A stretch of DNA of 64,000 bases from Myxococcota bacterium (lineage in GTDB: Bacteria > Myxococcota_A > UBA796 > CAJQPC01). The notes beneath the pieces were generated by a model. It was not told the DNA's origin, did no database searches, and saw only the letters and a program-made list of their open reading frames with translations. Made by a program: the position numbers and the translations under genes. The stretch spans positions 1-64,000 of the forward strand of contig DASCPX010000240.1 in the NCBI GenBank assembly GCA_036012755.1, read 5' to 3'. Of the stretch, positions 1 to 64,000 are shown piece after piece (the first letter of the stretch is position 1; every line of letters begins with the position of its first letter).

Positions 1-1905
1 GCCACCGACTGGTTCCCCGACTCCGACTCCGACGGCTACGGAGACGAAACGGCCAGCGCCACCGCCGCCTGCGACGCCCCCTCCGGCTACGTCAGCGACG
101 ACACAGACTGCGACGACTCCGCCGCCGACGTGAACCCCGACGAGGACGAGTACTGCGACACCACCGATCACGACTGCGACGGGGACACAGAGGACGGCGC
201 CGTCGACGCGACCTCCTACTACACAGACGGTGACGGCGACGGCTACGGCGACGAGTCCACAGGGACCGACAGCTGCTCGGTCATGACCGGCTACACCACC
301 ACCGGCGGGGACTGCGACGACAGCGACTCCAGCGTGAGCCCCGCGGCCACCGAGTACTGCGACTCCATCGACAACGACTGCGACGACGAGACCGACGAGG
401 ACGACGCCGCGGACGCCAGCACGTACTACGCTGACACCGACGGCGACGGTGACGGCGACAGCTCCAGCACCACCACCGCCTGCAGCGTGCCCAGCGGCTA
501 CTCCAGCACCGACACCGACTGTGACGACACCGACTCCGCCACCTACGACGGCGCCAGCGAGACCTGCCACGACGGAACCGTCAACGACTGCAGCGGAACC
601 GAGGCGGCCGCTCTGGCGAGTTGCATCATCTCCTCCGAAGAGTCCGGCGACTACTCCGGCTATGTCTACGGATCCACCGGCGGTGACGAGCTCGCCACGG
701 CCATCGGGGTGGTGCCCGACTACAACGGTGATGGCAACTACGACTTCGTCTTCGGGGCGCCCTACGCCCAGGACGGCGCCAGCGACCAGGGCCTCGTCTT
801 CATCGTCTACGGCCCGCTCAGCGCCGACATCGCGAGCGACGACACCGACGTCCAGATCAAGGGCGAGGGCACCAACGACGAGTTCGGCCTGGCCGTCGCA
901 GTCGTGGACCTCGACAACGACGGGACCGAGGACCTCGTCGTCGGAAGCCCGGACGTCACGCCTGCGGGCGCGATCTACATCCTCAGCGGGCCGGTGACCT
1001 CGGACCACCAGGTCTCGAACGCGGAGCGGATTGGAGGCAGCACGAACGGCGACTGCGGCACGACAATCGCCGGCGCAGGCGATGTCGACGGGGACGGGCT
1101 CGACGACCTGCTCGTCGGATGCCCCAGGTACTCCTACAAGAAAGGCCGCGTCCACCTGGCTCTCGGGCCGGTCACGATCACGAAGCTGACCAACAGTCAC
1201 GCCTCCTGGGACGGTGGAACGAACGACGACGACGTCGGAGCCGCGGTCGCGCCCGTCGGCGACACCAACGGCGACGGCTACGACGACATCGGCTTCGGCG
1301 CGCCCGGCTACAGCTCCGAGGCCGGATTGGCCCTCGTGGTGCTCGGGCCGGTGAGCGGTGGGGGCAGCGGGCTCGCCCTGTCGGCCGCCGACGCCACCAT
1401 CTCCGGTAGCTCCGCGGCCGCATGCGGCAGCTCCGTTGGCTACGTGGGCGACATCGACGGCGATGGCTACGACGACGTCTTCTCGGGGTGCTCCGTGGCG
1501 GACCGACTGGATATCTACTACGGCCCCGTCACCGGCACGCTCGGCCCGGCCTCCGCCAACCACCAGCTCTCGTCCTCGTCGGGCGGCCAGGGCTTCGGCG
1601 ACAACGCCTCCATGGTCGGCGACGTCAACGCTGACGGCGTCGATGACTTCGCGGTGGGTGCGCCGCTCGCCGACACGGCGGCGGGGGCCGTCTACCTTTT
1701 CTGGGGGCCGCTGTCCGGCGGCAGCCCGACAGCCGATGCGTCGATCACCGGAGAGTCCTTGTCTGCCTTTGGATCTGGCATCTGGGGAGGCGAGGACTTC
1801 GACTCCGACGGCTACAGCGACCTGCTCGTCAGCGCTCCCACCGGGTCCTACCCCTCCTACTCCAACGCGGGCTACGCCTTCCTGATTCCTGGCGCGGACT
1901 ACTAA
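1..1905 (+). CDS. Large extracellular protein, 5'-partial: MopE-like Cys/Asp metal-binding repeats followed by FG-GAP (integrin-alpha-like) beta-propeller
   Basis: Frame is open from base 1. Repeated DxDGDGYG...DCDD...ExCDxxDNDCD units, then GDVDGDGxDDxxVGAP...GAVY FG-GAP repeats. Confidence 0.85.
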   Translation, partial: ATDWFPDSDSDGYGDETASATAACDAPSGYVSDDTDCDDSAADVNPDEDEYCDTTDHDCDGDTEDGAVDATSYYTDGDGDGYGDESTGTDSCSVMTGYTTTGGDCDDSDSSVSPAATEYCDSIDNDCDDETDEDDAADASTYYADTDGDGDGDSSSTTTACSVPSGYSSTDTDCDDTDSATYDGASETCHDGTVNDCSGTEAAALASCIISSEESGDYSGYVYGSTGGDELATAIGVVPDYNGDGNYDFVFGAPYAQDGASDQGLVFIVYGPLSADIASDDTDVQIKGEGTNDEFGLAVAVVDLDNDGTEDLVVGSPDVTPAGAIYILSGPVTSDHQVSNAERIGGSTNGDCGTTIAGAGDVDGDGLDDLLVGCPRYSYKKGRVHLALGPVTITKLTNSHASWDGGTNDDDVGAAVAPVGDTNGDGYDDIGFGAPGYSSEAGLALVVLGPVSGGGSGLALSAADATISGSSAAACGSSVGYVGDIDGDGYDDVFSGCSVADRLDIYYGPVTGTLGPASANHQLSSSSGGQGFGDNASMVGDVNADGVDDFAVGAPLADTAAGAVYLFWGPLSGGSPTADASITGESLSAFGSGIWGGEDFDSDGYSDLLVSAPTGSYPSYSNAGYAFLIPGADY

Positions 1906-1910
1906 GTCCC

Positions 1911-4117
1911 TTGGCTTGCTGGGGCCTCCTCGGACTCGCCCAGGCCCACTCCCCCCACGACGTCGCCACGACGCTGGCCACGGATGGAGTGGTGGTCGTC
2001 GCCTTCATGCCTCGAGTCCAGCGAACATGGGTCGTGGTCTTCGACGAGGGCCACCCCACCTTCCATCTGTTCCCCGAAGAGCGAGTGCTCTGCAGCGCCT
2101 TCGACGGCGACGAGTTCCTGGTGGGCACCGACGGAGGAGGTCTGTGGCGGAGCGTGGATCTGCTGACCTGGGAGCGCGTCGAGGGCGTTGGCGAAGAGGC
2201 CGTCATCACCGACATCGCCGTAGCAGAGGACCTCGTCCTGGCCGGTGGCGGGCGCCTGTTCCGGCGCATCGAGGGCGGAGACTGGGAGGAGTCTCGCCGT
2301 CTCGACGAGGACGACATCACCACGCTCGCCATCGAGGACGACCGCGCCTGCCTGGGCACGGACACCGGTCGCGTGCTGTGCTCCTCCGACGAGGGAGAGA
2401 CGTGGGAGGAGCTCGCAGACCTGGCCCTGACCGTGCTCGATCTGGACCTCGGGCCGGAGCTCTGGGTGGGAACAGACGGCGGGGGGCTCCTCCGCGAAGA
2501 CGACTGGTCCAAGAACATCAGCGACCACGAGGTCGTGAGCGCTCTAGCGGTCCAGGGAGACACGATCCTGGCGAGCTCGCCAGAGGCCGTCTGGTACAGC
2601 CCGGACTCGGGGGAGACGTGGATGGCGGGGACCGGGCTGGAGGCTCCGCAGGACGGACGGGGCAGCCCACCCAACGGGCTGCACCACCACGAGTTCGTCG
2701 TCCACGGCGAGACCTGGCTGCTTGCGTCCTGGGAGGGCGTGTTCCGAAGCGAGGACGGCCTGGACTGGGCAGAGAGCCACATGACCTCTCAGCAGACCTT
2801 CTGGGAGGTGGAGCTGGCCCGAGGCGAGGTCTGGCTCCCCGGCTACGGCGAAGGTGGGCTGTCCTCGATCGACCTCGAGACCGGCGAGGTCACCTGGCAC
2901 ACGGCCAACCGAGCGATGCACCCACGCGGCGTCGAGATCGGAGAGGACGTCATCCTGATCCCCTCTCGCGGACGGATCTGGCGCGACACGCCGTCGTGGG
3001 GCGAGTTCAGCGAGGACCTCGGCTTCGACTACGTAGAGGATGTCGCCCTCGGCCCGGGCGACCGGACCTTGATCGCGGGAGTCGCCAAGGACGGCGTCGG
3101 GCTCGCGCTCTGGTCGGAGGGCTTCCTTCCGCTCGAGGAGCAACCCCCACAGGTCTACGGCCTCGTGGTTGGCGAGGACTGGTTCGCGCCAGCGTGGGCG
3201 ACGAGGCGCTCATCGTCTCAGAGGGGGACTCTGCCTTCCAGACGGTGCAGGAGGGACCGGTTCGCTTCCAGCCCCTCGTCGTCGACGGCGACTCGCTCTG
3301 GGCGGGCAGCGCCGATGGGCTCTTCGCAGGAGACATCTACACGGGGCTCGAGGTGGTAGACCACGCCGGTTTCGCAGTGGCCGCCGTGGAGCCCCTCGAC
3401 GACGGACGCCTGCTCGCGGCGCTCGACGAAGGCCTGTTCGTGGACGGTTCGCTGCTCGCCACCTTCGACAGCACGGCGGTCGACATGGCCGAGGGCGAAG
3501 GCTGGCTCGCGGTGGCGACCCCGACCGGCGCCTGGGTCTCCGACGATGCAGGTGAGAGCTGGCTCGACGCGTCGAGGAGAGTCCGCGTCAGCGTCATCTC
3601 ATGGGCGATCGACGATGAATGGAGGACCTGGTCCGACACCCCCGGCCACTTCGAGACAGCGTACGAAGCCCTGGATCGGGGCAGCACAGCCTCGCTCGCC
3701 TTCGAAGGCTCCGCGGTCGCCTTGCGCGCCCGGCAGGGCGATCAGGCTGGAAAGGCCGAGGTCCGCGTCGACGGCGGGGAGTGGAAGCTCGTCGACCTCG
3801 CCGGCCCAGCTGGCTACGGCCAGGTCTGGTGCGCTGATGTCGCGCCAGGCGAGCACTTGTTCGAGGTCCGCGCGAACACGCTCCCGGTGCTGCTGGAGGC
3901 CGTCGAGATCACGACGAACCCGCGCTATGGCCCGGACATGGTCCTGGCCGAGGCTCTGGCGGCTCCTCTCTGCGTCGAGGACGAGCTCGACGACGAGCGG
4001 CGCTGCGGCTGCGACTCGCGGCCATCTCCAGCGCTCCTGCTGGCAGCCGCTTGCGGCATCGCGGTCCTCAGTCGCCGAGAGCGTCGTGATCTCCGAAGCG
4101 CTCCCGCGCGGCCCTGA
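1911..4117 (+). pseudogene. Secreted BNR/beta-propeller protein with C-terminal MYXO-CTERM-like anchor, split by one frameshift near 3190 (real lesion or sequencing error)
   Basis: ORF 1911..3359 is protein-like up to GEDWFA; the sensible reading continues in the 1916..4117 frame (SVGDEALIV...). SxDxGETW BNR motifs occur in both halves. C-terminus RCGCDSRPSPALLLAAACGIAVLSRRERR. Confidence 0.7.
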
Positions 4118-4571
4118 GCCGCTGGGCCGCCTGCTCGCCCAGCCCGGCTTCACGCAGCCGCTCGACCGCCAGGGCCTCCGCCTCTGGCGTGGTCGGGCGC
4201 TCGGCCAGCAACCTCGCGCGTAGGAGTCGGGCCTCCGTCCGTCGCTTGCCGGTGGCCTCGAGGGCTTCGAGAGCCGCGATCGCCAGCTGGCCGAGGCCGC
4301 GCTTGTCCGCCTCCTCCGCCACGACCATCAAGCCGAAGGGACTGCCCCAGACGAGCGCCAGGGCCTCCGCGGCGAGGGCCTTCCGCTCCTCGCCCGCCGC
4401 ACCAGCAGCGGCGAGGACCCGCTTCCTCGCCCGCTTCGTGCGGAAGTTCCGGTAGTAGAAGGGGAGGATGCAGACCGCGACACACACAGCCGCGAGCGGA
4501 GCCATCCAGGGCTCCAGCTCCAGGCCCAGCCCGGAGAACAACCGGTCGAGCGTGTCGGTGAGGTAGCGCAT
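4068..4571 (-). CDS. Hypothetical membrane-anchored helical (TPR-like) protein
   Basis: One TM segment plus an Ala/Leu/Arg-rich helical tail; 4 bp downstream of modC. Confidence 0.6.
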   Translation of the reverse strand: MRYLTDTLDRLFSGLGLELEPWMAPLAAVCVAVCILPFYYRNFRTKRARKRVLAAAGAAGEERKALAAEALALVWGSPFGLMVVAEEADKRGLGQLAIAALEALEATGKRRTEARLLRARLLAERPTTPEAEALAVERLREAGLGEQAAQRLRAARERFGDHDALGD

Positions 4572-4575
4572 CCGG

Positions 4576-5562
4576 CTACACCCAGCGGATGGCCGTGGCC
4601 TTGACGATGGCGTGAACCGGGCACCCGGGCTCGAGCCCGAGATCCTCGACAGCCCCCCGCGTCAGCGACGCCCGCAGGGTCGCGCCGACGTCGACCTCGA
4701 CGAGCACCCGTCCGTGCACCTCCACGAGGCGACGCACGGAGCCGGCCAGTACGTTCCGCGCCGACAGCCGCCCGGGGGGATCCGCCGACAGGATGACGTC
4801 CTCTGGCCGGATCGCGAGGGCCCTTCCCCTGGCGGGCCCCGACACCCTCAAGGTGGCGCTGCCGATCCCTACGCTGCAGACAGGGCCGTCCTCTACCACC
4901 TCGACGTGGAGCAGGTTGTCCAGCCCGAGGTCATCCGCGAGCCTGAAGACGACCGGGTCGGCGCAGAGCTCGTGGAAGTCACCCAGACCGACCACCTTGC
5001 CCTGATCGAGCACCAGGACCTCGTCAGAGAGCCTGAGCACCTCTGTGACGGAGTGGCTGACGACCAGGTGGGGCAGCCCCAGGTGCTCCAAGAGCGCCAC
5101 GACCCGGGCCCGACGGTCGCCGTCGAGACCGACGAGCGGCTCGTCGAGGAGCAGCCACTCGGGCTTCGACGCCAGGGCCCGAGCGAGGGCCACCCGGCGC
5201 TGTTCGCCGCCGGAGAGCCCCGCCACGCCGCGGTCGAGCAGGGCCGACAGCTCGAGGGCGTCGATGACGTCGTCCGAGAGGTGGCCCGAGAAGCCGATGT
5301 TGCCGCGCACGCTGAGGTGCGGGAACAGCCGCGGCTCCTGGAAGACGACGCCGATGCGGCGGCGCCAGGCTGGCACGAAGGGTGTGTTCAGCTCGCGCCC
5401 GCCGAGGGCGATCCGCCCGCTCGCGCGAACCAGGCCGGCGATGCAGTTCAGCAGCGTGGTCTTGCCGGCGCCGCTCGGACCGAAGACGGCCAGCCTCCGG
5501 GCGGAGCTCCGGGCCTGGACCTCCAGCTCCGCGATCGGGCAGCGCAGGTCGAGCTCGATCAA
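4576..5562 (-). CDS. modC: Molybdate ABC transporter ATP-binding protein with C-terminal TOBE domain
   Basis: Walker A GPSGAGKT, VFQEPRLFPHLSV, LSGGE signature, LLLDEP, SARNVL...KATAI TOBE tail. Confidence 0.9.
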   Translation of the reverse strand: MIELDLRCPIAELEVQARSSARRLAVFGPSGAGKTTLLNCIAGLVRASGRIALGGRELNTPFVPAWRRRIGVVFQEPRLFPHLSVRGNIGFSGHLSDDVIDALELSALLDRGVAGLSGGEQRRVALARALASKPEWLLLDEPLVGLDGDRRARVVALLEHLGLPHLVVSHSVTEVLRLSDEVLVLDQGKVVGLGDFHELCADPVVFRLADDLGLDNLLHVEVVEDGPVCSVGIGSATLRVSGPARGRALAIRPEDVILSADPPGRLSARNVLAGSVRRLVEVHGRVLVEVDVGATLRASLTRGAVEDLGLEPGCPVHAIVKATAIRWV

Positions 5563-6215
5563 GCCATCGTCCTCTGGCGCGCTCGTCGAACGAGGGTCTC
5601 GCCGATGATCACGGCCCCGACGCTACAGACCACGGACAGCGCGACCAGACGCAGCGCGGCGTCCTCGCCGCCGGGACTCTGGATGGCCGACCAGATGGCG
5701 AGGGTGAGGGTGCGGGTCTCGCCCTCGATGTTCCCCGCGAACGTGATCGTGGCGCCGAACTCCCCAAGGGCCCTGGCGAAACAGAGCAGCGCGCCCGCGA
5801 CCAGCCCGGGAGCGGCCAGCGGCAAGGTCACGCGCGCAAAGGCGGACAGGGGGCTCGCGCCGAGACTTCGAGCCGCCAGCTCGAGGCGAGGATCGACGGC
5901 CTCGAAGGCGACGCGCAGGGTGCGCACGAGGAGGGGGAAGCCCATGACCCCAGCGGCCACGCCCGCTCCCGTCGTGGTGAAGGCGATCGGCAGCTCGAGG
6001 AGCCCGTCGCGCCCGAACAGGGTCAGGAGCGCATAGCCCGTGACGATGGGCGGCAGGACCAGGGGCAGCACGACCAGCGCTTCGACGAGGGCCTTGCCGC
6101 GAAACTCCTGGCGCGCGAGGAACCAGGCCAGCGGGACTCCTGGAAGCGCCGCGCCGAGGGAGCCCAGGGCGGCGACCTCGAGAGACAGGAGGAGGGCCCC
6201 GAGCTCCGGGCTCAT
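5559..6215 (-). CDS. modB: Molybdate ABC transporter permease
   Basis: LPLVLPPIVTGY and FARALGEFGATITFAGNIEGETRTL motifs. Start ATG at 6215 overlaps the upstream stop (ATGA). Confidence 0.92.
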   Translation of the reverse strand: MSPELGALLLSLEVAALGSLGAALPGVPLAWFLARQEFRGKALVEALVVLPLVLPPIVTGYALLTLFGRDGLLELPIAFTTTGAGVAAGVMGFPLLVRTLRVAFEAVDPRLELAARSLGASPLSAFARVTLPLAAPGLVAGALLCFARALGEFGATITFAGNIEGETRTLTLAIWSAIQSPGGEDAALRLVALSVVCSVGAVIIGETLVRRARQRTMA

Positions 6216-7546
6216 CCGGCCTGGCGTTCGCTGGCGAGACGTCTGGCGATGAGGAAGGCGACCTCGAGACTCTGGGCGTAGTTCAGCCTCGGGTCGCAGA
6301 AGGTCTCGTAGGCTCGGGAGAGGTCCTCTGGTGCGAGCCCTTGTGAGCCGCCGATGCACTCGGTGACGTCTTCCCCCGTGAGCTCGAAGTGCACCCCGCC
6401 GAGGTGGCTGCCCTGCTCACGGTGCACATCGAAGGCCCCTCGAAGCTCGGCGAGGATGGCGTCGAAGGCGCGGGTCTTGTGTCCCGTCGCGGCCGTGTGG
6501 GTGTTCCCGTGCATCGGGTCGCAGGACCAGGTCACGGTGCGCCCGCTGGCGGCCACCGCGGCGACATGAGGTGGGAGGAGCTCCCGGATCCGCTCGGCGC
6601 CGAAGCGCGTGATGAGCGTGATGCGGCCAGGCCGATCCGTGGGGTTGAGCCTGGCGATGAGCTCGACGAGCTCGTCGCTGTCCATGCTCGGGCCGACCTT
6701 GATCCCGATGGGGTTCTCGATGCCGCGGAAGTACTCGACGTGGGCCTCGTCGAGCGCCCGGGTGCGATCTCCGATCCAGAGGAAGTGGGCGCCGAGGTTG
6801 TACCAGCGGCCCTCGATGCGACGGGTGAGGGCCTCCTCATAGGGGAGGAGCAGGCCCTCGTGAGAGGTGAAGAAGCGCACGGTTCCGAGGGCGTCGCTGG
6901 AGCGAGCGCCGATGGCGTCCATGAAGTCGACCGCCTCCCGGATGCGGGCGAGCATGCCCTCGTACTGGGCGCGGCGCTCGGGGTTCTGGACGAAGCCGAG
7001 GTCCCAGTGGTGGGGCGCGTGCAGGTCCGCGAAGCCGCCGTCGAGCAGAGCGCGCAGGTGGTTGAGCGTCGAGGCGCTGTGGAAGTACACGCGCAGCAGG
7101 CGCTCGGGGTCGGGCTCGCGCTCGGAGGGGTCGTGGCCGTTGATGTGATCCCCGCGGTAGCTGGCCACCTCTCGGCCGGCGACGATCTCGGTCGGCTTGC
7201 TGCGGGGCTTCGCGAACTGGCCGGCCATCCGACCGACACGAACGACGGGGATCTGGGCACCCCAGGTCAACACCACGCTCATCTGGAGCAGGATGCGCAG
7301 CTTGTTGGCGATGAACCGAGCGTTGAGGTCGATGAAGCGCTCCGCGCAGTCGCCGCCCTGGAGCAGGAACCGGCCTCCCTCGCCAGCCTCTGCGAGCTTC
7401 GAGGTGAGGAGGTTGATCTCCCCGCGGTGGACCAGCCCGGGGTAGGTGGCCAGAGTCGCCTCGGCCGCCTGCATGGCGGCCTCATCGGCGTAGTCCGGCT
7501 GCTGGCGAATGGGCAGGGCTCGCCAGGAACGGGGGGTCCAGCTCAT
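6212..7546 (-). CDS. Class II DAHP synthase (3-deoxy-7-phosphoheptulonate synthase)
   Basis: LLQGGDCAE, RMAGQFAKPRS, WIGDRTR, CDPMHGNT, CDPRLN; likely start MSWTPRSW. Confidence 0.95.
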   Translation of the reverse strand: MSWTPRSWRALPIRQQPDYADEAAMQAAEATLATYPGLVHRGEINLLTSKLAEAGEGGRFLLQGGDCAERFIDLNARFIANKLRILLQMSVVLTWGAQIPVVRVGRMAGQFAKPRSKPTEIVAGREVASYRGDHINGHDPSEREPDPERLLRVYFHSASTLNHLRALLDGGFADLHAPHHWDLGFVQNPERRAQYEGMLARIREAVDFMDAIGARSSDALGTVRFFTSHEGLLLPYEEALTRRIEGRWYNLGAHFLWIGDRTRALDEAHVEYFRGIENPIGIKVGPSMDSDELVELIARLNPTDRPGRITLITRFGAERIRELLPPHVAAVAASGRTVTWSCDPMHGNTHTAATGHKTRAFDAILAELRGAFDVHREQGSHLGGVHFELTGEDVTECIGGSQGLAPEDLSRAYETFCDPRLNYAQSLEVAFLIARRLASERQAG

Positions 7547-7608
7547 GGACGCTGGGCTAACCCGGCCGGGCGCGGTAGGTTGCGCCTTCGCCCGAGGAAA
7601 AGCCCGGA

Positions 7609-9705
7609 ATGACGACCGCACCGCAGAGGAAGATCCTCGGCCACCCGCCCGGCCTCTTCACGCTGTTCTTCGCCGAGATGTGGGAGCGCTTCTCCTACTA
7701 CGGCATGCGCGCGCTCTTGCTCTACTACATGATCAAGGGCTTCCTCGGCTACCACGACAACGAGGCCTACGCCGTCTACGGCGCCTACACCGGCCTGGTC
7801 TACGCGACCCCCTTCATCGGCGGCATCCTCGCCGACAAGCTGCTCGGCGCGAAGCGCGCCGTGGTCATCGGCGGTGCGCTGATGGCAGCCGGTCACCTGC
7901 TCATGGGCATCGAGCAGCAGCACGCCTTCTTCATCGCCCTGGCCTTGCTCATCGTCGGAAACGGCTTCTTCAAGCCGAACATCTCGACCATCGTCGGCTC
8001 CCTCTACCCAGATGGCGCCCCCGAGCGGGACGGCGGCTTCACGCTCTTCTACATGGGCATCAACCTCGGCGCGGCGATGAGCCCGCTGTTGTGCGGCTTC
8101 ATCGGCGAGACCTTCGGCTGGCACTACGGCTTCGGCCTGGCGACCATCGGCATGCTCATCGGCCTGGCGGTCTTCGTGGCACCGACGCGGCTGGCCCAGG
8201 GCATGGTCGGCGGTGGCGCGCTTCTCTCGGCAGTCACGCTCTTCCTCCTGCCCCAGGATCTCTACGTCTTCTCGGTGATGGCCTTCGTCGGCACGGCCCT
8301 GCTCATCGCCGCCGGTGTCTCACTCACGGCGATGAACCTCGGCGGGCTGCCCACCAACGTGGGCCTGCCGCCGGATCCCGAGCAGCTGACCGCGAAGTCC
8401 CCCATCGGCCTGCGCAAGGACCTGACCGTCTACCTCGGCATCCTCGTCGCCGTCCCGATCCTGGCCCTGCTGGTGAGCGGAAACCGCGGGATCCGCTTCA
8501 TCCCGGAGGAGACCATCGAAGGCATCACGACCGCGCTGGGCGCCCTGGGCTCCGTCGTCGGCACCTTCCTCAACGAGATCGCGACCCCCGCTGGACTGGT
8601 GCTCACGGGCATCGGCGTGGTGGCGCTCATCGTGATGGTCAAGGCCGCCCTCGGCGCCACCAAGGTCGAGCGCGAGCGCATGTGGGTCGTGCTCATCCTG
8701 ATGTTCTTCAGCATGCTCTTCTGGAGCTTCTTCGAGCAGGCGGGAAGCTCGGTCAGCAACTTCACCGACCGCAACGTCGAGCGGGTCTTCCCCGAGCGAC
8801 TCGTCACCGCGGACGAGGTCGGCTCCGAGATCCTCTTCGAGCCCACCCAGTCCCAGCTCGGCTACGCCTTCGACGGCGAGGTGCTGATCAACGGCGAGGC
8901 CCGAGCCTGGCCAGGTGGCACTTTCCTGCTCGGGCACCTCGATGGCTTCCGCGACGAGGCCAGGGACGACGACGAGTCCGGCAGCCTCATGACCGTCCTG
9001 CAGAAGTCCTTCCTCGTCGGGGGTCTCTTCAGCGAGGTCGAGGAGACCACGGTCCCTGTCCAGCTGCGCTGGCGCGTCGACGACGAGCACGTCGGCATGG
9101 GCGTCCAGGGCAGCGAGGTCCCTGCCTCGACCTTCCAGGCGGCCAACCCGATCTTCATCCTCATCTTCGCCCCCATCTTCACCATCATCTGGACCTTCAC
9201 AGGGCGCTGGGGCTTCGAGCCCTCGACCCCCGTGAAGTTCGGCCTGGGCATGATCCAGCTCGGCGCCGGCTTCATCGCCCTCTGGTACGGGGCGACGCTC
9301 TTCGACGAGCGAGGCATGGTCGGACTGCCCTGGCTGCTGCTGGGCTACCTGCTCCACACCACCGGTGAGCTCTGCCTGAGCCCGGTCGGCCTGTCGATGG
9401 TCACCAAGCTGTCGATCAAGAAGATCGTCAGCACCGTCATGGGAGCCTGGTTCCTCGCGACGGCATTCTCCGCCTACCTCGCCGGCATCATCGCGACCTT
9501 CACCGGCGTCTCCCACGGCGGCGGAGATGGCGGCGTCCCCGCCCCCATCGAGACCGTGGGCATCTACAGCGCCGTCTTCGTGAAGATCGGGATCTGCGCG
9601 ATCGTGTCCGGCCTGGTGCTGTTCGCCCTGTCCCCACTCCTCAAGAAGTGGATGCACACCGACGTCGTGGGTGGGGAAAGCGACCTGGCGCAGAAGGAGG
9701 GATAG
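7609..9705 (+). CDS. Proton-dependent oligopeptide (POT/PTR2) MFS transporter with long inserted loop
   Basis: EMWERFSYYG (ExxERFxYY), GNGFFKPNI, FYMGINLG, GELCLSPVGLS. Confidence 0.93.
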   Translation: MTTAPQRKILGHPPGLFTLFFAEMWERFSYYGMRALLLYYMIKGFLGYHDNEAYAVYGAYTGLVYATPFIGGILADKLLGAKRAVVIGGALMAAGHLLMGIEQQHAFFIALALLIVGNGFFKPNISTIVGSLYPDGAPERDGGFTLFYMGINLGAAMSPLLCGFIGETFGWHYGFGLATIGMLIGLAVFVAPTRLAQGMVGGGALLSAVTLFLLPQDLYVFSVMAFVGTALLIAAGVSLTAMNLGGLPTNVGLPPDPEQLTAKSPIGLRKDLTVYLGILVAVPILALLVSGNRGIRFIPEETIEGITTALGALGSVVGTFLNEIATPAGLVLTGIGVVALIVMVKAALGATKVERERMWVVLILMFFSMLFWSFFEQAGSSVSNFTDRNVERVFPERLVTADEVGSEILFEPTQSQLGYAFDGEVLINGEARAWPGGTFLLGHLDGFRDEARDDDESGSLMTVLQKSFLVGGLFSEVEETTVPVQLRWRVDDEHVGMGVQGSEVPASTFQAANPIFILIFAPIFTIIWTFTGRWGFEPSTPVKFGLGMIQLGAGFIALWYGATLFDERGMVGLPWLLLGYLLHTTGELCLSPVGLSMVTKLSIKKIVSTVMGAWFLATAFSAYLAGIIATFTGVSHGGGDGGVPAPIETVGIYSAVFVKIGICAIVSGLVLFALSPLLKKWMHTDVVGGESDLAQKEG

Positions 9706-9720
9706 CCCCCCGGCGGCCCC

Positions 9721-10428
9721 CTACTCGGGCGGAGCCTCGACCTCTGGGGCGTCCACTGGGGCGTCCACTGGGCCGTCCACTGGACCGTCCACTGGGCCGT
9801 CTTCGGGCACCTCGCCCGGAGTCGCCTCCCCGCCCTCCGGCGCCTCGCCTCCCATACCGTCGGGCCCAGCGTCGAGGGGCGGAACACCCGCGCCCGGAGG
9901 CGGCCCCGAGATGACCTCGGAGCAGTCGAGGACCACCCCGTCGATGTCGGCGTCCAGAACGAGCTCCGTGCCCATCTCGGCGAAGAAGATCGCGGCGAGG
10001 GGTATGCCGTCTTCGTCAGCGTCGTCGAAACCCATGACGACGACGGACTCGCCTCGGGGTCCCTTCATGCTCCAAGCGCCTGGCGCCGTCGTGATCCCGG
10101 TCAGGGGCTGAGGGGCATCCTCTGGCGGAGGCCCGCCGTCAGACGGTGGAGGGGGGAACAGCAGGACGCGAAAGGGACCTTCGTTGTCGTCGCAGACGAG
10201 CGTCCCCGAGACGGTCACGCCCCTGGCCAGCTCCTCCTGGGTCTGGACGAGCTCTCCGTTGAAGCCTGGCGGCGCACCAGCGCCTCCGTCCGGCGGCGGT
10301 TCACCGCTCAGCCCCTCCGGCTGCGGCGGGGGCGCGGCAGGCTCTGTGCCCGGCGCGATGTCGCCGGCGCCCTCCGGTGTTGCTCCAGGGGGTTCCGGAC
10401 ACCCAAGCATCAGGCCGAGCAAGAGCAT
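9721..10428 (-). CDS. Pro/Gly/Asp-rich hypothetical lipoprotein
   Basis: MLLLGLMLGC lipobox-like start and low-complexity termini. Confidence 0.65.
   Translation of the reverse strand: MLLLGLMLGCPEPPGATPEGAGDIAPGTEPAAPPPQPEGLSGEPPPDGGAGAPPGFNGELVQTQEELARGVTVSGTLVCDDNEGPFRVLLFPPPPSDGGPPPEDAPQPLTGITTAPGAWSMKGPRGESVVVMGFDDADEDGIPLAAIFFAEMGTELVLDADIDGVVLDCSEVISGPPPGAGVPPLDAGPDGMGGEAPEGGEATPGEVPEDGPVDGPVDGPVDAPVDAPEVEAPPE
9745..9801. repeat. 12-bp coding tandem repeat (TGGGGCGTCCAC-like, about 4.7 copies) encoding GPVD/APVD
   Basis: Units read directly at 9745, 9757, 9769, 9781 and 9793. Confidence 0.85.
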
Positions 10429-10495
10429 TCCTCTACTCCAACGAAGATCGCCGAGAGTCTACCGCGACCTCGCAACGAGTGTTTCAACGCGGGCT

Positions 10496-11560
<1,065 letters not shown>

Positions 11561-11569
11561 GGTGACCTC

Positions 11570-12301
11570 TCAGGAACCGAGGAACTTCTCGAGCATCTCG
11601 TCGTTGAGGCGACCGGGGTGGCCGCGCCAGAGGACCTCTCCATCCTTGACGACGGCGGCGGCCGGGATGCCGCTGACGGCGAAGGCGGAGGAGGTGCTGC
11701 CGTCCTCCTTGGCGACCCGGTAGGTGACGCCGCTCTCCGACACGAAGTCCGCGACCTTCTCCTCGGTCGCGCTCTTCGTGATCTTGGTCAGGGCGACCAC
11801 CTCCAGGCCCTTGCCCTGGTACTTGGCGTGCGTCGCCTGCAGCTCCGGGACCTCGCGCTGACAGTGCGGGCACCAGACCTCCCAGAAGACCAGGAGCGTC
11901 GTGCCGTTCTGGAGATCGATGTCCCCGTCGCCCACGAACCACTTCTCGACGGCCGGGTTGTCGACGGACTTGCCGACCACGTCCAGCTCCTGCTTGATGC
12001 GGATGCAGCGGCTGGCGGTCTTGGTGCGGCCGTAGTCCTTGAGGCAGACGTCGGTCTTGGCCTTGGCCGTCTCCATGTCACCTGCTGCCAGGGACTCGTT
12101 GATCTCGCCGTAGATCTTCTGCGCCTCGGCCTCTTCGGCGGCGGTGGGACCGGCGGACGCGGTGCTGGAGGCGGGGCGACTCTCGACAGCCTCGACGCGC
12201 TTCTCCAGCGCTTCGACGCGGGCGGAGAGCTCGTCGACCTCGGCCTTGGGAGCGCAGCTCAAGAGCAGGGTGACGCCGACGATGGAAAGGATGATGCGCA
12301 T
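11570..12301 (-). CDS. TlpA/thioredoxin-like disulfide reductase lipoprotein
   Basis: Signal/lipobox MRIILSIVGVTLLLSC; FWEVWCPHC CxxC; GIP cis-Pro loop. Confidence 0.85.
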   Translation of the reverse strand: MRIILSIVGVTLLLSCAPKAEVDELSARVEALEKRVEAVESRPASSTASAGPTAAEEAEAQKIYGEINESLAAGDMETAKAKTDVCLKDYGRTKTASRCIRIKQELDVVGKSVDNPAVEKWFVGDGDIDLQNGTTLLVFWEVWCPHCQREVPELQATHAKYQGKGLEVVALTKITKSATEEKVADFVSESGVTYRVAKEDGSTSSAFAVSGIPAAAVVKDGEVLWRGHPGRLNDEMLEKFLGS

Positions 12302-12357
12302 GGAGACTCCAGTGATTCTCGGGCGGAGAAACGGTTTAGCCGATGGGCTGGGCACTG

Positions 12358-14046
12358 TCACCAGCCCAGGTCCCGGACTCTGTGGTGGCTCCGGAGTTCG
12401 GGACGCTCCTGCAGCACGGCCTCCGCCTCGGTCCGCCTCCCGGCCTTGACCAACAGCTCCAACCAGCGGGCACAAGTGTTGTCTCGCGGACCAGGGATCG
12501 CACAGGCGGCGCCTGCGTGATCGGCTGCCTCGGAGAACCGCTCGAGCCGGCCGAGTTCCTTCTGGAGCGCCATGCGCGTCCCGAAGTGGTCGGGGAAGTC
12601 CTGGACGACGACCTCGAAGGCGTCGATCGCCCCCTCGGTCTCGCCGAGCCTCACTCGCGTCTCCCCGAGCCAGTACCAGTGGCCGGGCTCCTCCGGCTCT
12701 CGACGCGCCGCCGAGAGGTAGAGTTCCTGGGCCCCCTCGAAGTCGCCCCGGGAAAAAGCCAGGTTGGCCTCGCCGTGGAGACACCAGCCTTCTTGTCGCG
12801 CGGTGACCTGGTCGATGGGGATCCATGGCAGGGCGGCAGCGAGGGCGAGGACGACCCAGGCCCGGTTCCAACGCCTCGCGACGAGGAGCTCGACGGCGCG
12901 CACCAGTCCCATGCCCGCCAGCAACGCCACGACCGGCCACGTCGCGACCCGGTAGCGGTCGGCGACGAGGAACAGCACCATCGGAGCCTGCAGCGCGAGC
13001 CAGAGCCACGGCAGCTCCCGCCGCTTGCGCCAGGCTACGAACATGCCAAGGACCGCCAGGGGAAAGACCAGCCCGAAGCGCGCAGGCAAAAAGGCCATCC
13101 AGCGCATCGGTCCGCCGTCCGTGCGGCACCGGTAGTCCTCGTTTCGAGGGATCTCGCGGTCGTTGACGGACCACAAGGCCTTCGTGGCCAGCCCGCCGAC
13201 GAAACCAGCTGGATCCTGGCTGATCTCGTCGAGCGCTCGCTCGCTCCAGTAGTCGTTGCGCTCGTACTGGTCCCGGATGTCGGGCTCCGCTTCGACAACG
13301 AGGCGCCGAAACGGGATGCCGGGGCGCAGAAAGGCCGTCTCCTTCCAGTCGGGGTTGTTGCCCAGGTAGAAGTTGAGCCCGGCGTTGTGGCTCACCAACG
13401 CCGGGTGCCCCGCCTGGATGTTCGTCCAGGTCGTCGGACCCAGAGCCAGCGCAGCTGCAACTGCAAAGGCCCCCAGGTCGCGCCCGCGCAAGAAAGCCCC
13501 GAGGGCGACGAGGGCGACGAGGAAGGTCGGATGCACGACCACCGCGACCCCCATGGCGCCACCGGCCAGGGCGCAGCGTGCCCAGGTCCGCTCACCGAGC
13601 ACGGCGTAGAGGGCCACGACGAGGAGGAAGTTCGTCGTCGCGGGGGTGAGCAGGTCCAGCTCGAGGAGCAGCGTCGTGGCATAGAGCGTGTAGACCAGGC
13701 CAGCGACGAGGCCGACCCACGGCCCGCCCATGCGCTTTCCGAGTCGAGCCACGAGCCAGGTCGTCAGGACGCCCAGGACCATGTTGACGAGGCGGGCACG
13801 AGCCGGGTCGTCGCCAAGGACCCTGAGCTCCAGCGAGAGCAACCAGGGATAGCCAGGAGGCTGGTAGAAGCCCCCGGCGAAGGGGTCTTCCCCCGTGAGC
13901 AGCTGTCGGGCCTGCGCCAGGTAGACGAAGGCATCGACCACCGGATCCTCGAAGCCGGTCCCCTCCATCGACCCCCACGCGAGGAGCCGCACCGCGACGG
14001 CGACGAGAACCACGATGGGCTCGATGAAGCGGGAGGGGGCCTGCAT
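12358..14046 (-). CDS. GT-C fold (ArnT/PMT, family 39-like) membrane glycosyltransferase with C-terminal TPRs
   Basis: VDAFVY, YQPPGYP, NFYLGNNP, many TM helices, DRYR, TPR-like tail. Confidence 0.8.
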   Translation of the reverse strand: MQAPSRFIEPIVVLVAVAVRLLAWGSMEGTGFEDPVVDAFVYLAQARQLLTGEDPFAGGFYQPPGYPWLLSLELRVLGDDPARARLVNMVLGVLTTWLVARLGKRMGGPWVGLVAGLVYTLYATTLLLELDLLTPATTNFLLVVALYAVLGERTWARCALAGGAMGVAVVVHPTFLVALVALGAFLRGRDLGAFAVAAALALGPTTWTNIQAGHPALVSHNAGLNFYLGNNPDWKETAFLRPGIPFRRLVVEAEPDIRDQYERNDYWSERALDEISQDPAGFVGGLATKALWSVNDREIPRNEDYRCRTDGGPMRWMAFLPARFGLVFPLAVLGMFVAWRKRRELPWLWLALQAPMVLFLVADRYRVATWPVVALLAGMGLVRAVELLVARRWNRAWVVLALAAALPWIPIDQVTARQEGWCLHGEANLAFSRGDFEGAQELYLSAARREPEEPGHWYWLGETRVRLGETEGAIDAFEVVVQDFPDHFGTRMALQKELGRLERFSEAADHAGAACAIPGPRDNTCARWLELLVKAGRRTEAEAVLQERPELRSHHRVRDLGW

Positions 14047-14063
14047 CCGTGTTAGCCGGCGTG

Positions 14064-15527
14064 ATGCCTATCACGACCGCCCTCGCTTTCGAAGCGAAGG
14101 AGCCTCCGACCCAGGTCGGGACCTTCATCGTCCTCGGCAAGGTCTCCGCCCTCGCCGACGAAGCCGTGCGGAGCCGCGTGCCGATCGACGACGAGGCCTG
14201 GGCTGCCATGCTCGAGCGACTGGGCGAAGGCGGCGACTGGGGCGCGTCCACGACGACCTGGGTCGGCAAGACCAAGATCGTCCTGGCCGTGCTGCCATCG
14301 AAGAGCTCACGCCACAACACCCCGGCGCGCAGCTGGGCCGTGCCCAACCTCACCAAGACGGCCCGCGGCAGCCGAGACGCCTCCATCCTCTTCGCGGTCG
14401 ACGACCAGAGCCACGCCTTCCCGCTCGCCGTCGCCGCCGCCCGAGCGTTCCCTCAGTACGACCGACGAAGCGGCAAGGACAAGGACCAGACCGTCACCAT
14501 GGCGGCGCTCGATGTGAGCACCGGGCACCTGGTCGAAGACCGGCGAATCCAGCCGGCGATCGAGGGTGTGCGCCTGGCCGGACGCCTCGTGGATGCTCCC
14601 GCCAGCGAGCTCAGCACTCGGACCTTCGTCGAAGAGGCCCAGGCGGTCGCCGAGCGCACCGGCGCGGCCATCCGTGTCATCGAAGGCGAGGCCCTGCGAG
14701 AGGCCGGACTGGGCGGGCTCTGGGGTGTCGGGAAGGCCGCAGAGGACCTGCCCGCCCTCGTCGTGCTCGAGCACGAGCCCCCCGGCGCCGCGATGAAGGT
14801 GGCCTGGGTCGGAAAGGGCATCGTCTACGACACAGGCGGCCTGTCGATGAAGGGCAAGGACCACATGCCCGGCATGAAGGGCGACATGGGCGGCGCCGCG
14901 GCCGTGCTCGGCGCCTTCGAGGCCGCCGTGAGCCTGGAGCTCGGGCTCCACATCTTCGCGGTCCTGTGCCTGGCGGAGAACAGCGTCGGCCCACGCTCGA
15001 CCCGACCCGACGATGTGCTCGCGATGCACTCGGGCAAGACGGTCGAGGTCAACAACACGGACGCCGAGGGCCGGCTGGCGCTCGCGGACGGCGTGTCCTG
15101 GATCGGTGCGGAAGAGGACCCGGACGTCATCGTCGACCTGGCGACGCTCACCGGCGCGGCGCTCATCACCACCGGCAAGGTCCACGCTGGGGTCTACAGC
15201 AACGACGAAGATCTCGAGGCCATGGCGGTAGCGGCAGGCAAGGCCTCCGGCGACGTCGTCTACCCCTTCCTCTACGCCCCCGAGCTCATGCGGAAGGAGT
15301 ACAAGTCCAGCGTCGCGGACATGAAGAACTCGGTGAAGGACCGCATGAACGCCCAGGCAGCCTGCGCCGGTCTGTTCGTCGAGGCCCACCTGCACAAGCG
15401 CGCCGACGACTCCTGGCCCCGCTGGCTGCACGTGGACATCGCCGGTCCGGCCTGGAACAGCCACAACCGCGGGACCGGCTTCGGGGTCGGCCTGCTCTTG
15501 CAGCTGTCGGAGACCCTGGCCGGCTGA
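14064..15527 (+). CDS. M17 leucyl aminopeptidase, NPEPL1-like subfamily
   Basis: VGKGIVYDTGG, MKGDMGGAA, NTDAEGRL, DLATLTGA; N-domain SRHNTP motif. Confidence 0.92.
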   Translation: MPITTALAFEAKEPPTQVGTFIVLGKVSALADEAVRSRVPIDDEAWAAMLERLGEGGDWGASTTTWVGKTKIVLAVLPSKSSRHNTPARSWAVPNLTKTARGSRDASILFAVDDQSHAFPLAVAAARAFPQYDRRSGKDKDQTVTMAALDVSTGHLVEDRRIQPAIEGVRLAGRLVDAPASELSTRTFVEEAQAVAERTGAAIRVIEGEALREAGLGGLWGVGKAAEDLPALVVLEHEPPGAAMKVAWVGKGIVYDTGGLSMKGKDHMPGMKGDMGGAAAVLGAFEAAVSLELGLHIFAVLCLAENSVGPRSTRPDDVLAMHSGKTVEVNNTDAEGRLALADGVSWIGAEEDPDVIVDLATLTGAALITTGKVHAGVYSNDEDLEAMAVAAGKASGDVVYPFLYAPELMRKEYKSSVADMKNSVKDRMNAQAACAGLFVEAHLHKRADDSWPRWLHVDIAGPAWNSHNRGTGFGVGLLLQLSETLAG

Positions 15528-15545
15528 CTATCGCTAGCGCTAGAG

Positions 15546-17405
15546 CTAGAGCGGGGTACAGGTGTCGAAGCCGGACAGGCACCGGATGCGAACGGTCTGC
15601 CCGCCCTCGACGACGAGGCCGACCATCGCCCGACCGACCCCCGTCTCGAACTCCGCGTCGACCGAGTAGGTCCCGACGGGGACCTTGTTTCCGGGGCCCA
15701 ACCGGGTACCGTCCGCGCCGACGAGGATGACTCGCAAGGCGTTGCCCTCGACCTCGACGGAGCCGTACTTCAGGCGCTCTGCCTCGGCCTCCGCGCGGGC
15801 CTGCTCCTCCGCCAGCAGCCTCGCCGCTTCGGCAGCCTCTGCCTCGGCCGCGGCCCGGGCGGCTGCCTCCTCCTCCTCGCGGATCCGCTGCTGCTCGAGG
15901 CGCCACTGGCGCTCTTGTGCGAGCTGCTCGGCGGTCTTCTCCGGTTCGCCGATCGGATCGCCGATCGGATCCTCGACCGGATCGTCGACCACCGGCGGAT
16001 CCTCGACGACCACGAGAGGGTCCTCGACCACCGGCGGGTCCTCGACGACCACCGGATCCTCCACCGGGGCCTCGTCCTGTGAGAACACCCAGGCACCGCC
16101 TACCCCGACGACAAGGACCGCGACGATCCCGAGGACCAGCGGCATCCTGCTCTTCGGCGGCGGGGCCTCGTCCCAGTCCGGGTCCGCGGTGGTCTTCCAG
16201 TCCCCCTCGGTCAGGCCGCTCCCCCCCTGGTCGGTGCCCTCCGACACGCCGTCGTGGAGCGTGCCGTAGCTCGGCGCCGGGTCCTTCGGGGTCTCGATGG
16301 GCTGGAGCACGCCGGGCGGGGGGGATGGCGTCCCCTCCTCGGCGACTGCCTCGACCTCCGTCTCGACACTCCCGAAGTAGGCCATCGTCTCGCCAGCCTT
16401 GGCCTCCCCCTTGGATGCCCCCTTGGCAGCGACGGCCTCTTCGGCCCGCATCGGGTTGGTGTGCTCGGCGACGTACTCCCCCGGAGGCACCATCGTGTGA
16501 GAGGTCCCCTTCTTCGTCTCCATCGAGGGCGGGGGGGTCGGTCGGGAATCCCCGGCGGCACGACCGCCCAGCTTGGGCACGTCGGGGCCGGGCTCCGGCA
16601 GCTGGTCGCGGATGGCCTCGACCGCCGCGCGCATCGCCTCGACGTCCGGATAGCGATCATCCGGCCGATAGCGCGTCGACTCCCTGATGATGCCGGCGAG
16701 GTTCTGCTCGATGCCCTCCAGCACGGACTCGTCCATCTCCGCTGCGAACAGATCGACCGGCATCTGGTTGGTCAACAGCGTGTAGAGCGTCGCGCCCACG
16801 GCGTAGACGTCACTGCGTCCGTCGACCTTGCGGGCGGAGACCCGCTGCTCGGGGGCCATGAAGCCCCAGGTGCCCATCACGGAGCCGGTCTTCGTCAGGC
16901 TTCGATCCGAGCTGTCGTCGGCGACATGGGCGATGCCGAAGTCCGTGACCTTGGCCCGCCCCCTGCGGGACAGCAGGATGTTCTGGGGCTTGATGTCGCG
17001 GTGGATGACCCCGGCGTCGTGGGCGACCCCCAGCGCGGACAGCAGCGCGAGCGTGGCGTCGGCGGCGAGCCGGGTGTGCATCGGGCCGTGCTCGGTGATG
17101 TAGTCCATCAACGAGCCGCCCTCGACGATCTCCATCACGATGAAGCTGCGCTCGCCGTCGCTGCCGACATCGTGGACGCCGACGATGTTGGGATGGTGGA
17201 GTCGCGCCATCGTGCGCGCCTCGTTCAGGAAGCGCTCCTGGATGACCGGGTGCTTCGCGAGCTTGATCGAGAGGACCTTGATCGCCCGGTAGACCTGCAG
17301 CCGCTCGTCGTATGCCCGGTAGACCGTGGCCATTCCCCCTTCCCCGAGGATCTCGACGAGGCGATAGCGCCCATCGGCGAGAGGTTCGGCTGCATCACCA
17401 GACAA
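15546..17405 (-). CDS. Membrane Ser/Thr protein kinase (Hanks type)
   Basis: LGEGGMATVY, AIK, HRDIKPQN, DFG, APE; TM segment, EDPP-rich linker and small C-terminal beta domain. Confidence 0.93.
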   Translation of the reverse strand: MSGDAAEPLADGRYRLVEILGEGGMATVYRAYDERLQVYRAIKVLSIKLAKHPVIQERFLNEARTMARLHHPNIVGVHDVGSDGERSFIVMEIVEGGSLMDYITEHGPMHTRLAADATLALLSALGVAHDAGVIHRDIKPQNILLSRRGRAKVTDFGIAHVADDSSDRSLTKTGSVMGTWGFMAPEQRVSARKVDGRSDVYAVGATLYTLLTNQMPVDLFAAEMDESVLEGIEQNLAGIIRESTRYRPDDRYPDVEAMRAAVEAIRDQLPEPGPDVPKLGGRAAGDSRPTPPPSMETKKGTSHTMVPPGEYVAEHTNPMRAEEAVAAKGASKGEAKAGETMAYFGSVETEVEAVAEEGTPSPPPGVLQPIETPKDPAPSYGTLHDGVSEGTDQGGSGLTEGDWKTTADPDWDEAPPPKSRMPLVLGIVAVLVVGVGGAWVFSQDEAPVEDPVVVEDPPVVEDPLVVVEDPPVVDDPVEDPIGDPIGEPEKTAEQLAQERQWRLEQQRIREEEEAAARAAAEAEAAEAARLLAEEQARAEAEAERLKYGSVEVEGNALRVILVGADGTRLGPGNKVPVGTYSVDAEFETGVGRAMVGLVVEGGQTVRIRCLSGFDTCTPL

Positions 17406-18207
17406 GTACGGTCACCGTCCCGAGGCCGACCGCTGCGACCCCTATGCCAACAGACCCGAAGAAGGTCACGCGGTTCCGCACGTAGAGGTCATCGAGGCGA
17501 TCGTCCGCGATGGGATCCTCTGTGTCGAGGAAGCTCTGCTTCATGCCGAAGGCCGCACCGTACATGCCTACAGCGACGGCACCGGTAGCAGCCGTGGCGA
17601 TGAGCATGGGCCTGCGCAGGTCCCGCCCCGGAGCCGTCGGGGCCGGCCCCCACATCGGCAGCTCGCTGCCCGGCGGCAGGTACAACGTCTCCATGATCGT
17701 GTCCTCGGGCTCGAAGACCTGGAGCACCGCCGGGCTGTTGACCGCCCGCGCCGCTCCTCGGACACCTCCGACCGTGACGTAGCCGTCGACCGGCGGAACA
17801 GGCTGCTGGAGCTCGCCCTCGTCGACGAGGACGGCCTCTTCGTATGCCGAGATCATCGGATGGCCAGGAGGAGCGACCTCCTCTGGCACCTCGTGGCCGG
17901 GCTGCAGCTTGCGGGCGGCGTGGAACTCGTACTTGACCCGGTCGCGCTCCTGGCTCGCGAAGGCGTGCATGCCCATGAGCCGGTGGTAGGCGGCGGCGTC
18001 TTTGGGGGTGATCGGCTCACGCAGGCAGGGGAGACCACCCTCGGCGTCCGTCGCGGCGGTGTTCAGCCCGTCGATGTCGAGGTTCGCGAAGGACTGCTCA
18101 CCCCGCGAGTAGGCGTCCTGGAGCTGAGAGAGCGTGGTGGCGTTCGGGCAGTCCGGAAGGGTGCGCTCGGCGTCCTGCGCGAGGGCCGCGCCAACTAGAA
18201 ACAGCAT
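17395..18207 (-). CDS. Hypothetical secreted protein with C-terminal membrane segments, coupled to the kinase gene
   Basis: Signal peptide, two C-terminal hydrophobic stretches, overlaps the kinase start. Confidence 0.7.
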   Translation of the reverse strand: MLFLVGAALAQDAERTLPDCPNATTLSQLQDAYSRGEQSFANLDIDGLNTAATDAEGGLPCLREPITPKDAAAYHRLMGMHAFASQERDRVKYEFHAARKLQPGHEVPEEVAPPGHPMISAYEEAVLVDEGELQQPVPPVDGYVTVGGVRGAARAVNSPAVLQVFEPEDTIMETLYLPPGSELPMWGPAPTAPGRDLRRPMLIATAATGAVAVGMYGAAFGMKQSFLDTEDPIADDRLDDLYVRNRVTFFGSVGIGVAAVGLGTVTVLVW

Positions 18208-18338
18208 GGTCCGATTCTATCAGTTCAAGTACCGCAACGCTTCGCGCCGCGCCTTTGTTGCTCCGCCGAGTCCCAAACCTCGCCAGGAGGCACGCCACAG
18301 GTATGCTCCAGGAACAGAGGAAACCACACCGGAGCAGG

Positions 18339-19043
18339 ATGCTCGACGGCTGGGACCACTACTGCTGCCTCATCGCCGGTCGCCCGGCCGCGGTCCTGGT
18401 CGACCTCGACGTAGAGGTTCGCGCGCCGTGCTCGGGACTGAGCCGGCTCGTCTGTGTGCGCTTGGCGCTGAGGGCCCCGGGCGACGACGGCCTGGCGACG
18501 GCAGAGGAGTCAGCAGCGCTCGATGCCCTCGAGACCGAGCTCCGAGGCCGCCTACAGGCCGGACGATACGTGGCCCGCGTCACCACTGACGGCCGGGCGG
18601 AGCTCCACTTCTACCTCCCGGACGACGAGGGCGTCCGGAGCACCGTCGAGGCAGCCTTGTCCAACCACGGCTACGAAGGCGACGTGAGCGCCTCCGACGA
18701 CCTGGACTGGGAGTGGTTCCTCGGGACCCTGCTCCCCTCCCCGCTGGAGCGGCAGAAGATGCTCAACCGGCGCCGGATCGATGACCTCGCCCCGGTCGGC
18801 GCCGTGCTCGTGAAGCACACCCTGCTCTTCCCGACCGCGATCTCCCGAGACACGGCGCTGAGCGCGCTGCTACGCCGCGGTTTCACGATGGAGGGGCCCG
18901 TCGATGCGGAGGGCGTCCTTCGCTTCGGGCTCGTCCTCACCCAGACCTCCGAGCTCTCGGCAGCGGCCCTCGACCGGGCCGTCGAGGTGCTCTTCGAACA
19001 GGCCGAAGACCAAGGTGGCGCCTACCTGGAGTGGACCCTCTGA
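18339..19043 (+). CDS. DUF695-like protein with possible C-terminal RraB-like domain
   Basis: WDHY..., DDGLAT.EE, DLDWEWF...LLPS, C-terminal GGAYLEW; GGAG upstream of ATG 18339. Confidence 0.7.
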   Translation: MLDGWDHYCCLIAGRPAAVLVDLDVEVRAPCSGLSRLVCVRLALRAPGDDGLATAEESAALDALETELRGRLQAGRYVARVTTDGRAELHFYLPDDEGVRSTVEAALSNHGYEGDVSASDDLDWEWFLGTLLPSPLERQKMLNRRRIDDLAPVGAVLVKHTLLFPTAISRDTALSALLRRGFTMEGPVDAEGVLRFGLVLTQTSELSAAALDRAVEVLFEQAEDQGGAYLEWTL

Positions 19044-19046
19044 GGG

Positions 19047-20075
19047 TCACCAGTCGACGATCGCCGCGCCCCAGGTGAACCCGCTCCCGAAGGCCACGGC
19101 TGCGACCTTCATCCCCGGGACCAACCGGCCATCCTCGACGGCCTCGGCCATCAGCAGGGGGATCGTCGCGGCCGTGGTGTTGCCGTAGCGATCGATGTTG
19201 TGGACCAGCTTGTCCTCCGGAATGCCGAGGCTCTTGGCGAGGTACTGGTTGATCCGCATGTTGGCCTGGTGGAAGAGGAAGAGATCGACGTCCTCTCCCG
19301 TGATCTCGAGGTCCTGGCAGGCATCGATCAGCGCCATGCTCATGCGCTCGATGGCGTGCCTGAAGACCTGCCGGCCGTCCATGTGGGCCCACATGTCCGC
19401 TGGCTCGATGCGGCCCCGACCCTCGTCGTCCAGGGGGATGAAGGGACGCCGGGAGATGTCGAAGATGCGCTGGCAGAGCACGTCCGCGAAGCGCCCGTCG
19501 CTGCCGCACTTCCAGTATCGGACGCCGCGGTCTTCCTCCGTCGCGCTGAACACCGCCGCCCCCGCGCCGTCGCCGAAGAGCGAGGCGACCGTCCGCCCTC
19601 TGGTGGTGAAGTCGAGGCCTCCGGAGTGGACCTCGCTGCCCACGACCAGGACGTGCTGGCAGGCGCCGGACTGGATCAGGCTGGCTGCGGTGCCGAGGCC
19701 GTAGACGAAGCCCGAGCACTGGTTCCGGATGTCCATCGCGGGCACGAAGGTGGCGTCCTCTCCAGCGCACAGTCCGAGCTTCTCCGCCAGCATCACCCCG
19801 CTCCCCGGGAAGCACTGGTCCGGAGAGAGCGTCGCGTAGAGGATCATGTCGATGTCGGTCGGCGCGAGCCCCGCGTCGTCGATCGCAGCCCGCGCTGCTG
19901 GCAAGGCCAGATCGGCGTTTCCGACTCCATCGTCGGCGAAGCGGCGCTCCCGGATCCCGGTGCGCTGCTGGATCCAGGCGTCGGTGGTCTCGACGCCCAT
20001 GGCGATGAGGTCGTCGTTGGTGACAACCCGCGGCGGGACGTAGCCGCCCACGCCGGAGATGTATGCGTTCGGCAT
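19047..20075 (-). CDS. fabH: 3-oxoacyl-ACP synthase III
   Basis: RTGIRERR, NQCSGF (catalytic Cys), LFGDGAGA, FHQAN, GNT, FGSGFTWG. Confidence 0.93.
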   Translation of the reverse strand: MPNAYISGVGGYVPPRVVTNDDLIAMGVETTDAWIQQRTGIRERRFADDGVGNADLALPAARAAIDDAGLAPTDIDMILYATLSPDQCFPGSGVMLAEKLGLCAGEDATFVPAMDIRNQCSGFVYGLGTAASLIQSGACQHVLVVGSEVHSGGLDFTTRGRTVASLFGDGAGAAVFSATEEDRGVRYWKCGSDGRFADVLCQRIFDISRRPFIPLDDEGRGRIEPADMWAHMDGRQVFRHAIERMSMALIDACQDLEITGEDVDLFLFHQANMRINQYLAKSLGIPEDKLVHNIDRYGNTTAATIPLLMAEAVEDGRLVPGMKVAAVAFGSGFTWGAAIVDW

Positions 20076-20084
20076 CCGTCGCTT

Positions 20085-20759
20085 CTAACGCTTCCTGCGT
20101 CGAGACGCGTTGTGCTTGGCCTCCTCGGCCACCCGCTTCTTGGAGGCAGCCCAGCCGCAGACCGGGCAGGTGGACAGGTCGTGCCAACGGGCGGGACATG
20201 TGTCCCTTCCGAACTGCACGATCTGCAGGTGCCGCCGGATCCACGTCTCCCTGGGAAAGACGTCCTTGCAGTCCGCCTCGGTCTGCTTGACGTTCTTGCC
20301 GCTGGTCAATCCCCAGCGCGTCGCCAGCCGGTGGATGTGAGTGTCGACCGGGAAGGCCGGGACGCCGAAGGCCTGCGCCATCACGACGCTCGCGGTCTTG
20401 TGACCGACGCCGGGCAAGGCCTCCAGCGCCTCCATGTCCGCCGGGACCTCTCCACCGTGACGCGACAGCAGGAGCTCGCTGAGCGCGGCCACGTGCTTCG
20501 CCTTCGTCGGCGCCAGCCCCAAGACCCGGATGTGCTCCAGGATGCGTTCGGACCCGAGCGCCGCCATCGCCGCCGGGTCGGGAGCCTCGCCGAAGAGCGC
20601 CGGGGTGACCTCGTTGACCTTCTTGTCCGTCGTCTGCGCCGACAACAGGACCGCCACCAACAGCGTGAAGGGGTCGTGGTGCCGAAGCGGAATCGGCAGG
20701 GCGGGATAGACCTCGTCCAACAAACGCCCGATCCGTCCCGCTTTGTCGATACGCTTCAT
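20085..20759 (-). CDS. nth: Endonuclease III
   Basis: LLSAQTTD, HhH LPGVGHKTA, VDTHIHR, C-terminal Cys cluster (CPARWHDLSTCPVC). Confidence 0.93.
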   Translation of the reverse strand: MKRIDKAGRIGRLLDEVYPALPIPLRHHDPFTLLVAVLLSAQTTDKKVNEVTPALFGEAPDPAAMAALGSERILEHIRVLGLAPTKAKHVAALSELLLSRHGGEVPADMEALEALPGVGHKTASVVMAQAFGVPAFPVDTHIHRLATRWGLTSGKNVKQTEADCKDVFPRETWIRRHLQIVQFGRDTCPARWHDLSTCPVCGWAASKKRVAEEAKHNASRRRKR

Positions 20760-20806
20760 CTTGTTGCCTGGCCCCGAGTGCCTGGATGCCTCTAACGCTG
20801 CCCGCC

Positions 20807-21163
20807 ATGAGCCTCGACCCCACCATCACCCCGCCGATCGTGGCCTCCGGAGACGACAAGGAGCCGCGTCGCAAGGGAAACGTCCAGACCAAGGAGCGGC
20901 CGAAGGTCAAGAAGCCGAAGATGTACAAGGTGCTGCTCCACAACGACCACTACACGACGATGGAGTTCGTCGTCTGGATCCTGATGGGCACCTTCCGGCG
21001 GAGCGAAGCCGAGGCGACACGCATAATGCTGGCCATCCACAAGGGTGGACTCGGCATCGCCGGTGTCTATACGAAAGAGGTCGCCGAGACGAAGGTCAGG
21101 AAGGTCGTCGAGCTCGCGCGCAAGAACGACTACCCGCTCCAGTGCACCTACGAGGAGGCCTGA
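20807..21163 (+). CDS. clpS: Clp protease adaptor ClpS
   Basis: YKVLLHNDHYTTMEFVV...YPL; directly upstream of clpA. Confidence 0.95.
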   Translation: MSLDPTITPPIVASGDDKEPRRKGNVQTKERPKVKKPKMYKVLLHNDHYTTMEFVVWILMGTFRRSEAEATRIMLAIHKGGLGIAGVYTKEVAETKVRKVVELARKNDYPLQCTYEEA

Positions 21164-21164
21164 C

Positions 21165-23450
21165 TTGATCTCGCGTGAGCTCCAGATCACCTTGAACCTG
21201 GCGGTCAAGGAGGCGCACCGGCGCCGGCACGAGTTCCTGACGCTGGAACACGTGCTCTTCGCCTTGCTCCACGACACCCGCGGCAACGAGATCCTGCAAG
21301 CCTGCGGCGCCAACCGGAAGAAGCTGACGCAGGATCTCGAGACCTTCTTCTCCGAGTCGGTGGAGGTGCTGCCCGAGCAGGGCGACGAGGCCCCGGAACA
21401 GACCCTGGGCTTCCAGCGCACCATCCAGCGAGCCGCCTACCAGGTGCAGTCCAGCGGCCAGAAGGAGATGGACGCGGGGAACATCCTGGCGTCGATGTTC
21501 CGCGAGTCCGACAGCCACGCGGTCTACCTGCTCCAGCTGGAGGGGGTGACCCGGCTGGACGTGCTCAACTACATCAGCCACGGCATCAGCAAGGCCCAGG
21601 GAGCGCTCAAGAAGAAGCAGTCCACCGGCGACGGCGACGAAGAGGAGACCGCGACCCCCGAGAACCCGCTGGAGGCCTGGTGCGTCGAGCTGGTCGCAGA
21701 GGCCGCGGCGGGCAACCTCGACCCCCTCATCGGGAGGAACGTCGAGCTCGAGCGGACGGTGCACATCCTGGCCCGGCGTCGCAAGAACAACCCGCTCTTC
21801 ATCGGGGAACCCGGAGTCGGCAAGACAGCCATCGTCGAGGGCCTCGCCCAGCGCATCCACAAGGGCGACGTGCCCGAGATGCTACAGAGCTGCAAGATCT
21901 ACAACCTCGACATGGGCAGCCTGCTCGCCGGGACCCGCTTCCGTGGCGACTTCGAGGAGCGCTTCAAGGCGGTCATCGCCATCCTCGAGAAGGACCCGAA
22001 GGCCCTGCTCTTCATCGACGAGATCCACACGGTCATCGGGGCCGGCGCGACCTCGGGCGGCCAGATGGACGCCAGCAACATGCTCAAGCCGGCCCTCCAG
22101 AAGGGCAAGCTGCGCTGCATCGGCAGCACGACCTTCAAGGAGTACCGCCAGTCGATCGAGAACGACCGGGCCCTGGCTCGTCGCTTCCAGGCCGTCCAGG
22201 TCGCCGAGCCGACCCTGGACGAGACGGTGCTCATCCTGAAGGGGCTCCAGCCTGGCTACGAGAAGCACCACGGCGTGACCTACACCATCGACGCCATCGA
22301 CGCCGCGGCGAAGCTGAGCGACAAGCACATCCGCGACCGCTTCCTGCCGGACAAGGCGGTGGACGTCATGGACGAGGCCGGCGCTGAGATCCAGCTCGAC
22401 GAGAAGCGCGGCATCGTCGATGTCCACGTGGTCGAGGGCACCATCGCCCGCATGGCCAAGGTCCCGGCGAAGACGGTCTCGGCGTCGGAGCAGAAGCAGC
22501 TCGAGAACCTGGACGAACGTCTCAAGGCCGTCATCTTCGGCCAGGACCCGGCGGTCGACAGCGTCTCTACAGCCGTGAAGCTCAGTCGGGCTGGTCTCGG
22601 CCACCCGGAGAAGCCGATCGGGTCCTTCCTCTTCGCTGGTCCCACCGGCGTCGGTAAGACGGAGCTCGCACGCCAGCTGGCCTTCTCCATGGGCGTGGAG
22701 TTCTTGCGGCTGGACATGTCCGAGTACATGGAGAAGCACTCCGTGGCACGGCTCATCGGTTCTCCCCCCGGGTACATCGGCTACGACGACGGCGGCCAGC
22801 TCACCGACGCGGTGATGAAGAACCCCCACTCCGTGCTCCTGCTCGACGAGATCGAGAAGGCCCACCAGGACGTCTACAACATCCTGCTGCAGATCATGGA
22901 CCACGGGACCCTGACCGACAACCGGGGTCGCAAGTCGGACTTCCGCAACGTCGTCCTCATCATGACCACCAACGCCGGCGCGGCACAGATGGCCGGCAGG
23001 GGCCTCGGCTTCGTCGAGGGCAAGGCCAGCGACCGCGGCAAGACGGTGATGGAGAAGCGCTTCACGCCGGAGTTCCGCAACCGCCTCGACGCCATCGTCT
23101 GGTTCGACAAGCTGCCGATGAAGGCCATCCTCCGGGTCGTCGACAAGTTCGTCATCGAGCTGGAGGGCCAGCTCGCCGACCGCGACGTCACCTTCGACCT
23201 CTCAGAGCCCGCCCGTTCGTGGCTCGCCAAGGAAGGCTACGACGAGACGATGGGCGCCCGACCGATGGCGCGCATCATCCACGAGCACATCAAGCAGCCG
23301 CTGGCGGACGAGATCCTCTTCGGCCACCTCAAGAACGGGGGTCGGGTGAAGGTGGATCTCGCAGAGGACGAAAAGAGCCTGGTCTTCGAGTACCCGAAAA
23401 AGGCCATCGAGGCCAAGAAGCAGAAGGCCCTCCCAGGCCCGGTCGAGTAA
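21165..23450 (+). CDS. clpA: ATP-dependent Clp protease ATP-binding subunit ClpA
   Basis: HEFLTLEH N-domain and two AAA modules ([16 protein letters not shown]), no ClpB middle domain; TTG start after the clpS stop. Confidence 0.95.
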
Positions 23451-23523
23451 GGCTCCGCGTCACACGGGCGCTCTACGCGGCGTAGGGAATCGGCAGCTAT
23501 ACTCCCGGCCCGAGGAGCCCGGA

Positions 23524-23949
23524 ATGTTCTTGTCGATCGCGCTGTCCTGCGCTGGCGATGACGCCCCGATCAACGACGCACCCTCGACGGTGACCCACGA
23601 CACGGGCCCGGATGATGTCGACGGTCCGATCATCCAGCACGACGGCGTGGACAGCCCGCAGTACGTCGGAGACGACATCTGGATCGAGGCCCGGATCCTC
23701 GACGCCGAGGGCTCGGTGCTGTTGGCTCAGCTGCTCTATCGGCGTCAGACGAGCCCCGACTTCGAGACCGCCGGCATGATCGCCGCGCCGGATCTGGGAG
23801 AGGACATGTACGAAGGCAAGATCCCGGACGACAAGCTCGGAAGTGCTGGAATGCACTACTACTTCTTCGCAGTGGACGCCTCGAACAACGATGCCGTCTA
23901 CCCGACCACGGCGCCGGACGAGTACTTCAAGTTCGACCTCACGGAGTAG
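23524..23949 (+). CDS. Hypothetical acidic lipoprotein
   Basis: LSC lipobox; TATACT and GAGGAG upstream. Confidence 0.7.
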   Translation: MFLSIALSCAGDDAPINDAPSTVTHDTGPDDVDGPIIQHDGVDSPQYVGDDIWIEARILDAEGSVLLAQLLYRRQTSPDFETAGMIAAPDLGEDMYEGKIPDDKLGSAGMHYYFFAVDASNNDAVYPTTAPDEYFKFDLTE

Positions 23950-23951
23950 CG

Positions 23952-25004
23952 ATGACCCTCTTGCTGGCCCTCGCCTGCGAGTCCGACCAGACCCTGATCT
24001 CGCACAACGACATCGAGGACGTCGTCATCGGCTACGGCGACGTGTCCGGAAGGGTCTGCGACCCCACCGGCTACACCTGGCTCGAAGGGGCCAGCGTCTA
24101 CGCGAACCTCTACGACAAGGCCGGATGGCTCGTCGACGTCAAGGTCACGACCACCGACATCTCCGGCTACTGGGCGCTGCGGGACCTCCCGGACTCCTCA
24201 GAGGTGGAGATCTTCGTCCAGAAGGGCACAGAGGTCGTGGAGAGCCACACCGTCACGGTCCGGGCCGGACGGGTCACCAAGGTGGAGGAGCCGGCCTGTC
24301 TCGACCCGCGCACCCTCGACATCGCGGTCATCAGCGGCAACTACGACGACTTCGACCGCGTGCTCGATCACATGGGCATCGTCGACTACGAGATCATCGA
24401 CGGCCTCGACCAGAACGAGCTCACCGACTTCCTGCTCAACCCAGAGGCGATGGCCGAGCACGACCTCTTGTTCTTCAACGGCGGCCACCTCGAAGAGGAC
24501 GTCATCTACACCACCGACGCTGACAACACCACGCCGGATCTGATCAAGGAGAACCTCCGCCAGTTCGTGCTCGACGGCGGCCACGTCTACGCCTCCGACT
24601 GGGCCTACGACGTCATCGTCCAGACCTGGCCGGACCAGCTGGACTTCCTCGGCGCAGAGGGCCTCCCCGACGACGCGCAGATGGGCACGACCCAGACCGT
24701 GAACGCGGCCATCTCGAACTACTCCCTCGGCGTGTTCATGGAGGACGACGACCAGTACCTGCCGATCACCTTCGACCTGCCCGTCTGGCCTCCAATGGTC
24801 AACGTGGGTCAGACGGTCAGCATCCACCTGACCGCCGACATCGAGTACCGCGAGAACGGCGTCGTGAACTACCAGGCCGGGAGCCCCCTGTTGGTCAGCT
24901 TCAACGGCGGCGGTGGCCGCGTGGTGTTCTCCTCCTTCCGCATGGTCGCGAACGACAACGAAGAGGTCATCAAGGTGATGAAGTACGTGATGTTCGCGCT
25001 GTAG
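23952..25004 (+). CDS. Hypothetical lipoprotein: carboxypeptidase-regulatory-like domain plus glutamine-amidotransferase-like domain
   Basis: LALAC lipobox, VSGRVCDP...GASV, FVLDGGHVYASDWAY, GGRVVFSSF. Confidence 0.65.
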   Translation: MTLLLALACESDQTLISHNDIEDVVIGYGDVSGRVCDPTGYTWLEGASVYANLYDKAGWLVDVKVTTTDISGYWALRDLPDSSEVEIFVQKGTEVVESHTVTVRAGRVTKVEEPACLDPRTLDIAVISGNYDDFDRVLDHMGIVDYEIIDGLDQNELTDFLLNPEAMAEHDLLFFNGGHLEEDVIYTTDADNTTPDLIKENLRQFVLDGGHVYASDWAYDVIVQTWPDQLDFLGAEGLPDDAQMGTTQTVNAAISNYSLGVFMEDDDQYLPITFDLPVWPPMVNVGQTVSIHLTADIEYRENGVVNYQAGSPLLVSFNGGGGRVVFSSFRMVANDNEEVIKVMKYVMFAL

Positions 25005-25094
25005 ATGCTCATCGCCTGTGCCGAGCCGACCCTGACCATCGGACACGGGCTCGCAAACGTCATCGACAGCGCCCTGGCCGTGGAGGTCCCTTGA
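25005..25094 (+). pseudogene. 29-codon ORF, possible internally deleted lipoprotein remnant
   Basis: MLIACAEPTLTIGHGLANVIDSALAVEVP fills the gap exactly, abutting the upstream stop and overlapping the next start (TTGA). Confidence 0.4.
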
Positions 25095-26011
25095 TCTGGC
25101 TGAGCCTCGCCTGCGAGTGCGGCGGCCCGGGCCCCGACTCCAACCCGGAGCCCTGGGAGCTCCCGGTGACCGGCGTCGGCGACTCCATGATGCTGTCGGC
25201 CTGGACCCACGGCGAGGAGATGCTCGTGGTCGGCGGAGGCTTCGGCGACGACGCCCACGGGGATCTGTTCCGCTACTCCGACGGCACGCTCTGCGTAGAG
25301 CACGCCGTCACCGAGCACACGCTCTGGTGGATCCACGGGGACGGGACTCAGTGGTGGGCGGTCGGGGAAGAGGGCACCGTGCTCCACTCCAGCGGCGAAC
25401 GCCGGGACATCGACACCGAGCTCACCCTCTACGGCGTCCACGTCGACGAGGCTGGCACCGTCTGGGTCGTCGGAGGAGACGTGAGCGAGGACCTCGGCGG
25501 GGTCTGGAGCTGGAACGGCGCTGACTGGGACACGCGGCTCGAGACCTCGGGGGTGATCTTCAAGACCTGGGACGGGCTCTTCGTCGGCGACAGCCAGACC
25601 TGGGTCCTCGACGGCGAGGACCTGGTGGACATCGGCACCGAGCACCGCCTCGTCACCATCCGGGACACCACCGCGGTCGGCGGCACTGGCAGCTCGCTGG
25701 TCGTGGAGTGGGACGGCGCCGGCTGGGAAGAGCAGGACACGCTCTACCTCAACGGCCCGCTCAACGGCCTCTACGAATACGACGGCGCGCTCTTCGTCGG
25801 CGGAAACGCCGGCACGATGGGCTACCGCTCGACGGAGGGCTGGGTGATCCCGGACTTCCCGCTCACGAGCGACACCTTCCACGCCGTGTGGGAGCACGAA
25901 GGGGTCGTCTGGTTCCTGGGCGGCAACTTCTTCTCCGCCGGGGACAACCACGCCACGATGGCGGCCTACGGAGATGCCCCCAGCGTCGAGACCGAGGAGT
26001 GCGCGCGCTGA
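25091..26011 (+). CDS. Hypothetical Trp-rich beta-propeller-like lipoprotein
   Basis: SLAC lipobox; repeated WAVG/WVVGG/FVGG blade-like motifs. Confidence 0.7.
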   Translation: MIWLSLACECGGPGPDSNPEPWELPVTGVGDSMMLSAWTHGEEMLVVGGGFGDDAHGDLFRYSDGTLCVEHAVTEHTLWWIHGDGTQWWAVGEEGTVLHSSGERRDIDTELTLYGVHVDEAGTVWVVGGDVSEDLGGVWSWNGADWDTRLETSGVIFKTWDGLFVGDSQTWVLDGEDLVDIGTEHRLVTIRDTTAVGGTGSSLVVEWDGAGWEEQDTLYLNGPLNGLYEYDGALFVGGNAGTMGYRSTEGWVIPDFPLTSDTFHAVWEHEGVVWFLGGNFFSAGDNHATMAAYGDAPSVETEECAR

Positions 26012-26018
26012 CGGGACC

Positions 26019-28070
26019 TCAGTGCGAGGTGCCCGGGACCACCACCACGATGTCGAGGGAATCGAGCAGGATCGTGTCGTCGCCGATGACGTCCAGGGTC
26101 ATCAGGAAGAACTGGTCCTCGCTCGTGGCGGGCACGGTGCCGAGGAAGTTCAGCGTGAAGTCCAGGGTCTCGATGCCCTCGTACTCGATGTCCTCGTAGT
26201 ACTCGGGGTCGATGGACTCGACCATGCCGTAGGTGTCGCCGGAGACCTCGAGGTGGATCTTGTTGAACTCCTGGGCGCTGACGAGCTGCTCGACGCCAAG
26301 GACGATGTTCTCCTTCAGCTCCGTGGCGAAGGAGGAGCCCGCCTGCGGGGCCTCGAAGACGAGCTCGTCGTCGACCTCGCCGTCTTCGTCGAGGTCCGCG
26401 AACGAGTTGGTCCGCTGGGCCAGGTCCATCATCTGGTCGTAGGGCGAGTACGTCGTGCTGCCGCTGTAGGAGCCGACGTTGATGCCGATGAGGTAGCCGC
26501 CGAGGTCCTCGAAGGCGGTCACGACGTCGTCGCTGCCAGCGTCGAAGGGGCAGCCGCCCGGGGTGGTCGTGAGCCCGCTGGTGCTGCCGCTGTAGTCCGG
26601 GTCGCGCATGTAGATGTCTGTCGCGTAGACGACGACGGGCAGCGAGTAGTCCCGGAAGCCGAAGCCCCCGCGAGTCCCGGTGCCTGTCACGGTGGAGTCG
26701 TACATGCCGGTCGCCGAGCCGGCGAAGGCGTCCCCGGCGTCCGCGATGAAGGGTGGGATGTCGGTGCTGGAGGTGTAGCTGCCGTCGCAGTTCTGGTCGT
26801 AGCCCATGCCCGTGGAGGCCTGGTACAGGGCCTCCATGTCCGACTCCTGCCCGTCGGCGCCGTTGTGCAGCTGGACGTTGGACAACGCCGTCTGCATCCC
26901 CGTCTCGCTCGTGGTGATCTGGGTGAGCAGGATGAAGGGCTTGTCCGGGGTGGAGCCCATCGAGCCGTAGTTGTAGTCGTCGAAGGTCGCGAGGCCGAAG
27001 GCGGCGTTCTCGAAGGTGTTCTCGAGCTCGCTGACGATCTCGCTGAAGCGGTCGGCGGTCGCCGAGATCGTGGACCCCATCGAGCAGGTGGTGTCCATCA
27101 TGAAGGCGATGTCGCCGTACTGGATCTTGGGCTCGAACTCGAAGACGTGCTCCTTGCTGGTGCGCTCTTCGACCTCGACGTAGACACCCTCGATGACGCT
27201 GTTGGCGTTCAGGGGATCAGTGCCGGCCGCGATCTCGGCGCCGTCGGTCTGGCCGTCCCCGTCCGAGTCGGAGTCGTAGGGCTCCGTCCCATAGACGTTG
27301 ACCTCGTCCCAGTCGGAGAGCCCGTCGCCGTCGGCGTCGAGGTCCTGGGAGTCGTAGGTGCCGTCGCCGTCGACATCGCTGGGCTCGCCGCAGCCGCCCG
27401 CGACCTGGCCTTCCTCTGTGTCGGCGAAGCCGTCGTCGTCGCTGTCGGTGTCACGGAAGTCGTAGGCGCCGTCGCCGTCGGTGTCGACAGGCTCGTCGCG
27501 GTAGGGCGTGGTCCCTCCCTCCCACATGTCGCAGAGCAGGTCGTTGTCCGAGTCCTCGTCCATGAAGTCGGCGACCGTGTCGTAGTCGGTGTCGACGGGG
27601 GCGCCGGGGATGGTGATCTCCCAGGTGTCGAGGATGGCGTCGCCGTCGTTGTCGAAGTCCCGGTAGTCCTCGACGCCATCGCCGTCGGTGTCCACACCCT
27701 TCTTCGGCAGGTCGCCGGACTCCTCGGCGTCGAGGACCGCGTTGCCGTCGCTGTCGAGATCGAGGAAGTCCGACGTGCCGTCGCCGTCGGTGTCGAAGGG
27801 CATCGTGTCGGAGAGGCCGTCGCCGGCCTCGTTCTCGTCGAGGATGCCGTCGCCGTCGCTGTCTTTGTCGAGGTAGTTGGGCGTGCCGTCCCCGTCGGCG
27901 TCGTCGGTCTCCGCGCCCTCGTGCATGTCGAGGATCGTGTCCCCGTCGGCGTCGTTGTTGGCCACGACCGCTTCGGAGTCGACTCCTCCGCTGTCATCGA
28001 CCTCGTCGCCCTTGTCCAGGCACCCGACCAGGCCGATCAGGCCGACGAAAGCAAGCACAGCCCGACTCAT
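26019..28070 (-). CDS. Lipoprotein with thrombospondin-3-like Ca-binding repeats and vWA domain (CglD-like architecture)
   Basis: LVGC lipobox, many DTDGDG.PDxxDxDSD repeats, MIDAS-like DTTCSM. Confidence 0.8.
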   Translation of the reverse strand: MSRAVLAFVGLIGLVGCLDKGDEVDDSGGVDSEAVVANNDADGDTILDMHEGAETDDADGDGTPNYLDKDSDGDGILDENEAGDGLSDTMPFDTDGDGTSDFLDLDSDGNAVLDAEESGDLPKKGVDTDGDGVEDYRDFDNDGDAILDTWEITIPGAPVDTDYDTVADFMDEDSDNDLLCDMWEGGTTPYRDEPVDTDGDGAYDFRDTDSDDDGFADTEEGQVAGGCGEPSDVDGDGTYDSQDLDADGDGLSDWDEVNVYGTEPYDSDSDGDGQTDGAEIAAGTDPLNANSVIEGVYVEVEERTSKEHVFEFEPKIQYGDIAFMMDTTCSMGSTISATADRFSEIVSELENTFENAAFGLATFDDYNYGSMGSTPDKPFILLTQITTSETGMQTALSNVQLHNGADGQESDMEALYQASTGMGYDQNCDGSYTSSTDIPPFIADAGDAFAGSATGMYDSTVTGTGTRGGFGFRDYSLPVVVYATDIYMRDPDYSGSTSGLTTTPGGCPFDAGSDDVVTAFEDLGGYLIGINVGSYSGSTTYSPYDQMMDLAQRTNSFADLDEDGEVDDELVFEAPQAGSSFATELKENIVLGVEQLVSAQEFNKIHLEVSGDTYGMVESIDPEYYEDIEYEGIETLDFTLNFLGTVPATSEDQFFLMTLDVIGDDTILLDSLDIVVVVPGTSH

Positions 28071-28177
28071 GGATCACCTCGAAAGCGGACGAAGTCTACC
28101 ACCGCCTACGCGGCATCGCGGGACCGTGTGACAGCCCGTCGTCCGGACCACCGAGCCCCCTGCTAACTTCTCTGCGA

Positions 28178-31100
28178 GTGCCGCTGAACAAGACCCGTCT
28201 CGGAAGCTTCACCCTCCGGCATGTCATCGGCTCCGGCGGCATGGCCGAGGTCTGGCGGGGCGTGCACGTGGTCCGCGCCGTGCCTGTCGCGGTGAAGGTC
28301 ATGACCGGCGACAAGGCTCGGGGCTCGAAGTACCGCGAGATGTTCGACAACGAGGTCCGAGCGATGGCTGGCCTCGAACACCCCGGCATCGCTCACGTCT
28401 ACGACTACGGCGTGGTCGATCGCGACGCCCAGCGCTCATCGCGGGGGCGCCTGGTGGCCGGGAGTCCCTTCCTCGTCATGGAGCTGGCGGGCGGCGGCAC
28501 CCTCGCGCGCCTGCCGGGTCCCACCCCGTTCTCGGAGATCAAGCGCATCCTCCGTGCCCTGCTCGATGCCCTGGCCCACGCCCACGCCCGGGGAGTGGTC
28601 CACCGCGACCTGAAGCCCGCGAACATCCTGATCTGCTCGGACGGGAATCTCCGCCCGGGTCTCAAGCTGGCGGACTTCGGCCTCGCACACCCGATCGAGA
28701 CCCAGGCGGGCTCCAGGCGCATCAGCGGCACGCCGCACTTCATGGCGCCCGAGCAGTTCAAGGGCGCCTGGCGCGACTACGGGCCCTGGACCGATCTCTA
28801 CGCGCTGGGCGTGCTCGCCTACCACCTGGTGACCGGAATCCTGCCCTTCCCGTGGGAGACCTTCCAGGAGCTGAGGACGGCCCACCTCGAAGAAGAGCCG
28901 ACCCCGATGCAGCCTCGGGTGCCGGTCCCCGATGGCTTCGGGGATTGGGTCGGCCGCCTCCTGATGAAGCAGCCCTCACGCCGATACCGCCGCGCTGCGG
29001 ACGCTGCCTGGGACCTCGATGGTCTCGCCGAGGTCCCCGACGGTGTCCTCACCACCGCCGACTTCGACATCACGGTCTCCTGCTCGATCCTCACCCAGAG
29101 CCACACGCTGGTGGAGCTCATCCAGGAGACCGGGGAGATCACCGACGACCTGCCGGTGGAGACCGGCGCCGGGCCGCCGATCCTCCCGAGCTGGCGACGT
29201 CCGGACGAACTGCCGGCGCTGGACGCGCTCGCGGCAGGGCCCGGCCTCGTGGGGCTGCGAACGTTGCCCTTCGTCGGCCGCGAGACCGAGCGCGACCGTA
29301 TCTGGGAGGGCCTGCGCGAGGTCCGCGAGCTGCGTCGGCCACGACTGATCTGGGTCAGCGGACCCGCCGGGGTCGGAAAGCGGCGGCTGGTTCGCTGGAT
29401 GTGCGAGCGGGCTCACGAGCTCGGCGCCGCGACCGTGTTGCGGGCGACCCACAACCGCATTCATGGCCCCTCCGACGGGGTCGCCGGCATGCTCGGCCGC
29501 ATGTTCCGCTGCCCGGGTCTGCCCCGGGGCAGCATCCTCCCCCGGACCCGGCGCAGCCTGCTCAGCCTGGGCCTGGGCGACCCGGCCGACTGGGAGGACG
29601 TGGCCGAGATCATCCTGTCGGGGACCGACCAACAGGCTCACGTCACGCGCCCGCGGGAGCGCCACAGCCTGGTCGAGCGCCTGCTGCGAGCCCGCTCCGA
29701 GATCCGCCCTCTCATCGTCTGGATCGAGGACGTCCAGTGGGGGCCGGACGCGCTGGACTGCGCACGCTTCCTCCTGAGTGCAGAGACCCCGAGCCCCATC
29801 CTGCTGCTGCTCTCGGGCCGCGGGGACCCCGGCGGCCGGGTCGACGAGCTCCTCGCGGAGCTGGTCCAGGATCCCGCGGCAGAGCGCATCCAGCTCGGCC
29901 AGCTGGAGACGATCCACCAGCGCAAGCTGGTCAAGCGTCTCCTCGGCCTCGAGCCGGGTCTCGCCGAGCAGGTCATCGCCCGCACCGACGGCACGCCCCT
30001 GTTCGCGGTCCAGCTGGTAGGGGACTGGGTCGCTCGGGGACAGCTGGTGCCTTCGCCGAGCGGCTTCGTCCTCGCACCGGGGGCCGACGCCGAGCTCCCG
30101 GACGACGTCCACGAGCTCTTCGTCAAGCGCCTGCAGCGGGTCCTCGGCGATGACCCGCGGGCCATCGAGGCCCTCGAGCTGGCGGCGGTCCTCGGGCGTC
30201 GGGCGGAGGAGGCCGAGTGGCGCGCAGCCTGCTGGCATGGTGGCGCGGTGATCCGGCCGGACCACGTGAGGCGCCTGGTCGGCGCCGGGCTGCTCGCTCA
30301 CGAGGCCGAGGGTGAAGGTCAGGCCTGGACCTTCGAGCACACGATGCTGCGTGAGAGCCTCGAGCGTGGTGCTCGCGAGGGCGCGCGAGTGGCCCGCTGG
30401 CACCGAGCCTGCGCGGAGGCGATCTCGGAGCTCTACGCGCCAGAGGTCCCCGGCTCTCGAGAGCGCATCGCACGCCACCTCTTCGCAGCCGGGGACCACA
30501 GCGAGGCGATCCCTGCCCTCGTCGACGCGATCCACGAGGCCCGGACCTACGCGGAGTACCCGGCCGGACTCCGCCTGCTCGATGTCCTCGACACCGCCCT
30601 GGACGAAGCTGCGGTGGCGGTCCACGACCCGCGCCGCGGGCAGGCCAACGTCCTCCGCGCGACCCTGTTGCGCTACCAGGGGCGCTTCGACGAGGCCCGC
30701 CGCCTGGCCGAGCAGCTGGAGAGCGAGGCCCAGCTCTATGGCTGGCCCGATGTGGCAGCCCGCGCGATCGAGCTCTTGGGCAACCTCTCGCGCATCACCC
30801 GAAACCTGCCCCAGGCTCGGGCGCAGCTGGAGGCGGCGCTGCTGATGTTCCGCGATCTGGGTGACCCCTCCGGCACGGGGACCGCGCTCCTCGGCGTCGC
30901 GGCGGTGCTCTGGCAGATGGACCAGCTGGAAGAGGCCGAGGAGCTCTTCCAGCTCTCCCTGGCGCACCATCGCGAGCACGACAAGATCAGCGGCATCGCC
31001 GACAGCCTCAACGGGCTCGCCGAGCTCGCCCGGACACGAGGCCACCTGGAAGAGGCCGAGGGGCTCTACCTGGAGGCCATGGAGCTGCACCACGTCGCCA

Positions 31101-31513
31101 AGAGCGGCATCGAGATGGTCGTGCGCCTGAACCTCTGCCTCGTGCGCATCCTGCAGGGTCGCTACGACGACGTGGTCGAGGACCTGCGGGCCTGCCTCGT
31201 GCAGTTCGAGCGCCAGGGCCGCAAGACCTACATGGGCGCCGTCCACCTCTTGTTGCTGCCCGCCTGCTGCCAGCGCGAGGACTGGGAGGCCTGGGACGAT
31301 CACTACGGCCGTGGACTCGGGCTGCTCACCCAGAGCGGCATGATCGACAAGGACATCGCCTGGCCGGCCCAGCTCGCAGGAGACCTCGCCGCCGAGCACG
31401 GCCAGCCCCAGCGCGCCTGGCAGGCGTACGTGCTCGCGCGCCAGCAGTGGCTGGCTATCGGCAACGAAGAGCGGGCGAAGATCGCCCAGGAGTCGATGCG
31501 CGCCGTGAGCTGA
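28178..31513 (+). CDS. Ser/Thr kinase fused to STAND-like AAA ATPase and TPR repeats
   Basis: IGSGGMAEVW, HRDLKPAN, DFG, APE; FVGRETE, GPAGVGK, IEDVQW; C-terminal TPRs. Confidence 0.92.
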   Translation: MPLNKTRLGSFTLRHVIGSGGMAEVWRGVHVVRAVPVAVKVMTGDKARGSKYREMFDNEVRAMAGLEHPGIAHVYDYGVVDRDAQRSSRGRLVAGSPFLVMELAGGGTLARLPGPTPFSEIKRILRALLDALAHAHARGVVHRDLKPANILICSDGNLRPGLKLADFGLAHPIETQAGSRRISGTPHFMAPEQFKGAWRDYGPWTDLYALGVLAYHLVTGILPFPWETFQELRTAHLEEEPTPMQPRVPVPDGFGDWVGRLLMKQPSRRYRRAADAAWDLDGLAEVPDGVLTTADFDITVSCSILTQSHTLVELIQETGEITDDLPVETGAGPPILPSWRRPDELPALDALAAGPGLVGLRTLPFVGRETERDRIWEGLREVRELRRPRLIWVSGPAGVGKRRLVRWMCERAHELGAATVLRATHNRIHGPSDGVAGMLGRMFRCPGLPRGSILPRTRRSLLSLGLGDPADWEDVAEIILSGTDQQAHVTRPRERHSLVERLLRARSEIRPLIVWIEDVQWGPDALDCARFLLSAETPSPILLLLSGRGDPGGRVDELLAELVQDPAAERIQLGQLETIHQRKLVKRLLGLEPGLAEQVIARTDGTPLFAVQLVGDWVARGQLVPSPSGFVLAPGADAELPDDVHELFVKRLQRVLGDDPRAIEALELAAVLGRRAEEAEWRAACWHGGAVIRPDHVRRLVGAGLLAHEAEGEGQAWTFEHTMLRESLERGAREGARVARWHRACAEAISELYAPEVPGSRERIARHLFAAGDHSEAIPALVDAIHEARTYAEYPAGLRLLDVLDTALDEAAVAVHDPRRGQANVLRATLLRYQGRFDEARRLAEQLESEAQLYGWPDVAARAIELLGNLSRITRNLPQARAQLEAALLMFRDLGDPSGTGTALLGVAAVLWQMDQLEEAEELFQLSLAHHREHDKISGIADSLNGLAELARTRGHLEEAEGLYLEAMELHHVAKSGIEMVVRLNLCLVRILQGRYDDVVEDLRACLVQFERQGRKTYMGAVHLLLLPACCQREDWEAWDDHYGRGLGLLTQSGMIDKDIAWPAQLAGDLAAEHGQPQRAWQAYVLARQQWLAIGNEERAKIAQESMRAVS

Positions 31514-31589
31514 GTGAGCTCGCGACAGCCTTTTCACAGGCCGGGGTGGACGGTTGAACTAAGTTCCCCGCGCACCAGCTGGAGACCCC

Positions 31590-32405
31590 ATGAGCGAGAT
31601 CCTCATGAAGGCGCTGCCCATAGGACTCGGCGCCCTCGTCGTCGGAAGCGGCCTCGGCTACGGGCTGCACGCCCTGCTCTCGGACCCGGTCGAGGTCATC
31701 GTCAGCGAGCCTCAGATCGTCAAGCAGGAGCTCACCGACGAGGAGCTCCTCGCCTTCTGCGACGACCAGATCAACCCGGAGCGGGTCAGGGCCGAGGACG
31801 CCCATGCCAAAGTCCTCGATCTCCAGGCCCAGCTCGACGCTCGGGAGGCCGAGCTCAAGTCGATGAAGTCCCAGGACGAAAAGGACGACGTCCGCCGGGC
31901 CGCTGCTGCGAAGAAGTGGAAGGAGATGGAGGTCGAGATCGAGGATCTCAAGACCCAGCTCGAGGTCGCCGAGATCGAGCGCGACGAGGCCCTGGTCGAG
32001 CTCAAGGAGACCGTGGTCGCCCTGGAGAAGCAGATCAAGGAGACCGAGAAGCAGCGCGTGCGCGCCGAGCGTTTCCGCGACGAGTCCCACCAGAACCTCT
32101 GGACCACCTTCCTGGCCGAGTCGAAGGTCTCGATCTGCGGCTGGGGCACCCCAGGCCGCCTCGACAAGTGCCAGGAGGCCGTGGAGTCCGCCCTGGTCAG
32201 CGAGGTCAAGGGCCCCTTCATGGAGTGCGTGGACGCCCAAGCAGCCACGCCGATCCTCCGCAAGGCCGAGCGCAAGGAAGACCTCCCCCGCTTCGCCGTG
32301 GAGCTCTCCGACGACAGCCGCTTCACGAAGCGCGGCTGGTACATCCAGTTCTGCGACCCGACGCTGCCGGAAGCGGATTTCCTGGATGATTTCGAGGACA
32401 TATAG
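31590..32405 (+). CDS. Hypothetical membrane-anchored coiled-coil protein
   Basis: N-terminal TM, long E/K-rich heptads, Cys-containing C-domain; GGAG RBS. Confidence 0.75.
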   Translation: MSEILMKALPIGLGALVVGSGLGYGLHALLSDPVEVIVSEPQIVKQELTDEELLAFCDDQINPERVRAEDAHAKVLDLQAQLDAREAELKSMKSQDEKDDVRRAAAAKKWKEMEVEIEDLKTQLEVAEIERDEALVELKETVVALEKQIKETEKQRVRAERFRDESHQNLWTTFLAESKVSICGWGTPGRLDKCQEAVESALVSEVKGPFMECVDAQAATPILRKAERKEDLPRFAVELSDDSRFTKRGWYIQFCDPTLPEADFLDDFEDI

Positions 32406-32440
32406 GCCGACCGGCCGCCGCACCGGCCAGGACGGTGGGG

Positions 32441-32935
32441 TCAGAGCGCGCCGACCAGCGCCGTGAGGTTCCACACGAGGTAGTGGGGCAGGTTGAGCAG
32501 CCGGTAGGAGACCGCCTGGCCGGTCGTCGTCGACAACGAGAGCGCCTGGGTGCTCGGCGGGTTCGTGTCGCATCGGAGCGCCAGATCCAGGCCCTTGTCG
32601 CGCATGAACTGGTGCAGGCTCTTCATGGCCCCAGCCGCCCCGGCCTTGACCTCGACCGGGAGGATCCGGCCACCCACCTGGACCAGGAAGTCGATCTCCC
32701 CCGCTCGTCCACCGTGACGCTGCCAGTAGAAGACCTCTAGCCCGACCGGGGAAGGACCGACGGCCAGCCGGAGTTGTTGGGCGACCAGCTGGTCGGCCAG
32801 CACCTCGCGCTGGCTGCGGCTGCCGTACTTCGCGAAGTCCGCGCGGTAGGTGGCCACCAGGAACTCGGAGAAGCCCATCGGCTCGATGTGGCGGAAGGTC
32901 ACGCGACCGACGGGCATCGACAGGGCGTGGTCGGC
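32441..32935 (-). pseudogene. Remnant of an AAA_14/DUF4143 ATP-binding protein
   Basis: Family motifs (DHALSMPVGRV, TYRADFAKY, YWQR...EIDF...PVEVKAG..G.MKSLHQF) are juxtaposed in ~160 aa; P-loop domain is absent. Confidence 0.7.
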
Positions 32936-32991
32936 GAAGGGACCAGTACCCGCCGTGCCCGAGGGCTTCCAGCGCGGGTTAGCACCGCGTC

Positions 32992-33807
32992 GTGAACGCC
33001 CTCCGCAAACTCCTGGTCGCCCTCGTCGTCGCGACGCTCTGCGGCTGCGATGACGACGCCCAGGAGCGTGTGCGCCTCGTCACGACGACCTCTACCGAGG
33101 CCTCCGGCCTGGCGACCTGGCTGTTTCAGCCCTTCGAGGAGGAGTTCGACGTCCAGGTCCAGGTCGTGGCCGTGGGTACCGGACAGGCCCTGGAGCTGGG
33201 GCGGCGCGGCGACGCTGACCTCGTCGTCGTGCACGCTCGAGAGAGCGAGGACGAGTTCGTCGACGAGGGCTGGGGCATCGACCGCCGGGACCTGATGTGG
33301 AACGACTTCGTCGTGGTCGGGCCGGCAGACGATCCGGCCGGCGTGCGTGGACTGGCCGACGCGGACGGAGCATTCGCCAGGATCAAGGAGACCCGGGCCA
33401 GGTTCGTCTCCAGAGGTGACGACTCGGGGACCCACATGCGCGAGCGCTCGATCTGGAGACGGGCCGGAGGACACCTCGACGACCCCAGCGAGTACCTCGA
33501 GGCAGGCCAAGGCATGGGGAGCTGCCTCCTGCTGGCCGACCAGAGGCTGGCCTACCTCCTGACCGATCGGGGCACCTGGCTGGCCTTCCGATCGAAGGTC
33601 GGACTCGAGGCCCTCGTCGAGGGCGACCCGGCGCTCCGAAACCCCTACGGCATCATCCTCGTCAACCCGGAGCGCCACCCCCACGTCAACGCGGAGGCCG
33701 CCCTGGCACTGCGCGACTGGCTGGTCTCACCGGCAGGCCAGGCGCGGATCGGGGCCTACGAGATCGACGGCGAGGTGCTCTTCCATCCAGCCGAGGACGG
33801 CGCTTGA
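32992..33807 (+). CDS. tupA: Tungstate ABC transporter substrate-binding lipoprotein
   Basis: TTTS tungstate-selectivity motif, VAVGTGQAL, FVSRGDDSGTH, NPY. Confidence 0.93.
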   Translation: MNALRKLLVALVVATLCGCDDDAQERVRLVTTTSTEASGLATWLFQPFEEEFDVQVQVVAVGTGQALELGRRGDADLVVVHARESEDEFVDEGWGIDRRDLMWNDFVVVGPADDPAGVRGLADADGAFARIKETRARFVSRGDDSGTHMRERSIWRRAGGHLDDPSEYLEAGQGMGSCLLLADQRLAYLLTDRGTWLAFRSKVGLEALVEGDPALRNPYGIILVNPERHPHVNAEAALALRDWLVSPAGQARIGAYEIDGEVLFHPAEDGA

Positions 33808-34499
33808 CCTACCTCTTCGATGGGGTCGCGGAGGCGCTGCGCCTCGTGGTGATCGGGGACCCAGAGGTGCTCCACGCCGCCTGGGTCTCGCTGACCTGCA
33901 CGCTGACAGCCGTCAGCCTGGCTGCGGTCATCGCCGTGCCGTGGGGCGCCTGGCTCGGGCTCTACCGCCCCCGGACCCACGGGGTCCAGGTCTTCTTCCT
34001 CCGCCTCGGCATGTCCATGCCCACCGTGCTGATCGGCCTGCTCGTCTTCGGGCTGCTCAGCCGGCAGGGGCTGCTCGGGAGCCTGGACCTCCTCTACACC
34101 CGGACCGCCATCATCACGGGCGAGGTCCTTCTGGCCGTGCCCCTGATCGGCAGCCTTGCGCACGGGCTCGCGGCGGGGCTGGACCGGCGGGTCGTCGACA
34201 CGGCGCTCACCCTCGGCGCCAGCCGCCCGGCCGCGCTGCGCAAGGTCCTGGGCGAGGTGCGCCCAGGTCTGGCCGCGATCACGCTGGCGGCATTCGGGCG
34301 CTGCTTCACCGAGCTCGGCATCGCCATCACCGTGGGCGGCAGCCTGCGCCTGTCGACCCGTACGTTGGCCTCGACGATCCAGCTGGAGCTCTCGCGGGGT
34401 GAGCTGGCCCGAGCGCTGGCTCCGGGCTTGATCCTCCTCGCCGTCGCAGCAGCAGCAGCGGTGGCCGTTCAGCGCCTTTCCAAGGAGAGCCACGCATGA
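33804..34499 (+). CDS. tupB: Tungstate ABC transporter permease
   Basis: Permease with LLSRQGLLG.LDLLYT and FGR..TELG motifs; overlaps the tupA stop. Confidence 0.9.
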   Translation: MTYLFDGVAEALRLVVIGDPEVLHAAWVSLTCTLTAVSLAAVIAVPWGAWLGLYRPRTHGVQVFFLRLGMSMPTVLIGLLVFGLLSRQGLLGSLDLLYTRTAIITGEVLLAVPLIGSLAHGLAAGLDRRVVDTALTLGASRPAALRKVLGEVRPGLAAITLAAFGRCFTELGIAITVGGSLRLSTRTLASTIQLELSRGELARALAPGLILLAVAAAAAVAVQRLSKESHA

Positions 34500-35098
34500 T
34501 CCATGTCGAGGGACTGTTGGTTCGCTTCGGCGCGGTGGTCGCCGTCGAGTTGCCCGGGCTCGTCGTCGGCGAGGGCGAGCGTGTCGGGATCGCCGGTCCC
34601 AACGGCAGCGGCAAGTCCACGCTGCTCCGAGTGCTGGCGGGCCTGCAGGCCCCCACCGCGGGCCACCTCAGCGCCGTGCCGGATGGGACCGTGCTCGTCC
34701 ACCAGCAGCCCTACCTGTTCCGCGGCACTGCCAGGAGCGAGGTCGCCTGGGCGCTCCGTCTCCACGAGCACCCGGCCGCAGAGGCCGACGCGCTGCTCGA
34801 GACGATGGGCGCGTCGCACCTCGCCCACCGCTCCACGAGGGAGCTCTCCGGCGGCGAGCGCCAGCGCGTTGCCCTCGCCCGGGCGCTGGCCACTCGACCG
34901 CGGCTCCTGCTACTCGACGAGCCCTTCGCGGCCCTCGACGACCAGGGCATCGAGCGCATCGCCAAGGCCCTCGACGACTTCGAAGGGACCCTGGTCGTGG
35001 CAGCGCCGATCCTGGAGTGGGTGCGCCTGGATCGCGTCCTGCGACTGGGCCAGCGTCAGTCGACCGTCCGCACGCTCCCGGTCCGCACCACGTCGTAG
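34496..35098 (+). CDS. tupC: Tungstate ABC transporter ATP-binding protein
   Basis: GPNGSGKST, LSGGERQR, LLLDEP; third gene of the operon. Confidence 0.85.
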   Translation: MIHVEGLLVRFGAVVAVELPGLVVGEGERVGIAGPNGSGKSTLLRVLAGLQAPTAGHLSAVPDGTVLVHQQPYLFRGTARSEVAWALRLHEHPAAEADALLETMGASHLAHRSTRELSGGERQRVALARALATRPRLLLLDEPFAALDDQGIERIAKALDDFEGTLVVAAPILEWVRLDRVLRLGQRQSTVRTLPVRTTS

Positions 35099-37020
35099 CC
35101 GCCGAGCTCGACAGCGCCTCGCCTGAACTCCTCCGAGTCGATCACCTCGAGCACCTGCTGGACACCCTCGTGGTCGAGGAACTCGACCGGGATGACCAGC
35201 TCGTAGCGCTCGGTGGCCAAGGGCAGGAAGTCCAGTCCGAGGGCGCGTGCCGCGGACCTGACGCACAACCCGGCGTCAGCGGCACCGCTGGCTACGGCGA
35301 CGGCGACCGCCATGTGGGTGAACTCCTCCGTGCCGTAGCCCTGGATCCGGTTGGCCTCGATCGAGGCCTCTGCGAGCAGGTGGTCGAGGAGCACCCTGGT
35401 ACCCGAGCCGGCCTGGCGGTTGACGAAGTGGAGGTCCTGGCGAACCAGGTCATCCGGTCCCCGCACGCCCTTGGGGTTGCCGCGAGGCACGGCCAGGCCC
35501 TGCTCCCGGTCCACCAGGTGGACGAGCTGCACGGGGACATCCGCCAGGTAGCGACGCACGAAGCTCAGGTTGTAGGAGCCCTCTGATGGGTCGAGCAGGT
35601 GTGAGCCCGCCATGTGACAGGCCCCCTTTCGCAAGGCCCTGAGCCCGCCCAGGCTGCCCACGTGGCTGGAGGCGAGGGTCACGCCGACGCCCCGGGCGCG
35701 CAGCAGGTCGGCGATCAGATCGAGGCAGAGGTCGTGACTGCCCACGGCCACCACGTTCTGCTCGATCTCATGGAGCGGGCGGAGCAGCTCGACCCGCGCT
35801 GGCTCGTGAGCGTGCAGGCCCTCCAGGTCGGTCGGGATGCAGAGCATGCCGTCTGCCCGGGTGAAGCTCGTGACCGTGCCAGCTCCGCGTGGCAGCGGAG
35901 TGGCGACCAGACGCTCACCGACCCGGCCCAGCCGCACCCGCACGAACTCGTCCATGCCCAGCCTCGAGGCGATCTTCCGGGTCGGATGGGCCCGCACGAC
36001 CGGACGGCGAACTGGTGAGACCCCCTGCATGCGTGCCAGCAGCGGCGCCACGAGCTGCTCGAAGCAGAGGATCGCCGAGACCGGGTAGCCCGGCACACCG
36101 ACCACGGGCTTGCCCTCGACGTCTGCCAGCACGGTGGGCTTGCCAGGCATCATTGTCACGCCGTGGACGAGGACCTCGCCCACAGCCTCCGCCGCGGCCC
36201 GGGTGAAGTCGCGGGCGCCGGCGCTCGAACCGCCGATGACCAGCACGAGGTCATATGCGCGGACCGCATCGACGATGACCTCGCAGATGTGGTCCAGGTC
36301 GTCGGCGATGCAGGGGTGGAGGGTGTAGGCGCCACCTGCCTCCTCGACGAGCTTGCCGAGCATCGTGCCGTTGAACTCGATGATGGTGCCAGGCTGCAGG
36401 GCGTCGACCCGGACCTGGTCCGCCGACACGATCTCGGCTCCCGTCGGCACGATCAACACCCGGGGCTGGCGCAGCACCGGGACCTCGAAGATCCCTCCTG
36501 CCATCAGCGCACCCACGCAGGTCGGCCTCACCCGCCGGTGTCTCGCGAAGAGCATCTCGGTCGCGACGATGTCCTCGCCCACCCGGCGCACGTGCTGCCA
36601 GGGGAAGGCGGGAGCCTCGATGCGGATGGCGGCGTCGAGGACCTGGACGTGCTCGATCATGACGACCGCGTCGGTGCCCCCTGGGAGGACGTCCCCCGTG
36701 TTGACCGGGTGGGCTCGGAGACCGAGGGCAAGGTCCATCGGGCTGGCTTCGCTGGCGCCAAAGGTCTGCTCGGCCAGCACCGCGAAGCCGTCCATGGCGG
36801 CTCCGTGGTAGCTCGGAGCAGACACCCGAGCGTGGACAGCCTGGGCCAGCACTCGTCCAACCGCCTCTGCGACGGGCACCTCCTCGGCATCGAGGACAGC
36901 CGCGAAGCGCTCCGACAACAGGGCCCGCGCCTCGGCCAGCCCCGTCATGCGCAGGTAGACGTTGCGGCGATGGCCTCCGCAGGCCGGGGGAGAGTCGCGT
37001 CGTGGGTCGTGGTCGGTCAT
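35056..37020 (-). CDS. moeA: Molybdopterin/tungstopterin metal insertase MoeA fused to C-terminal periplasmic-binding-protein-like domain
   Basis: AMDGFAV, GSSAGARD, PGKP, PGYPVSA; PBP tail HVGSLGGL, NRQAGSGTR, EFTHMAVA. Confidence 0.92.
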   Translation of the reverse strand: MTDHDPRRDSPPACGGHRRNVYLRMTGLAEARALLSERFAAVLDAEEVPVAEAVGRVLAQAVHARVSAPSYHGAAMDGFAVLAEQTFGASEASPMDLALGLRAHPVNTGDVLPGGTDAVVMIEHVQVLDAAIRIEAPAFPWQHVRRVGEDIVATEMLFARHRRVRPTCVGALMAGGIFEVPVLRQPRVLIVPTGAEIVSADQVRVDALQPGTIIEFNGTMLGKLVEEAGGAYTLHPCIADDLDHICEVIVDAVRAYDLVLVIGGSSAGARDFTRAAAEAVGEVLVHGVTMMPGKPTVLADVEGKPVVGVPGYPVSAILCFEQLVAPLLARMQGVSPVRRPVVRAHPTRKIASRLGMDEFVRVRLGRVGERLVATPLPRGAGTVTSFTRADGMLCIPTDLEGLHAHEPARVELLRPLHEIEQNVVAVGSHDLCLDLIADLLRARGVGVTLASSHVGSLGGLRALRKGACHMAGSHLLDPSEGSYNLSFVRRYLADVPVQLVHLVDREQGLAVPRGNPKGVRGPDDLVRQDLHFVNRQAGSGTRVLLDHLLAEASIEANRIQGYGTEEFTHMAVAVAVASGAADAGLCVRSAARALGLDFLPLATERYELVIPVEFLDHEGVQQVLEVIDSEEFRRGAVELGGYDVVRTGSVRTVD

Positions 37021-38243
37021 CAGAACAGCAGCACGGAGACCTGCGCGCCCGCGTCCAGACCCTCCGTGTCCCGGTCGATGCGGACCAGGCCGTGGGCGCC
37101 GACCATGGTTCGGAGCAGTCCGGACCGACCCAGCACCGGCACCGCCCGCACGCTGTCCTGGCCCGGTTCCACGCGCACGCGCACGAAGTCCGTCCGCCCG
37201 TGGGCCGAGACGACGTTGCGGCTCAGGCGTGCAGAGACGCGGAGCCCGCCTGCCTGGTCCCCCCCACCGATGTGCTGCAGGAAAGGCTGCACCAGCACGC
37301 GGAAGACCACCATGGCCGAGGCCGCGTGTCCGGGCAGTCCCCAGACTGCCTTGTCACCCGTCCTCGAGAGGATCGTCGGCTTGCCCGGTCTGATGGCCAC
37401 GCCGTGCGCCAGCAGCTCGGCGTCGGGCAGAGCCTGGAGAACAGCCAGGGTCAGATCGCGGGTACCCACCGACGAACCGCCCGAGATCAGCAAGGTGTCG
37501 GCCTGCGCGAGCGCGGACAGACAGGTGCTCGAGAGCGACTCCAGCTCGTCGGGCACGATGCCCAGCTGGAGGGGACGCCCCCCGCACTGCGTCACGAGCG
37601 CCGCCAGCGTCGTGGAGTTCACGTCGCGCACCTGCCCCGGCCCCGGCTGGGTCTCCGGTGGGACGATCTCGTCGCCGGTGGACAGGATGGCCACGACCGG
37701 CCGTCGGAAGACCTCGACCTCGACCTGCCCGATGGCCGCGAGGAGGCCGGCCTCCTGGGCGCGGATCCGCTGGCCAGCCCTGAGCAGGACCTGGCCGGCG
37801 GCTGCGTCCTCGTCCGATGCGATCAGGTTGTCCCCCGGTGCCACTGGCCGGCTCACCTCGATGGTGCGGTCGTCCAGGTGCTCGGTGTGCTCGACCATCA
37901 CGACCGCGTCGGCCCCATCGGGCGCCATGCCGCCAGTCGGGATGGCCACGGCCTGGCCCCGCCCGACGGTGGCAGTGGCCACCTCCCCCATCTGCACCTC
38001 ACCCACCACATCGAGCAGGGCCGGAGCAGCCTCTGATGCGCCGAACGTGGACGCCGCGACCACAGCGAAGCCGTCCATCGTGGAGCGCCGGAAGCCCGGG
38101 AGGTCGGCCGGAGCCGTGATGTCCTCTGCCAGGTTCCGCCCGACCGCACCGGCAAGCCCGACGGCTTCTGTCCCGACGAGGCCGAAGCGCACGGCGAGGG
38201 CCCGTGCCTGCTCCAGGGAGACGACCTTGAAGAACTCCCTCAT
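37020..38243 (-). CDS. moeA: Gephyrin-like molybdopterin metal insertase MoeA (second paralog)
   Basis: STMDGFAV, ILSTGDE, ISGGSSVGTRD, IRPGKP, LPGH. Confidence 0.92.
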   Translation of the reverse strand: MREFFKVVSLEQARALAVRFGLVGTEAVGLAGAVGRNLAEDITAPADLPGFRRSTMDGFAVVAASTFGASEAAPALLDVVGEVQMGEVATATVGRGQAVAIPTGGMAPDGADAVVMVEHTEHLDDRTIEVSRPVAPGDNLIASDEDAAAGQVLLRAGQRIRAQEAGLLAAIGQVEVEVFRRPVVAILSTGDEIVPPETQPGPGQVRDVNSTTLAALVTQCGGRPLQLGIVPDELESLSSTCLSALAQADTLLISGGSSVGTRDLTLAVLQALPDAELLAHGVAIRPGKPTILSRTGDKAVWGLPGHAASAMVVFRVLVQPFLQHIGGGDQAGGLRVSARLSRNVVSAHGRTDFVRVRVEPGQDSVRAVPVLGRSGLLRTMVGAHGLVRIDRDTEGLDAGAQVSVLLF

Positions 38244-38313
38244 GTTGCGGGCCTATCCGGGCGCGGGGCTGCCTGCCCGGACCTCGCAGCCTCATCGCAA
38301 TAGGCTGTCGGGG

Positions 38314-39477
38314 ATGGGCCGGATGATCTACCTGGACAACAGCGCCACCTCCTTCCCCAAGCCCGAGGAGGTCTACACCTTCATGGATGGCTTCTGGCGC
38401 ACTCGCGGGGTGAATCCGGGGAGATCTGGATTCGATCTCGGCCGGGAAGCGGGGGCCTTCGTGGACGACACCCGAGCGCTGTTGACCGGGCTGTTCAACG
38501 GGACCGACCCAGACCGCCTCTGCTTCGGAAACAACGCCACCGACGCGCTGAACCTCGTGATCAACGGAGTGCTCGGCGAGGGAGACCACGTGGTCACCAC
38601 CAACCTCGAGCACAACTCCGTGCTGAGGCCGCTGGAGCACCTGAGGCGGAACAGGGGAGTCGAGGTCGACCACGTCCCCTGTGACGGCAACGGATTCGTC
38701 GATCCGGATGACATCGAGGGGTGCTTTCGGCCCAACACCCGCCTGGTCATCGTCAACCACGCGTCGAACGTCATCGGCACGATCCAGCCGATCAAGGAGA
38801 TCGGGGCCCGGACTCGGGCGGCGGGTATTGCCTTCGCCGTCGATGCATCACAGTCCGCAGGTGTCGTGCCGATCGACGTCGAAGAGATGAACGTGGACGT
38901 AGTGGTGTTCACGGGCCACAAGTCCCTGATGGGACCGACCGGGATCGGGGGGCTCTACGTCCGGGAGGGGATCGAGATCGAGCTGACCCGGGCGGGCGGG
39001 ACCGGGGTCCGCTCGGCCCAGAGGACCCACCTCGAGGAGTACCCGTACCGCCTCGAATACGGGACCATCAACCTGCTGGGCGTCGCCGGACTCAACGCTG
39101 GTGTGCGCTGGGTCCTCGACGAGGGGATCGACGACATCCACGAACGTGAGATGAAGCTGGTGACCAGGCTCCGAGATGGCGTGAGGGAGATCCCGGGCGT
39201 CACCACCTACTGCCAGGACGACCTGGCCAATCACATCGCCGTGTTCCTGTTCAACATCAACGGGTTCGAAGCAGCACAGACCTCGCCGCTGTTCGACGTC
39301 GACCACGAGATCGCGTGCCGGACCGGGCTCCACTGTGCCCCGCTCGTCCACGACCACCTCGGCACGACCGCGATCGGCGGCGCCGTCCGCTTCAGCCCCG
39401 GCCCCTTCACCACCGAAGCGCACATCGACTCCGCCATAGCTGCAATCGAGGACGTCGCGTCCATGAGGAACCCGTAG
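38314..39477 (+). CDS. Group II cysteine desulfurase / possible selenocysteine lyase (PLP, aminotransferase class V)
   Basis: YLDNSATS, EHNSV, DASQ, TGHK (PLP Lys), RTGLHCAP. Confidence 0.9.
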   Translation: MGRMIYLDNSATSFPKPEEVYTFMDGFWRTRGVNPGRSGFDLGREAGAFVDDTRALLTGLFNGTDPDRLCFGNNATDALNLVINGVLGEGDHVVTTNLEHNSVLRPLEHLRRNRGVEVDHVPCDGNGFVDPDDIEGCFRPNTRLVIVNHASNVIGTIQPIKEIGARTRAAGIAFAVDASQSAGVVPIDVEEMNVDVVVFTGHKSLMGPTGIGGLYVREGIEIELTRAGGTGVRSAQRTHLEEYPYRLEYGTINLLGVAGLNAGVRWVLDEGIDDIHEREMKLVTRLRDGVREIPGVTTYCQDDLANHIAVFLFNINGFEAAQTSPLFDVDHEIACRTGLHCAPLVHDHLGTTAIGGAVRFSPGPFTTEAHIDSAIAAIEDVASMRNP

Positions 39478-39795
39478 GTGCCGATCGTGGACTATCGAGG
39501 GACCCCGCTGGAGCTGAGCGAGGACGGCTTCCTGGCGAGCCCGCGACTGTGGGACGCCGAGGTCGCCCTGTTCATGGCGAAGCGTCAGGGCCTGGAAGAG
39601 CTCGGCAAGGACCACTGGGCGGTGCTCGACTACATCCGGGGCTTCTACGAAGAGCACGGACTGGCACCGCTGGTCCGCAAGATCTGCAGGACCACCGGGC
39701 TCAAGCTGAAGTACATCTACCAACTCTTCCCCGCTGGCCCGGCCATGGGCGCCTGCAAGGTGGCTGGCCTGCCCAACTCCGACGGCTGCGTCTGA
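39478..39795 (+). CDS. DsrC/TusE-family sulfur-relay protein with C-terminal CX10C
   Basis: EDGFL...W, HWAVLDYIR, LFPAGP..GACKVAGLPNSDGCV. Confidence 0.9.
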   Translation: MPIVDYRGTPLELSEDGFLASPRLWDAEVALFMAKRQGLEELGKDHWAVLDYIRGFYEEHGLAPLVRKICRTTGLKLKYIYQLFPAGPAMGACKVAGLPNSDGCV

Positions 39796-39817
39796 AAGAT
39801 CGACGCTGTGACTGGCT

Positions 39818-40681
39818 TCAGGCCTTCTTGCTCTTCTTGACGACGACCCGCTGTGCCTCTGGGATGGGAGGAGGAATGGGCTCTCCGGAGATCTTCCTCA
39901 CCGCGCCGATCTTGGGGGGGCAGGCGTAGAAGCACGTGCCGCAGTGCGTGCACTGCTCCTGGTCGATGATGTGGATGGTCTTCAGCTCGCCGTCGATGGC
40001 CTTGACCGGACACTTCTTGAAGCAGATCAGACAGCCCACGCACATCTCGGGCTCGATGTGGTAGGCGGGGAGCTCCTCGGCAGTGGAGACCGGGTCAGCG
40101 ACGAACTGATCGAGCAGTCCCAGCACCTTCGGCGAGGCATAGAGCTTGTCGTAGGCCGCCTCCGACTTGACACGAACCTGCAGCTTCTCCCTGACCAGGA
40201 TCTTCAGCTGGGGGACCATCTGGTAGACGGACTCGAGCTCTGTCTTCAGCGACTCCGGGTCGAGGCCCTCGCTGGAACCCAGGGGGCCCAGGGCGTCGAG
40301 CTCGTCGACGAAGTCGTCCATCACCTCGGCGAAGCGGTTGCCCTCTGAGGCAGCCACCCACTCGAGCCGCAGCCTGTTCGGGTGGAGCCCGATGCGCTGC
40401 ATCAGGTTCTTGAGCAGGTACATGTTGCCAAGGGCGTCGTAGTTCCCCTCTGTGATGTAGTGGCACTCTCCGGGCCAGCACCCCCCGACGAAGACGCCGT
40501 CGGCCCCGTTCAGGAAGGCCCGAAGCGGAAAGGACAGGTCCACCCTCCCCGTGCACATGAGCCGTATGATCTTGATCTCAGCCGCGTATTGTTGTCTGGA
40601 AACTCCAGCGAGGTCTGCCGCCGAGTACGCTCACCAGTTGCACAGAAAGCCGATGAGTCTGATCTTCGGTTTCAGTCCCAT
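39818..40681 (-). CDS. bamF: Selenocysteine-containing MvhD-like subunit of class II benzoyl-CoA reductase with C-terminal 2x[4Fe-4S] domain (287 aa, Sec17)
   Basis: GGAGG upstream of ATG 40681; reads FLCNW-UGA-AYSAADLAG...MCTGRVD...GGCWPGECHY in a single frame; last gene of the bam operon. Confidence 0.9.
40584..40633 (-). promoter_or_regulatory. In-frame UGA (40631-40633) and putative bacterial SECIS hairpin
   Basis: mRNA UGA GCGUA...CUGGA-GUU-UCCAG...UACGC: G-starting apical loop 27 nt after UGA, with lower GCGUA/UACGC pairing. Confidence 0.7.
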
Positions 40682-40691
40682 GTTGCCCTCC

Positions 40692-43600
40692 TCAGGTCTC
40701 TCTGGTTTCTGGAAACGCGGCGTCGATCTGCCCGAAGATCGCCTCGTCCGTGTAGTGATCAAGCACCACCGCAGTGGTCGGGCACTTCGTACAGCAGAGG
40801 CCGTCCCCCTTGCAGAGGACCGGGTTGACCTCGGCCTTCTTCCCATGGGGAGTGTTGCGCATCTGGATCGCCCCGTAGGTACACGCCGTGACGCAGGCCC
40901 CGCAAGCGATACAGTCGGCCTCGATCACCCTGCACACCGAGCCGGACGCGGTCACCGTGTCCTGAGAGAGCAGGCTGGACGCCCGACCCGCAGCGCCGAG
41001 CGCGGAGCTCACCGTCTCCGAGAGGTGCTTGGGATAGTGCGCGGCGCCACAGAGGAAGACCCCGTCGGCGGCGGAGTCCACCGGCCTCAGCTTGACGTGG
41101 GCCTCCTGGAGGAAGCCGTCCGGGTTCTTGGCCACCTTGTACAGGCGGGCCGCCTCGTCGCTGCCTGCTGAGGGCACCACTGCCGCAGAGAGGACCAGGA
41201 CGTCGGCGTCCAGCGCGAGCCTCTGGCCCAGGATGGGGTCCGGGACGGTCACCCGCAACACCGGCCTGCCATCCTCCACGATCGCCTCCACCTCTGGCTG
41301 GTCGGAGGCCTCGAAGCGCACGAACCTCACCCCCTCGCCTGCCGCCTCGCGGTAGGAGTCCTCGCCGAAACCGTAGGTCCTCATGTCTCGGAAGAGGATG
41401 GTGACCTCCACGCCGACCTTCGCGAGCGACAGCGCGTTCTTCACGGCGTGGTTGCAGCAGACGCGAGCACAGTAGCTCCTGTCCTCGCGCCTGCACCCGA
41501 CACACTGGATCATCACCAGTGAGCTGGCGTCGGCGAGCCGCTGTCCCCCGCGCTGGAGCTCTTCCTCGAGCTCGAGCTGGGTCCACACGCGGTCGTGTCG
41601 TCCGTAGAGGTACTCGGTAGGCACGTACTCCGCGGCGCCGGTGGCGAGGATGACGGCTCCGTGCTCGACGCGCTTGACCCTGCCCTCGGACGAGATCGTC
41701 GTGACGAAGTTGCCGACATAGCCGGAGACGTCCGTGATGGTCGCGCCATGCGAGACCTGGATCAACCGGTGGCGGTAGACCTTGCCGACGAGATGGCGAA
41801 GCGTCGCCCGGACGTCCATGCCGTCCAGGGTGGATGAGATCCTCCGCGCCATTCCGCCGAGCTCCGCGTCTCTCTCCACCAGGGCGACCTCGAAGCCCTG
41901 GTCGGCCAGGTTCAGGGCAGCGGTCATGCCCGCCAGGCCGCCCCCGACCACCAGGGCCCGCTTGTTGACTGGCAGGTCGAACTCCCGGAGGGGCTGGAGC
42001 TGAGCCGTGCGGGCGACGGACATGCGAACGATGTCCTTTGCCTTCGCGGTGGCTTCCTCCTTCTGCTTGGAGTGCACCCAGGAGCAGTGCTCCCGGATGT
42101 TGGCCATGTCGAAGAAGTACTGGTTGATGCCCCCTTCCCGCAGGGTGTCCCTGAACAGCGGCTCGTGGGTCCTGGGCGTGCAGGCGGCGACGACCACGCG
42201 GTTGAGGCCCTTGTCCCGGATGGTGTTCGAGATCTGCGCAGCCGCGTCCGTGGAGCAGATGAACAGGCCCTCCTCGGCGTGGGCCACGTTGTCGAGGGTC
42301 TCGGCGTACTCGACCAGCGACGGGATGTTCACGACCCGCCCGATGTTGGCGCCACAGTGACACGCGAAGACCCCGACGCGGACCTCCTCCTCCGAGACAT
42401 CCCGCTCCGGTGGGTAGATGCGCTCCTTGGCCATCTTGCCGCGGCGGTAGGTCAGCAGATCGGCGGCGAGGGCGCCGGCCCCGCTGGCAGTCGTGACCGC
42501 CTCCGGGATGTCCATCGGCCCCTGGAAGGCCCCGCTGACATAGACGCCGCGGCGCGTGGTCTCCATTGGGCTGGCAGGGTTCGTCTTGCAGAAGTCGTGC
42601 TCGTCCAGCTCGATGTCGAACTGATCGGCGAGCCGCCTCGCATCGGCGGGGGCCTCCAGCCCGATCCCGAGGACCACGAGGTCGAACTCCTCTTCCTTCA
42701 CGCCATCGACCGTGGCGTAGCGGATGGTCACGTTCTTCGTCGACGGGATCTCCCTCCCGATCGAGACGTAGCTCCGGATGAACTCGACCCCCGGGAGCTT
42801 CTCTGCGCGCTGGTAGAAGCGCTCGAAGTCCTTGCCGTAGGAGCGGATGTCGTTGTGGAAGATCGTCGCCTGGGTGTCGGCGGAGTGGTCCTTGGCCAGG
42901 ATCACCTGCTTCTGGATGTAGGAGCAGCAGACCGATGAGCAGTAGCTGTTCCCGCCGTCGTTGACCTGTCGGGATCCGACACAGTGGATCCAGGCGATCT
43001 TGTGGGGATGGGCGCCGTCAGAGGGGCGCAGGATCTCGCCTTCATGGGGACCCGTCGCGCACATCAGCCGCTCGAAGTCGAGGCTGGTCACCACGTTCTC
43101 GATCGAGCCATAGCCGTAGTCGCCACGCACCCTGGGATCGAAGGGAGAGAACCCGGGGCTCAGGATGATCGCGCCGACGTTGATCTCCTGGATCTGCGCC
43201 AACTGGTTGAGATCGATGGCGTTGTTCTTGCAGACACCCACGCAGATGGAGCACTTCTCGTCCTCCAGGTACAGGCACCGCTCGTCGATGTAGGGGACCA
43301 GCGGGACCGCCTGGGAGAAGTAGATGTGGATGGCCTTGTTGTCAGACAGATCCTGGTTGAAGGGGTCCTTGATGTTGACCGGACAGTACTCCGTACAGAT
43401 AGTGCAACCTGTGCAGAGGTCTTCGTCGACGTACCTGGCCTTCCGGTTGAGCGTGACGGTGAAGTCGCCAGCCTGACCCTCGACCCGATCCACCTCTGTG
43501 TAGGTCAGGATCTCGATGTTGGGGTGACGGTCACACTCGATGAACTTGGGTGACTCGATGCACATCGAGCAGTCGTTGGTCGGGAAGGTCTTGTCCAGCT

Positions 43601-43745
43601 GCGCCATCTTGCCGCCGATCGTCGGCGCCTTCTCGACGAGGAAGACCTTGTACCCGGCGGTGCCGAGATCGAGGGCGGCCTGGATTCCGCTGATCCCGCC
43701 TCCAACGACCATGACGTCGCCGAAGCTGGCGCCCGCACTGTTCAT
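40692..43745 (-). CDS. bamE: HdrA-like flavo-iron-sulfur subunit of class II benzoyl-CoA reductase
   Basis: VVGGGISG, MAQLDKTFPTNDC, CVGSR..YCSSVCC, AACTPRTHE, NIREHCSW, second GGGLAG FAD domain, ferredoxin motifs. Confidence 0.9.
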   Translation of the reverse strand: MNSAGASFGDVMVVGGGISGIQAALDLGTAGYKVFLVEKAPTIGGKMAQLDKTFPTNDCSMCIESPKFIECDRHPNIEILTYTEVDRVEGQAGDFTVTLNRKARYVDEDLCTGCTICTEYCPVNIKDPFNQDLSDNKAIHIYFSQAVPLVPYIDERCLYLEDEKCSICVGVCKNNAIDLNQLAQIQEINVGAIILSPGFSPFDPRVRGDYGYGSIENVVTSLDFERLMCATGPHEGEILRPSDGAHPHKIAWIHCVGSRQVNDGGNSYCSSVCCSYIQKQVILAKDHSADTQATIFHNDIRSYGKDFERFYQRAEKLPGVEFIRSYVSIGREIPSTKNVTIRYATVDGVKEEEFDLVVLGIGLEAPADARRLADQFDIELDEHDFCKTNPASPMETTRRGVYVSGAFQGPMDIPEAVTTASGAGALAADLLTYRRGKMAKERIYPPERDVSEEEVRVGVFACHCGANIGRVVNIPSLVEYAETLDNVAHAEEGLFICSTDAAAQISNTIRDKGLNRVVVAACTPRTHEPLFRDTLREGGINQYFFDMANIREHCSWVHSKQKEEATAKAKDIVRMSVARTAQLQPLREFDLPVNKRALVVGGGLAGMTAALNLADQGFEVALVERDAELGGMARRISSTLDGMDVRATLRHLVGKVYRHRLIQVSHGATITDVSGYVGNFVTTISSEGRVKRVEHGAVILATGAAEYVPTEYLYGRHDRVWTQLELEEELQRGGQRLADASSLVMIQCVGCRREDRSYCARVCCNHAVKNALSLAKVGVEVTILFRDMRTYGFGEDSYREAAGEGVRFVRFEASDQPEVEAIVEDGRPVLRVTVPDPILGQRLALDADVLVLSAAVVPSAGSDEAARLYKVAKNPDGFLQEAHVKLRPVDSAADGVFLCGAAHYPKHLSETVSSALGAAGRASSLLSQDTVTASGSVCRVIEADCIACGACVTACTYGAIQMRNTPHGKKAEVNPVLCKGDGLCCTKCPTTAVVLDHYTDEAIFGQIDAAFPETRET

Positions 43746-44905
43746 GGCGTCCCCTCGCTCACCGACTCCCAGAGGACCTCCGCCAGGTCCTTGATCTCCA
43801 TGGTCTGGCCGTCTTCCAGGGACAACCTGCTGTCCTCGAAGTTGCTGATGCAGTAGGGGCAGGAGGTGACCAGCACCTCGGCGCCCGCGTCCACGGCCTG
43901 CTCCAGCCTGAGGTCGGAGAACCTCTCCCCCTTGGGGGTCTCCATCCAGATCCTGCCGCCTCCACCCCCGCAGCACAGGCTCTCTTCCCGGTTGTCCGCC
44001 ATCTCCGCCAGCTCCAGCCCCGACAGTCTCCGGAGGAGCTCCCTGGGCGGATCGTAGATGCCGTTGTGTCGGCCGAGGTAGCAGGGATCGTGGTAGGTGA
44101 CCTTCTTGTCGAAGGCGCCGAGTTCCAGTCGTCCCTCTTCGACCAACCGAGACAACAGCTCGGTGAGGTGGACCACCTCGAAACTCACCATGAACTCTGG
44201 ATACTCGTTCGCGAAGGTGTGGTAGCAGTGGGGCGAGGAGACCAGGATCTTCTTCACGCCGTGGTCGATGAAGGTCTTGATGTTCTCTCGGGCCAGCTTC
44301 TTGAAGACCTCTTCGTCGCCGGTCTTGCGGATGCTCTCGCCACAGCAGCTCTCTTTGGCACCCAGGACGCCGAAGTCCACGCCGGCCCGCTTCAGGAGCT
44401 CGGCGGTGGCGCGGGCGACCTGCTGCAGTCTCGGGTCGAAGCTGTAGTAGCAACCGACGAAGTACAGGAACTCCATCCCCTCGGCGTAGGGCTTCAACCC
44501 CAGACCGGCGGCCCAGTCGGTCCGCTCGTCCCTCTCCGCGCCCAGGGGGTTGCCATCGGAACGAAGGCTCGCGGCGGCGGAGCACACTCCACGAACAGAT
44601 GTGGGGAAGACCTCGTAGGAGGTAGCGATCCGGCGCAGGGAGACACCCACCTCGACCTGCTGCACGCCCCGAGGACACTTCGAAGGGCAGAGGCCGCAGG
44701 TGGTGCAGCGCCACATGTCCTCGAGCTCGATCTCGGGCAGGCCGAAGGTGGCCTGCCGGATGATCTTGCGAATGCTGAAGGACCGCATCCTGTTCCAGGG
44801 GCAGACCACGTCACACTTCCCGCACTGGTAGCAGTACTTGAAGGCATCGCCGCCGGCGTCCTTGATCTCCTGGACGATCTCGGCGAAGGGGGTGACGGTC
44901 TCCAT
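43742..44905 (-). CDS. bamD: HdrC/HdrB-like Fe-S protein with CCG domains
   Basis: CYQCGKCDVVCP, CTTCGLCPSKCP, SCCGE, YHDPCYLGR, CCGGGGG, SCPYC. Confidence 0.9.
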   Translation of the reverse strand: METVTPFAEIVQEIKDAGGDAFKYCYQCGKCDVVCPWNRMRSFSIRKIIRQATFGLPEIELEDMWRCTTCGLCPSKCPRGVQQVEVGVSLRRIATSYEVFPTSVRGVCSAAASLRSDGNPLGAERDERTDWAAGLGLKPYAEGMEFLYFVGCYYSFDPRLQQVARATAELLKRAGVDFGVLGAKESCCGESIRKTGDEEVFKKLARENIKTFIDHGVKKILVSSPHCYHTFANEYPEFMVSFEVVHLTELLSRLVEEGRLELGAFDKKVTYHDPCYLGRHNGIYDPPRELLRRLSGLELAEMADNREESLCCGGGGGRIWMETPKGERFSDLRLEQAVDAGAEVLVTSCPYCISNFEDSRLSLEDGQTMEIKDLAEVLWESVSEGTP

Positions 44906-44910
44906 CAGGC

Positions 44911-45447
44911 TCAGGTCTTCTCCGCCAGCCTGCGCACGGCCTCGACCACCTTTGGCCAGCCGTGCTTGTTGGCGATCGCCTCGAGGTCGACGTCCAGATC
45001 CTCGAGGAGCGCTGCGGCGGGCACCTCTTCCTGGCGCTCCTCGTAAACCAGGGCATCTGCGAGGCACCACTGGACACACCAGGGCTCCTCGAGAGTGGGA
45101 TCCGACTCGCACATGTCGCACTTGAGCGGCAGATCGGAGTCCGGCTCCGTGAAGATGTCGCGGGATGGGCACGACGCGCGGCAGAAGGAGCACTCCTCGT
45201 AGCGCCTCCCGTCGATGATGTACTGGTCCCGACCAGCACACTCCGCGGCCGTGTACTCGCCCGCGTAGACGGGCAGGTAGACGTCCTCCAGCGGGTCACG
45301 AATCACGCGGATGCGGGCCCTGGCCGGGTTGACGCTGCTGAAGCGTGGGGTCGCGTGAAAGGACGAGCAGATCACCTCGCAGGCCCGACAGCCGTTGCAC
45401 TTGTCCACGTCGATCTTGATGGTCTTGACGGTCTTGGTCGGGGTCAC
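44911..45447 (-). CDS. bamC: [4Fe-4S] electron-transfer subunit of class II benzoyl-CoA reductase
   Basis: CNGCRACEVICS, YAGEYT..EC.GRD, ECSFCRASCPSRD, LPLKCDMC, matching BamC as recalled. Confidence 0.92.
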   Translation of the reverse strand: MTPTKTVKTIKIDVDKCNGCRACEVICSSFHATPRFSSVNPARARIRVIRDPLEDVYLPVYAGEYTAAECAGRDQYIIDGRRYEECSFCRASCPSRDIFTEPDSDLPLKCDMCESDPTLEEPWCVQWCLADALVYEERQEEVPAAALLEDLDVDLEAIANKHGWPKVVEAVRRLAEKT

Positions 45448-47441
45448 GTCGCGCCCGCCTCTTTCGGCCCGGGCGCCCCATCGGGGCCCAGGATCCCGCG
45501 CTCTTCGAACTCGTCGGCCACGTAGCCGAGGTCAAGCAGCTCCAGGGTCTCCCGGGTCGGCACGCCCTCGCTGTTCCAGCCCTTGAACTTGTAGTACTCG
45601 TCCAGGAGCTTCTCCTCGAGCTCGGGGAACCTCCGCCTCCAGTGATCATCGGGCGGCTTCTCGTCCGCCCTGGTCAGCCCTCTCCGGAGGTTGTTGGCCC
45701 TGACCAGGTTCCTGTTCCTGCGGGTGAGGTGCGTCAGGCTGTCTTCGTCCAGCTCCAACCCGGTGGCGCTGGAGATCAGCTCTGGCAGGTTGTGGATGTG
45801 GAATGGAGGCTTGAGCGGGAAGGAGGACAAGCCGGCGCACATGCCCGTGCTGTCGTCAATGTAGTGCATCTTCTCCTGCCAGTGCACGATCTCGCAGGTC
45901 GCCTCGATCGGGGGGTAGTGCGGGATGGACTTCTCTCCGCGCAGCTCCCAGTCCTCGAACCACTGCTTGAAGCGCTCGTCCGGGACGTGGGGCCACTCCT
46001 CCGTGAAGGCCTCGCGCTCTTCTCTGGTGCGGAAGGGCGCTTGTGGGAAGTTCCCCTCGATCTGCGTGATGCTGGCCTTCTCGCCCGTGCAGTACATCAA
46101 GAAGTAGATGGGGTTCAGCATCCCGAGCTTCAGCGGAAGCTGCTCGTGCTTGCGGATGTTGTTGTGGGCGTACTCGTCCGAGCCCTTGCCGATCTTCTCG
46201 GCCGCCCAGTGCGTGCCGTCGGCGAGGACGTCGCCGATGCCCTCGCGGCGCACGATCTTCTCGAGCAGGTAGTAGAAGCGCCCCTCGCTATCAGGGGGCA
46301 TCCCCGGGAAGTCGCTGTCGGTCAGGATGCCGTCCTCGAGCAGCTCGATGGCGAAGGCCATGGTCTGGGGGGCGGAGAACGCATCGACGCCGTGCTCCGT
46401 GGCCTTCTGGGCGATGCGCAGACCGAAGTCCAGGTCGGACATGGCGCCCATCGTGTAGGTGAGCTTGGAGAAGCACTTCATCATGTACGAGCAGAATCTC
46501 GTGTCGACGGCGATGGACGCTCCGCACTTCAGCGGGCAGTTGTGGCAACTCAACAGCCGCGTCCGCATGGTCTCCATCGTGTTGGTCCACTTCTCCGCCA
46601 CCTCCTCGGTCCAGAAGCCCTTCCGGCGGTGGCGCGCGTTGCCCCACACGAAGTTCTCCGTGTGCCACTGCTCGTCGTGGACGATCATCTCCTGGGGAGA
46701 GCCCAGCCCGGCCACGATGGGCATGACGCCGGGGATGGGGTTCTTCTCGCGGATCTTGATGTACTTCAGGGCCTCGTTGCAGAGCTTCAGGAACTCGGCC
46801 GGCCGAGCTATCTCGAGGTCACCCGTGCCCCGAACGGCGATGGCCTTGAGGTTCTTGTCTCCCATGACCGCGCCCATGCCGAGTCGGCTGGCGCTCGACC
46901 GTCCCTGCTCGATCGACGCGTAAAAGACCCTGTTCTCCCCGGCCAGGCCGATCGAGGCCACGGCGGCTCCGGGCTCGTCGAGCTCCTGCCGGATCAGCTC
47001 CGCGGTCTCCAGCGTCCCCAGACCCTTGAAGTGGGAGGCGTCGCGGATCTCCACCACGTCGTCCTTGATCCAGAGGTAGACCAGCTCCGGGGACTTGCCG
47101 CGAATGACCACCTTGTCGTAGCCGGCGTGCTTGAGCTCGGGCCCCCAGAAACCACCCATCATCGAGAACGCGAACAGCCGAGTCTGGGGCGAGATCGCAG
47201 AGACGACGGTGCGATTGGTGCCGGGAGCGGGGGTGCCCGCGAGGAGTCCGGTGCCGAAGACGAGCACGTTGTCCGGAGAGAAGGGCTCCACCTCCGGGGG
47301 AGTGCGATCCCACAGCAACCTGGCGTTGGTGCCCAGTCCCCCGAGGTGCAGCTCCGTGAGACGCGGGTCGGTCGCGACACGCTCGATGCTCCCGCGGGTG
47401 AGGTCGATCTCCAGGTTGAAGCCTGTCTCCGCGTACCTCAT
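45444..47441 (-). CDS. bamB: Tungstopterin active-site subunit of class II benzoyl-CoA reductase (AOR family)
   Basis: MRYAETG start, FSMMGGFW, GLGSPQEMIVHDEQWHTENF, SCHNCPLKC, YMMKCFSKLTY, SSFPLKPP: colinear with Geobacter BamB as recalled. Confidence 0.93.
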   Translation of the reverse strand: MRYAETGFNLEIDLTRGSIERVATDPRLTELHLGGLGTNARLLWDRTPPEVEPFSPDNVLVFGTGLLAGTPAPGTNRTVVSAISPQTRLFAFSMMGGFWGPELKHAGYDKVVIRGKSPELVYLWIKDDVVEIRDASHFKGLGTLETAELIRQELDEPGAAVASIGLAGENRVFYASIEQGRSSASRLGMGAVMGDKNLKAIAVRGTGDLEIARPAEFLKLCNEALKYIKIREKNPIPGVMPIVAGLGSPQEMIVHDEQWHTENFVWGNARHRRKGFWTEEVAEKWTNTMETMRTRLLSCHNCPLKCGASIAVDTRFCSYMMKCFSKLTYTMGAMSDLDFGLRIAQKATEHGVDAFSAPQTMAFAIELLEDGILTDSDFPGMPPDSEGRFYYLLEKIVRREGIGDVLADGTHWAAEKIGKGSDEYAHNNIRKHEQLPLKLGMLNPIYFLMYCTGEKASITQIEGNFPQAPFRTREEREAFTEEWPHVPDERFKQWFEDWELRGEKSIPHYPPIEATCEIVHWQEKMHYIDDSTGMCAGLSSFPLKPPFHIHNLPELISSATGLELDEDSLTHLTRRNRNLVRANNLRRGLTRADEKPPDDHWRRRFPELEEKLLDEYYKFKGWNSEGVPTRETLELLDLGYVADEFEERGILGPDGAPGPKEAGAT

Positions 47442-47527
47442 CGAGCGCTCCTGGCATCGCCGTCGGCGGGGGCGCTGCCCCCGGGAGAGGGTTCTATTCC
47501 ACCGCGCCCGCCTCTGCGGCGAGTCTA
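47442..47527 (-). promoter_or_regulatory. Putative bam operon -10 element (TAGACT), leader hairpin and AGGAG RBS
   Basis: Minus strand TAGACT at 47527-47522, GGGGGC-AGC-GCCCCC hairpin, AGGAG 6 nt before the ATG. Confidence 0.4.
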
Positions 47528-47634
47528 GTTCTCTTCGGCGCGAGTTCCGACGCAGTCGGGGCTGCGACGGGGTGAACGGCGGCGCGCGCCGAAGGCGCCG
47601 GTGGAAGGCGCGTCGCGACTTCCGCCGAGGGGCA

Positions 47635-47856
47635 CTACCCGAGTTCCGCCTCGACCGTGCCTCGCAGCTCGACCTCCTCGCTCCAGCCGCTGCCACCGTA
47701 CTCGACGGTGTCGTCCCACTCGAGCTCCAGGTCACCGTCTTCGGCCGTGCCGGAGAGCTCCGCCTCGTACTCTTCTGCGCCGTCGCGGTCCCACATCTCG
47801 TAGACGACCTCGACGCCAAGTGAAACGGCGGTCGAACCCCTGATGTCGAGTCTCAT
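47635..47856 (-). pseudogene. Short acidic ORF, likely the C-terminal remnant of a secreted protein
   Basis: Protein-like acidic beta-strand pattern, no signal peptide, begins next to the 47863 palindrome. Confidence 0.4.
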
Positions 47857-47859
47857 GTC

Positions 47860-47888
47860 TTGACTTGACGTGTCAAGTGGCGCATCCT
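47860..47888 (+). promoter_or_regulatory. Sigma70-like promoter (TTGACT-17-CATCCT) overlapped by palindrome ACTTGAC-GT-GTCAAGT
   Basis: Read directly; palindrome at 47863-47878. Confidence 0.5.
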
Positions 47889-47909
47889 GGTCCCCTGCGA
47901 GGAGACAGA

Positions 47910-48836
47910 ATGTCCCGCGACAACGCAAAGAAGACAGACGAGACCCCCCTCCCGGAGCTCGACGGCCTCGATCTGCCCAAGCCCGAGCACGTCCCGGGGG
48001 ACCTCGAAGACCTCTACGAAGAAGACGTCAGCGACGAGATCACCGACGTCGATCGCTTCGACGTCCCCGAGCCTCGCAACCTGGAGCCCCAGGGCTACCT
48101 GCCACCACCGGACCACCCGAAGGACGACTCGCTGGTCGAGCAGCGCGTCCGCGAGACCGGATGCGTCCTGCTGAGCACCGACGAGGAGGCCATCAGGGCA
48201 CACATGCTCTACGAAGGCACTCGGACCGAGCGCGACCTCGACCGTGGAGAGGACGCCCTGCTCCGTTGGCGCCTGAAGTCCGGCCAGCGCCAGCGGGAGC
48301 ACGCCGAGCGCACCGCCTTCGAGAATGCCGGGCGCAGAAAGGCAGTGGGCTCAGCCATGTTCGTCGGCCTCGTGCTGGGAGGATCCGTCTGGGTCGCCGT
48401 GCTGCTCGGTGACGCGACGACCCAGCCCGAGTCGCCCCTCCCGGAGCTCACGCCCGCGGTCCTGGCCGCAGTGGCCGCGCCTGTCGTGGTCCCACCGGTG
48501 ATCACCGAGGTCGACGGAGGCACCCTCGTCGAGGTGCAGACCGAGCTCTGGACCCCGCCCGTCATCGAGGGCAGCTACAGGAGCTGGGACAACGACGGCC
48601 ACCGTTTCTGGCAGTTCGACTTCGCCAGCGAGGACCCGATGAACCTGCGGTGGGTGGATCCCGCCGGCGAGGTCCGCCTCGACGACACGGTCTGCGACAA
48701 CCGCATAGACGGCGCCACCGGCCGCTGCTACGTCGGACGGAACATCGCCCGCTTCGCCGACGCCCCTGATGGGGAGTGGACGCTGGTCGGCTGTCTCGAC
48801 GCGCGCTGCGGCCCGGTCTCGACCTTCGAGTTCTAG
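47910..48836 (+). CDS. Hypothetical bitopic membrane protein
   Basis: GAGGAG RBS, acidic N-terminus, one TM, Cys-paired C-domain. Confidence 0.7.
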   Translation: MSRDNAKKTDETPLPELDGLDLPKPEHVPGDLEDLYEEDVSDEITDVDRFDVPEPRNLEPQGYLPPPDHPKDDSLVEQRVRETGCVLLSTDEEAIRAHMLYEGTRTERDLDRGEDALLRWRLKSGQRQREHAERTAFENAGRRKAVGSAMFVGLVLGGSVWVAVLLGDATTQPESPLPELTPAVLAAVAAPVVVPPVITEVDGGTLVEVQTELWTPPVIEGSYRSWDNDGHRFWQFDFASEDPMNLRWVDPAGEVRLDDTVCDNRIDGATGRCYVGRNIARFADAPDGEWTLVGCLDARCGPVSTFEF

Positions 48837-50110
48837 CCCAGCAGCTTCGCGAAGACCCTGGTCGTCGGCTCGACGTCCCCGGCTCCGGCCAGCTCACGCA
48901 CCGAGTGCATGGCGAGCTGCGCGCAGCCCACGTCAACCGTACGGATGCCGAGCCTGGCAGCGCTGATCGGACCTATGGTCGAGCCGCAGGACAGGTCGGT
49001 GCGGTTGATGAACTCCTGCACCGGCACCCCGAGGTCGTGACAGGCCGCCTTGAAGCGCGCAGCGGTCTCGGCATCGGTGGCGTAGCGCTGGGTCGTGTTG
49101 ACCTTCACCACCGGACCCCCGTTGATGGCCGGCTTGTGGTTGCCGTCGTGGCGGTCGGCGTAGTTGGGATGCACGCCGTGGGCCATGTCCGAGCTGACCT
49201 GGAAGCTGTTCGCGGTCGCCCGCTCGAAGCCTCCTGGCTGCCGCTCGGTGTGGGCAGCCTCCAGGCGCCTCAGCAGGTTCTCCAGCACGGCTCCCTCCGC
49301 ACCCTGGGCCGAGCCGCTGCCGACCTCTTCGTGGTCGTAGAGCGCAACGACGGCAGTGGCATCGCCCACATCCGCGCCAAGCAGGGCATGTAGCGCGACG
49401 TAGCAGCTGAACTGGTTGTCCATTCGGGAGGCGAGCACGAACTCCTCGTCGAGACCACCGAGGGTGGGCTCCTGCAGGTCGTGCAGCATGAGGTCCCAGC
49501 CGAGCACCTGCTCGAGCTCGACGTCGAGGCCCTCCTTCAAGAGCCGCTCGAGCGCCCCGGGACCCTCTTCCCCGAGACCGAGGATGGGCGGAAGCTCGGT
49601 CTGCTTGTTCGGCTTGAAGCCCTTGGTGCGGATGTCCCGGTTCAAGTGGACCGCCAGGCTGGTCACCCGCGCCACCGGCCGGTCGATACGCAGGAGCCTC
49701 ATGTCCACCCCGTCATCGCCGCGGACGGCGACGCGGCCGCAGAGGCCCAGGTCCCGGTCGAACCAAGTGTAGGGCAGGACGCCGCCGTAGACCTCGACCC
49801 CCCACTGGCGGAAACCCTCCTTGCAGTACTCGGCAGCAGGCTTCAGGCGCAGGTTCGGGCTGTCCGTGTGTGCGCCGACCAGCCGGAAACCAGCCCGAGC
49901 CGGGCTGTCACGTCCCGCAACCCAGGCCACGATCGTGCCTGCCCGCCGGAGATAGCCGCGGTCACCCGCCTGGACGGACCCCAGGTCGGAGCGCTCGTCC
50001 ACCTCGACGAAGCCCGCGTCCCTCAGCACCGCCGCGCTCGTCTCGACGCAGTGGTAGGGGCTCGGACCGGCTCTCACGAATTCGATCAGTCCGCGGGCAC
50101 TGGCTATCAT
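48833..50110 (-). CDS. apeB: M18 family aspartyl aminopeptidase
   Basis: GAHTDSP, SRMDN, DHEEVGS, DMAHGVHPNY, CGSTIGP, MHSVRE. Confidence 0.93.
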   Translation of the reverse strand: MIASARGLIEFVRAGPSPYHCVETSAAVLRDAGFVEVDERSDLGSVQAGDRGYLRRAGTIVAWVAGRDSPARAGFRLVGAHTDSPNLRLKPAAEYCKEGFRQWGVEVYGGVLPYTWFDRDLGLCGRVAVRGDDGVDMRLLRIDRPVARVTSLAVHLNRDIRTKGFKPNKQTELPPILGLGEEGPGALERLLKEGLDVELEQVLGWDLMLHDLQEPTLGGLDEEFVLASRMDNQFSCYVALHALLGADVGDATAVVALYDHEEVGSGSAQGAEGAVLENLLRRLEAAHTERQPGGFERATANSFQVSSDMAHGVHPNYADRHDGNHKPAINGGPVVKVNTTQRYATDAETAARFKAACHDLGVPVQEFINRTDLSCGSTIGPISAARLGIRTVDVGCAQLAMHSVRELAGAGDVEPTTRVFAKLLG

Positions 50111-50136
50111 CTGGCCTCCGTGCCATGCTCTATCCG

Positions 50137-51177
50137 ATGCTCTTGCTGCTGTTGAGCTGCACCCCCGAGCCCACGCCGGGTCCGGACTCCGACTCGGCGC
50201 GGTCGGAGAGTCCCAGCCCGGACGACAGCGCCGGCGAGACGGGCGAGACCGGTGAGGAGGCGACGGCGACGTGCCCTGAAGGCATGTCGGGGATCACCGA
50301 CGATGACGGCGTCCTGCGCTACTGCATCGACACCTACGAGGTCCTCTTGTCCGACGACGTGGCCCTCAGCCTGGAAGGCGTCGTGCCCACGATCAACGTC
50401 ACCTTCGACGAGGCGGTGGTGATCTGCGCGAACACTCCAGTCGAGGTCGACGCGGTGGACTCCGGCTCCAAGTGGCTGGCGACGAGCGCGGAGTGGGAAG
50501 ACGCCGCCGACGGCACCTTCGGCGAGGGCGGGCTGAACTACCCCTTCGGCGACGAGTTCGACGAAAGCGTCTGTTCGACCGTGACCGCCACCGGTGAGGC
50601 GGTCTACGAGGCCCTCTCACCCACGGGGAGCTTCCCTGACTGCGTGTCCCCTGCCGGGGCCTTCGACATGGCCGGCAACGCCTGGGAGTGGGCCGACCCC
50701 GGACGGGTGGTCGACAACGCGGCCTTCCTCGCCCTCCAGCCGGACCTGAGCACCAGCGACGAGGACGAGCTGATCTCGCTCTCGGGCGAGGTCGGGGGCC
50801 TGCTCCTCGACGTCCCGGGCCTCGCCCACGGCCCGCCGCTTCGCATCGACACCGACGGGCGCTTCGTGGTCGAGACACGGGAAGGGGAGTGGAACTGGTC
50901 CGGCGACAACCCCCGGGGCTACGTCGTGGAGTACGACGCCGAGCTCGAGGAGCGCCTCATGGTCGAGGTGGTTCCCATCGCCGAGATCGGCGGCGACGCG
51001 TCGCTCGTCGTCCGTTGGGACGAGGACGGGCAGGCCATGACCGACAAGCGAGGTGGGGCCTTCTACGTCGGGAGCACAGAGGCCTACCTGATCCACAATC
51101 CCTACCTCGGTCATCCCCACGACTTCGAAGGCACCATCGGCTTTCGCTGCGCCTGTGAGCCGGTCAGCGCCGAATAG
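50137..51177 (+). CDS. FGE-sulfatase (SUMF1-like) domain lipoprotein
   Basis: LLSC lipobox, YCIDTYE, EWE.A, FDMAGNAWEW, RGG.F, IGFRC. Confidence 0.85.
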   Translation: MLLLLLSCTPEPTPGPDSDSARSESPSPDDSAGETGETGEEATATCPEGMSGITDDDGVLRYCIDTYEVLLSDDVALSLEGVVPTINVTFDEAVVICANTPVEVDAVDSGSKWLATSAEWEDAADGTFGEGGLNYPFGDEFDESVCSTVTATGEAVYEALSPTGSFPDCVSPAGAFDMAGNAWEWADPGRVVDNAAFLALQPDLSTSDEDELISLSGEVGGLLLDVPGLAHGPPLRIDTDGRFVVETREGEWNWSGDNPRGYVVEYDAELEERLMVEVVPIAEIGGDASLVVRWDEDGQAMTDKRGGAFYVGSTEAYLIHNPYLGHPHDFEGTIGFRCACEPVSAE

Positions 51178-51180
51178 GCC

Positions 51181-51261
51181 TTGACGTGTCAATACAGATT
51201 CCAGTGACAAGGATCACATCTGTTTTTTTGTTGATCTTCAGCCATTCCCCCGTGGTAGAAG
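51181..51261 (+). promoter_or_regulatory. AT-rich promoter region: TTGACGTGTCAA palindrome, CRP-like box AGTGA-N6-TCACA, T-tract, TGG-TAGAAG extended -10-like element
   Basis: Palindrome 51181-51192; box 51203-51218; TAGAAG 51256-51261. Confidence 0.5.
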
Positions 51262-51264
51262 ACA

Positions 51265-51535
51265 TCTACAACACTCGGTCCAGCTCAACGGAGCACGGAG
51301 GCGGATGACACCACCCGACATTGTCACGCCGGCTCGCTGCCAAGCGAGTGGAGAGCGCTGAAACACCCAGGGCCGCGGTCACGCCGTCACAACGTACGGC
51401 CCCTGCCGACCCCCGCCGCCGATGCGGCAATAAACCCAGACGCACCTCCGATATCTCCCCAGCTGAGCGGGCCCAAGAAAACCAGACCGAGGCCGACCCC
51501 GTACATACACGGGTGAGTCGGCCTCGCGTCGTTTT
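51265..51535 (+). ncRNA. Candidate structured small RNA (or small-peptide mRNA)
   Basis: Lies between convergent genes, with an upstream promoter-like region, several hairpins and a terminator; family not recognised. Confidence 0.4.
51478..51535. terminator. Probable bidirectional intrinsic terminator
   Basis: CGAGGCCGAC...GTCGGCCTCG stem with inner CCCGT/ACGGG, flanked by AAAA and TTTT. Confidence 0.65.
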
Positions 51536-51551
51536 CGATACAGACAGAGAG

Positions 51552-53009
51552 TCATCGGAACAGGCTCTCCAGGTGGCCGACCAGCCCGTCGCGGCTGGCC
51601 GGCTGGCTTCGATAGCCGACGAATCCATCCGGGCGGATCAGGTACAGACTCTCCGAGCGGGCCCCAAAGGCCGTATGAAGCGTGAACTCCGGGTCTTGGA
51701 GCATGGGGCCGTCCCACTCCAGGGCCATCGGCCTCGCAGCCGACGGCACCACGACGCACACCGCGATGACGTCACCATGGTCCCGCTCGACCTCCTCGGC
51801 GATGCGGGACAAGGTCCTGTAGCCCTCCTCCGTGTCGGCGACGCCGTCGAAGAGCAGGAGGCAGTGCTTCTCGCCCCGCAGGGCTTCACGCAGTCGGCGG
51901 TGGCCTCCTGGGCCAAAACCGCAGTCCGGGGCCCTGTCACCAGGGGCGGGACCGCTGCTGAAGTCGAGCCAGGTGGCGAAGGTCGGGCGCTCGGCGGAGT
52001 CCTCCCGCCCCAGTCGAGAAAGCACGAAGGGCTCCCGATCCTCGCCCACGATTGGGCTGTCGCGGTAGCCGAGGTGCAGATCGGCCCGCTCACGAGCCAT
52101 GCGCTCCTGGACCGGCTCCAGTCGGCCGAGGTGCGGCAGGAGGCGGTCCAGCCAAGCCTCTGGCAGGCGCCTCCGTAGAGAGACGACGCGGAGGGGAAAC
52201 CGCGGTGCGCGAGCGAGACGGGCGCGCAGGGCCCCTCGCTCCATCGCGTAGCTGTCCAGGAGCGATGGGTCGGCCCGACCGGCTCCGACCAGCGCCAGCT
52301 TCCACCCCAGGTTGCGGGCATCCTCGAAGTCCTGGTGGAGCGCGCCCGGCTCGCTACGGACGATGCGTGGTCCCCCTCGTGGGGTCACCTGGAGCACCTC
52401 GGCGTCCACTGAGACCTCGCTGACCCAGGCGCCCTCGGGGCCGTACTCGTTGAGCAGGCGCTGCCAGCCGTCCAGGGCGATCGGCGCGTCCCCCTCGAGC
52501 CTGAGCAGGGCCTGGCCCTCGCCACAAGGCAGGATCGCCAGGAGCCCAAAGGGACCCAGCTGGATGTGGACTTCGTCCTCTGGCAGGCCGCCGAAGCGGG
52601 CCAGGACCTGGCGACCCACGACGACACCCTCGCCCCTGCGGGCGTCGATGACCTCGCCGTCGGTGATCCCCTCGCGGAAGTGGACGCCGAGGCTCTCCGC
52701 GTGGCGGCGAAGGCGCCCTACCCCCTCGGGCACGACAGCCAGGCTCGGGAAGGGGGTGGAGAGCTCGTCGAAGGAGAAGTGGAGGACGCGCTCCCCGTCG
52801 GCGACCACCGTGAGTCCATGCAGGCGGTGGCCCGGAGCCGGAAGGCCCAGGTGGTGCCAGTGCTCCTGGGCGCGGGCCCCCAACACCAGCGGCAACCCCT
52901 CCGGACGGGAAGAGCCCTCGCAGACGGCGACCTCGACGCCTCGCCTGGCCAGCTCGCACGCGAGCGCGAGACCGACGGCAGAGGCGCCACGAACCTGCAA
53001 CATCGCCAT
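51552..53009 (-). CDS. Degenerate FAD-dependent monooxygenase-like protein (PheA/TfdB family)
   Basis: [51 protein letters not shown] and GDAAH fingerprints are missing. Confidence 0.75.
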
Positions 53010-53045
53010 GCCCCAGTATGCGTTACCTCGCGGGCCGGAGGCTTC

Positions 53046-54479
53046 ATGTCGGACCGCGTCTACGAGCACCCCCTGGTCTCCCGCTACGCGTCCGCGGAGA
53101 TGAGCTACCTCTTCTCGCCGCACAAGAAGTTCAGCACCTGGCGACGCTTGTGGTTGGCGCTGGCGGAGGCGGAGCAGGCCCTCGGGCTGGACATCAGCGA
53201 TGAGCAGCTCGCGGCCATGCGACGGCACCTCGACGACATCGACTACGAGGCGGCGGCTGCCTACGAGCAGAGGTTCCGCCACGACGTGATGGCGCACGTG
53301 CACACCTGGGGAGATCTCGTCCCCGAGTCGCGAGCGATCATCCACCTCGGCGCCACCAGCTGCTACGTGGGCGACAACACGGACCTCGTCGTTCTGCGCG
53401 ACGCGTTGGACCTGCTGCTGCCGAAGCTCGCCAACGCCATCGGGCAGCTGGCGACCTTCGCCGAGGCCTACGCCGAGACCCCCACGCTGGGCTTCACCCA
53501 CTACCAGCCGGCCCAGCTGACCACAGTCGGAAAGCGCGCCTGCCTGTGGCTGCAGGAGCTGCTCATGGACCTGCGAGCGCTCGGTCGAGCGAGGCAGGAC
53601 CTGCGTTTTCGCGGCGTGAAGGGGACCACCGGCACCCAGGCCTCCTTCCTCCAGCTCTTCGACGGCGACCACGACAAGGTCGAGCGGCTCGACGCCCGCG
53701 TCACGGCCGCCTTCGGCTTCCCGAGCGCCTATGCGGTGACCGGCCAGACCTACCCGCGCAAGGTCGATCACGAGGTCGTCTCCGCCCTGGCGAGCTTCGG
53801 GGCCACCGCCCACCGCATCGCCACCGACATCCGGCTGCTGGCGAACCTCAAGGAGCTGGAGGAGCCCTTCGGCGAGCACCAGATCGGCAGCTCGGCGATG
53901 GCCTACAAGAGAAACCCGATGCGCAGCGAGCGTGTCTGCGCCCTGGCCCGCCACCTCGTCTCGCTCTCACAGGACACAGCCTGGACCTCGGCGCTCCAGT
54001 GGATGGAGCGCACCCTCGACGACTCGGCCAACCGCCGCATGTCGCTGCCGGAGGCCTTCCTCGCCGCCGACGGGATCCTCCAGGTCTTCCAGAACGTCTT
54101 CGCGGGGCTGGTCGTCTACCCCGCGGTCATCGCCCGCCGGGTGGCCAGCGAGCTCCCCTTCATGGCCACGGAGAACCTCATCATGGCGATGGTGCGGCGC
54201 GGCGCCGACCGCCAGGAGGTCCACGAGGCCATCCGGGTCCACAGCATGGAGGCCGCCCGGGTCGTGAAGCTGGAAGGCGGCGACAACGACCTCCTCGACA
54301 GGATCCGCGCCGATTCCTGGTTCGCCCTCATCCACGACGACCTCGACGAGCTGCTCGACCCGAGCACCTTCGTCGGGCGCGCACCCGAGCAGGTCAGGGC
54401 CTTCCTCGAAGCCGAGGTCGGCCCGGCTATAGAGCCCTGGAAGGCCTACCTCGGCTCCACCACCGACCTCCACGTGTAG
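53046..54479 (+). CDS. purB: Adenylosuccinate lyase
   Basis: [51 protein letters not shown]. Confidence 0.95.
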
Positions 54480-55557
54480 ATGCTCCTGGTCCTCTGCTCG
54501 CCGAGACCTGGTCGGGAGACCAGGACCTCGCAGAGGACCTCACGGTCGAGGATCTCACCATCGAAGCGGGCGTCACGGTCACCCTGTCCGAGGGCGTCAC
54601 GTTGACGGTCACGGGCGAGCTCGTCGCCCGCGGGACCGAGATCACCTTCACCGGCGAGGGCTGGAACGCGGTGGTCCTCACCGGCGCCACGGCGACCTTC
54701 GAGGATGTCGACGACTTCGTCAGCGGCTCGATCATCGAGCACTGCGTCTTCGAGGGCGGCACCCGCGCCCTGACCCTCCAGGGGGCCAGCCCCTATGTGC
54801 ATGCCTCGACCTTCAGGGACAACACCTGCGCCTCGCGCCGTGCTCGAGGGTGGCTGCGCCATCACCCTGACCGACGGCGCGGCGCCTCGCATCCGGGACA
54901 ACACCTTCCTCGACAACATCGCGACGGAGCAACGTGGTCATCGGCAACAGGAACCTCGGCTTCGGCGCCGGGGGGGGTCGGCGCCGCCTACCTCCGCACC
55001 TGCGAGGACAACGTCTTCGCCGACAACACCACCGACGGCGAGCCCGGTGACTTCGCCTGGCACAACGAGGAGCTGGAGCACTACCCCGAGTGGGTCACGC
55101 ACCCCTCCATCGCACACAACTGATGGGGCACGACCGACGAGGACTTCGTCTCGGACACCATCCACGACGGCGAGGACGAGGACCGCTTCGGCGTCGTCGA
55201 TCCCTTCCCGGTGCTCGCCGAGGCACCCTCGGGGCCCGAGACCCGGGTCGTCATCACCACCAAGAAGCTCCGCTACGACCGCGCCGGCGAGGACATGCCG
55301 GTCTTCCTCACGCTCTACAACCCCGGTCCCGCTCGCGAGGTCGACCTGGTGGTCCTGTTCCAGGTCGAGGACCTGCCGCCGGTCCCCTGGGGGGTCGAGC
55401 TCGACTTCCCGGACGCCGAGGTCGACGGCCATCGCACACGCCTGAGCCTGCCCGAGGACAGCGTCTGGTTCGACGTACCGCCGGAGACCGCCCACCCGGA
55501 GGCGAGCGCATCGGCACCCTCTCCAGCGCCCGCTTCGAGCTCTCGGAGGTCGAGTGA
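54480..55557 (+). pseudogene. Disrupted secreted right-handed beta-helix protein
   Basis: Protein-like sequence switches frame several times (~54495, ~54835, ~54950, ~55500); TGA at 55121 sits in HN*WGT, where NWWG is typical. Confidence 0.7.
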
Positions 55558-55928
55558 TCCTCCTGCTGTCGCTGGCCTGCAGCACCTGTGACCTCACGGA
55601 CCCCGTGACCCCGGGGTGCGGCGTCGAGCTCGACGACGGCAAGGTCCGGCTCGGGGACAAGCGATCCAAGGTCGAGCGCCGGCTCGGGGACGCCGATCGC
55701 AGCGAGGACCTTGGCGTTCTCGGCGTGCACGCACACTACGGCGAGGTCCGCGTCGTCTACGTGGAGGACGCGGTCACCTCGATCTCCGTCCCGACATCAC
55801 TGGCCGATCAAGACGTCCGAGACACCTACGGCACCCCCCGCGAGGACCCGGTGCTGGGCACGCTGTGGTTCGACGGCATCGGCTACCACGCGGTCGGCCT
55901 CGACGACAGCGTGCTCACCATCTTCTGA
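55554..55928 (+). CDS. Small hypothetical lipoprotein
   Basis: MILLLSLAC lipobox; GTGA overlap with the upstream stop. Confidence 0.65.
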   Translation: MILLLSLACSTCDLTDPVTPGCGVELDDGKVRLGDKRSKVERRLGDADRSEDLGVLGVHAHYGEVRVVYVEDAVTSISVPTSLADQDVRDTYGTPREDPVLGTLWFDGIGYHAVGLDDSVLTIF

Positions 55929-55934
55929 GGACCG

Positions 55935-56240
55935 CTACCGGGTCTCGACGTGGACCCAGCGGTGGTGCTTCTCCAGCCGCTCGCTGGGCTCGAAGACCAG
56001 GATGCGCGGGTTGTCGTAGGGGTGGAGCTCGTGGATGCGCGCGACCAGCGGGTCGATGCGGTCCTTCATCGTCTCGAGCTGGATGGCGGCCTCTTCGGAG
56101 GCGACGATCTCGCCGTTCCACCAGTAGCGGGAGTGGACGATGGGGAAGATCGTGCCGCCTGCGACCAGCCGCTCGCGCAACAGCAGGAGCAACATCGCCT
56201 CGGCGTCGACGGCGGGGATGGTGACCTGGACGAAGCGCAC
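55935..56240 (-). CDS. cutA: Divalent-cation tolerance protein CutA
   Basis: S.YWWNGEI...E, IHELHPYDNP.I. Confidence 0.85.
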   Translation of the reverse strand: MRFVQVTIPAVDAEAMLLLLLRERLVAGGTIFPIVHSRYWWNGEIVASEEAAIQLETMKDRIDPLVARIHELHPYDNPRILVFEPSERLEKHHRWVHVETR

Positions 56241-56249
56241 GGGCGGAGA

Positions 56250-57182
56250 CTACCCCAAGCTGTTCATGGTGCTGGCCACGCCCAGCCTGTCCTCGATCGC
56301 CGGCAGGCGAGCCCTCGCCCCGCGGTGCTCGCGATCGATGCGCAGGGTGTGGACGAACCACTTCCGCGCCGCCGCGAGCTCGCCACGCTCCTCGTGCATG
56401 CAGGCCACCCTGAAGGTGAAACCCGGCTCCCTGTGCGTCCGCGACGCCGCCGCGTCGATCACAGCGAGGGCCGTATCGAGATGCCCCGCGGCGTGGAGCG
56501 CGTCAACGGCCTCTTCGAGCAAGGCCAGCGCCGGCTTGGTCACGTGGGACGGCCCCTGCGTCGCCGCGACCACAGCGTCGGCGGCCGCGACGGAATAGGC
56601 GCCGTCCTGCAGGTAGAAGCGCGCTCGCAACAGCAGCAACGTCGGGTCCCGCCGCGCCCTGATCGCCTTGTCGAGCACGGCGATCGCGGCGTCCCGGGAG
56701 CCGGCTCGAGAGAGCGTCTCGGTGATGGCCGGAACCGGCGAGCCACCCTGGAGGACCCAGTCACCGGCCTCTTCGGCCGCGAGCTCGGTCACTTCGGCAC
56801 GGACCAGCTCCCGGAGCCTGAGCAAGCGGGCTCGGGGGCCCGCCGCGGTGTGGTGGAAGGCCGCAGTCGCGAGCTTGATCGCCAGCACGTGCCCGCCCGC
56901 CTTCGCGGCCTTCTCGGCGGCCTCACAGAGGGTCGAGCAGCCGAGGTGACTCGCCATGTCCTCGTGCAGATTGGCGTCCTCGCCGTGGGCCAGGCCACAG
57001 TCCGTGCAGGCTCCGGAAGAGGCCCGCACGCCGCCGCAGTTCGCGCAGCGCCCCGCCCGCAGCGGCCTCAGCGGCGCTCGCCAGCGCTCGACGGACAGCG
57101 CCACACCGGTGTCCGGGCACACCAGGACATCACGAGGCTCTCCTCGGTGGATCCTGGTCTTCCATCGGCCTGGAGGTTGCAC
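56250..57182 (-). CDS. Hypothetical Zn-ribbon plus TPR protein (start uncertain)
   Basis: CANCGG...CTDCG followed by TPR-like helices. Confidence 0.65.
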   Translation of the reverse strand: MQPPGRWKTRIHRGEPRDVLVCPDTGVALSVERWRAPLRPLRAGRCANCGGVRASSGACTDCGLAHGEDANLHEDMASHLGCSTLCEAAEKAAKAGGHVLAIKLATAAFHHTAAGPRARLLRLRELVRAEVTELAAEEAGDWVLQGGSPVPAITETLSRAGSRDAAIAVLDKAIRARRDPTLLLLRARFYLQDGAYSVAAADAVVAATQGPSHVTKPALALLEEAVDALHAAGHLDTALAVIDAAASRTHREPGFTFRVACMHEERGELAAARKWFVHTLRIDREHRGARARLPAIEDRLGVASTMNSLG

Positions 57183-57272
57183 GGCGAGTCAACTCCAGGC
57201 GACTGGATACACCCCGTCGCGTTGCTCCGCGTCGCAAAACGCAGTCTCCACGAAACCGTTACAAACGGAGAC

Positions 57273-58148
57273 ATGAAGTCCCCGACCGGAGTCCGCGTTG
57301 GAGCCGCGATGGCGCTCTGCTTTGCGGCCGCGTGGGCAGCGCTGAGCGTGACCCAGCCGGAGCCGGAGCCACCCACCGCGGTCGAACCCACGCTGCCATC
57401 GCTGAGCGTGCAGGTGCTGGACCAGAGCGGAGCGGTGCCGACGGACTGCGCCGGAACGCTCACCCTCCGGGTCGAAAGCGGACACCGGCTGGATCGGGAC
57501 AGCACGCTGTTGTGCGGCGCGGATGGTCGGATCTCATGGAGCGATCTGGAGCCAGGCACGTGGCGGCTGGCGGTCGCAGGCGAAGGCACCGAGCTCAGGG
57601 AAGAGGACCACGAGGTCTCCGGTCCGGTCGACCTCGGCGCTTGGACGCTGGGACCGGGAGGGAACGTCTCCGGCGTCGTCAGCAGAGCCGGCGAGCCCCT
57701 CCTCGGCGCCCAGATCCGGACGAAGACCGGCCACCGCAGTGTCAGCATCACCGACGGCCAGTACGTCCTGAGGGGCCTGCCCGTGGGCGAGGTCGAGGTC
57801 TTCGCCGGCCACGAGGACCACGGCGCGAGCGGTCGTACGGTGGTCGTCCTCGGCGAGGTCGCCAACCTGGATCTGGAGCTCGAGCCCGTGGCCGCGAAGG
57901 GTGTCATCGGCGTGCTCTTCGAGACCACCGACGAGGGTCTCCTCCTCACCCGCGTCCACCCCGGAGGCCCCGCCCGCGAGCTGTCGCCGGGTGAGCACAT
58001 CACGGCGGTGGACGGCTACGACACCCGCGATCTGGCCCAGTCAGAGGCGACGTCGATGCTGTCGGGGGCACCTGGGACGGCCGTCGAGCTCGCGGTCGGC
58101 GGGAGGGAGATCAGCCTGGTCCGAGTGGATCTGGCGAACCTCCCCTGA
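57273..58148 (+). CDS. Exported protein with carboxypeptidase-regulatory-like domains and C-terminal PDZ domain
   Basis: Signal/TM, DLEPGTW, VSGVV...GEPLLGA, GVIGV...VHPGGPA...ITAVDG...GAPGTAVEL. Confidence 0.8.
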   Translation: MKSPTGVRVGAAMALCFAAAWAALSVTQPEPEPPTAVEPTLPSLSVQVLDQSGAVPTDCAGTLTLRVESGHRLDRDSTLLCGADGRISWSDLEPGTWRLAVAGEGTELREEDHEVSGPVDLGAWTLGPGGNVSGVVSRAGEPLLGAQIRTKTGHRSVSITDGQYVLRGLPVGEVEVFAGHEDHGASGRTVVVLGEVANLDLELEPVAAKGVIGVLFETTDEGLLLTRVHPGGPARELSPGEHITAVDGYDTRDLAQSEATSMLSGAPGTAVELAVGGREISLVRVDLANLP

Positions 58149-59961
58149 GCGGCTGCGACAGCACCTCGCACTTCATCACGGCGCCGGCGGTGGTGACCAC
58201 CTCTGCGGCATCGGGCCGGGCCGCCGCGAAGCGCTCGTGGGCGGCCCGCGCCACCCCGCAGTGGCCAGCGGTGGCCAGGGTCAGGATGCCGTCCTCCTGC
58301 AGACCGCGGTCCGCAGGGTAGTCCTGGAGCCAGGGCAGGAACCAGGGCCGCTCGTCGACATCGAAGGCACCGGGGTGGAGGCGCCACATCGCCAGTCGAC
58401 CGACGACGGCCTCTGGCACCAGGCGCCCCTCGTCCTCGAGCACCAGCGCGTAGATGGCGTCCGCCTGCTCGAAGTCGCCGACATCGTGGAGGGCCTCTGC
58501 GAGCTCGAGGCGCAGGCGGGCGCTGGCGGCGTTGCGCAGGTGCTCGGTGCGGGCCTCGGCGAGATCAGGGGGCTCACCGATCCGGGCGGAGCCGACGATG
58601 TCCTCGAACAAGCCGACACGCCGACCGGGAACACCGTCCGTATCGAGGGCCACGACGTAGCCGACGCGGTTGAGGTAGCGGCCGCGCAGCAGGTGTTGCT
58701 CGACGAGCAGGTAGCGGGCGACCCCTTCCGTGTCGTGGAAGGACAGGGCGTGGGCTGTCCAGGCGGGCCCGCGGGGGGCGGGGGGCTCGACCACCTTGGC
58801 CTCTCCGGCGATGCGGCGACCCCAGTGTCGTGCGAGGTGCTCGCCGGTGAGCGGATCTCCGTGCTCGGCCAGCTCCCAGCCGAGCACGTCGAGGCCAGCG
58901 AAGGCGAACTCCTCGCTGGCTTCGCTCGTGGTCCACGCTGGCATGCCGCGCACGGTGACGCTGTGGGTCCCACCGCTCTCGGGCAACAGCCGCGAGGGGA
59001 TCTCCAGCTCGACGCCGACCTCGCCGAGGGAGACAGTCTCCGGTGGGCCGAAGACCGGGACGAGCCGCAACAGCGGACCGAGCACACCCGTGAGGACCAA
59101 CAGCGCGACGATGGCTGCCTCGGCCAGGCGGCGGACGGCGGCCGCCCGCTCCCTCGGCACGACGTGATCCGGCCGGATCAACATCGTGGCCAGCACGCCA
59201 CCCAACAGCCCGCCGGCGTGGGCCCAGTGGGAGGTGCCGTCGTTGTAGAGGGTGCCCCCGAAGAGCACGGCGAAGAACAGGAGGTTCCCGTAGCCGTAGT
59301 AGCGGCGCTGCAGCGGCGGCAACGTGTCGCCGAAGCGGAAACCGATGGCGAGCTGCGCACCCCAGAAACCGAAGCCCAGGATCGAGCTCCCGATCACCGG
59401 GTTGCGCTGGAACAGGGCGATGAAGAGCACTCCGAGCAGCACGCTGGCGACAGCCACGAGGCCGTAGCCGCGAGCACCCAGGGCACGCTCGACCCGGTAG
59501 CCGCAGTAGCCGAGCACCGCGAGGTTCGGGAAGAGGTGGAAGCTGTCGGCGTGCACGCCCTGAGAGGTCCAAGGCGAGGCCCAGCGGCCGTCGAAGATCA
59601 GGGGCTCGAGACCTGTGGCGCCTCGCCCGTAGAGCCCGAGGAGCGCCACGAGCGCGTCCTCTGGAAGGGGCAGGAAGCCAGCGAAGAGCTGGACGAGCCC
59701 GGCGAGCAGCACCGCGCCGCCCAGCGCCGTCGAGGCCCATGGGAACGGCGGGGTCTCGAAGTGCTCGGCCATGCGGGCGCCGGGGGCCTCGAAGGCATCT
59801 CGGAGCTCCGGGATGGACGAGAGCGGCCGCGAGTCCCGGCCGGTCCAGGGCTCGTACTCGAGCACGGCGTCGCCCGGGACCTCACCGCGTCGGATCTGCT
59901 CGTCGAGGTCGTTCAGATCGACCGGCGCGGTGTCGCCAGCGTGGGTCAGCGTTCCCTTCAA
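58111..59961 (-). CDS. Rhomboid intramembrane serine protease with long C-terminal soluble/TPR-like extension
   Basis: HADSFHLFPN, VIGSS, SHWAHAGGLLGG; TTG start overlaps the CHAT gene stop. Confidence 0.82.
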   Translation of the reverse strand: MKGTLTHAGDTAPVDLNDLDEQIRRGEVPGDAVLEYEPWTGRDSRPLSSIPELRDAFEAPGARMAEHFETPPFPWASTALGGAVLLAGLVQLFAGFLPLPEDALVALLGLYGRGATGLEPLIFDGRWASPWTSQGVHADSFHLFPNLAVLGYCGYRVERALGARGYGLVAVASVLLGVLFIALFQRNPVIGSSILGFGFWGAQLAIGFRFGDTLPPLQRRYYGYGNLLFFAVLFGGTLYNDGTSHWAHAGGLLGGVLATMLIRPDHVVPRERAAAVRRLAEAAIVALLVLTGVLGPLLRLVPVFGPPETVSLGEVGVELEIPSRLLPESGGTHSVTVRGMPAWTTSEASEEFAFAGLDVLGWELAEHGDPLTGEHLARHWGRRIAGEAKVVEPPAPRGPAWTAHALSFHDTEGVARYLLVEQHLLRGRYLNRVGYVVALDTDGVPGRRVGLFEDIVGSARIGEPPDLAEARTEHLRNAASARLRLELAEALHDVGDFEQADAIYALVLEDEGRLVPEAVVGRLAMWRLHPGAFDVDERPWFLPWLQDYPADRGLQEDGILTLATAGHCGVARAAHERFAAARPDAAEVVTTAGAVMKCEVLSQPLRGGSPDPLGPG

Positions 59962-62447
59962 CGCCAGTCCCCCATCACGACGAAGGAGGCCCAGAACCAG
60001 GGGTGGCCGAGCTCCTCGTCCCCGAGCAGGGACAGCTGGGAGTTGCGCAGCGCCTCTGCGACGTCCTGGCCCGCCGCGAGGTTTCCGTAGAAGCCCTCCA
60101 TGAGCCGGCGTGTGCCCTCGTCGTCGACCTTCCACATGCTCGCCACGAGGGTCTCGACACCAGCGCGACGGAACTGTGCGGACAGGCCGTTGATCGAGAT
60201 GGCGACCTCGCTGCCCTCGGCCTCTGGGGCCTTCACCGGGAGCCCCGACTCGCAGGCGCTCAAGACGACGAGCCGCGCCGTAGACAGGTAGGGGGCCAGT
60301 CCCGGGATCTCCCCATAGGTCAAGCGCCCTGTCGGCAAGCTGGCGTCCCCGATGACCAGGTAGCTCCTCTCGGGGTGCTGGGGGTCCACGATGCCGTGGG
60401 TCGCGAGGTGCAGGGTGCTCATCTCCGGTGTGTACTCGACGAGCTGCTCGCGACCGCCGAGGGATCCGACCAGGAGCGTACTGCCTGGCTGCCCCGCCGC
60501 GATGGCGCGGACCTCGTCCTCGGCCTCGGGGAGGCTCCCGTCGGGGTTCCCGATTAGCAGCAGGTCCCGGCCATCGAGGTGATAGCCAGCCTCGCGGGGG
60601 CCTCGAGCGCGCAGGGTGCCGACGTGGGTGACCGAGGCGACAGGGACGTCCTCGATGAGCCACCGGCCGTCGTCACGCAACAACGCGAAGGGCAGCTGCT
60701 GGAAGGCGCCGGTCGGGCTGACGACGAGCACCTCCGCCGCCGCCACCTCCTCGCGAATCGGTGCGATGAGCCAGCCTCCGAGAGTCTCGCAGAGGCTCCG
60801 AGTCCACTCTTCGTCGTCGATCATCTGGGCCCGGAGACTCCTGGTCAGGCGCGACAGCGTGCGCTCCACCACCGCCCGGTCGACGTCGACCGGGACCGCT
60901 CGCAGCGAGGTACGGGACACGACCAGCAGCACGAGTTGGTCTCCCAGGAGCAGGGGCTGCAAGACCAGCACCCCGGGGTCGAGGTCCGCCTGGATCGCCT
61001 CGAGGTCATCCGGATCGACCCACACCGCCTGGTCGAAGTCCGGGTAGCTGGCCCTCAGCTCGTCGACGGTGGCGGCGAACTCGACGTGCAGCGCCGCCAG
61101 GCGTTCCCTCAGCGCCCGGGCCTCCTCCGAGTCCTCCGGCGCGACCGCCAGCCGCTCGGCCAGCCAGGCCTCCCGGTCCTGGAGCGCCTGGTACCGGGAC
61201 AACTCCGCGGACTCCTCGATCGGAAGCGCTGGCAGGCTCGCGAGCTGGAGGCGCTGTGCGTAGAGGAAGGCCCCGGCGCTGTCCCCCTGAGAGAGCAGCG
61301 CGGCGATGAGATCCTCGTAGACCCGGTGCTTGTCCACGAGGAACAGCGCCGCCTCGTCCTCGTCCAGGCTCCGCCGGGCGCGCTCGAGCTCATCCACGGC
61401 GGCCCGGAGGTAGGGGATGGCCCCGCTGAGGTCGCCCTCTGCGAAGAGGCGCTGGCCGAGGGCGGCGCTGGCCTTCCAGCGCACGCCGTGGAGCTCGAAT
61501 CGCTCCGCAAGGCCCAGGGCCTCCTGCAACAGCTGGGCGTCCTCTGTCAGCACCCCGAGGTTCAACCGGGCGAGGGCCTCTGTGCGAGGACCGGGGCTCG
61601 ACGCGAGCACAGCAGAGAAGGCAGCTGGATCCTGGGTGATCGCGGCGATGTGGACCCTCACCACCAGGACCTCGTCAGTGCGTCCCGCGCCCTCCCACGC
61701 CTCCAGCGCCAAGCGATAGCGAGACAGCGCCTCGCCCGAGTCACCTCGCCGGAACGCGAGCCCCGCATGGCCCTCCAGGATGCGGGCCTGCCGCACGAGG
61801 TCTGACCGTGAGCGAGCCTTCGAATAGGCGGCACCAAGGAGCTCCTCGGCCTCGCCAGCGGCGTGGTCGGCTGCGCGGTAGAGCAGCACCGCGTCCTCGA
61901 GCAGGGCCTGGGCAGAGCGCAGATCACCGCCGCGCCGAGCGAGCAGGCCGAGGTCGTTGCGCACATCCGCGGTGGCGACCGGATCCTCCAGGGCGGCGGC
62001 CAGGACCAAGGCCGCCTGGAGTGCCTTGTCCGCGCCATCGAGGTCGCCCTGGTGCATTCGCGCCAGGCCCAGGTCCACCGCGGCGTTGAGCGCTGTCTGG
62101 ACGTCCTCTTCCTTCTGTGCCTGGAAAAAGGCCCGCGCGAAGTGCTTCTCGGCGCGCTCCAGGTCTCCGAGCTCCATGGCCAGGAGCCCCCGACCCACGT
62201 CCAGGCCCGGAGTCTTGTCGTGGACGAGGTCCAGCGCTCCCTCGGCCTCCTTCAGCCTGCCGAGCTGCCGGTAGGTCGTGGACAGGCGCAACAGGGCCGC
62301 GTCCGCAGCGTCGTGGTCTCCGGCCTCGCGGGCGTCGTCATAGGCCAGCGACCACTGGACCAGCGCCGTGGCGTAGTCCCCGCTGGCGTAGGCCGCCTCG
62401 CCCTGGTCCAGCGGGGTCGCGGCCAACAGCAGCGACAACAGCAGCAC
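59958..62447 (-). CDS. Secreted TPR plus CHAT (caspase-like) protease
   Basis: Signal peptide, TPRs, LHLATHG and VVLSACESG dyad, ASMWKVDD, HPWFWASF. Confidence 0.92.
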   Translation of the reverse strand: MLLLSLLLAATPLDQGEAAYASGDYATALVQWSLAYDDAREAGDHDAADAALLRLSTTYRQLGRLKEAEGALDLVHDKTPGLDVGRGLLAMELGDLERAEKHFARAFFQAQKEEDVQTALNAAVDLGLARMHQGDLDGADKALQAALVLAAALEDPVATADVRNDLGLLARRGGDLRSAQALLEDAVLLYRAADHAAGEAEELLGAAYSKARSRSDLVRQARILEGHAGLAFRRGDSGEALSRYRLALEAWEGAGRTDEVLVVRVHIAAITQDPAAFSAVLASSPGPRTEALARLNLGVLTEDAQLLQEALGLAERFELHGVRWKASAALGQRLFAEGDLSGAIPYLRAAVDELERARRSLDEDEAALFLVDKHRVYEDLIAALLSQGDSAGAFLYAQRLQLASLPALPIEESAELSRYQALQDREAWLAERLAVAPEDSEEARALRERLAALHVEFAATVDELRASYPDFDQAVWVDPDDLEAIQADLDPGVLVLQPLLLGDQLVLLVVSRTSLRAVPVDVDRAVVERTLSRLTRSLRAQMIDDEEWTRSLCETLGGWLIAPIREEVAAAEVLVVSPTGAFQQLPFALLRDDGRWLIEDVPVASVTHVGTLRARGPREAGYHLDGRDLLLIGNPDGSLPEAEDEVRAIAAGQPGSTLLVGSLGGREQLVEYTPEMSTLHLATHGIVDPQHPERSYLVIGDASLPTGRLTYGEIPGLAPYLSTARLVVLSACESGLPVKAPEAEGSEVAISINGLSAQFRRAGVETLVASMWKVDDEGTRRLMEGFYGNLAAGQDVAEALRNSQLSLLGDEELGHPWFWASFVVMGDWR

Positions 62448-63398
62448 TCAGATCTCCAGCGCAGCCAGGGCATCCTTGGCTGGCTGCAGGTTCGGGTCGG
62501 CCGCGACCGCCTTCTCGAAGGCCTCTCGAGCGCGGGGGGCGTCCTTGTCGTCGAGGAAGATGAGCCCCTCGGAGAAGGCCAGCGCAGAGGCACCCAGGGC
62601 CCTGAGCGCAGCAGATGCGCGCACGGTCGGGATCGAGCCCGAGCGCTCCGGGCCGGAGAAGGCGATGAGCAGCGGATCCTCTCCAATGACGATGTCGGCG
62701 CCGTGGGCTCGAGCCGCGACCAGGGCGAGGGACTCGATGACGACGCCCTCCCCCTGTTCGGCGCCGATGATGTTCATCGGCCAGGCACCAGAGAGCCTGG
62801 AGAGGGACACCTCCCGCCGAAGCGGCGCCTTGCGCACGAGCTTCGCGTCGGAGAACAGCCAGGGCTCCTCGACCTGCAGGTTGGCGAAGCCCGGTCTCAG
62901 GACATCGCCGTAGATCGGCGCGAGCCCGGCGGCGAACTCGGCGCCGCTGACCGGCTCGGTCTCCATGAAGCGGGTGGCGCCGACCACCGGAGCCTGCGCC
63001 GAGCGAGCGGCATGCAAGAGCAGGATGTCGTCCTCGGCCGGGCGGTCGAGGAGCACGTCGAGGACGACGACGGAGGCCCCCGCGGCGTCGCAGAAGGTGA
63101 CGAGCTGCGCGAGCAGTCCTCTGGGGGTCAGCGTGGGCTCCGGGTCGGAGGCATCCCACAGGTGCAGCGCCTCTTCCCCGATGCTCATCACCACGACCTC
63201 GTCCGAGGGTGTGGCCCCACCGACCTTGACGTAGAGGTCCTCGAACTGCCCTCGGGAGACGACGAAGACCAGGACCGCGACGGCGACCGCCGTGAAGGCG
63301 ACCACCAGGGTCTCGTAGGCCATCGCCCTGGCGAGGTGGGAGCCGGGCTCCTCGCACTCTTCGTCGAAAGCGGCCCGTCGCCACCAGGGGCGGCCCAT
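62448..63398 (-). CDS. CHASE2-domain protein, apparently truncated and ending in a TPR hairpin
   Basis: EVVVMSIGE, TPRGLLAQLV...GASVVVLDVLLDRP, PGFANL; tail AFSEGL...AFEKAVAADPN. Confidence 0.72.
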   Translation of the reverse strand: MGRPWWRRAAFDEECEEPGSHLARAMAYETLVVAFTAVAVAVLVFVVSRGQFEDLYVKVGGATPSDEVVVMSIGEEALHLWDASDPEPTLTPRGLLAQLVTFCDAAGASVVVLDVLLDRPAEDDILLLHAARSAQAPVVGATRFMETEPVSGAEFAAGLAPIYGDVLRPGFANLQVEEPWLFSDAKLVRKAPLRREVSLSRLSGAWPMNIIGAEQGEGVVIESLALVAARAHGADIVIGEDPLLIAFSGPERSGSIPTVRASAALRALGASALAFSEGLIFLDDKDAPRAREAFEKAVAADPNLQPAKDALAALEI

Positions 63399-64000
63399 CA
63401 GCGGAGGCCAGCGCGGGCCTCGACCTCGCGTCGGAGCGCCTCCAGCTCATCGCCACCATGGACGGACAGCGCGGTGTCGAGGGTCCAGAGGGCCTCGCTC
63501 CAGTGGCCGGACTGGGCCAGAACGCCGGCCTCGACCATCGCGGCGAGGACCGGATCCTCGACGCCACTGCCGGCGGCGATGGCCTTCGCGGAGTCGACGT
63601 CGGAGGGGTCCTCGACGCGGAATGAGAACTCGGTCCCGCCGATGCTCAGGGCGTAGGGGCCCGGGTCGAGCGCGGGACCGTCGTAGTCCACGGACGAGGT
63701 GCCCTTGGCGCTCCAGAGAGGCTCGTCGTCCATGAAGCTGCTGAGGCTGACTTCCTGCTCACCGCAGTCGTCGCAGGTCCAGGCGATGCTCTGGACTCGG
63801 GCGACCTTGTCGCCGGCGACGGGACGGGACAACGAGGTGCCGCCGGCTCGGGTGGCACCGACCGGCTTGGCGGAGGCGCCCCGCGTGACGAGGTCAGCGA
63901 GCACGCTCGGGTCCTGGCCAGTGACGGCCCCGGCTCCCTCGAGGTCGCCGACCTTGACCAGCGCCGGGCCGGTGATCTGGACAGCGCGACCCTCGAAGAG
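63398..64000 (-). CDS. DUF928-like hypothetical protein, 5'-partial
   Basis: Frame is open to the window end; GATR motif, LDPGPY, helical tail GHWSEAL; precedes CHASE2 and CHAT genes. Confidence 0.55.
   Translation of the reverse strand, partial: LFEGRAVQITGPALVKVGDLEGAGAVTGQDPSVLADLVTRGASAKPVGATRAGGTSLSRPVAGDKVARVQSIAWTCDDCGEQEVSLSSFMDDEPLWSAKGTSSVDYDGPALDPGPYALSIGGTEFSFRVEDPSDVDSAKAIAAGSGVEDPVLAAMVEAGVLAQSGHWSEALWTLDTALSVHGGDELEALRREVEARAGLR

Follow-up and report, generated by a model that had tools for sequence, protein, structure and literature searches.

The closest described counterpart of the locus presented here is the class II benzoyl-CoA reductase (BCR) of Geobacter. Its tungsten-containing subunit BamB converts benzoyl-CoA to 1,5-dienoyl-CoA at about -620 mV, and the class II active site is defined by the tungsten ligand Cys322 together with Glu251, His255, Glu257, and His260 (PMC12096430). 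BamE splits electron pairs, one electron passing via BamC to the tungsten site of BamB and one via BamD to ETF; the bifurcation residues of BamE are named in 10.64898/2026.04.10.717634. That work also describes the C-terminal clusters of BamH as taking electrons from reduced ferredoxin and the tail of BamF as binding BamI. NADH alone reduced most of BamGHI, ferredoxin as joint donor was left unsettled, and coupled turnover was not measurable (10.64898/2026.04.10.717634). Class II enzymes are assigned to strict anaerobes unable to afford ATP hydrolysis, in reviews as well as in 10.64898/2026.04.10.717634, a study that used cultures of G. metallireducens on benzoate and nitrate. For two Desulfobacterota MAGs, the presence of both reductase classes has already been published.

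The window analyzed is a stretch of 64,000 nucleotides (GCA_036012755.1, contig DASCPX010000240.1) from an uncultured marine Myxococcota bacterium whose 16S is represented by a short fragment only. Positions 32992..47441 hold a block of 12 genes: tupABC, two moeA genes, a cysteine desulfurase gene, a gene for a TusE/DsrC carrier, and the coupled bamBCDEF. All of these, as well as the MopE/FG-GAP repeats and Hanks kinases of the flanks, are located where a sequence-only reading of the window had placed them. The forward-strand genes tupA (tungstate-binding protein, 32992-33807; PF12849) and tupB (permease, 33804-34499) have the NCBIfam models for TupA and TupB among their best matches, yet both stay under the cut-offs (NF041772, 189 bits against 400; NF041773, 135 bits against 320); tupB exceeds the cut-off of NF038017, and tupA is a single copy in the genome. 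TupC (34496-35098, forward strand) scores as a generic ABC ATPase, is named from its position, and shows a 74% match to its positional counterpart in genome G033. A MoeA fused to a PBP-like domain (35056-37020; PRK14498, 742 bits, above the cut-off of 534) and a second MoeA with MoeA_N, MoCF_biosynth, and MoeA_C domains (37020-38243) are encoded on the reverse strand; a search of 37 genomes finds the fusion in five, each of them a BamB carrier. The forward strand then encodes a cysteine desulfurase or Sec-lyase-like protein (38314-39477) with the motifs TGHK and RTGLHC, above the TIGR01977 cut-off and at 316/525 with the SclA model, followed by the TusE/DsrC-family sulfur carrier (39478-39795), which exceeds the TIGR03342 cut-off and has two C-terminal cysteines. 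Scans of the block for promoters, terminators, sigma-54, and FNR sites yield nothing beyond chance.

The five bam genes occupy the reverse strand. The tungstopterin catalytic subunit BamB (45444-47441) aligns with Geobacter BamB (PDB 4z3w) at 1105 bits over residues 1-652, compared to 211 bits for the best AOR. All five active-site residues, E251, H255, E257, H260, and the tungsten-ligand cysteine C323, are present and match those of Geobacter. In the tree, the protein is nested among BamB sequences, with YdhV and the AORs outside. The active-site motifs noted in the sequence-only reading, along with its placement of BamB in the BCR clade, are borne out. Within this clade, BamB belongs to a separate group of 32 members, which is ∼69 to 73% identical to BamB of the Desulfuromonadia class, and bamB is the sole AOR-family gene found in the genome. 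The iron-sulfur subunit BamC (44911-45447) is followed by BamD (43742-44905), an HdrBC/HdrD-like high-potential output subunit with CCG and Fer4 domains, and by BamE (40692-43745), a fused HdrA-type bifurcating flavoprotein which keeps the bifurcation marks C59, C62, and K279 (Cys59-Cys62 and Lys280 in Geobacter). The bamF variant (39818-40681) contains an in-frame TGA at 40633 within C-N-W-U, a predicted Sec codon that is likewise TGA in 49 of the 51 loci whose BamF start could be read. A hairpin 3' of this UGA (-17.8 kcal/mol) is not counted as evidence, since it comes with no shuffle control. The comparisons confirm the block, at the level of predicted proteins, as encoding a true class II benzoyl-CoA reductase.

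The block contains no bamG, bamH, or bamI, and BamGHI orthologs were not found in the 95.95% complete genome with the queries used: BamG queries have no match, and the best matches to BamH and BamI (34 to 37%) lie inside an NAD-linked formate dehydrogenase locus. In BamF, a Sec-containing MvhD-like adaptor, the winged-helix tail that binds BamI is replaced by the C-terminal, ferredoxin-accepting 2x[4Fe-4S] domain of BamH. Residues 197-285 share 53 to 57% identity with residues 552-640 in three of four BamH proteins, and the fourth shows 41% over a longer stretch; an AlphaFold model of BamF (pLDDT 78.5) only restates this sequence result. Among 84 loci examined, 21 show the fusion without a NuoF-like gene nearby and 25 a short BamF followed by bamGH, the other 38 being uninformative. 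The absence of bamGHI with the BamF::BamH fusion had been overlooked in the earlier description of the operon, as had a class I reductase that this genome also encodes.

This class I enzyme, of the MBR type, is encoded on contig C71 with two short activase subunits, beside a BzdR-like regulator, rnf, and korAB. Its B subunit scores 531 bits with MbdO compared to 93 with BzdO, and its C subunit scores 518 bits with MbdN compared to 71 with BzdN; both remain below the Thauera-type NCBIfam cut-offs (213/487 and 250/421). For ring cleavage, Had (413; cut-off, 339) and Oah (565; cut-off, 464) adjoin on the 337-kb contig C70, together with a gene whose best model is Dch, at 204 against a cut-off of 292. 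Of the 21 genomes of the family, only that of the BamB carrier has an Oah above the cut-off. A "norCB" pair beside these genes was rejected as a weak heme-copper match (45 bits) and is left as NorB/NorC-like. The search for pathway genes and oxidases proposed in the sequence-only reading thus recovers had and oah, a dch below the cut-off, and an aa3 oxidase but no ligase above its cut-off. Entry into benzoyl-CoA is unproven because no benzoate-CoA ligase in the genome reaches the TIGR02262 cut-off (best, 216/375). Three class III CoA transferases are candidates for this entry. Further candidates, all below the cut-off, are IOR-like, Pad-like, and two HCR-like enzymes.

The idea of a self-sufficient cassette does not survive the search of the other contigs, on which had-oah-dch and further components of the system are found: moaA on C19, moaD/E-like genes on C246 (at the motif level), selA on C149, selB on C137, selD on C70, tRNA-Sec on C61, and three ETF pairs on C40, C43, and C182. 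SelA is encoded in 20 of 21 family genomes. An EMO-like protein, KorAB, PFOR, and Rnf are also encoded in the genome. By its predicted gene content, the block carries only the tungsten-specific part of the cofactor supply.

The Myxococcota-type host read from the flanks agrees with the placement of the genome, which shares its order with a Myxococcota genome and its phylum with Bradymonadales; a Desulfobacterota host was rejected. The lineage had been called unexpected, and this was overstated: of 401 genomes sampled from the phylum, 17 carry BamB, which is also found across many other phyla. NarG (above the cut-off) and the aa3 operon lie on one contig, and the aa3 subunit I match is full-length in four of five relatives. 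NosZ is not seen at the motif level, the sole CuA motif found lying in CoxB, and nrfA was not found in the genome. DsrC as a sign of sulfate reduction was rejected for a genome in which dsrA was not found; dsrA is also absent from the matches in all 21 family genomes and all eight genomes of the subclade.

The best explanation, held with reasonable though not high confidence, is a five-subunit, ferredoxin-fed class II BCR used in anoxic phases beside the class I enzyme. TupABC would import tungstate, the MoeA pair would insert tungsten into a host-made metallopterin, and the desulfurase/TusE pair may supply sulfur or recycle selenium. Reduced ferredoxin, supplied by the 2-oxoacid:ferredoxin oxidoreductases and Rnf of the host, would feed the fused BamF domain directly and skip the NADH confurcation step, leaving one bifurcation at BamE with ETF as the sink. 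Each ring would then require four ferredoxin electrons, compared with two plus NADH otherwise. The dienoyl-CoA would be opened by the enzymes of contig C70. The host would respire oxygen or nitrate, with the class II enzyme serving plain benzoyl-CoA in anoxic phases and the ATP-driven MBR-type enzyme probably acting on substituted rings. Both the ferredoxin-only input and this split of labor between the two classes are inferred from homology. A further-reaching version is put forward only tentatively: an oxygen-respiring, non-sulfate-reducing marine Myxococcota clade may have independently evolved and horizontally spread a ferredoxin-only BamBCDEF, run beside class I, with oxygen, energy state, or substrate deciding between the two.

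That the block is an assembly chimera or a bin contaminant is scarcely credible. In tetranucleotide distance, it ranks at the 89th percentile among 397 segments of equal size, and no single unitig bridges the right junction, where runs X1 and X5 both break at 47565/47593. This break, however, coincides with a dispersed host repeat of no assigned strand (47525..47640) that has matches on 17 contigs and shows a depth spike. The left junction is bridged without mismatch in two studies (X1, 30001-41067; X5, 30001-34843), read depth is flat and equal on both sides, and bin contamination is 1.62%; runs X9 and X10, which cover the stretch in short pieces only, were left out. All three conditions that the sequence-only reading had named as refuting it came out in its favor, apart from the missing single-unitig bridge at the right junction. 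The flanks adjoin in the same order, as an empty site, in four of five relatives (G002, G007, G008, and G018), and the same 12 genes recur in another family, with bamF beside the accessory genes; for these two reasons the block is an insertion and not a chimera. At its left edge lies the C-terminal remnant of a gene for an ATPase-associated DUF4143 protein (32441..32917, reverse strand; PF13635, 35 bits), which is absent from the site in the five relatives compared and has a 77% match on another G018 contig. The block is confirmed as an insertion at a conserved chromosomal site of a Myxococcota genome, as the sequence-only reading had supposed of its acquisition. It is improbable that the insertion is an intact passenger that stays silent or sees little use, ring reduction being left to the MBR-type enzyme. 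The lack of a ligase above the cut-off and the class I operon with its BzdR-like regulator would suit such a state, as would the lack of the TetR-like gene which stands upstream of bamB in five close loci. Against it, all 12 frames are intact with a GC3 of 0.88 to 0.92, similar to that of host genes, and the 75 to 79% DNA identity to the G033 copy, with all frames kept, implies long selection on the block. In addition, class I-bearing relatives without BamB (G001, G002, G007, and G021) have no Oah above the cut-off.

A weightier objection, though still an unlikely one, is that the host is in effect a Geobacter-like anaerobe whose oxidase scavenges oxygen, so that the enzyme is as described and only the phylum label is new. 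The genome encodes hemN, a class II ribonucleotide reductase, PFOR, Rnf, and Sec enzymes, and hemF, nrdB, katG, cydA, and paaA (E. coli queries) and HPPD (model) were not found. Of 50 BamB genomes, 42 have matches to the heme-copper oxidase family, Desulfobacterota among them, and the aa3 oxidase was rejected as sufficient proof of facultative life on this ground; G. metallireducens itself grows on benzoate with nitrate, and Geothermobacter (L066/G092) also combines BamB, a class I B subunit above the cut-off, NarG, and an oxidase. However, the aa3 operon is common across a family in which BamB occurs in 1 of 21 genomes and dsrA in none, and a survey of Danish Myxococcota reports oxidases in nearly all genomes. 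Genes for 2-oxoglutarate dehydrogenase and SodB, as well as ACIII-like and FAD monooxygenase-like genes, are also present. Less likely again is an input that is not ferredoxin-only, with the fused domain docking an NADH-linked host module, the formate dehydrogenase of contig C59 or Rnf, in place of BamGHI. This Sec formate dehydrogenase has NuoF- and NuoG-like parts, and four related short-form genomes encode HydB-like proteins with 48 to 49% identity to BamH. The retained domain is nevertheless described as accepting electrons from reduced ferredoxin and the lost tail as binding BamI, none of the 21 fused loci has such a partner linked to the block, and neither G266 nor this genome (G000) has a close HydB-like protein.

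If the further-reaching version given above is true, class II would become an enzyme of facultative aerobes, and biological Birch reduction could do without the NADH confurcation module. A class II block and a class I enzyme in a genome equipped for oxygen and nitrate respiration blur the textbook split between the classes. If the block is expressed, bamB cannot safely be taken to mark sulfate-reducing, iron-reducing, or syntrophic degraders, and uncultured myxobacteria join the anoxic turnover of aromatic compounds. The fusion offers a natural deletion experiment on the ferredoxin/NADH question left by 10.64898/2026.04.10.717634, and a five-subunit enzyme with its own tungsten-insertion genes would be simpler to express and assay.

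Among known systems, the short BamBCDEF operons of Desulfobacterales and others (16 loci, e.g., L082, L045, and L027) share with this block the absence of adjoining bamGHI and a BamF ending in a BamH-type 2x[4Fe-4S] domain. Their fusion junction is 11 residues shorter and their domain forms a separate clade; a separate origin is therefore probable, and the BamF::BamH fusion appears to have arisen twice. Neither form of the GHI-less fusion nor a class II BCR in Myxococcota is described in the literature searched, although Anselmann 2019, the preprint extended data, and the PMC11704145 supplements may cover them. The N-terminal part of BamF resembles MvhD of the methanogen MvhD-HdrABC complexes in sequence and fold. 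The acceptors of those complexes are ferredoxin and heterodisulfide, whereas here ferredoxin would be the donor and the benzene ring and ETF the acceptors. The class I enzyme has the same N/O-type subunits and two short activase subunits as MbdONPQ (PDB 9G87) but is accompanied by a BzdR-like regulator, rnf, and korAB in a class II-bearing genome, with had-oah-dch on another contig. The Bam[(BC)2DEFGHI]2 complex of G. metallireducens shares the order of BamB, C, D, E, and F, the tungsten-ligand cysteine, the Zn/proton residues, C59/C62 and the lysine of BamE, and the Sec of BamF. In contrast to that complex, the block described here lacks BamG, H, and I, has tup, moeA, desulfurase, and tusE genes attached, and resides in a Myxococcota host that has a class I enzyme and no dsrA.

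The block at 32992..47441 of the window is genuine: a class II benzoyl-CoA reductase (BCR) cassette that has been inserted into the genome of a Myxococcota host. All 12 genes named by the sequence-only reading (tupABC, two moeA genes, a cysteine desulfurase, a TusE/DsrC carrier, and bamBCDEF) are there with every frame intact, on a 66.7-kb contig (C240) of an uncultured genome (G000) of 6.73 Mb with 95.95% completeness and 1.62% contamination. The assignment of BamB as a true class II subunit is borne out by its position within the BamB clade and by a score of 1105 bits against Geobacter BamB (PDB 4z3w), aligned over residues 1-652, compared to 211 bits for the best aldehyde oxidoreductase. 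The active-site residues E251, H255, E257, H260, and C323 are kept; section 17 of PMC12096430 names such BamB residues as the Zn/proton conduit and the W ligand. BamB is the only gene of the aldehyde oxidoreductase family found in G000. BamE retains C59, C62, and K279, matching the disulfide and the bifurcation lysine in the Geobacter BamE account of 10.64898/2026.04.10.717634. The bamF gene starts at 40681 and contains an in-frame TGA at 40633, with TGA at the equivalent codon in 49 of 51 related loci where the start of BamF could be read; in the other two (L021 and L043), Cys replaces Sec. The genome encodes tRNA-Sec, selD, selA, and selB. As selA is found in 20 of 21 family genomes, the selenium machinery is older in the family than the block.

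The host genes flanking the block, at 31590-32405 on the left and 47910-48836 on the right, have orthologs that adjoin in relatives. They lie 87 bases apart in G007; in G008 and G018, the distance between the end of the left gene and the matched C-terminal portion of the right one is ∼0.8 kb; and in G002 the gap of ∼3 kb holds a small regulator-like gene. In G001, the left flank is followed by a different gene and then by the contig end. The site thus lacks the block in four of five relatives and carries it in none, which supports the proposed acquisition by insertion. Read support had been sought for both junctions and was obtained for the left one, which is bridged without mismatch by single unitigs in X1 and X5 (two of four sequencing runs, from two studies, X1 being a possible source of the assembly). 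No single unitig spans the right junction: those of both runs break at 47565/47593, within a dispersed host repeat of ∼115 bases (47525-47640) that matches 17 contigs and carries an ∼85-base internal insert in some copies, so that this junction rests on synteny and on read depth, which is even over the block and both flanks. A chimeric assembly is rejected on the grounds of the empty site in relatives, the bridged left junction, and the even depth. Beside the repeat, an acidic 73-residue open reading frame without a family match (47635-47856, minus strand) is preceded by a near-perfect 14-base palindrome (47857-47875), and positions 47838-47880 are 88% conserved at the empty site of G001. Further right, a flavin adenine dinucleotide (FAD) monooxygenase-like gene (51552-52980, minus strand; FAD_binding_3 and Rng_hyd_C) lies divergent from purB and is partly conserved in G002.

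In composition, the inserted block stands only slightly apart from the genome, at the 89th percentile among 397 segments. G033, a genome of the same order and of another family, carries all 12 genes as a single block; its flanks differ, tupABC is inverted, and identities to G000 are 64 to 85% for protein and 75 to 79% for DNA. The MoeA pair of G000 is 80 and 74% identical to that of G033, compared to 66 and 63% for the same-family genome G018 and a median of 63% for within-genus syntenic orthologs (n = 30). This comparison suggests that the block moved as a unit, and not recently. The complete 12-gene block was seen in G000 and G033 only; in G338, tupAB, the desulfurase, and TusE are linked to bam, and the MoeA pair lies at another place.

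Of 60 relatives, 5 have a BamB-grade match, with 1 among the 21 of the family and none among the 2 of the genus; across the phylum, such matches turn up in 17 of 401 genomes. Two of the five relatives' proteins are divergent, being 57% identical and without the motifs. At L005 and L006 (G039 and G059), bamBCD(EFGH) operons begin with divergent BamB paralogs (57%) in which neither the E-x3-H-x-E-x2-H nor the MKC motif is present. Trees were built from the best 80 of >607 matches plus relatives, phylum matches, and 19 Desulfuromonadia-class loci, a sample biased to close sequences from which frameshifted or short-match loci were skipped. FastTree places the window BamB in an eight-member Myxococcota clade (support of 1.0). 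This clade is nested in one of 32 members (1.0), drawn chiefly from Gemmatimonadota, Planctomycetota, and Myxococcota and separate from the principal group of Desulfobacterota. IQ-TREE, run without outgroups on 85 of 111 sequences after 26 of Desulfobacterota type were dropped, gives the same nesting with supports read as 99.9 and 100, the labels being shifted one node by re-rooting. Within the eight-member clade, whose members are kin and not independent and whose genomes are incomplete, dsrA is found in none, a strong oxidase subunit I in all eight, Oah in seven, NarG above the profile cut-off in two with two more partial, and a class I reductase in four (MBR type in G000; Thauera type over cut-off in G033, G300, and G338). 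Under the same reservations, dsrA over cut-off is present in 18 of the 23 genomes examined among the remaining 24 members. Five records titled Rickettsiales or Enterobacteriaceae (L011, L013, L020, L026, and L029) coincide with genomes of the host's class or phylum, which makes those titles unreliable.

The host itself is of Myxococcota type, as had been read from the flanks: it shares its order with the Myxococcota genome G044 and its phylum with the Bradymonadales genome G266. The read sets containing the stretch are marine metagenomes. The searches proposed from the sequence alone recovered had, oah, and dch together on a 337-kb contig other than that of the block, and an aa3-type oxidase operon on one contig with NarG over cut-off; no benzoate-CoA ligase passes the cut-off in G000. 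NarI, two NarK-like transporters, ACIII-like genes, 2-oxoglutarate dehydrogenase, and SodB are also encoded. The host carries genes for oxygen and nitrate respiration in addition to a class I enzyme. Class II enzymes are assigned to strict anaerobes in the relevant sections of PMC12096430, PMC5109826, and 10.64898/2026.04.10.717634. The label of facultative aerobe is not firm for this host, since Escherichia coli queries for hemF, nrdB, katG, cydA, paaA, and nrfA and a model for HPPD gave no match in G000, hemN and a class II ribonucleotide reductase are encoded, heme-copper family matches occur in 42 of 50 BamB genomes, Desulfobacterota among them, and Geobacter metallireducens grows on benzoate with nitrate, as noted in the last of these sources; the lifestyle of the host is something we infer. 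No dsrA was found in G000, and this genome has an sHdr-like cluster (C43:94346-109720, L104) with a lipoate-binding protein, LipS1, lipoate ligase, TusA, DsrE2, ETF, and an EMO-like protein. A divergent heme-copper subunit (45 bits) with a small cytochrome c, NorB/NorC-like, lies 1.5 kb from had-oah-dch (C70:300928-302639, L101), and multiheme cytochrome clusters with up to nine CxxCH motifs (C27:346842-355273 and C190:16122-28946) are possibly involved in extracellular electron transfer.

The class I operon of G000 (C71:96151-116142; L122 and L123) is of the MBR type, with two activases and a BzdR-like regulator; its subunits score 531 bits to MbdO and 518 bits to MbdN of 3-methylbenzoyl-CoA reductase (PDB 9g87). 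Downstream lie rnf genes, korAB, and two unusual PFOR-related proteins (1,146 and 656 residues) without an NCBIfam match at 1e-40, and the left part of the contig is syntenic with G001 and G002. The MBR prototype of Tiedt 2018 reportedly takes methyl- and halobenzoates as substrates, which suggests that the MBR-type and Bam enzymes may be divided by substrate. Four genomes of the host family (G001, G002, G007, and G021) have class I genes but no BamB, and Oah over cut-off is absent in all four; among family relatives it occurs in G018 alone, the one relative with BamB. At L154 (G002) and L168 (G001), had and dch stand beside class I genes. In a Gemmatimonadota record (L019/L156, G063), MBR-type class I genes immediately precede bamB on the contig, and in the cultured isolate Geothermobacter hydrogeniphilus (L066 and L147, G092) a Thauera-type BcrB (818 bits) lies ∼13 kb from bamB on the same contig, a pairing for which a literature search in that species gave no result. 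The parts of PMC11704145 on aromatic degraders report both classes in two Desulfobacterota metagenome-assembled genomes and include two Myxococcota genomes, their class not being given there.

The block lacks bamGHI, and BamH and BamI queries against G000 match only an NAD-linked formate dehydrogenase (34 to 37%). Residues 1-196 of BamF align with ordinary BamF, and residues 197-285 show 53 to 57% identity to the C-terminal 90 residues of BamH, with HydB/NuoF C-terminal domains as best PDB matches. In Geobacter, according to the structural passages of 10.64898/2026.04.10.717634, the BamH C-terminal domain takes electrons from reduced ferredoxin, and the BamF winged-helix tail, replaced here, binds BamI. 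Among 84 loci, 21 have the fusion, 25 a short BamF followed by bamGH, and 38 are cut or frameshifted; BamH orthologs (64 to 70%) are confined, among 34 genomes searched, to those with short BamF and bamGH. In a midpoint-rooted tree of the ∼90-residue domain, 22 fused proteins split into six from Myxococcota, with a junction 11 residues longer (0.984), and a further 16 in which Desulfobacterota are well represented (0.999); the two groups and distinct junctions point to a fusion that probably arose twice.

Function and electron donor of the five-subunit enzyme are what we infer from these features. The same Geobacter account has electron pairs reaching the BamE flavin, one electron passing via BamD to ETF (∼+16 mV) and the other via BamC to tungsten (∼−620 mV); reduced ferredoxin is placed at ∼−500 mV in the section of PMC12096430 concerned. 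In G000, reduced ferredoxin would donate through the fused BamF domain; with a mean acceptor potential of ∼−300 mV, ferredoxin alone would drive the reaction harder than ferredoxin together with NADH and would consume twice as much ferredoxin. KorAB, PFOR, Rnf, three ETF pairs, and an EMO-like protein are encoded; the first three possibly supply ferredoxin and the others possibly take the high-potential electron. TupABC, the MoeA pair, and the desulfurase/TusE pair would supply what a molybdenum-using host lacks, and a MoeA-PBP fusion is found in 5 of 37 genomes, each a BamB carrier. The earlier view of a self-sufficient block does not hold, with moaA, moaD/E-like genes, sel genes, ETFs, and ring cleavage all encoded elsewhere in G000. 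Benzoyl-CoA could be fed from aromatic amino acids by CoA transferases and IOR-, Pad-, and HCR-like enzymes.

This five-subunit form is apparently so far undescribed: the literature searched contains no account of it or of class II enzymes in Myxococcota, and the text available from PMC13328260 gives the eight-subunit form only. Compared to the eight-subunit Bam complex, the G000 enzyme belongs to the BamB family and is not of the eight-subunit type.

Follow-up and report, generated by a model that had tools for sequence, protein, structure and literature searches.

The class II reductase is a tungsten enzyme that needs neither oxygen nor ATP to break benzene rings. The locus described here, part of a 64,000-nucleotide stretch of DNA from a Myxococcota bacterium that was analysed as a whole (the window), raises the question of how such an enzyme might receive its electrons, and where they might go, when its bam operon ends at bamF and a small DsrC-like protein is encoded tail-to-tail with it. 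The isolated class II reductases (n=2) have eight subunits with two energy-coupling flavin modules, and their coupled reaction is unmeasured in vitro, according to a preprint (10.64898/2026.04.10.717634). A preliminary description of the window had proposed that the DsrC-like protein replaces the high-potential acceptor, with sulfur delivery as the more ordinary alternative.

Composition of the bam island

The island is predicted to encode a five-subunit class II benzoyl-CoA reductase, BamBCDEF*, together with tungsten uptake and cofactor genes:

45444..47441, minus strand: bamB, tungsten catalytic subunit, 665 aa (phmmer to G. metallireducens BamB, 4z3w_A)
44911..45447, minus strand: bamC, Fe-S subunit, 178 aa (Fer4 domains)
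43742..44905, minus strand: bamD, HdrBC-like high-potential exit subunit, 387 aa (Fer4 and two CCG domains)
40692..43745, minus strand: bamE, double HdrA-like bifurcating subunit, 1017 aa (HdrA models)
39818..40681, minus strand: bamF* (F*), selenocysteine MvhD-like adaptor with a BamH C-terminal domain, 287 aa (FlpD and two Fer4)
39821..40093, minus strand: BamH-derived 2x[4Fe-4S] ferredoxin-entry domain with a BamH-type proline-rich tail, F* residues 197-287
39478..39795, plus strand: DsrC/TusE-family sulfur carrier with both C-terminal cysteines, 105 aa (PF04358, TIGR03342)
38323..39477, plus strand: 384-aa protein of the cysteine desulfurase family (TIGR01977), its gene directly adjoining the DsrC-like gene
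35056..38243, minus strand: two moeA genes, for inserting metal into the pterin cofactor; the second also encodes a PBP domain
32992..35098, plus strand: tupABC-like oxyanion (tungstate) ABC transporter

BamB matched 4z3w_A at 1105 bits over residues 1-652, the next match being AOR at 211 bits, and it keeps the active-site set Glu251, His255, Glu257 and His260, with Cys323 as the equivalent of the W-ligand Cys322 (residues as named in PMC12096430). The bamC product is 57-81% identical to the gene 3' of bamB in related loci, and the nearest solved structure to BamD is 9ojn_A (E 2.5e-68). BamE Cys59, Cys62 and the bifurcation lysine Lys279 are present in 44/44 sequences, and a CCG cysteine is replaced by Ser224 in all 44 BamD compared. 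All five bamB-F* reading frames are intact, bamC, bamD, bamE and bamF are clustered with bamB, and the cluster ligands are in place. TupA (188.6 bits) and TupB (134.5 bits) each scored under their own equivalog cut-off; tupA is 71% identical in L259, where the two-moeA arrangement is repeated. The GC3 of the island (0.865-0.92) lies inside the range of the genome, so base composition does not point to recent transfer.

The tail-to-tail arrangement was borne out: bamF ends at 39818 on the minus strand and the DsrC-like gene at 39795 on the plus strand, with 22 bases between these convergent genes. An assembly artefact at this junction was ruled out by contigs of two sequencing runs, X3 (38126-40743) and X4 (39092-40238), which span it with 0 differences; neither run is flagged as a possible source, and both come from the study of a run that is.

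BamF is fused to the ferredoxin domain of BamH

F* starts at 40681 and contains an in-frame UGA at codon 17 (40633-40631), followed in the 5' to 3' direction by a hairpin with a raw folding energy of -17.8 kcal/mol; the genome encodes tRNA-Sec and selD. The BamI-docking winged helix of BamF is missing from F*, and the C-terminal 2x[4Fe-4S] domain of BamH stands in its place. Matches to solved structures covered residues 8-141 (MvhD) and 197-260 (HydB-type; best PDB entries 9bov_B and 8a6t_B), always as separate proteins, no solved fusion like F* being found in the fold search; an AlphaFold2 model of F* had a pLDDT of 87 and a pTM of 0.76. The C-terminal domain is 44-60% identical to the BamH C-termini of canonical loci (58% to L030 BamH 391-464), places among BamH domains in the ferredoxin-domain tree, and has all eight F* cysteines invariant across 104 aligned sequences. 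Judged from these alignments, F* is the product of an in-frame deletion that took the winged helix of BamF, the whole of bamG and the greater part of bamH, leaving the remainder of BamF joined to the BamH ferredoxin domain; bamI is, on the same grounds, likewise lost from the F* cluster. The same fusion was not found described in the literature searched, several key papers having been outside reach. The preliminary description of bamF did not mention the fusion.

The NADH-linked module was not found in F* genomes

That the bam operon stops at bamF without bamGHI had been noted from the window, and it holds genome-wide: no bamGHI orthologue was found in this 95.95%-complete genome (6.73 Mb, 250 contigs). 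The remnant here of the BamGHI confurcating module (NADH/ferredoxin), which is present in both isolated complexes, is the BamH C-terminal domain on BamF. The genome has a single NuoF-like flavoprotein, a NuoE-F fusion that is encoded on contig C59 next to the alpha subunit of a formate dehydrogenase, is 35-36% identical to BamH and has no C-terminal ferredoxin domain; the remaining PF01512 matches fall in two Rnf-type clusters. The absence of dsrAB was likewise upheld, a search of the genome giving no NIR_SIR-domain match and no dsrA.

No BamH orthologue was found in 22 F* genomes, where the best matches were 36-62% identical and 0 of the 27 paralogues fetched fell within the BamH clade (support 99), or in G064 and G079. 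Missing genes in metagenome-assembled genomes can mislead, as is shown by G135, which has a canonical-length BamF yet no BamH match above 52%.

It is feasible, if rather unlikely in our judgement, that the fused domain is a docking wire for some other donor, such as formate dehydrogenase, a HydABC-like paralogue, Rnf or a 2-oxoacid oxidoreductase, and that input is modular. Most F* genomes hold HydB-like paralogues (50-62% identical) that could be trans-docking partners, F* in L026, the cultured isolate Acididesulfobacillus acetoxydans, is followed by an 825-aa NuoG/FdhA-like ORF, and the genome of the window has the NuoEF-formate dehydrogenase pair. However, G000, G006, G013 and G079 hold nothing above 43% to BamH, the C59 flavoprotein lacks the ferredoxin domain, and no donor gene is common to F* neighborhoods.

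Distribution and origins of F*

Intact F* loci numbered 20 of the 80 fetched, compared with 23 intact canonical loci, and bamGH was downstream of F* in 0/20. One of two fixed junction spacings occurs in 90/118 homologue clusters. As there are two F* junction types, the sequences indicate at least two origins; a single origin was rejected, since the BamE tree needs 4-6 changes (AU p 1.85e-12). The ferredoxin-domain tree needs just two changes for F*, and group 2 F* may therefore have spread by recombination.

BamF is patchily distributed, being found in 7/154 genomes of the order and in neither of the other two genomes of the genus, and G064 holds a broken partial bamF copy. The genome of the window has class I-type genes (for an ATP-dependent reductase), cytochrome oxidase and NarG; given the class I-type reductase, it may make no use of the class II cluster. 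These observations would suit a cluster that is decaying or unused, or that serves another aryl-CoA or the reverse direction, with the class I-type enzyme reducing rings in a facultative nitrate respirer. We regard this as quite improbable: the five frames are intact with conserved catalytic and cluster residues, F* has lasted in about 90 sequence clusters with identity down to 42%, and G079 also has the island in full.

The DsrC-like protein and its desulfurase partner

The DsrC-like protein matched PF04358 at 97.7 bits and TIGR03342 at 89.9 bits (cut-off 53.5), and is the only DsrC-family protein encoded in this genome. The two C-terminal cysteines reported earlier are Cys93 and Cys104, giving the CX10C arrangement of a dissimilatory DsrC in a genome without dsrAB or DsrMK. 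It does not qualify as TusE, scoring 55.3 bits against NF008562 (cut-off 191) and having two cysteines rather than one. The neighboring desulfurase scored 430.7 bits against TIGR01977 (cut-off 377); its identification as the selenocysteine lyase SclA was rejected (NF040779, 316 bits, cut-off 525). Nine desulfurase-linked DsrC proteins form one clade (99/94), separate from the DsrC of dsrA genomes; both cysteines are retained in 9/9, and all nine carry another residue in place of the lysine ahead of the last cysteine motif. DsrC can be persulfurated in vitro by IscS and cysteine (PMC3397948).

Could this protein be the acceptor in an enzyme fed by ferredoxin alone, whose added driving force would let BamD reduce a DsrC disulfide, persulfide or trisulfide and not ETF? 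Sulfate reducers would then use their own DsrC, and the lineage of the window would have imported the desulfurase-DsrC pair. Consistent with this, a DsrC-family match occurs in 22/22 F* genomes and also in G064 and G079 (24/24 in total) vs. 18/23 canonical genomes, and dsrA is present in 17/18 group 2 genomes and 0/6 group 1 genomes, the latter carrying the pair in 6/6. Retention of both cysteines without DsrAB is unusual (PMC3397948), and the sister DsrC clade adjoins TmcB/DsrK-like and NarI-like genes, partners that are lacking in this genome, which has no DsrK orthologue. Energetically, passing four ferredoxin electrons (-450 mV) to an acceptor assumed to lie at -220 mV yields -11 kJ, vs. 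+14 kJ for NADH plus ferredoxin.

Despite these points, we consider both the acceptor role and the accompanying import very unlikely. Group 1 is a single clade and so counts as one event, the pair also sits 3' of canonical bamI in L127, and related pairs of desulfurase and two-cysteine DsrC turn up both in genomes with canonical BamF (G135, G033) and in genomes where a search gave no BamF (G074, G080). BamD keeps its Cys-to-Ser change and has no F*-specific column, and without DsrAB one cysteine would be spent per ring unless another sulfur donor loads DsrC. Moreover, the cryo-EM preprint places ETF, not a disulfide, at Geobacter BamD, with the heterodisulfide site blocked (10.64898/2026.04.10.717634). 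Since BamGHI is the input arm and ETF at BamD the exit, loss of GHI creates no demand for a new acceptor.

The suggested association of the pair with bamGHI-less clusters is borne out for this lineage of clusters, in 6/6 group 1 genomes and L129. The sulfur-delivery alternative fits better than the acceptor role, although the pair does not track moeA or tup: in a survey of 79 metagenome desulfurase loci (L124-L202), in which one lineage seems to dominate, moeA or tup was found at 0, a DsrC-like gene at 66 and bam genes at two, so that tracking of moeA/tup regardless of bam was rejected. Relatives of FdhD (at least 56% identical to one of them) directly follow the last bam gene in five F* and four canonical loci, the position that the pair takes here. 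The DsrC-like gene probably helps in assembling the cofactor and does not encode the electron acceptor of the enzyme.

Electron entry and exit

In a column-by-column comparison of BamBCDE, the only positions that canonical clusters conserve and both F* groups have lost are BamE 946-947, which fall within the first of the C-terminal cluster motifs, at the electron entry; no F*-specific shifts were found in BamB, BamC or BamD. The signal comprises four independent pairs (sign test p 0.25), with Ser kept in 3/24 F* and missing in 2/24 canonical sequences.

In the Geobacter enzyme, the BamH domain takes electrons from reduced ferredoxin, and BamI, docked on the winged helix, hands electrons on to BamE clusters E1/E2 (10.64898/2026.04.10.717634). 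We favor, with somewhat better than even confidence, a class II reductase that is fed by ferredoxin, does not depend on NADH and uses ETF as its high-potential acceptor, with the desulfurase-DsrC pair as a sulfur relay. F* would most likely feed ferredoxin electrons directly into BamE E1/E2, and the [2Fe-2S]/Sec site of BamF would relay them to the bifurcating FAD; of the two outgoing streams, the low-potential one would reach BamCB and the high-potential one would leave via BamD to ETF. There would be no direct NADH entry, reduced ferredoxin presumably coming from 2-oxoacid:ferredoxin oxidoreductase or reversed Rnf, and the desulfurase may charge the DsrC-like carrier with persulfide (or selenium) for use in assembling cofactor or clusters. 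The fused ferredoxin domain would account for the electron input.

The genome has had and oah genes over cut-off and a dch-like gene below it, three ETFs, an EMO-like protein, Rnf and 2-oxoacid:ferredoxin oxidoreductase, and a strict motif scan gave only one candidate small 2x[4Fe-4S]-type ferredoxin. ETF as a bam neighbor was unsupported, an ETF gene lying in the flanks of 0/22 F* and 1/24 canonical loci. The Rnf/Nqr D family does not separate F* (21/24) from canonical genomes (20/26, with G137 left out as a duplicate of G024).

In 20 of the 43 intact loci, about half of the assessable clusters, the enzyme is encoded with five subunits, a single module and a ferredoxin port tethered to it. 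Such a stripped-down form lends itself to asking whether HdrA-type bifurcation alone drives ferredoxin-fed ring reduction. Clusters scored incomplete for missing bamGHI may be complete, including those of facultative nitrate respirers with class I genes. Were DsrC the acceptor after all, ring reduction in sulfate reducers would feed sulfate respiration directly, and the imported pair would keep the enzyme running in a lineage that does not reduce sulfate.

Comparison with known systems

The 'BamB-F' of the benzene-degrading BzS1 culture is, like the present enzyme, five-subunit by name and was presented without being called a variant; BamB, BamE and BamF were detected as proteins, and 'BamH' is absent from four supplementary files (PMC13416013). 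The BzS1 BamF of 26.5 kDa fits a group 2 F* from an internal Met (24.4-27.7 kDa) and also a canonical frame just past the UGA (236 aa).

With the DsrC of sulfate reducers and the TusE relay (TIGR03342), the DsrC-like protein shares the fold family and both C-terminal cysteines; it differs in that its genome has no dsrAB or DsrK orthologue, in the replaced lysine and in belonging to the TIGR01977-desulfurase-linked clade. Compared with G. metallireducens Bam[(BC)2DEFGHI]2 (BamBC PDB 4Z3W-4Z40; 10.64898/2026.04.10.717634), the bamBCDEF order, the BamB active-site residues, BamE Cys59/Cys62 and the bifurcation lysine, Sec in BamF and the Cys-to-Ser change in the second non-cubane site of BamD are shared, whereas bamG, the bamH core and bamI are missing here, the winged helix is exchanged for the BamH 2x[4Fe-4S] domain, and the host has an oxidase, NarG and a class I-type reductase. 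That 2x[4Fe-4S] domain is shared with HydB-type proteins (HydABC, NfnABC, StnABC; BamH H1/H2), but in F* it is off the FMN/NAD core and the zinc-binding linker cysteines and sits instead on an MvhD-like adaptor.

Genes of the island and the fused BamF

As the preliminary description had it, bamF of the window (stop at 39818, minus strand) and a DsrC-family gene lie tail-to-tail with 22 bases between them, and the small protein keeps both of its C-terminal cysteines:

39478-39795, plus strand: DsrC-family gene, 105 aa, with Cys93 and Cys104

A gene for a TIGR01977 cysteine desulfurase abuts the DsrC-family gene, and further upstream the island has two moeA genes and a tupABC-like transporter. 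BamB of the window scores 1105 bits against that of G. metallireducens and retains the residues named in the accessible part of PMC12096430. When the UGA at codon 17 is read through, bamF encodes 287 aa, ending in two [4Fe-4S] motifs. Contigs assembled from sequencing runs X3 and X4 span the boundary between dsrC and bamF, as well as the inner junction, with 0 differences. At 47452-47985, upstream of bamB, the border of the island may hold a repeated element, as suggested by a spike in depth and by loose ends near 47525-47590.

Residues 197-287 of this BamF resemble the C-termini of canonical BamH proteins (44-60%), and the resemblance extends to a proline-rich tail that is missing from other HydB-like paralogues. 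In the fused form, hereafter F*, this BamH-type ferredoxin domain replaces the winged helix. Across 104 sequences none of the eight cluster cysteines varies, and the window protein gave a confident AlphaFold2 model.

Distribution and origin of F*

There are at least 607 BamB loci, of which the best 80 were compared. Of these, 49 reached bamF: 23 were intact canonical (winged helix, then bamGHI) and 20 intact F*, the rest being one frameshifted canonical, one frameshifted F*, two that carry a short MvhD-type gene and two truncated at a contig end. The MvhD-type loci (L017:14747-15121 and L079:9567-9941) represent a third architecture, in which bamBCDE is followed first by the short gene, with its second in-frame UGA, and after it by FdhD and etfB. 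In another locus (L258:13314-13500) a short second bamF-like copy, its N-terminus joined to the fusion linker, lies 7 kb from an intact F* and is apparently a broken duplicate. The taxon labels (e.g., Enterobacteriaceae, Rickettsiales) on loci L010, L012, L019, L025, and L028 misfit genomes of 8-10 Mb, where size is shown, and look unreliable.

Two junction types, 11 residues apart, account for 42 and 48 of 118 homologue clusters; the other 28 are unclassed and mostly BamH-like fragments. The group 2 junction falls at a point where the BamF and BamH sequences coincide at about E-L-I, while that of group 1, which includes the window, has a few extra BamF residues and a remnant of the BamH linker; we read both as crossovers. 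The two groups separate among BamH domains in a ferredoxin-domain tree of only 82 columns (99/96 and 95/82), and the BamE tree rejects a single F* clade. Taken together, the junctions and trees indicate that two or more deletions gave rise to F*, probably followed by recombination.

When canonical and F* clusters were compared by column (42-44 sequences per subunit), only two positions combined conservation in the canonical set with loss in each of the F* groups: BamE 946 and 947, which lie between cysteines one and two of the C-terminal cluster motif. BamB, C, and D had no such position. Ser947 occurs in 22/24 canonical and 3/24 F* sequences, but as there are only four independent pairs (p 0.25) a shift of these residues with F* is suggestive. 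BamE position 62 is a selenocysteine codon in 22/44 clusters (L010-L089), forming one BamE clade with both BamF types inside; the window has Cys.

Absence of bamGHI and dsrAB

The absence of bamGHI and dsrAB, first noted for the window, extends to its genome (95.95% complete). The sole NuoF-like flavoprotein there, 35-36% to BamH, is fused to NuoE and encoded next to a formate dehydrogenase, and neither a NIR_SIR domain nor dsrA was found. No F* locus has bamGH across 1.7-4.3 kb downstream, where one (L026) has an 825-aa NuoG/FdhA-like ORF. A BamH query against 22 F* genomes gave best matches of only 36-62% (70-80% in two controls), G064 and G079 agreed, and the BamH clade held 0/27 paralogues fetched as top hits per F* genome. 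A further control, G135, has a canonical-length BamF and no BamH found, a warning on incomplete MAGs.

The desulfurase-DsrC pair

The desulfurase and two-cysteine DsrC-like genes form a single clade of nine in both trees. The expected association of this pair with bamGHI-less clusters held in part: it is present in 6/6 group 1 genomes and L129, but also after canonical bamI on a 1.9-kb contig (L127) and without bam in L126. The pair adjoins the bam genes in the window and in L028, L129, and L259, the last of which has the entire island in the same order; in G064 the distance is 20 kb, and G001 and G006 carry the pair on a different contig from bam. Relatives of the pair are present in G033, G135, G074, and G080. 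That the pair might track moeA/tup regardless of bam was not borne out, as the sister clade of the pair, to which most of 79 metagenome loci belong, lies beside TmcB/DsrK-like and NarI-like genes, with no bam, moeA, or tup found beside it. These loci (L124-L202, e.g., L125:10001-13649), where a desulfurase gene stands with a DsrC-like gene of the two-cysteine kind, are mostly one syntenic lineage.

Elsewhere in the window genome, a cluster that we take to be sHdr-like (L233, G000:C43:94319-105930; HdrC, B, A, a CCG fusion, etfBA, an EMO-like protein, and DsrE2- and LipS1-like genes) might supply the DsrC-like protein with sulfur.

In nine other clusters the position behind the final bam gene is taken by the sulfurtransferase FdhD. 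The accessible text of PMC3397948 reports IscS-driven persulfuration of DsrC and treats two-cysteine homologues without DsrAB as exceptions. Together with the distribution of the pair, this favours a sulfur relay, the more ordinary of the two roles originally proposed.

The other role, in which BamD would pass electrons to DsrC instead of ETF, we consider improbable. What speaks against the relay is the spread of DsrC-family matches, which, counted at genome level (cysteines were checked in fetched loci only), occur in 24/24 F* and 18/23 canonical genomes, together with the fact that group 2 are sulfate reducers (dsrA in 17/18) and group 1 are not (0/6). DsrC-family genes are also frequent in the window's order (49/154 genomes, most of the 24 fetched having one cysteine; the window genome has a single DsrC-family gene). 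In Geobacter, according to the portion available of a cryo-EM preprint (10.64898/2026.04.10.717634), ETF is the acceptor bound at BamD and the heterodisulfide site is blocked. BamD Ser224 and His226 are kept in 44/44 sequences, and by our mapping window His226, Trp320, and Tyr351 would correspond to the preprint's His230, Trp325, and Tyr356.

Driving force and metabolic context

When the preprint's values of -622 and +16 mV are used and ferredoxin is assumed at -450 mV, the computed yield with ETF is -57 kJ for four ferredoxin electrons vs. -32 kJ for NADH plus ferredoxin, and an acceptor at -220 mV would be feasible solely with all-ferredoxin input.

The window genome, of the same order as the Myxococcota MAG of L029 (coordinates in G137 and G024 are identical), encodes had-oah-dch, three ETFs, Rnf, 2-oxoacid:ferredoxin oxidoreductase, cytochrome oxidase, and NarG. 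It also has class I-type genes for benzoyl-CoA reductase (C-, B-, and two ATPase-like; L006, G000:C71:96151-116142), each of which scores below its equivalog cut-off. They lie beside Rnf and 2-oxoacid:ferredoxin oxidoreductase, so the genome has both reductase classes. A selenocysteine-containing selD and had-oah-dch are separated by ~13 kb that include a heme-copper oxidase-family gene (G000:C70:290568-307050). BamF occurs in 7/154 genomes of the order.

Comparison with the Geobacter enzyme

BamGHI, part of both isolated class II benzoyl-CoA reductases, is missing from the window cluster. Judged by its sequence, we nevertheless think it rather probable that it works like such an enzyme without BamGHI, the fused BamH-derived domain being a plausible means by which F* would supply a ferredoxin-only electron input.

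No description of a BamF-BamH fusion was found in the literature searched; Huwiler 2019 and Appel 2021 may mention variants. The accessible parts of PMC13328260, PMC13101534, PMC5109826, PMC5736913, PMC6129605, PMC4148979, and PMC10570749 cover the familiar enzyme of eight subunits or incomplete gene sets. Those of PMC13416013 name "BamB-F" without comment; the BamF there could be of either type, F* or canonical. In Geobacter, as far as the available preprint text describes it, the BamH C-terminal domain (H1/H2) accepts electrons from external reduced ferredoxin, and BamI I3 donates to BamE E1/E2. Geobacter BamF has one [2Fe-2S] cluster and ends in a winged helix that binds BamI, whereas BamF of the window ends instead in two [4Fe-4S] motifs.
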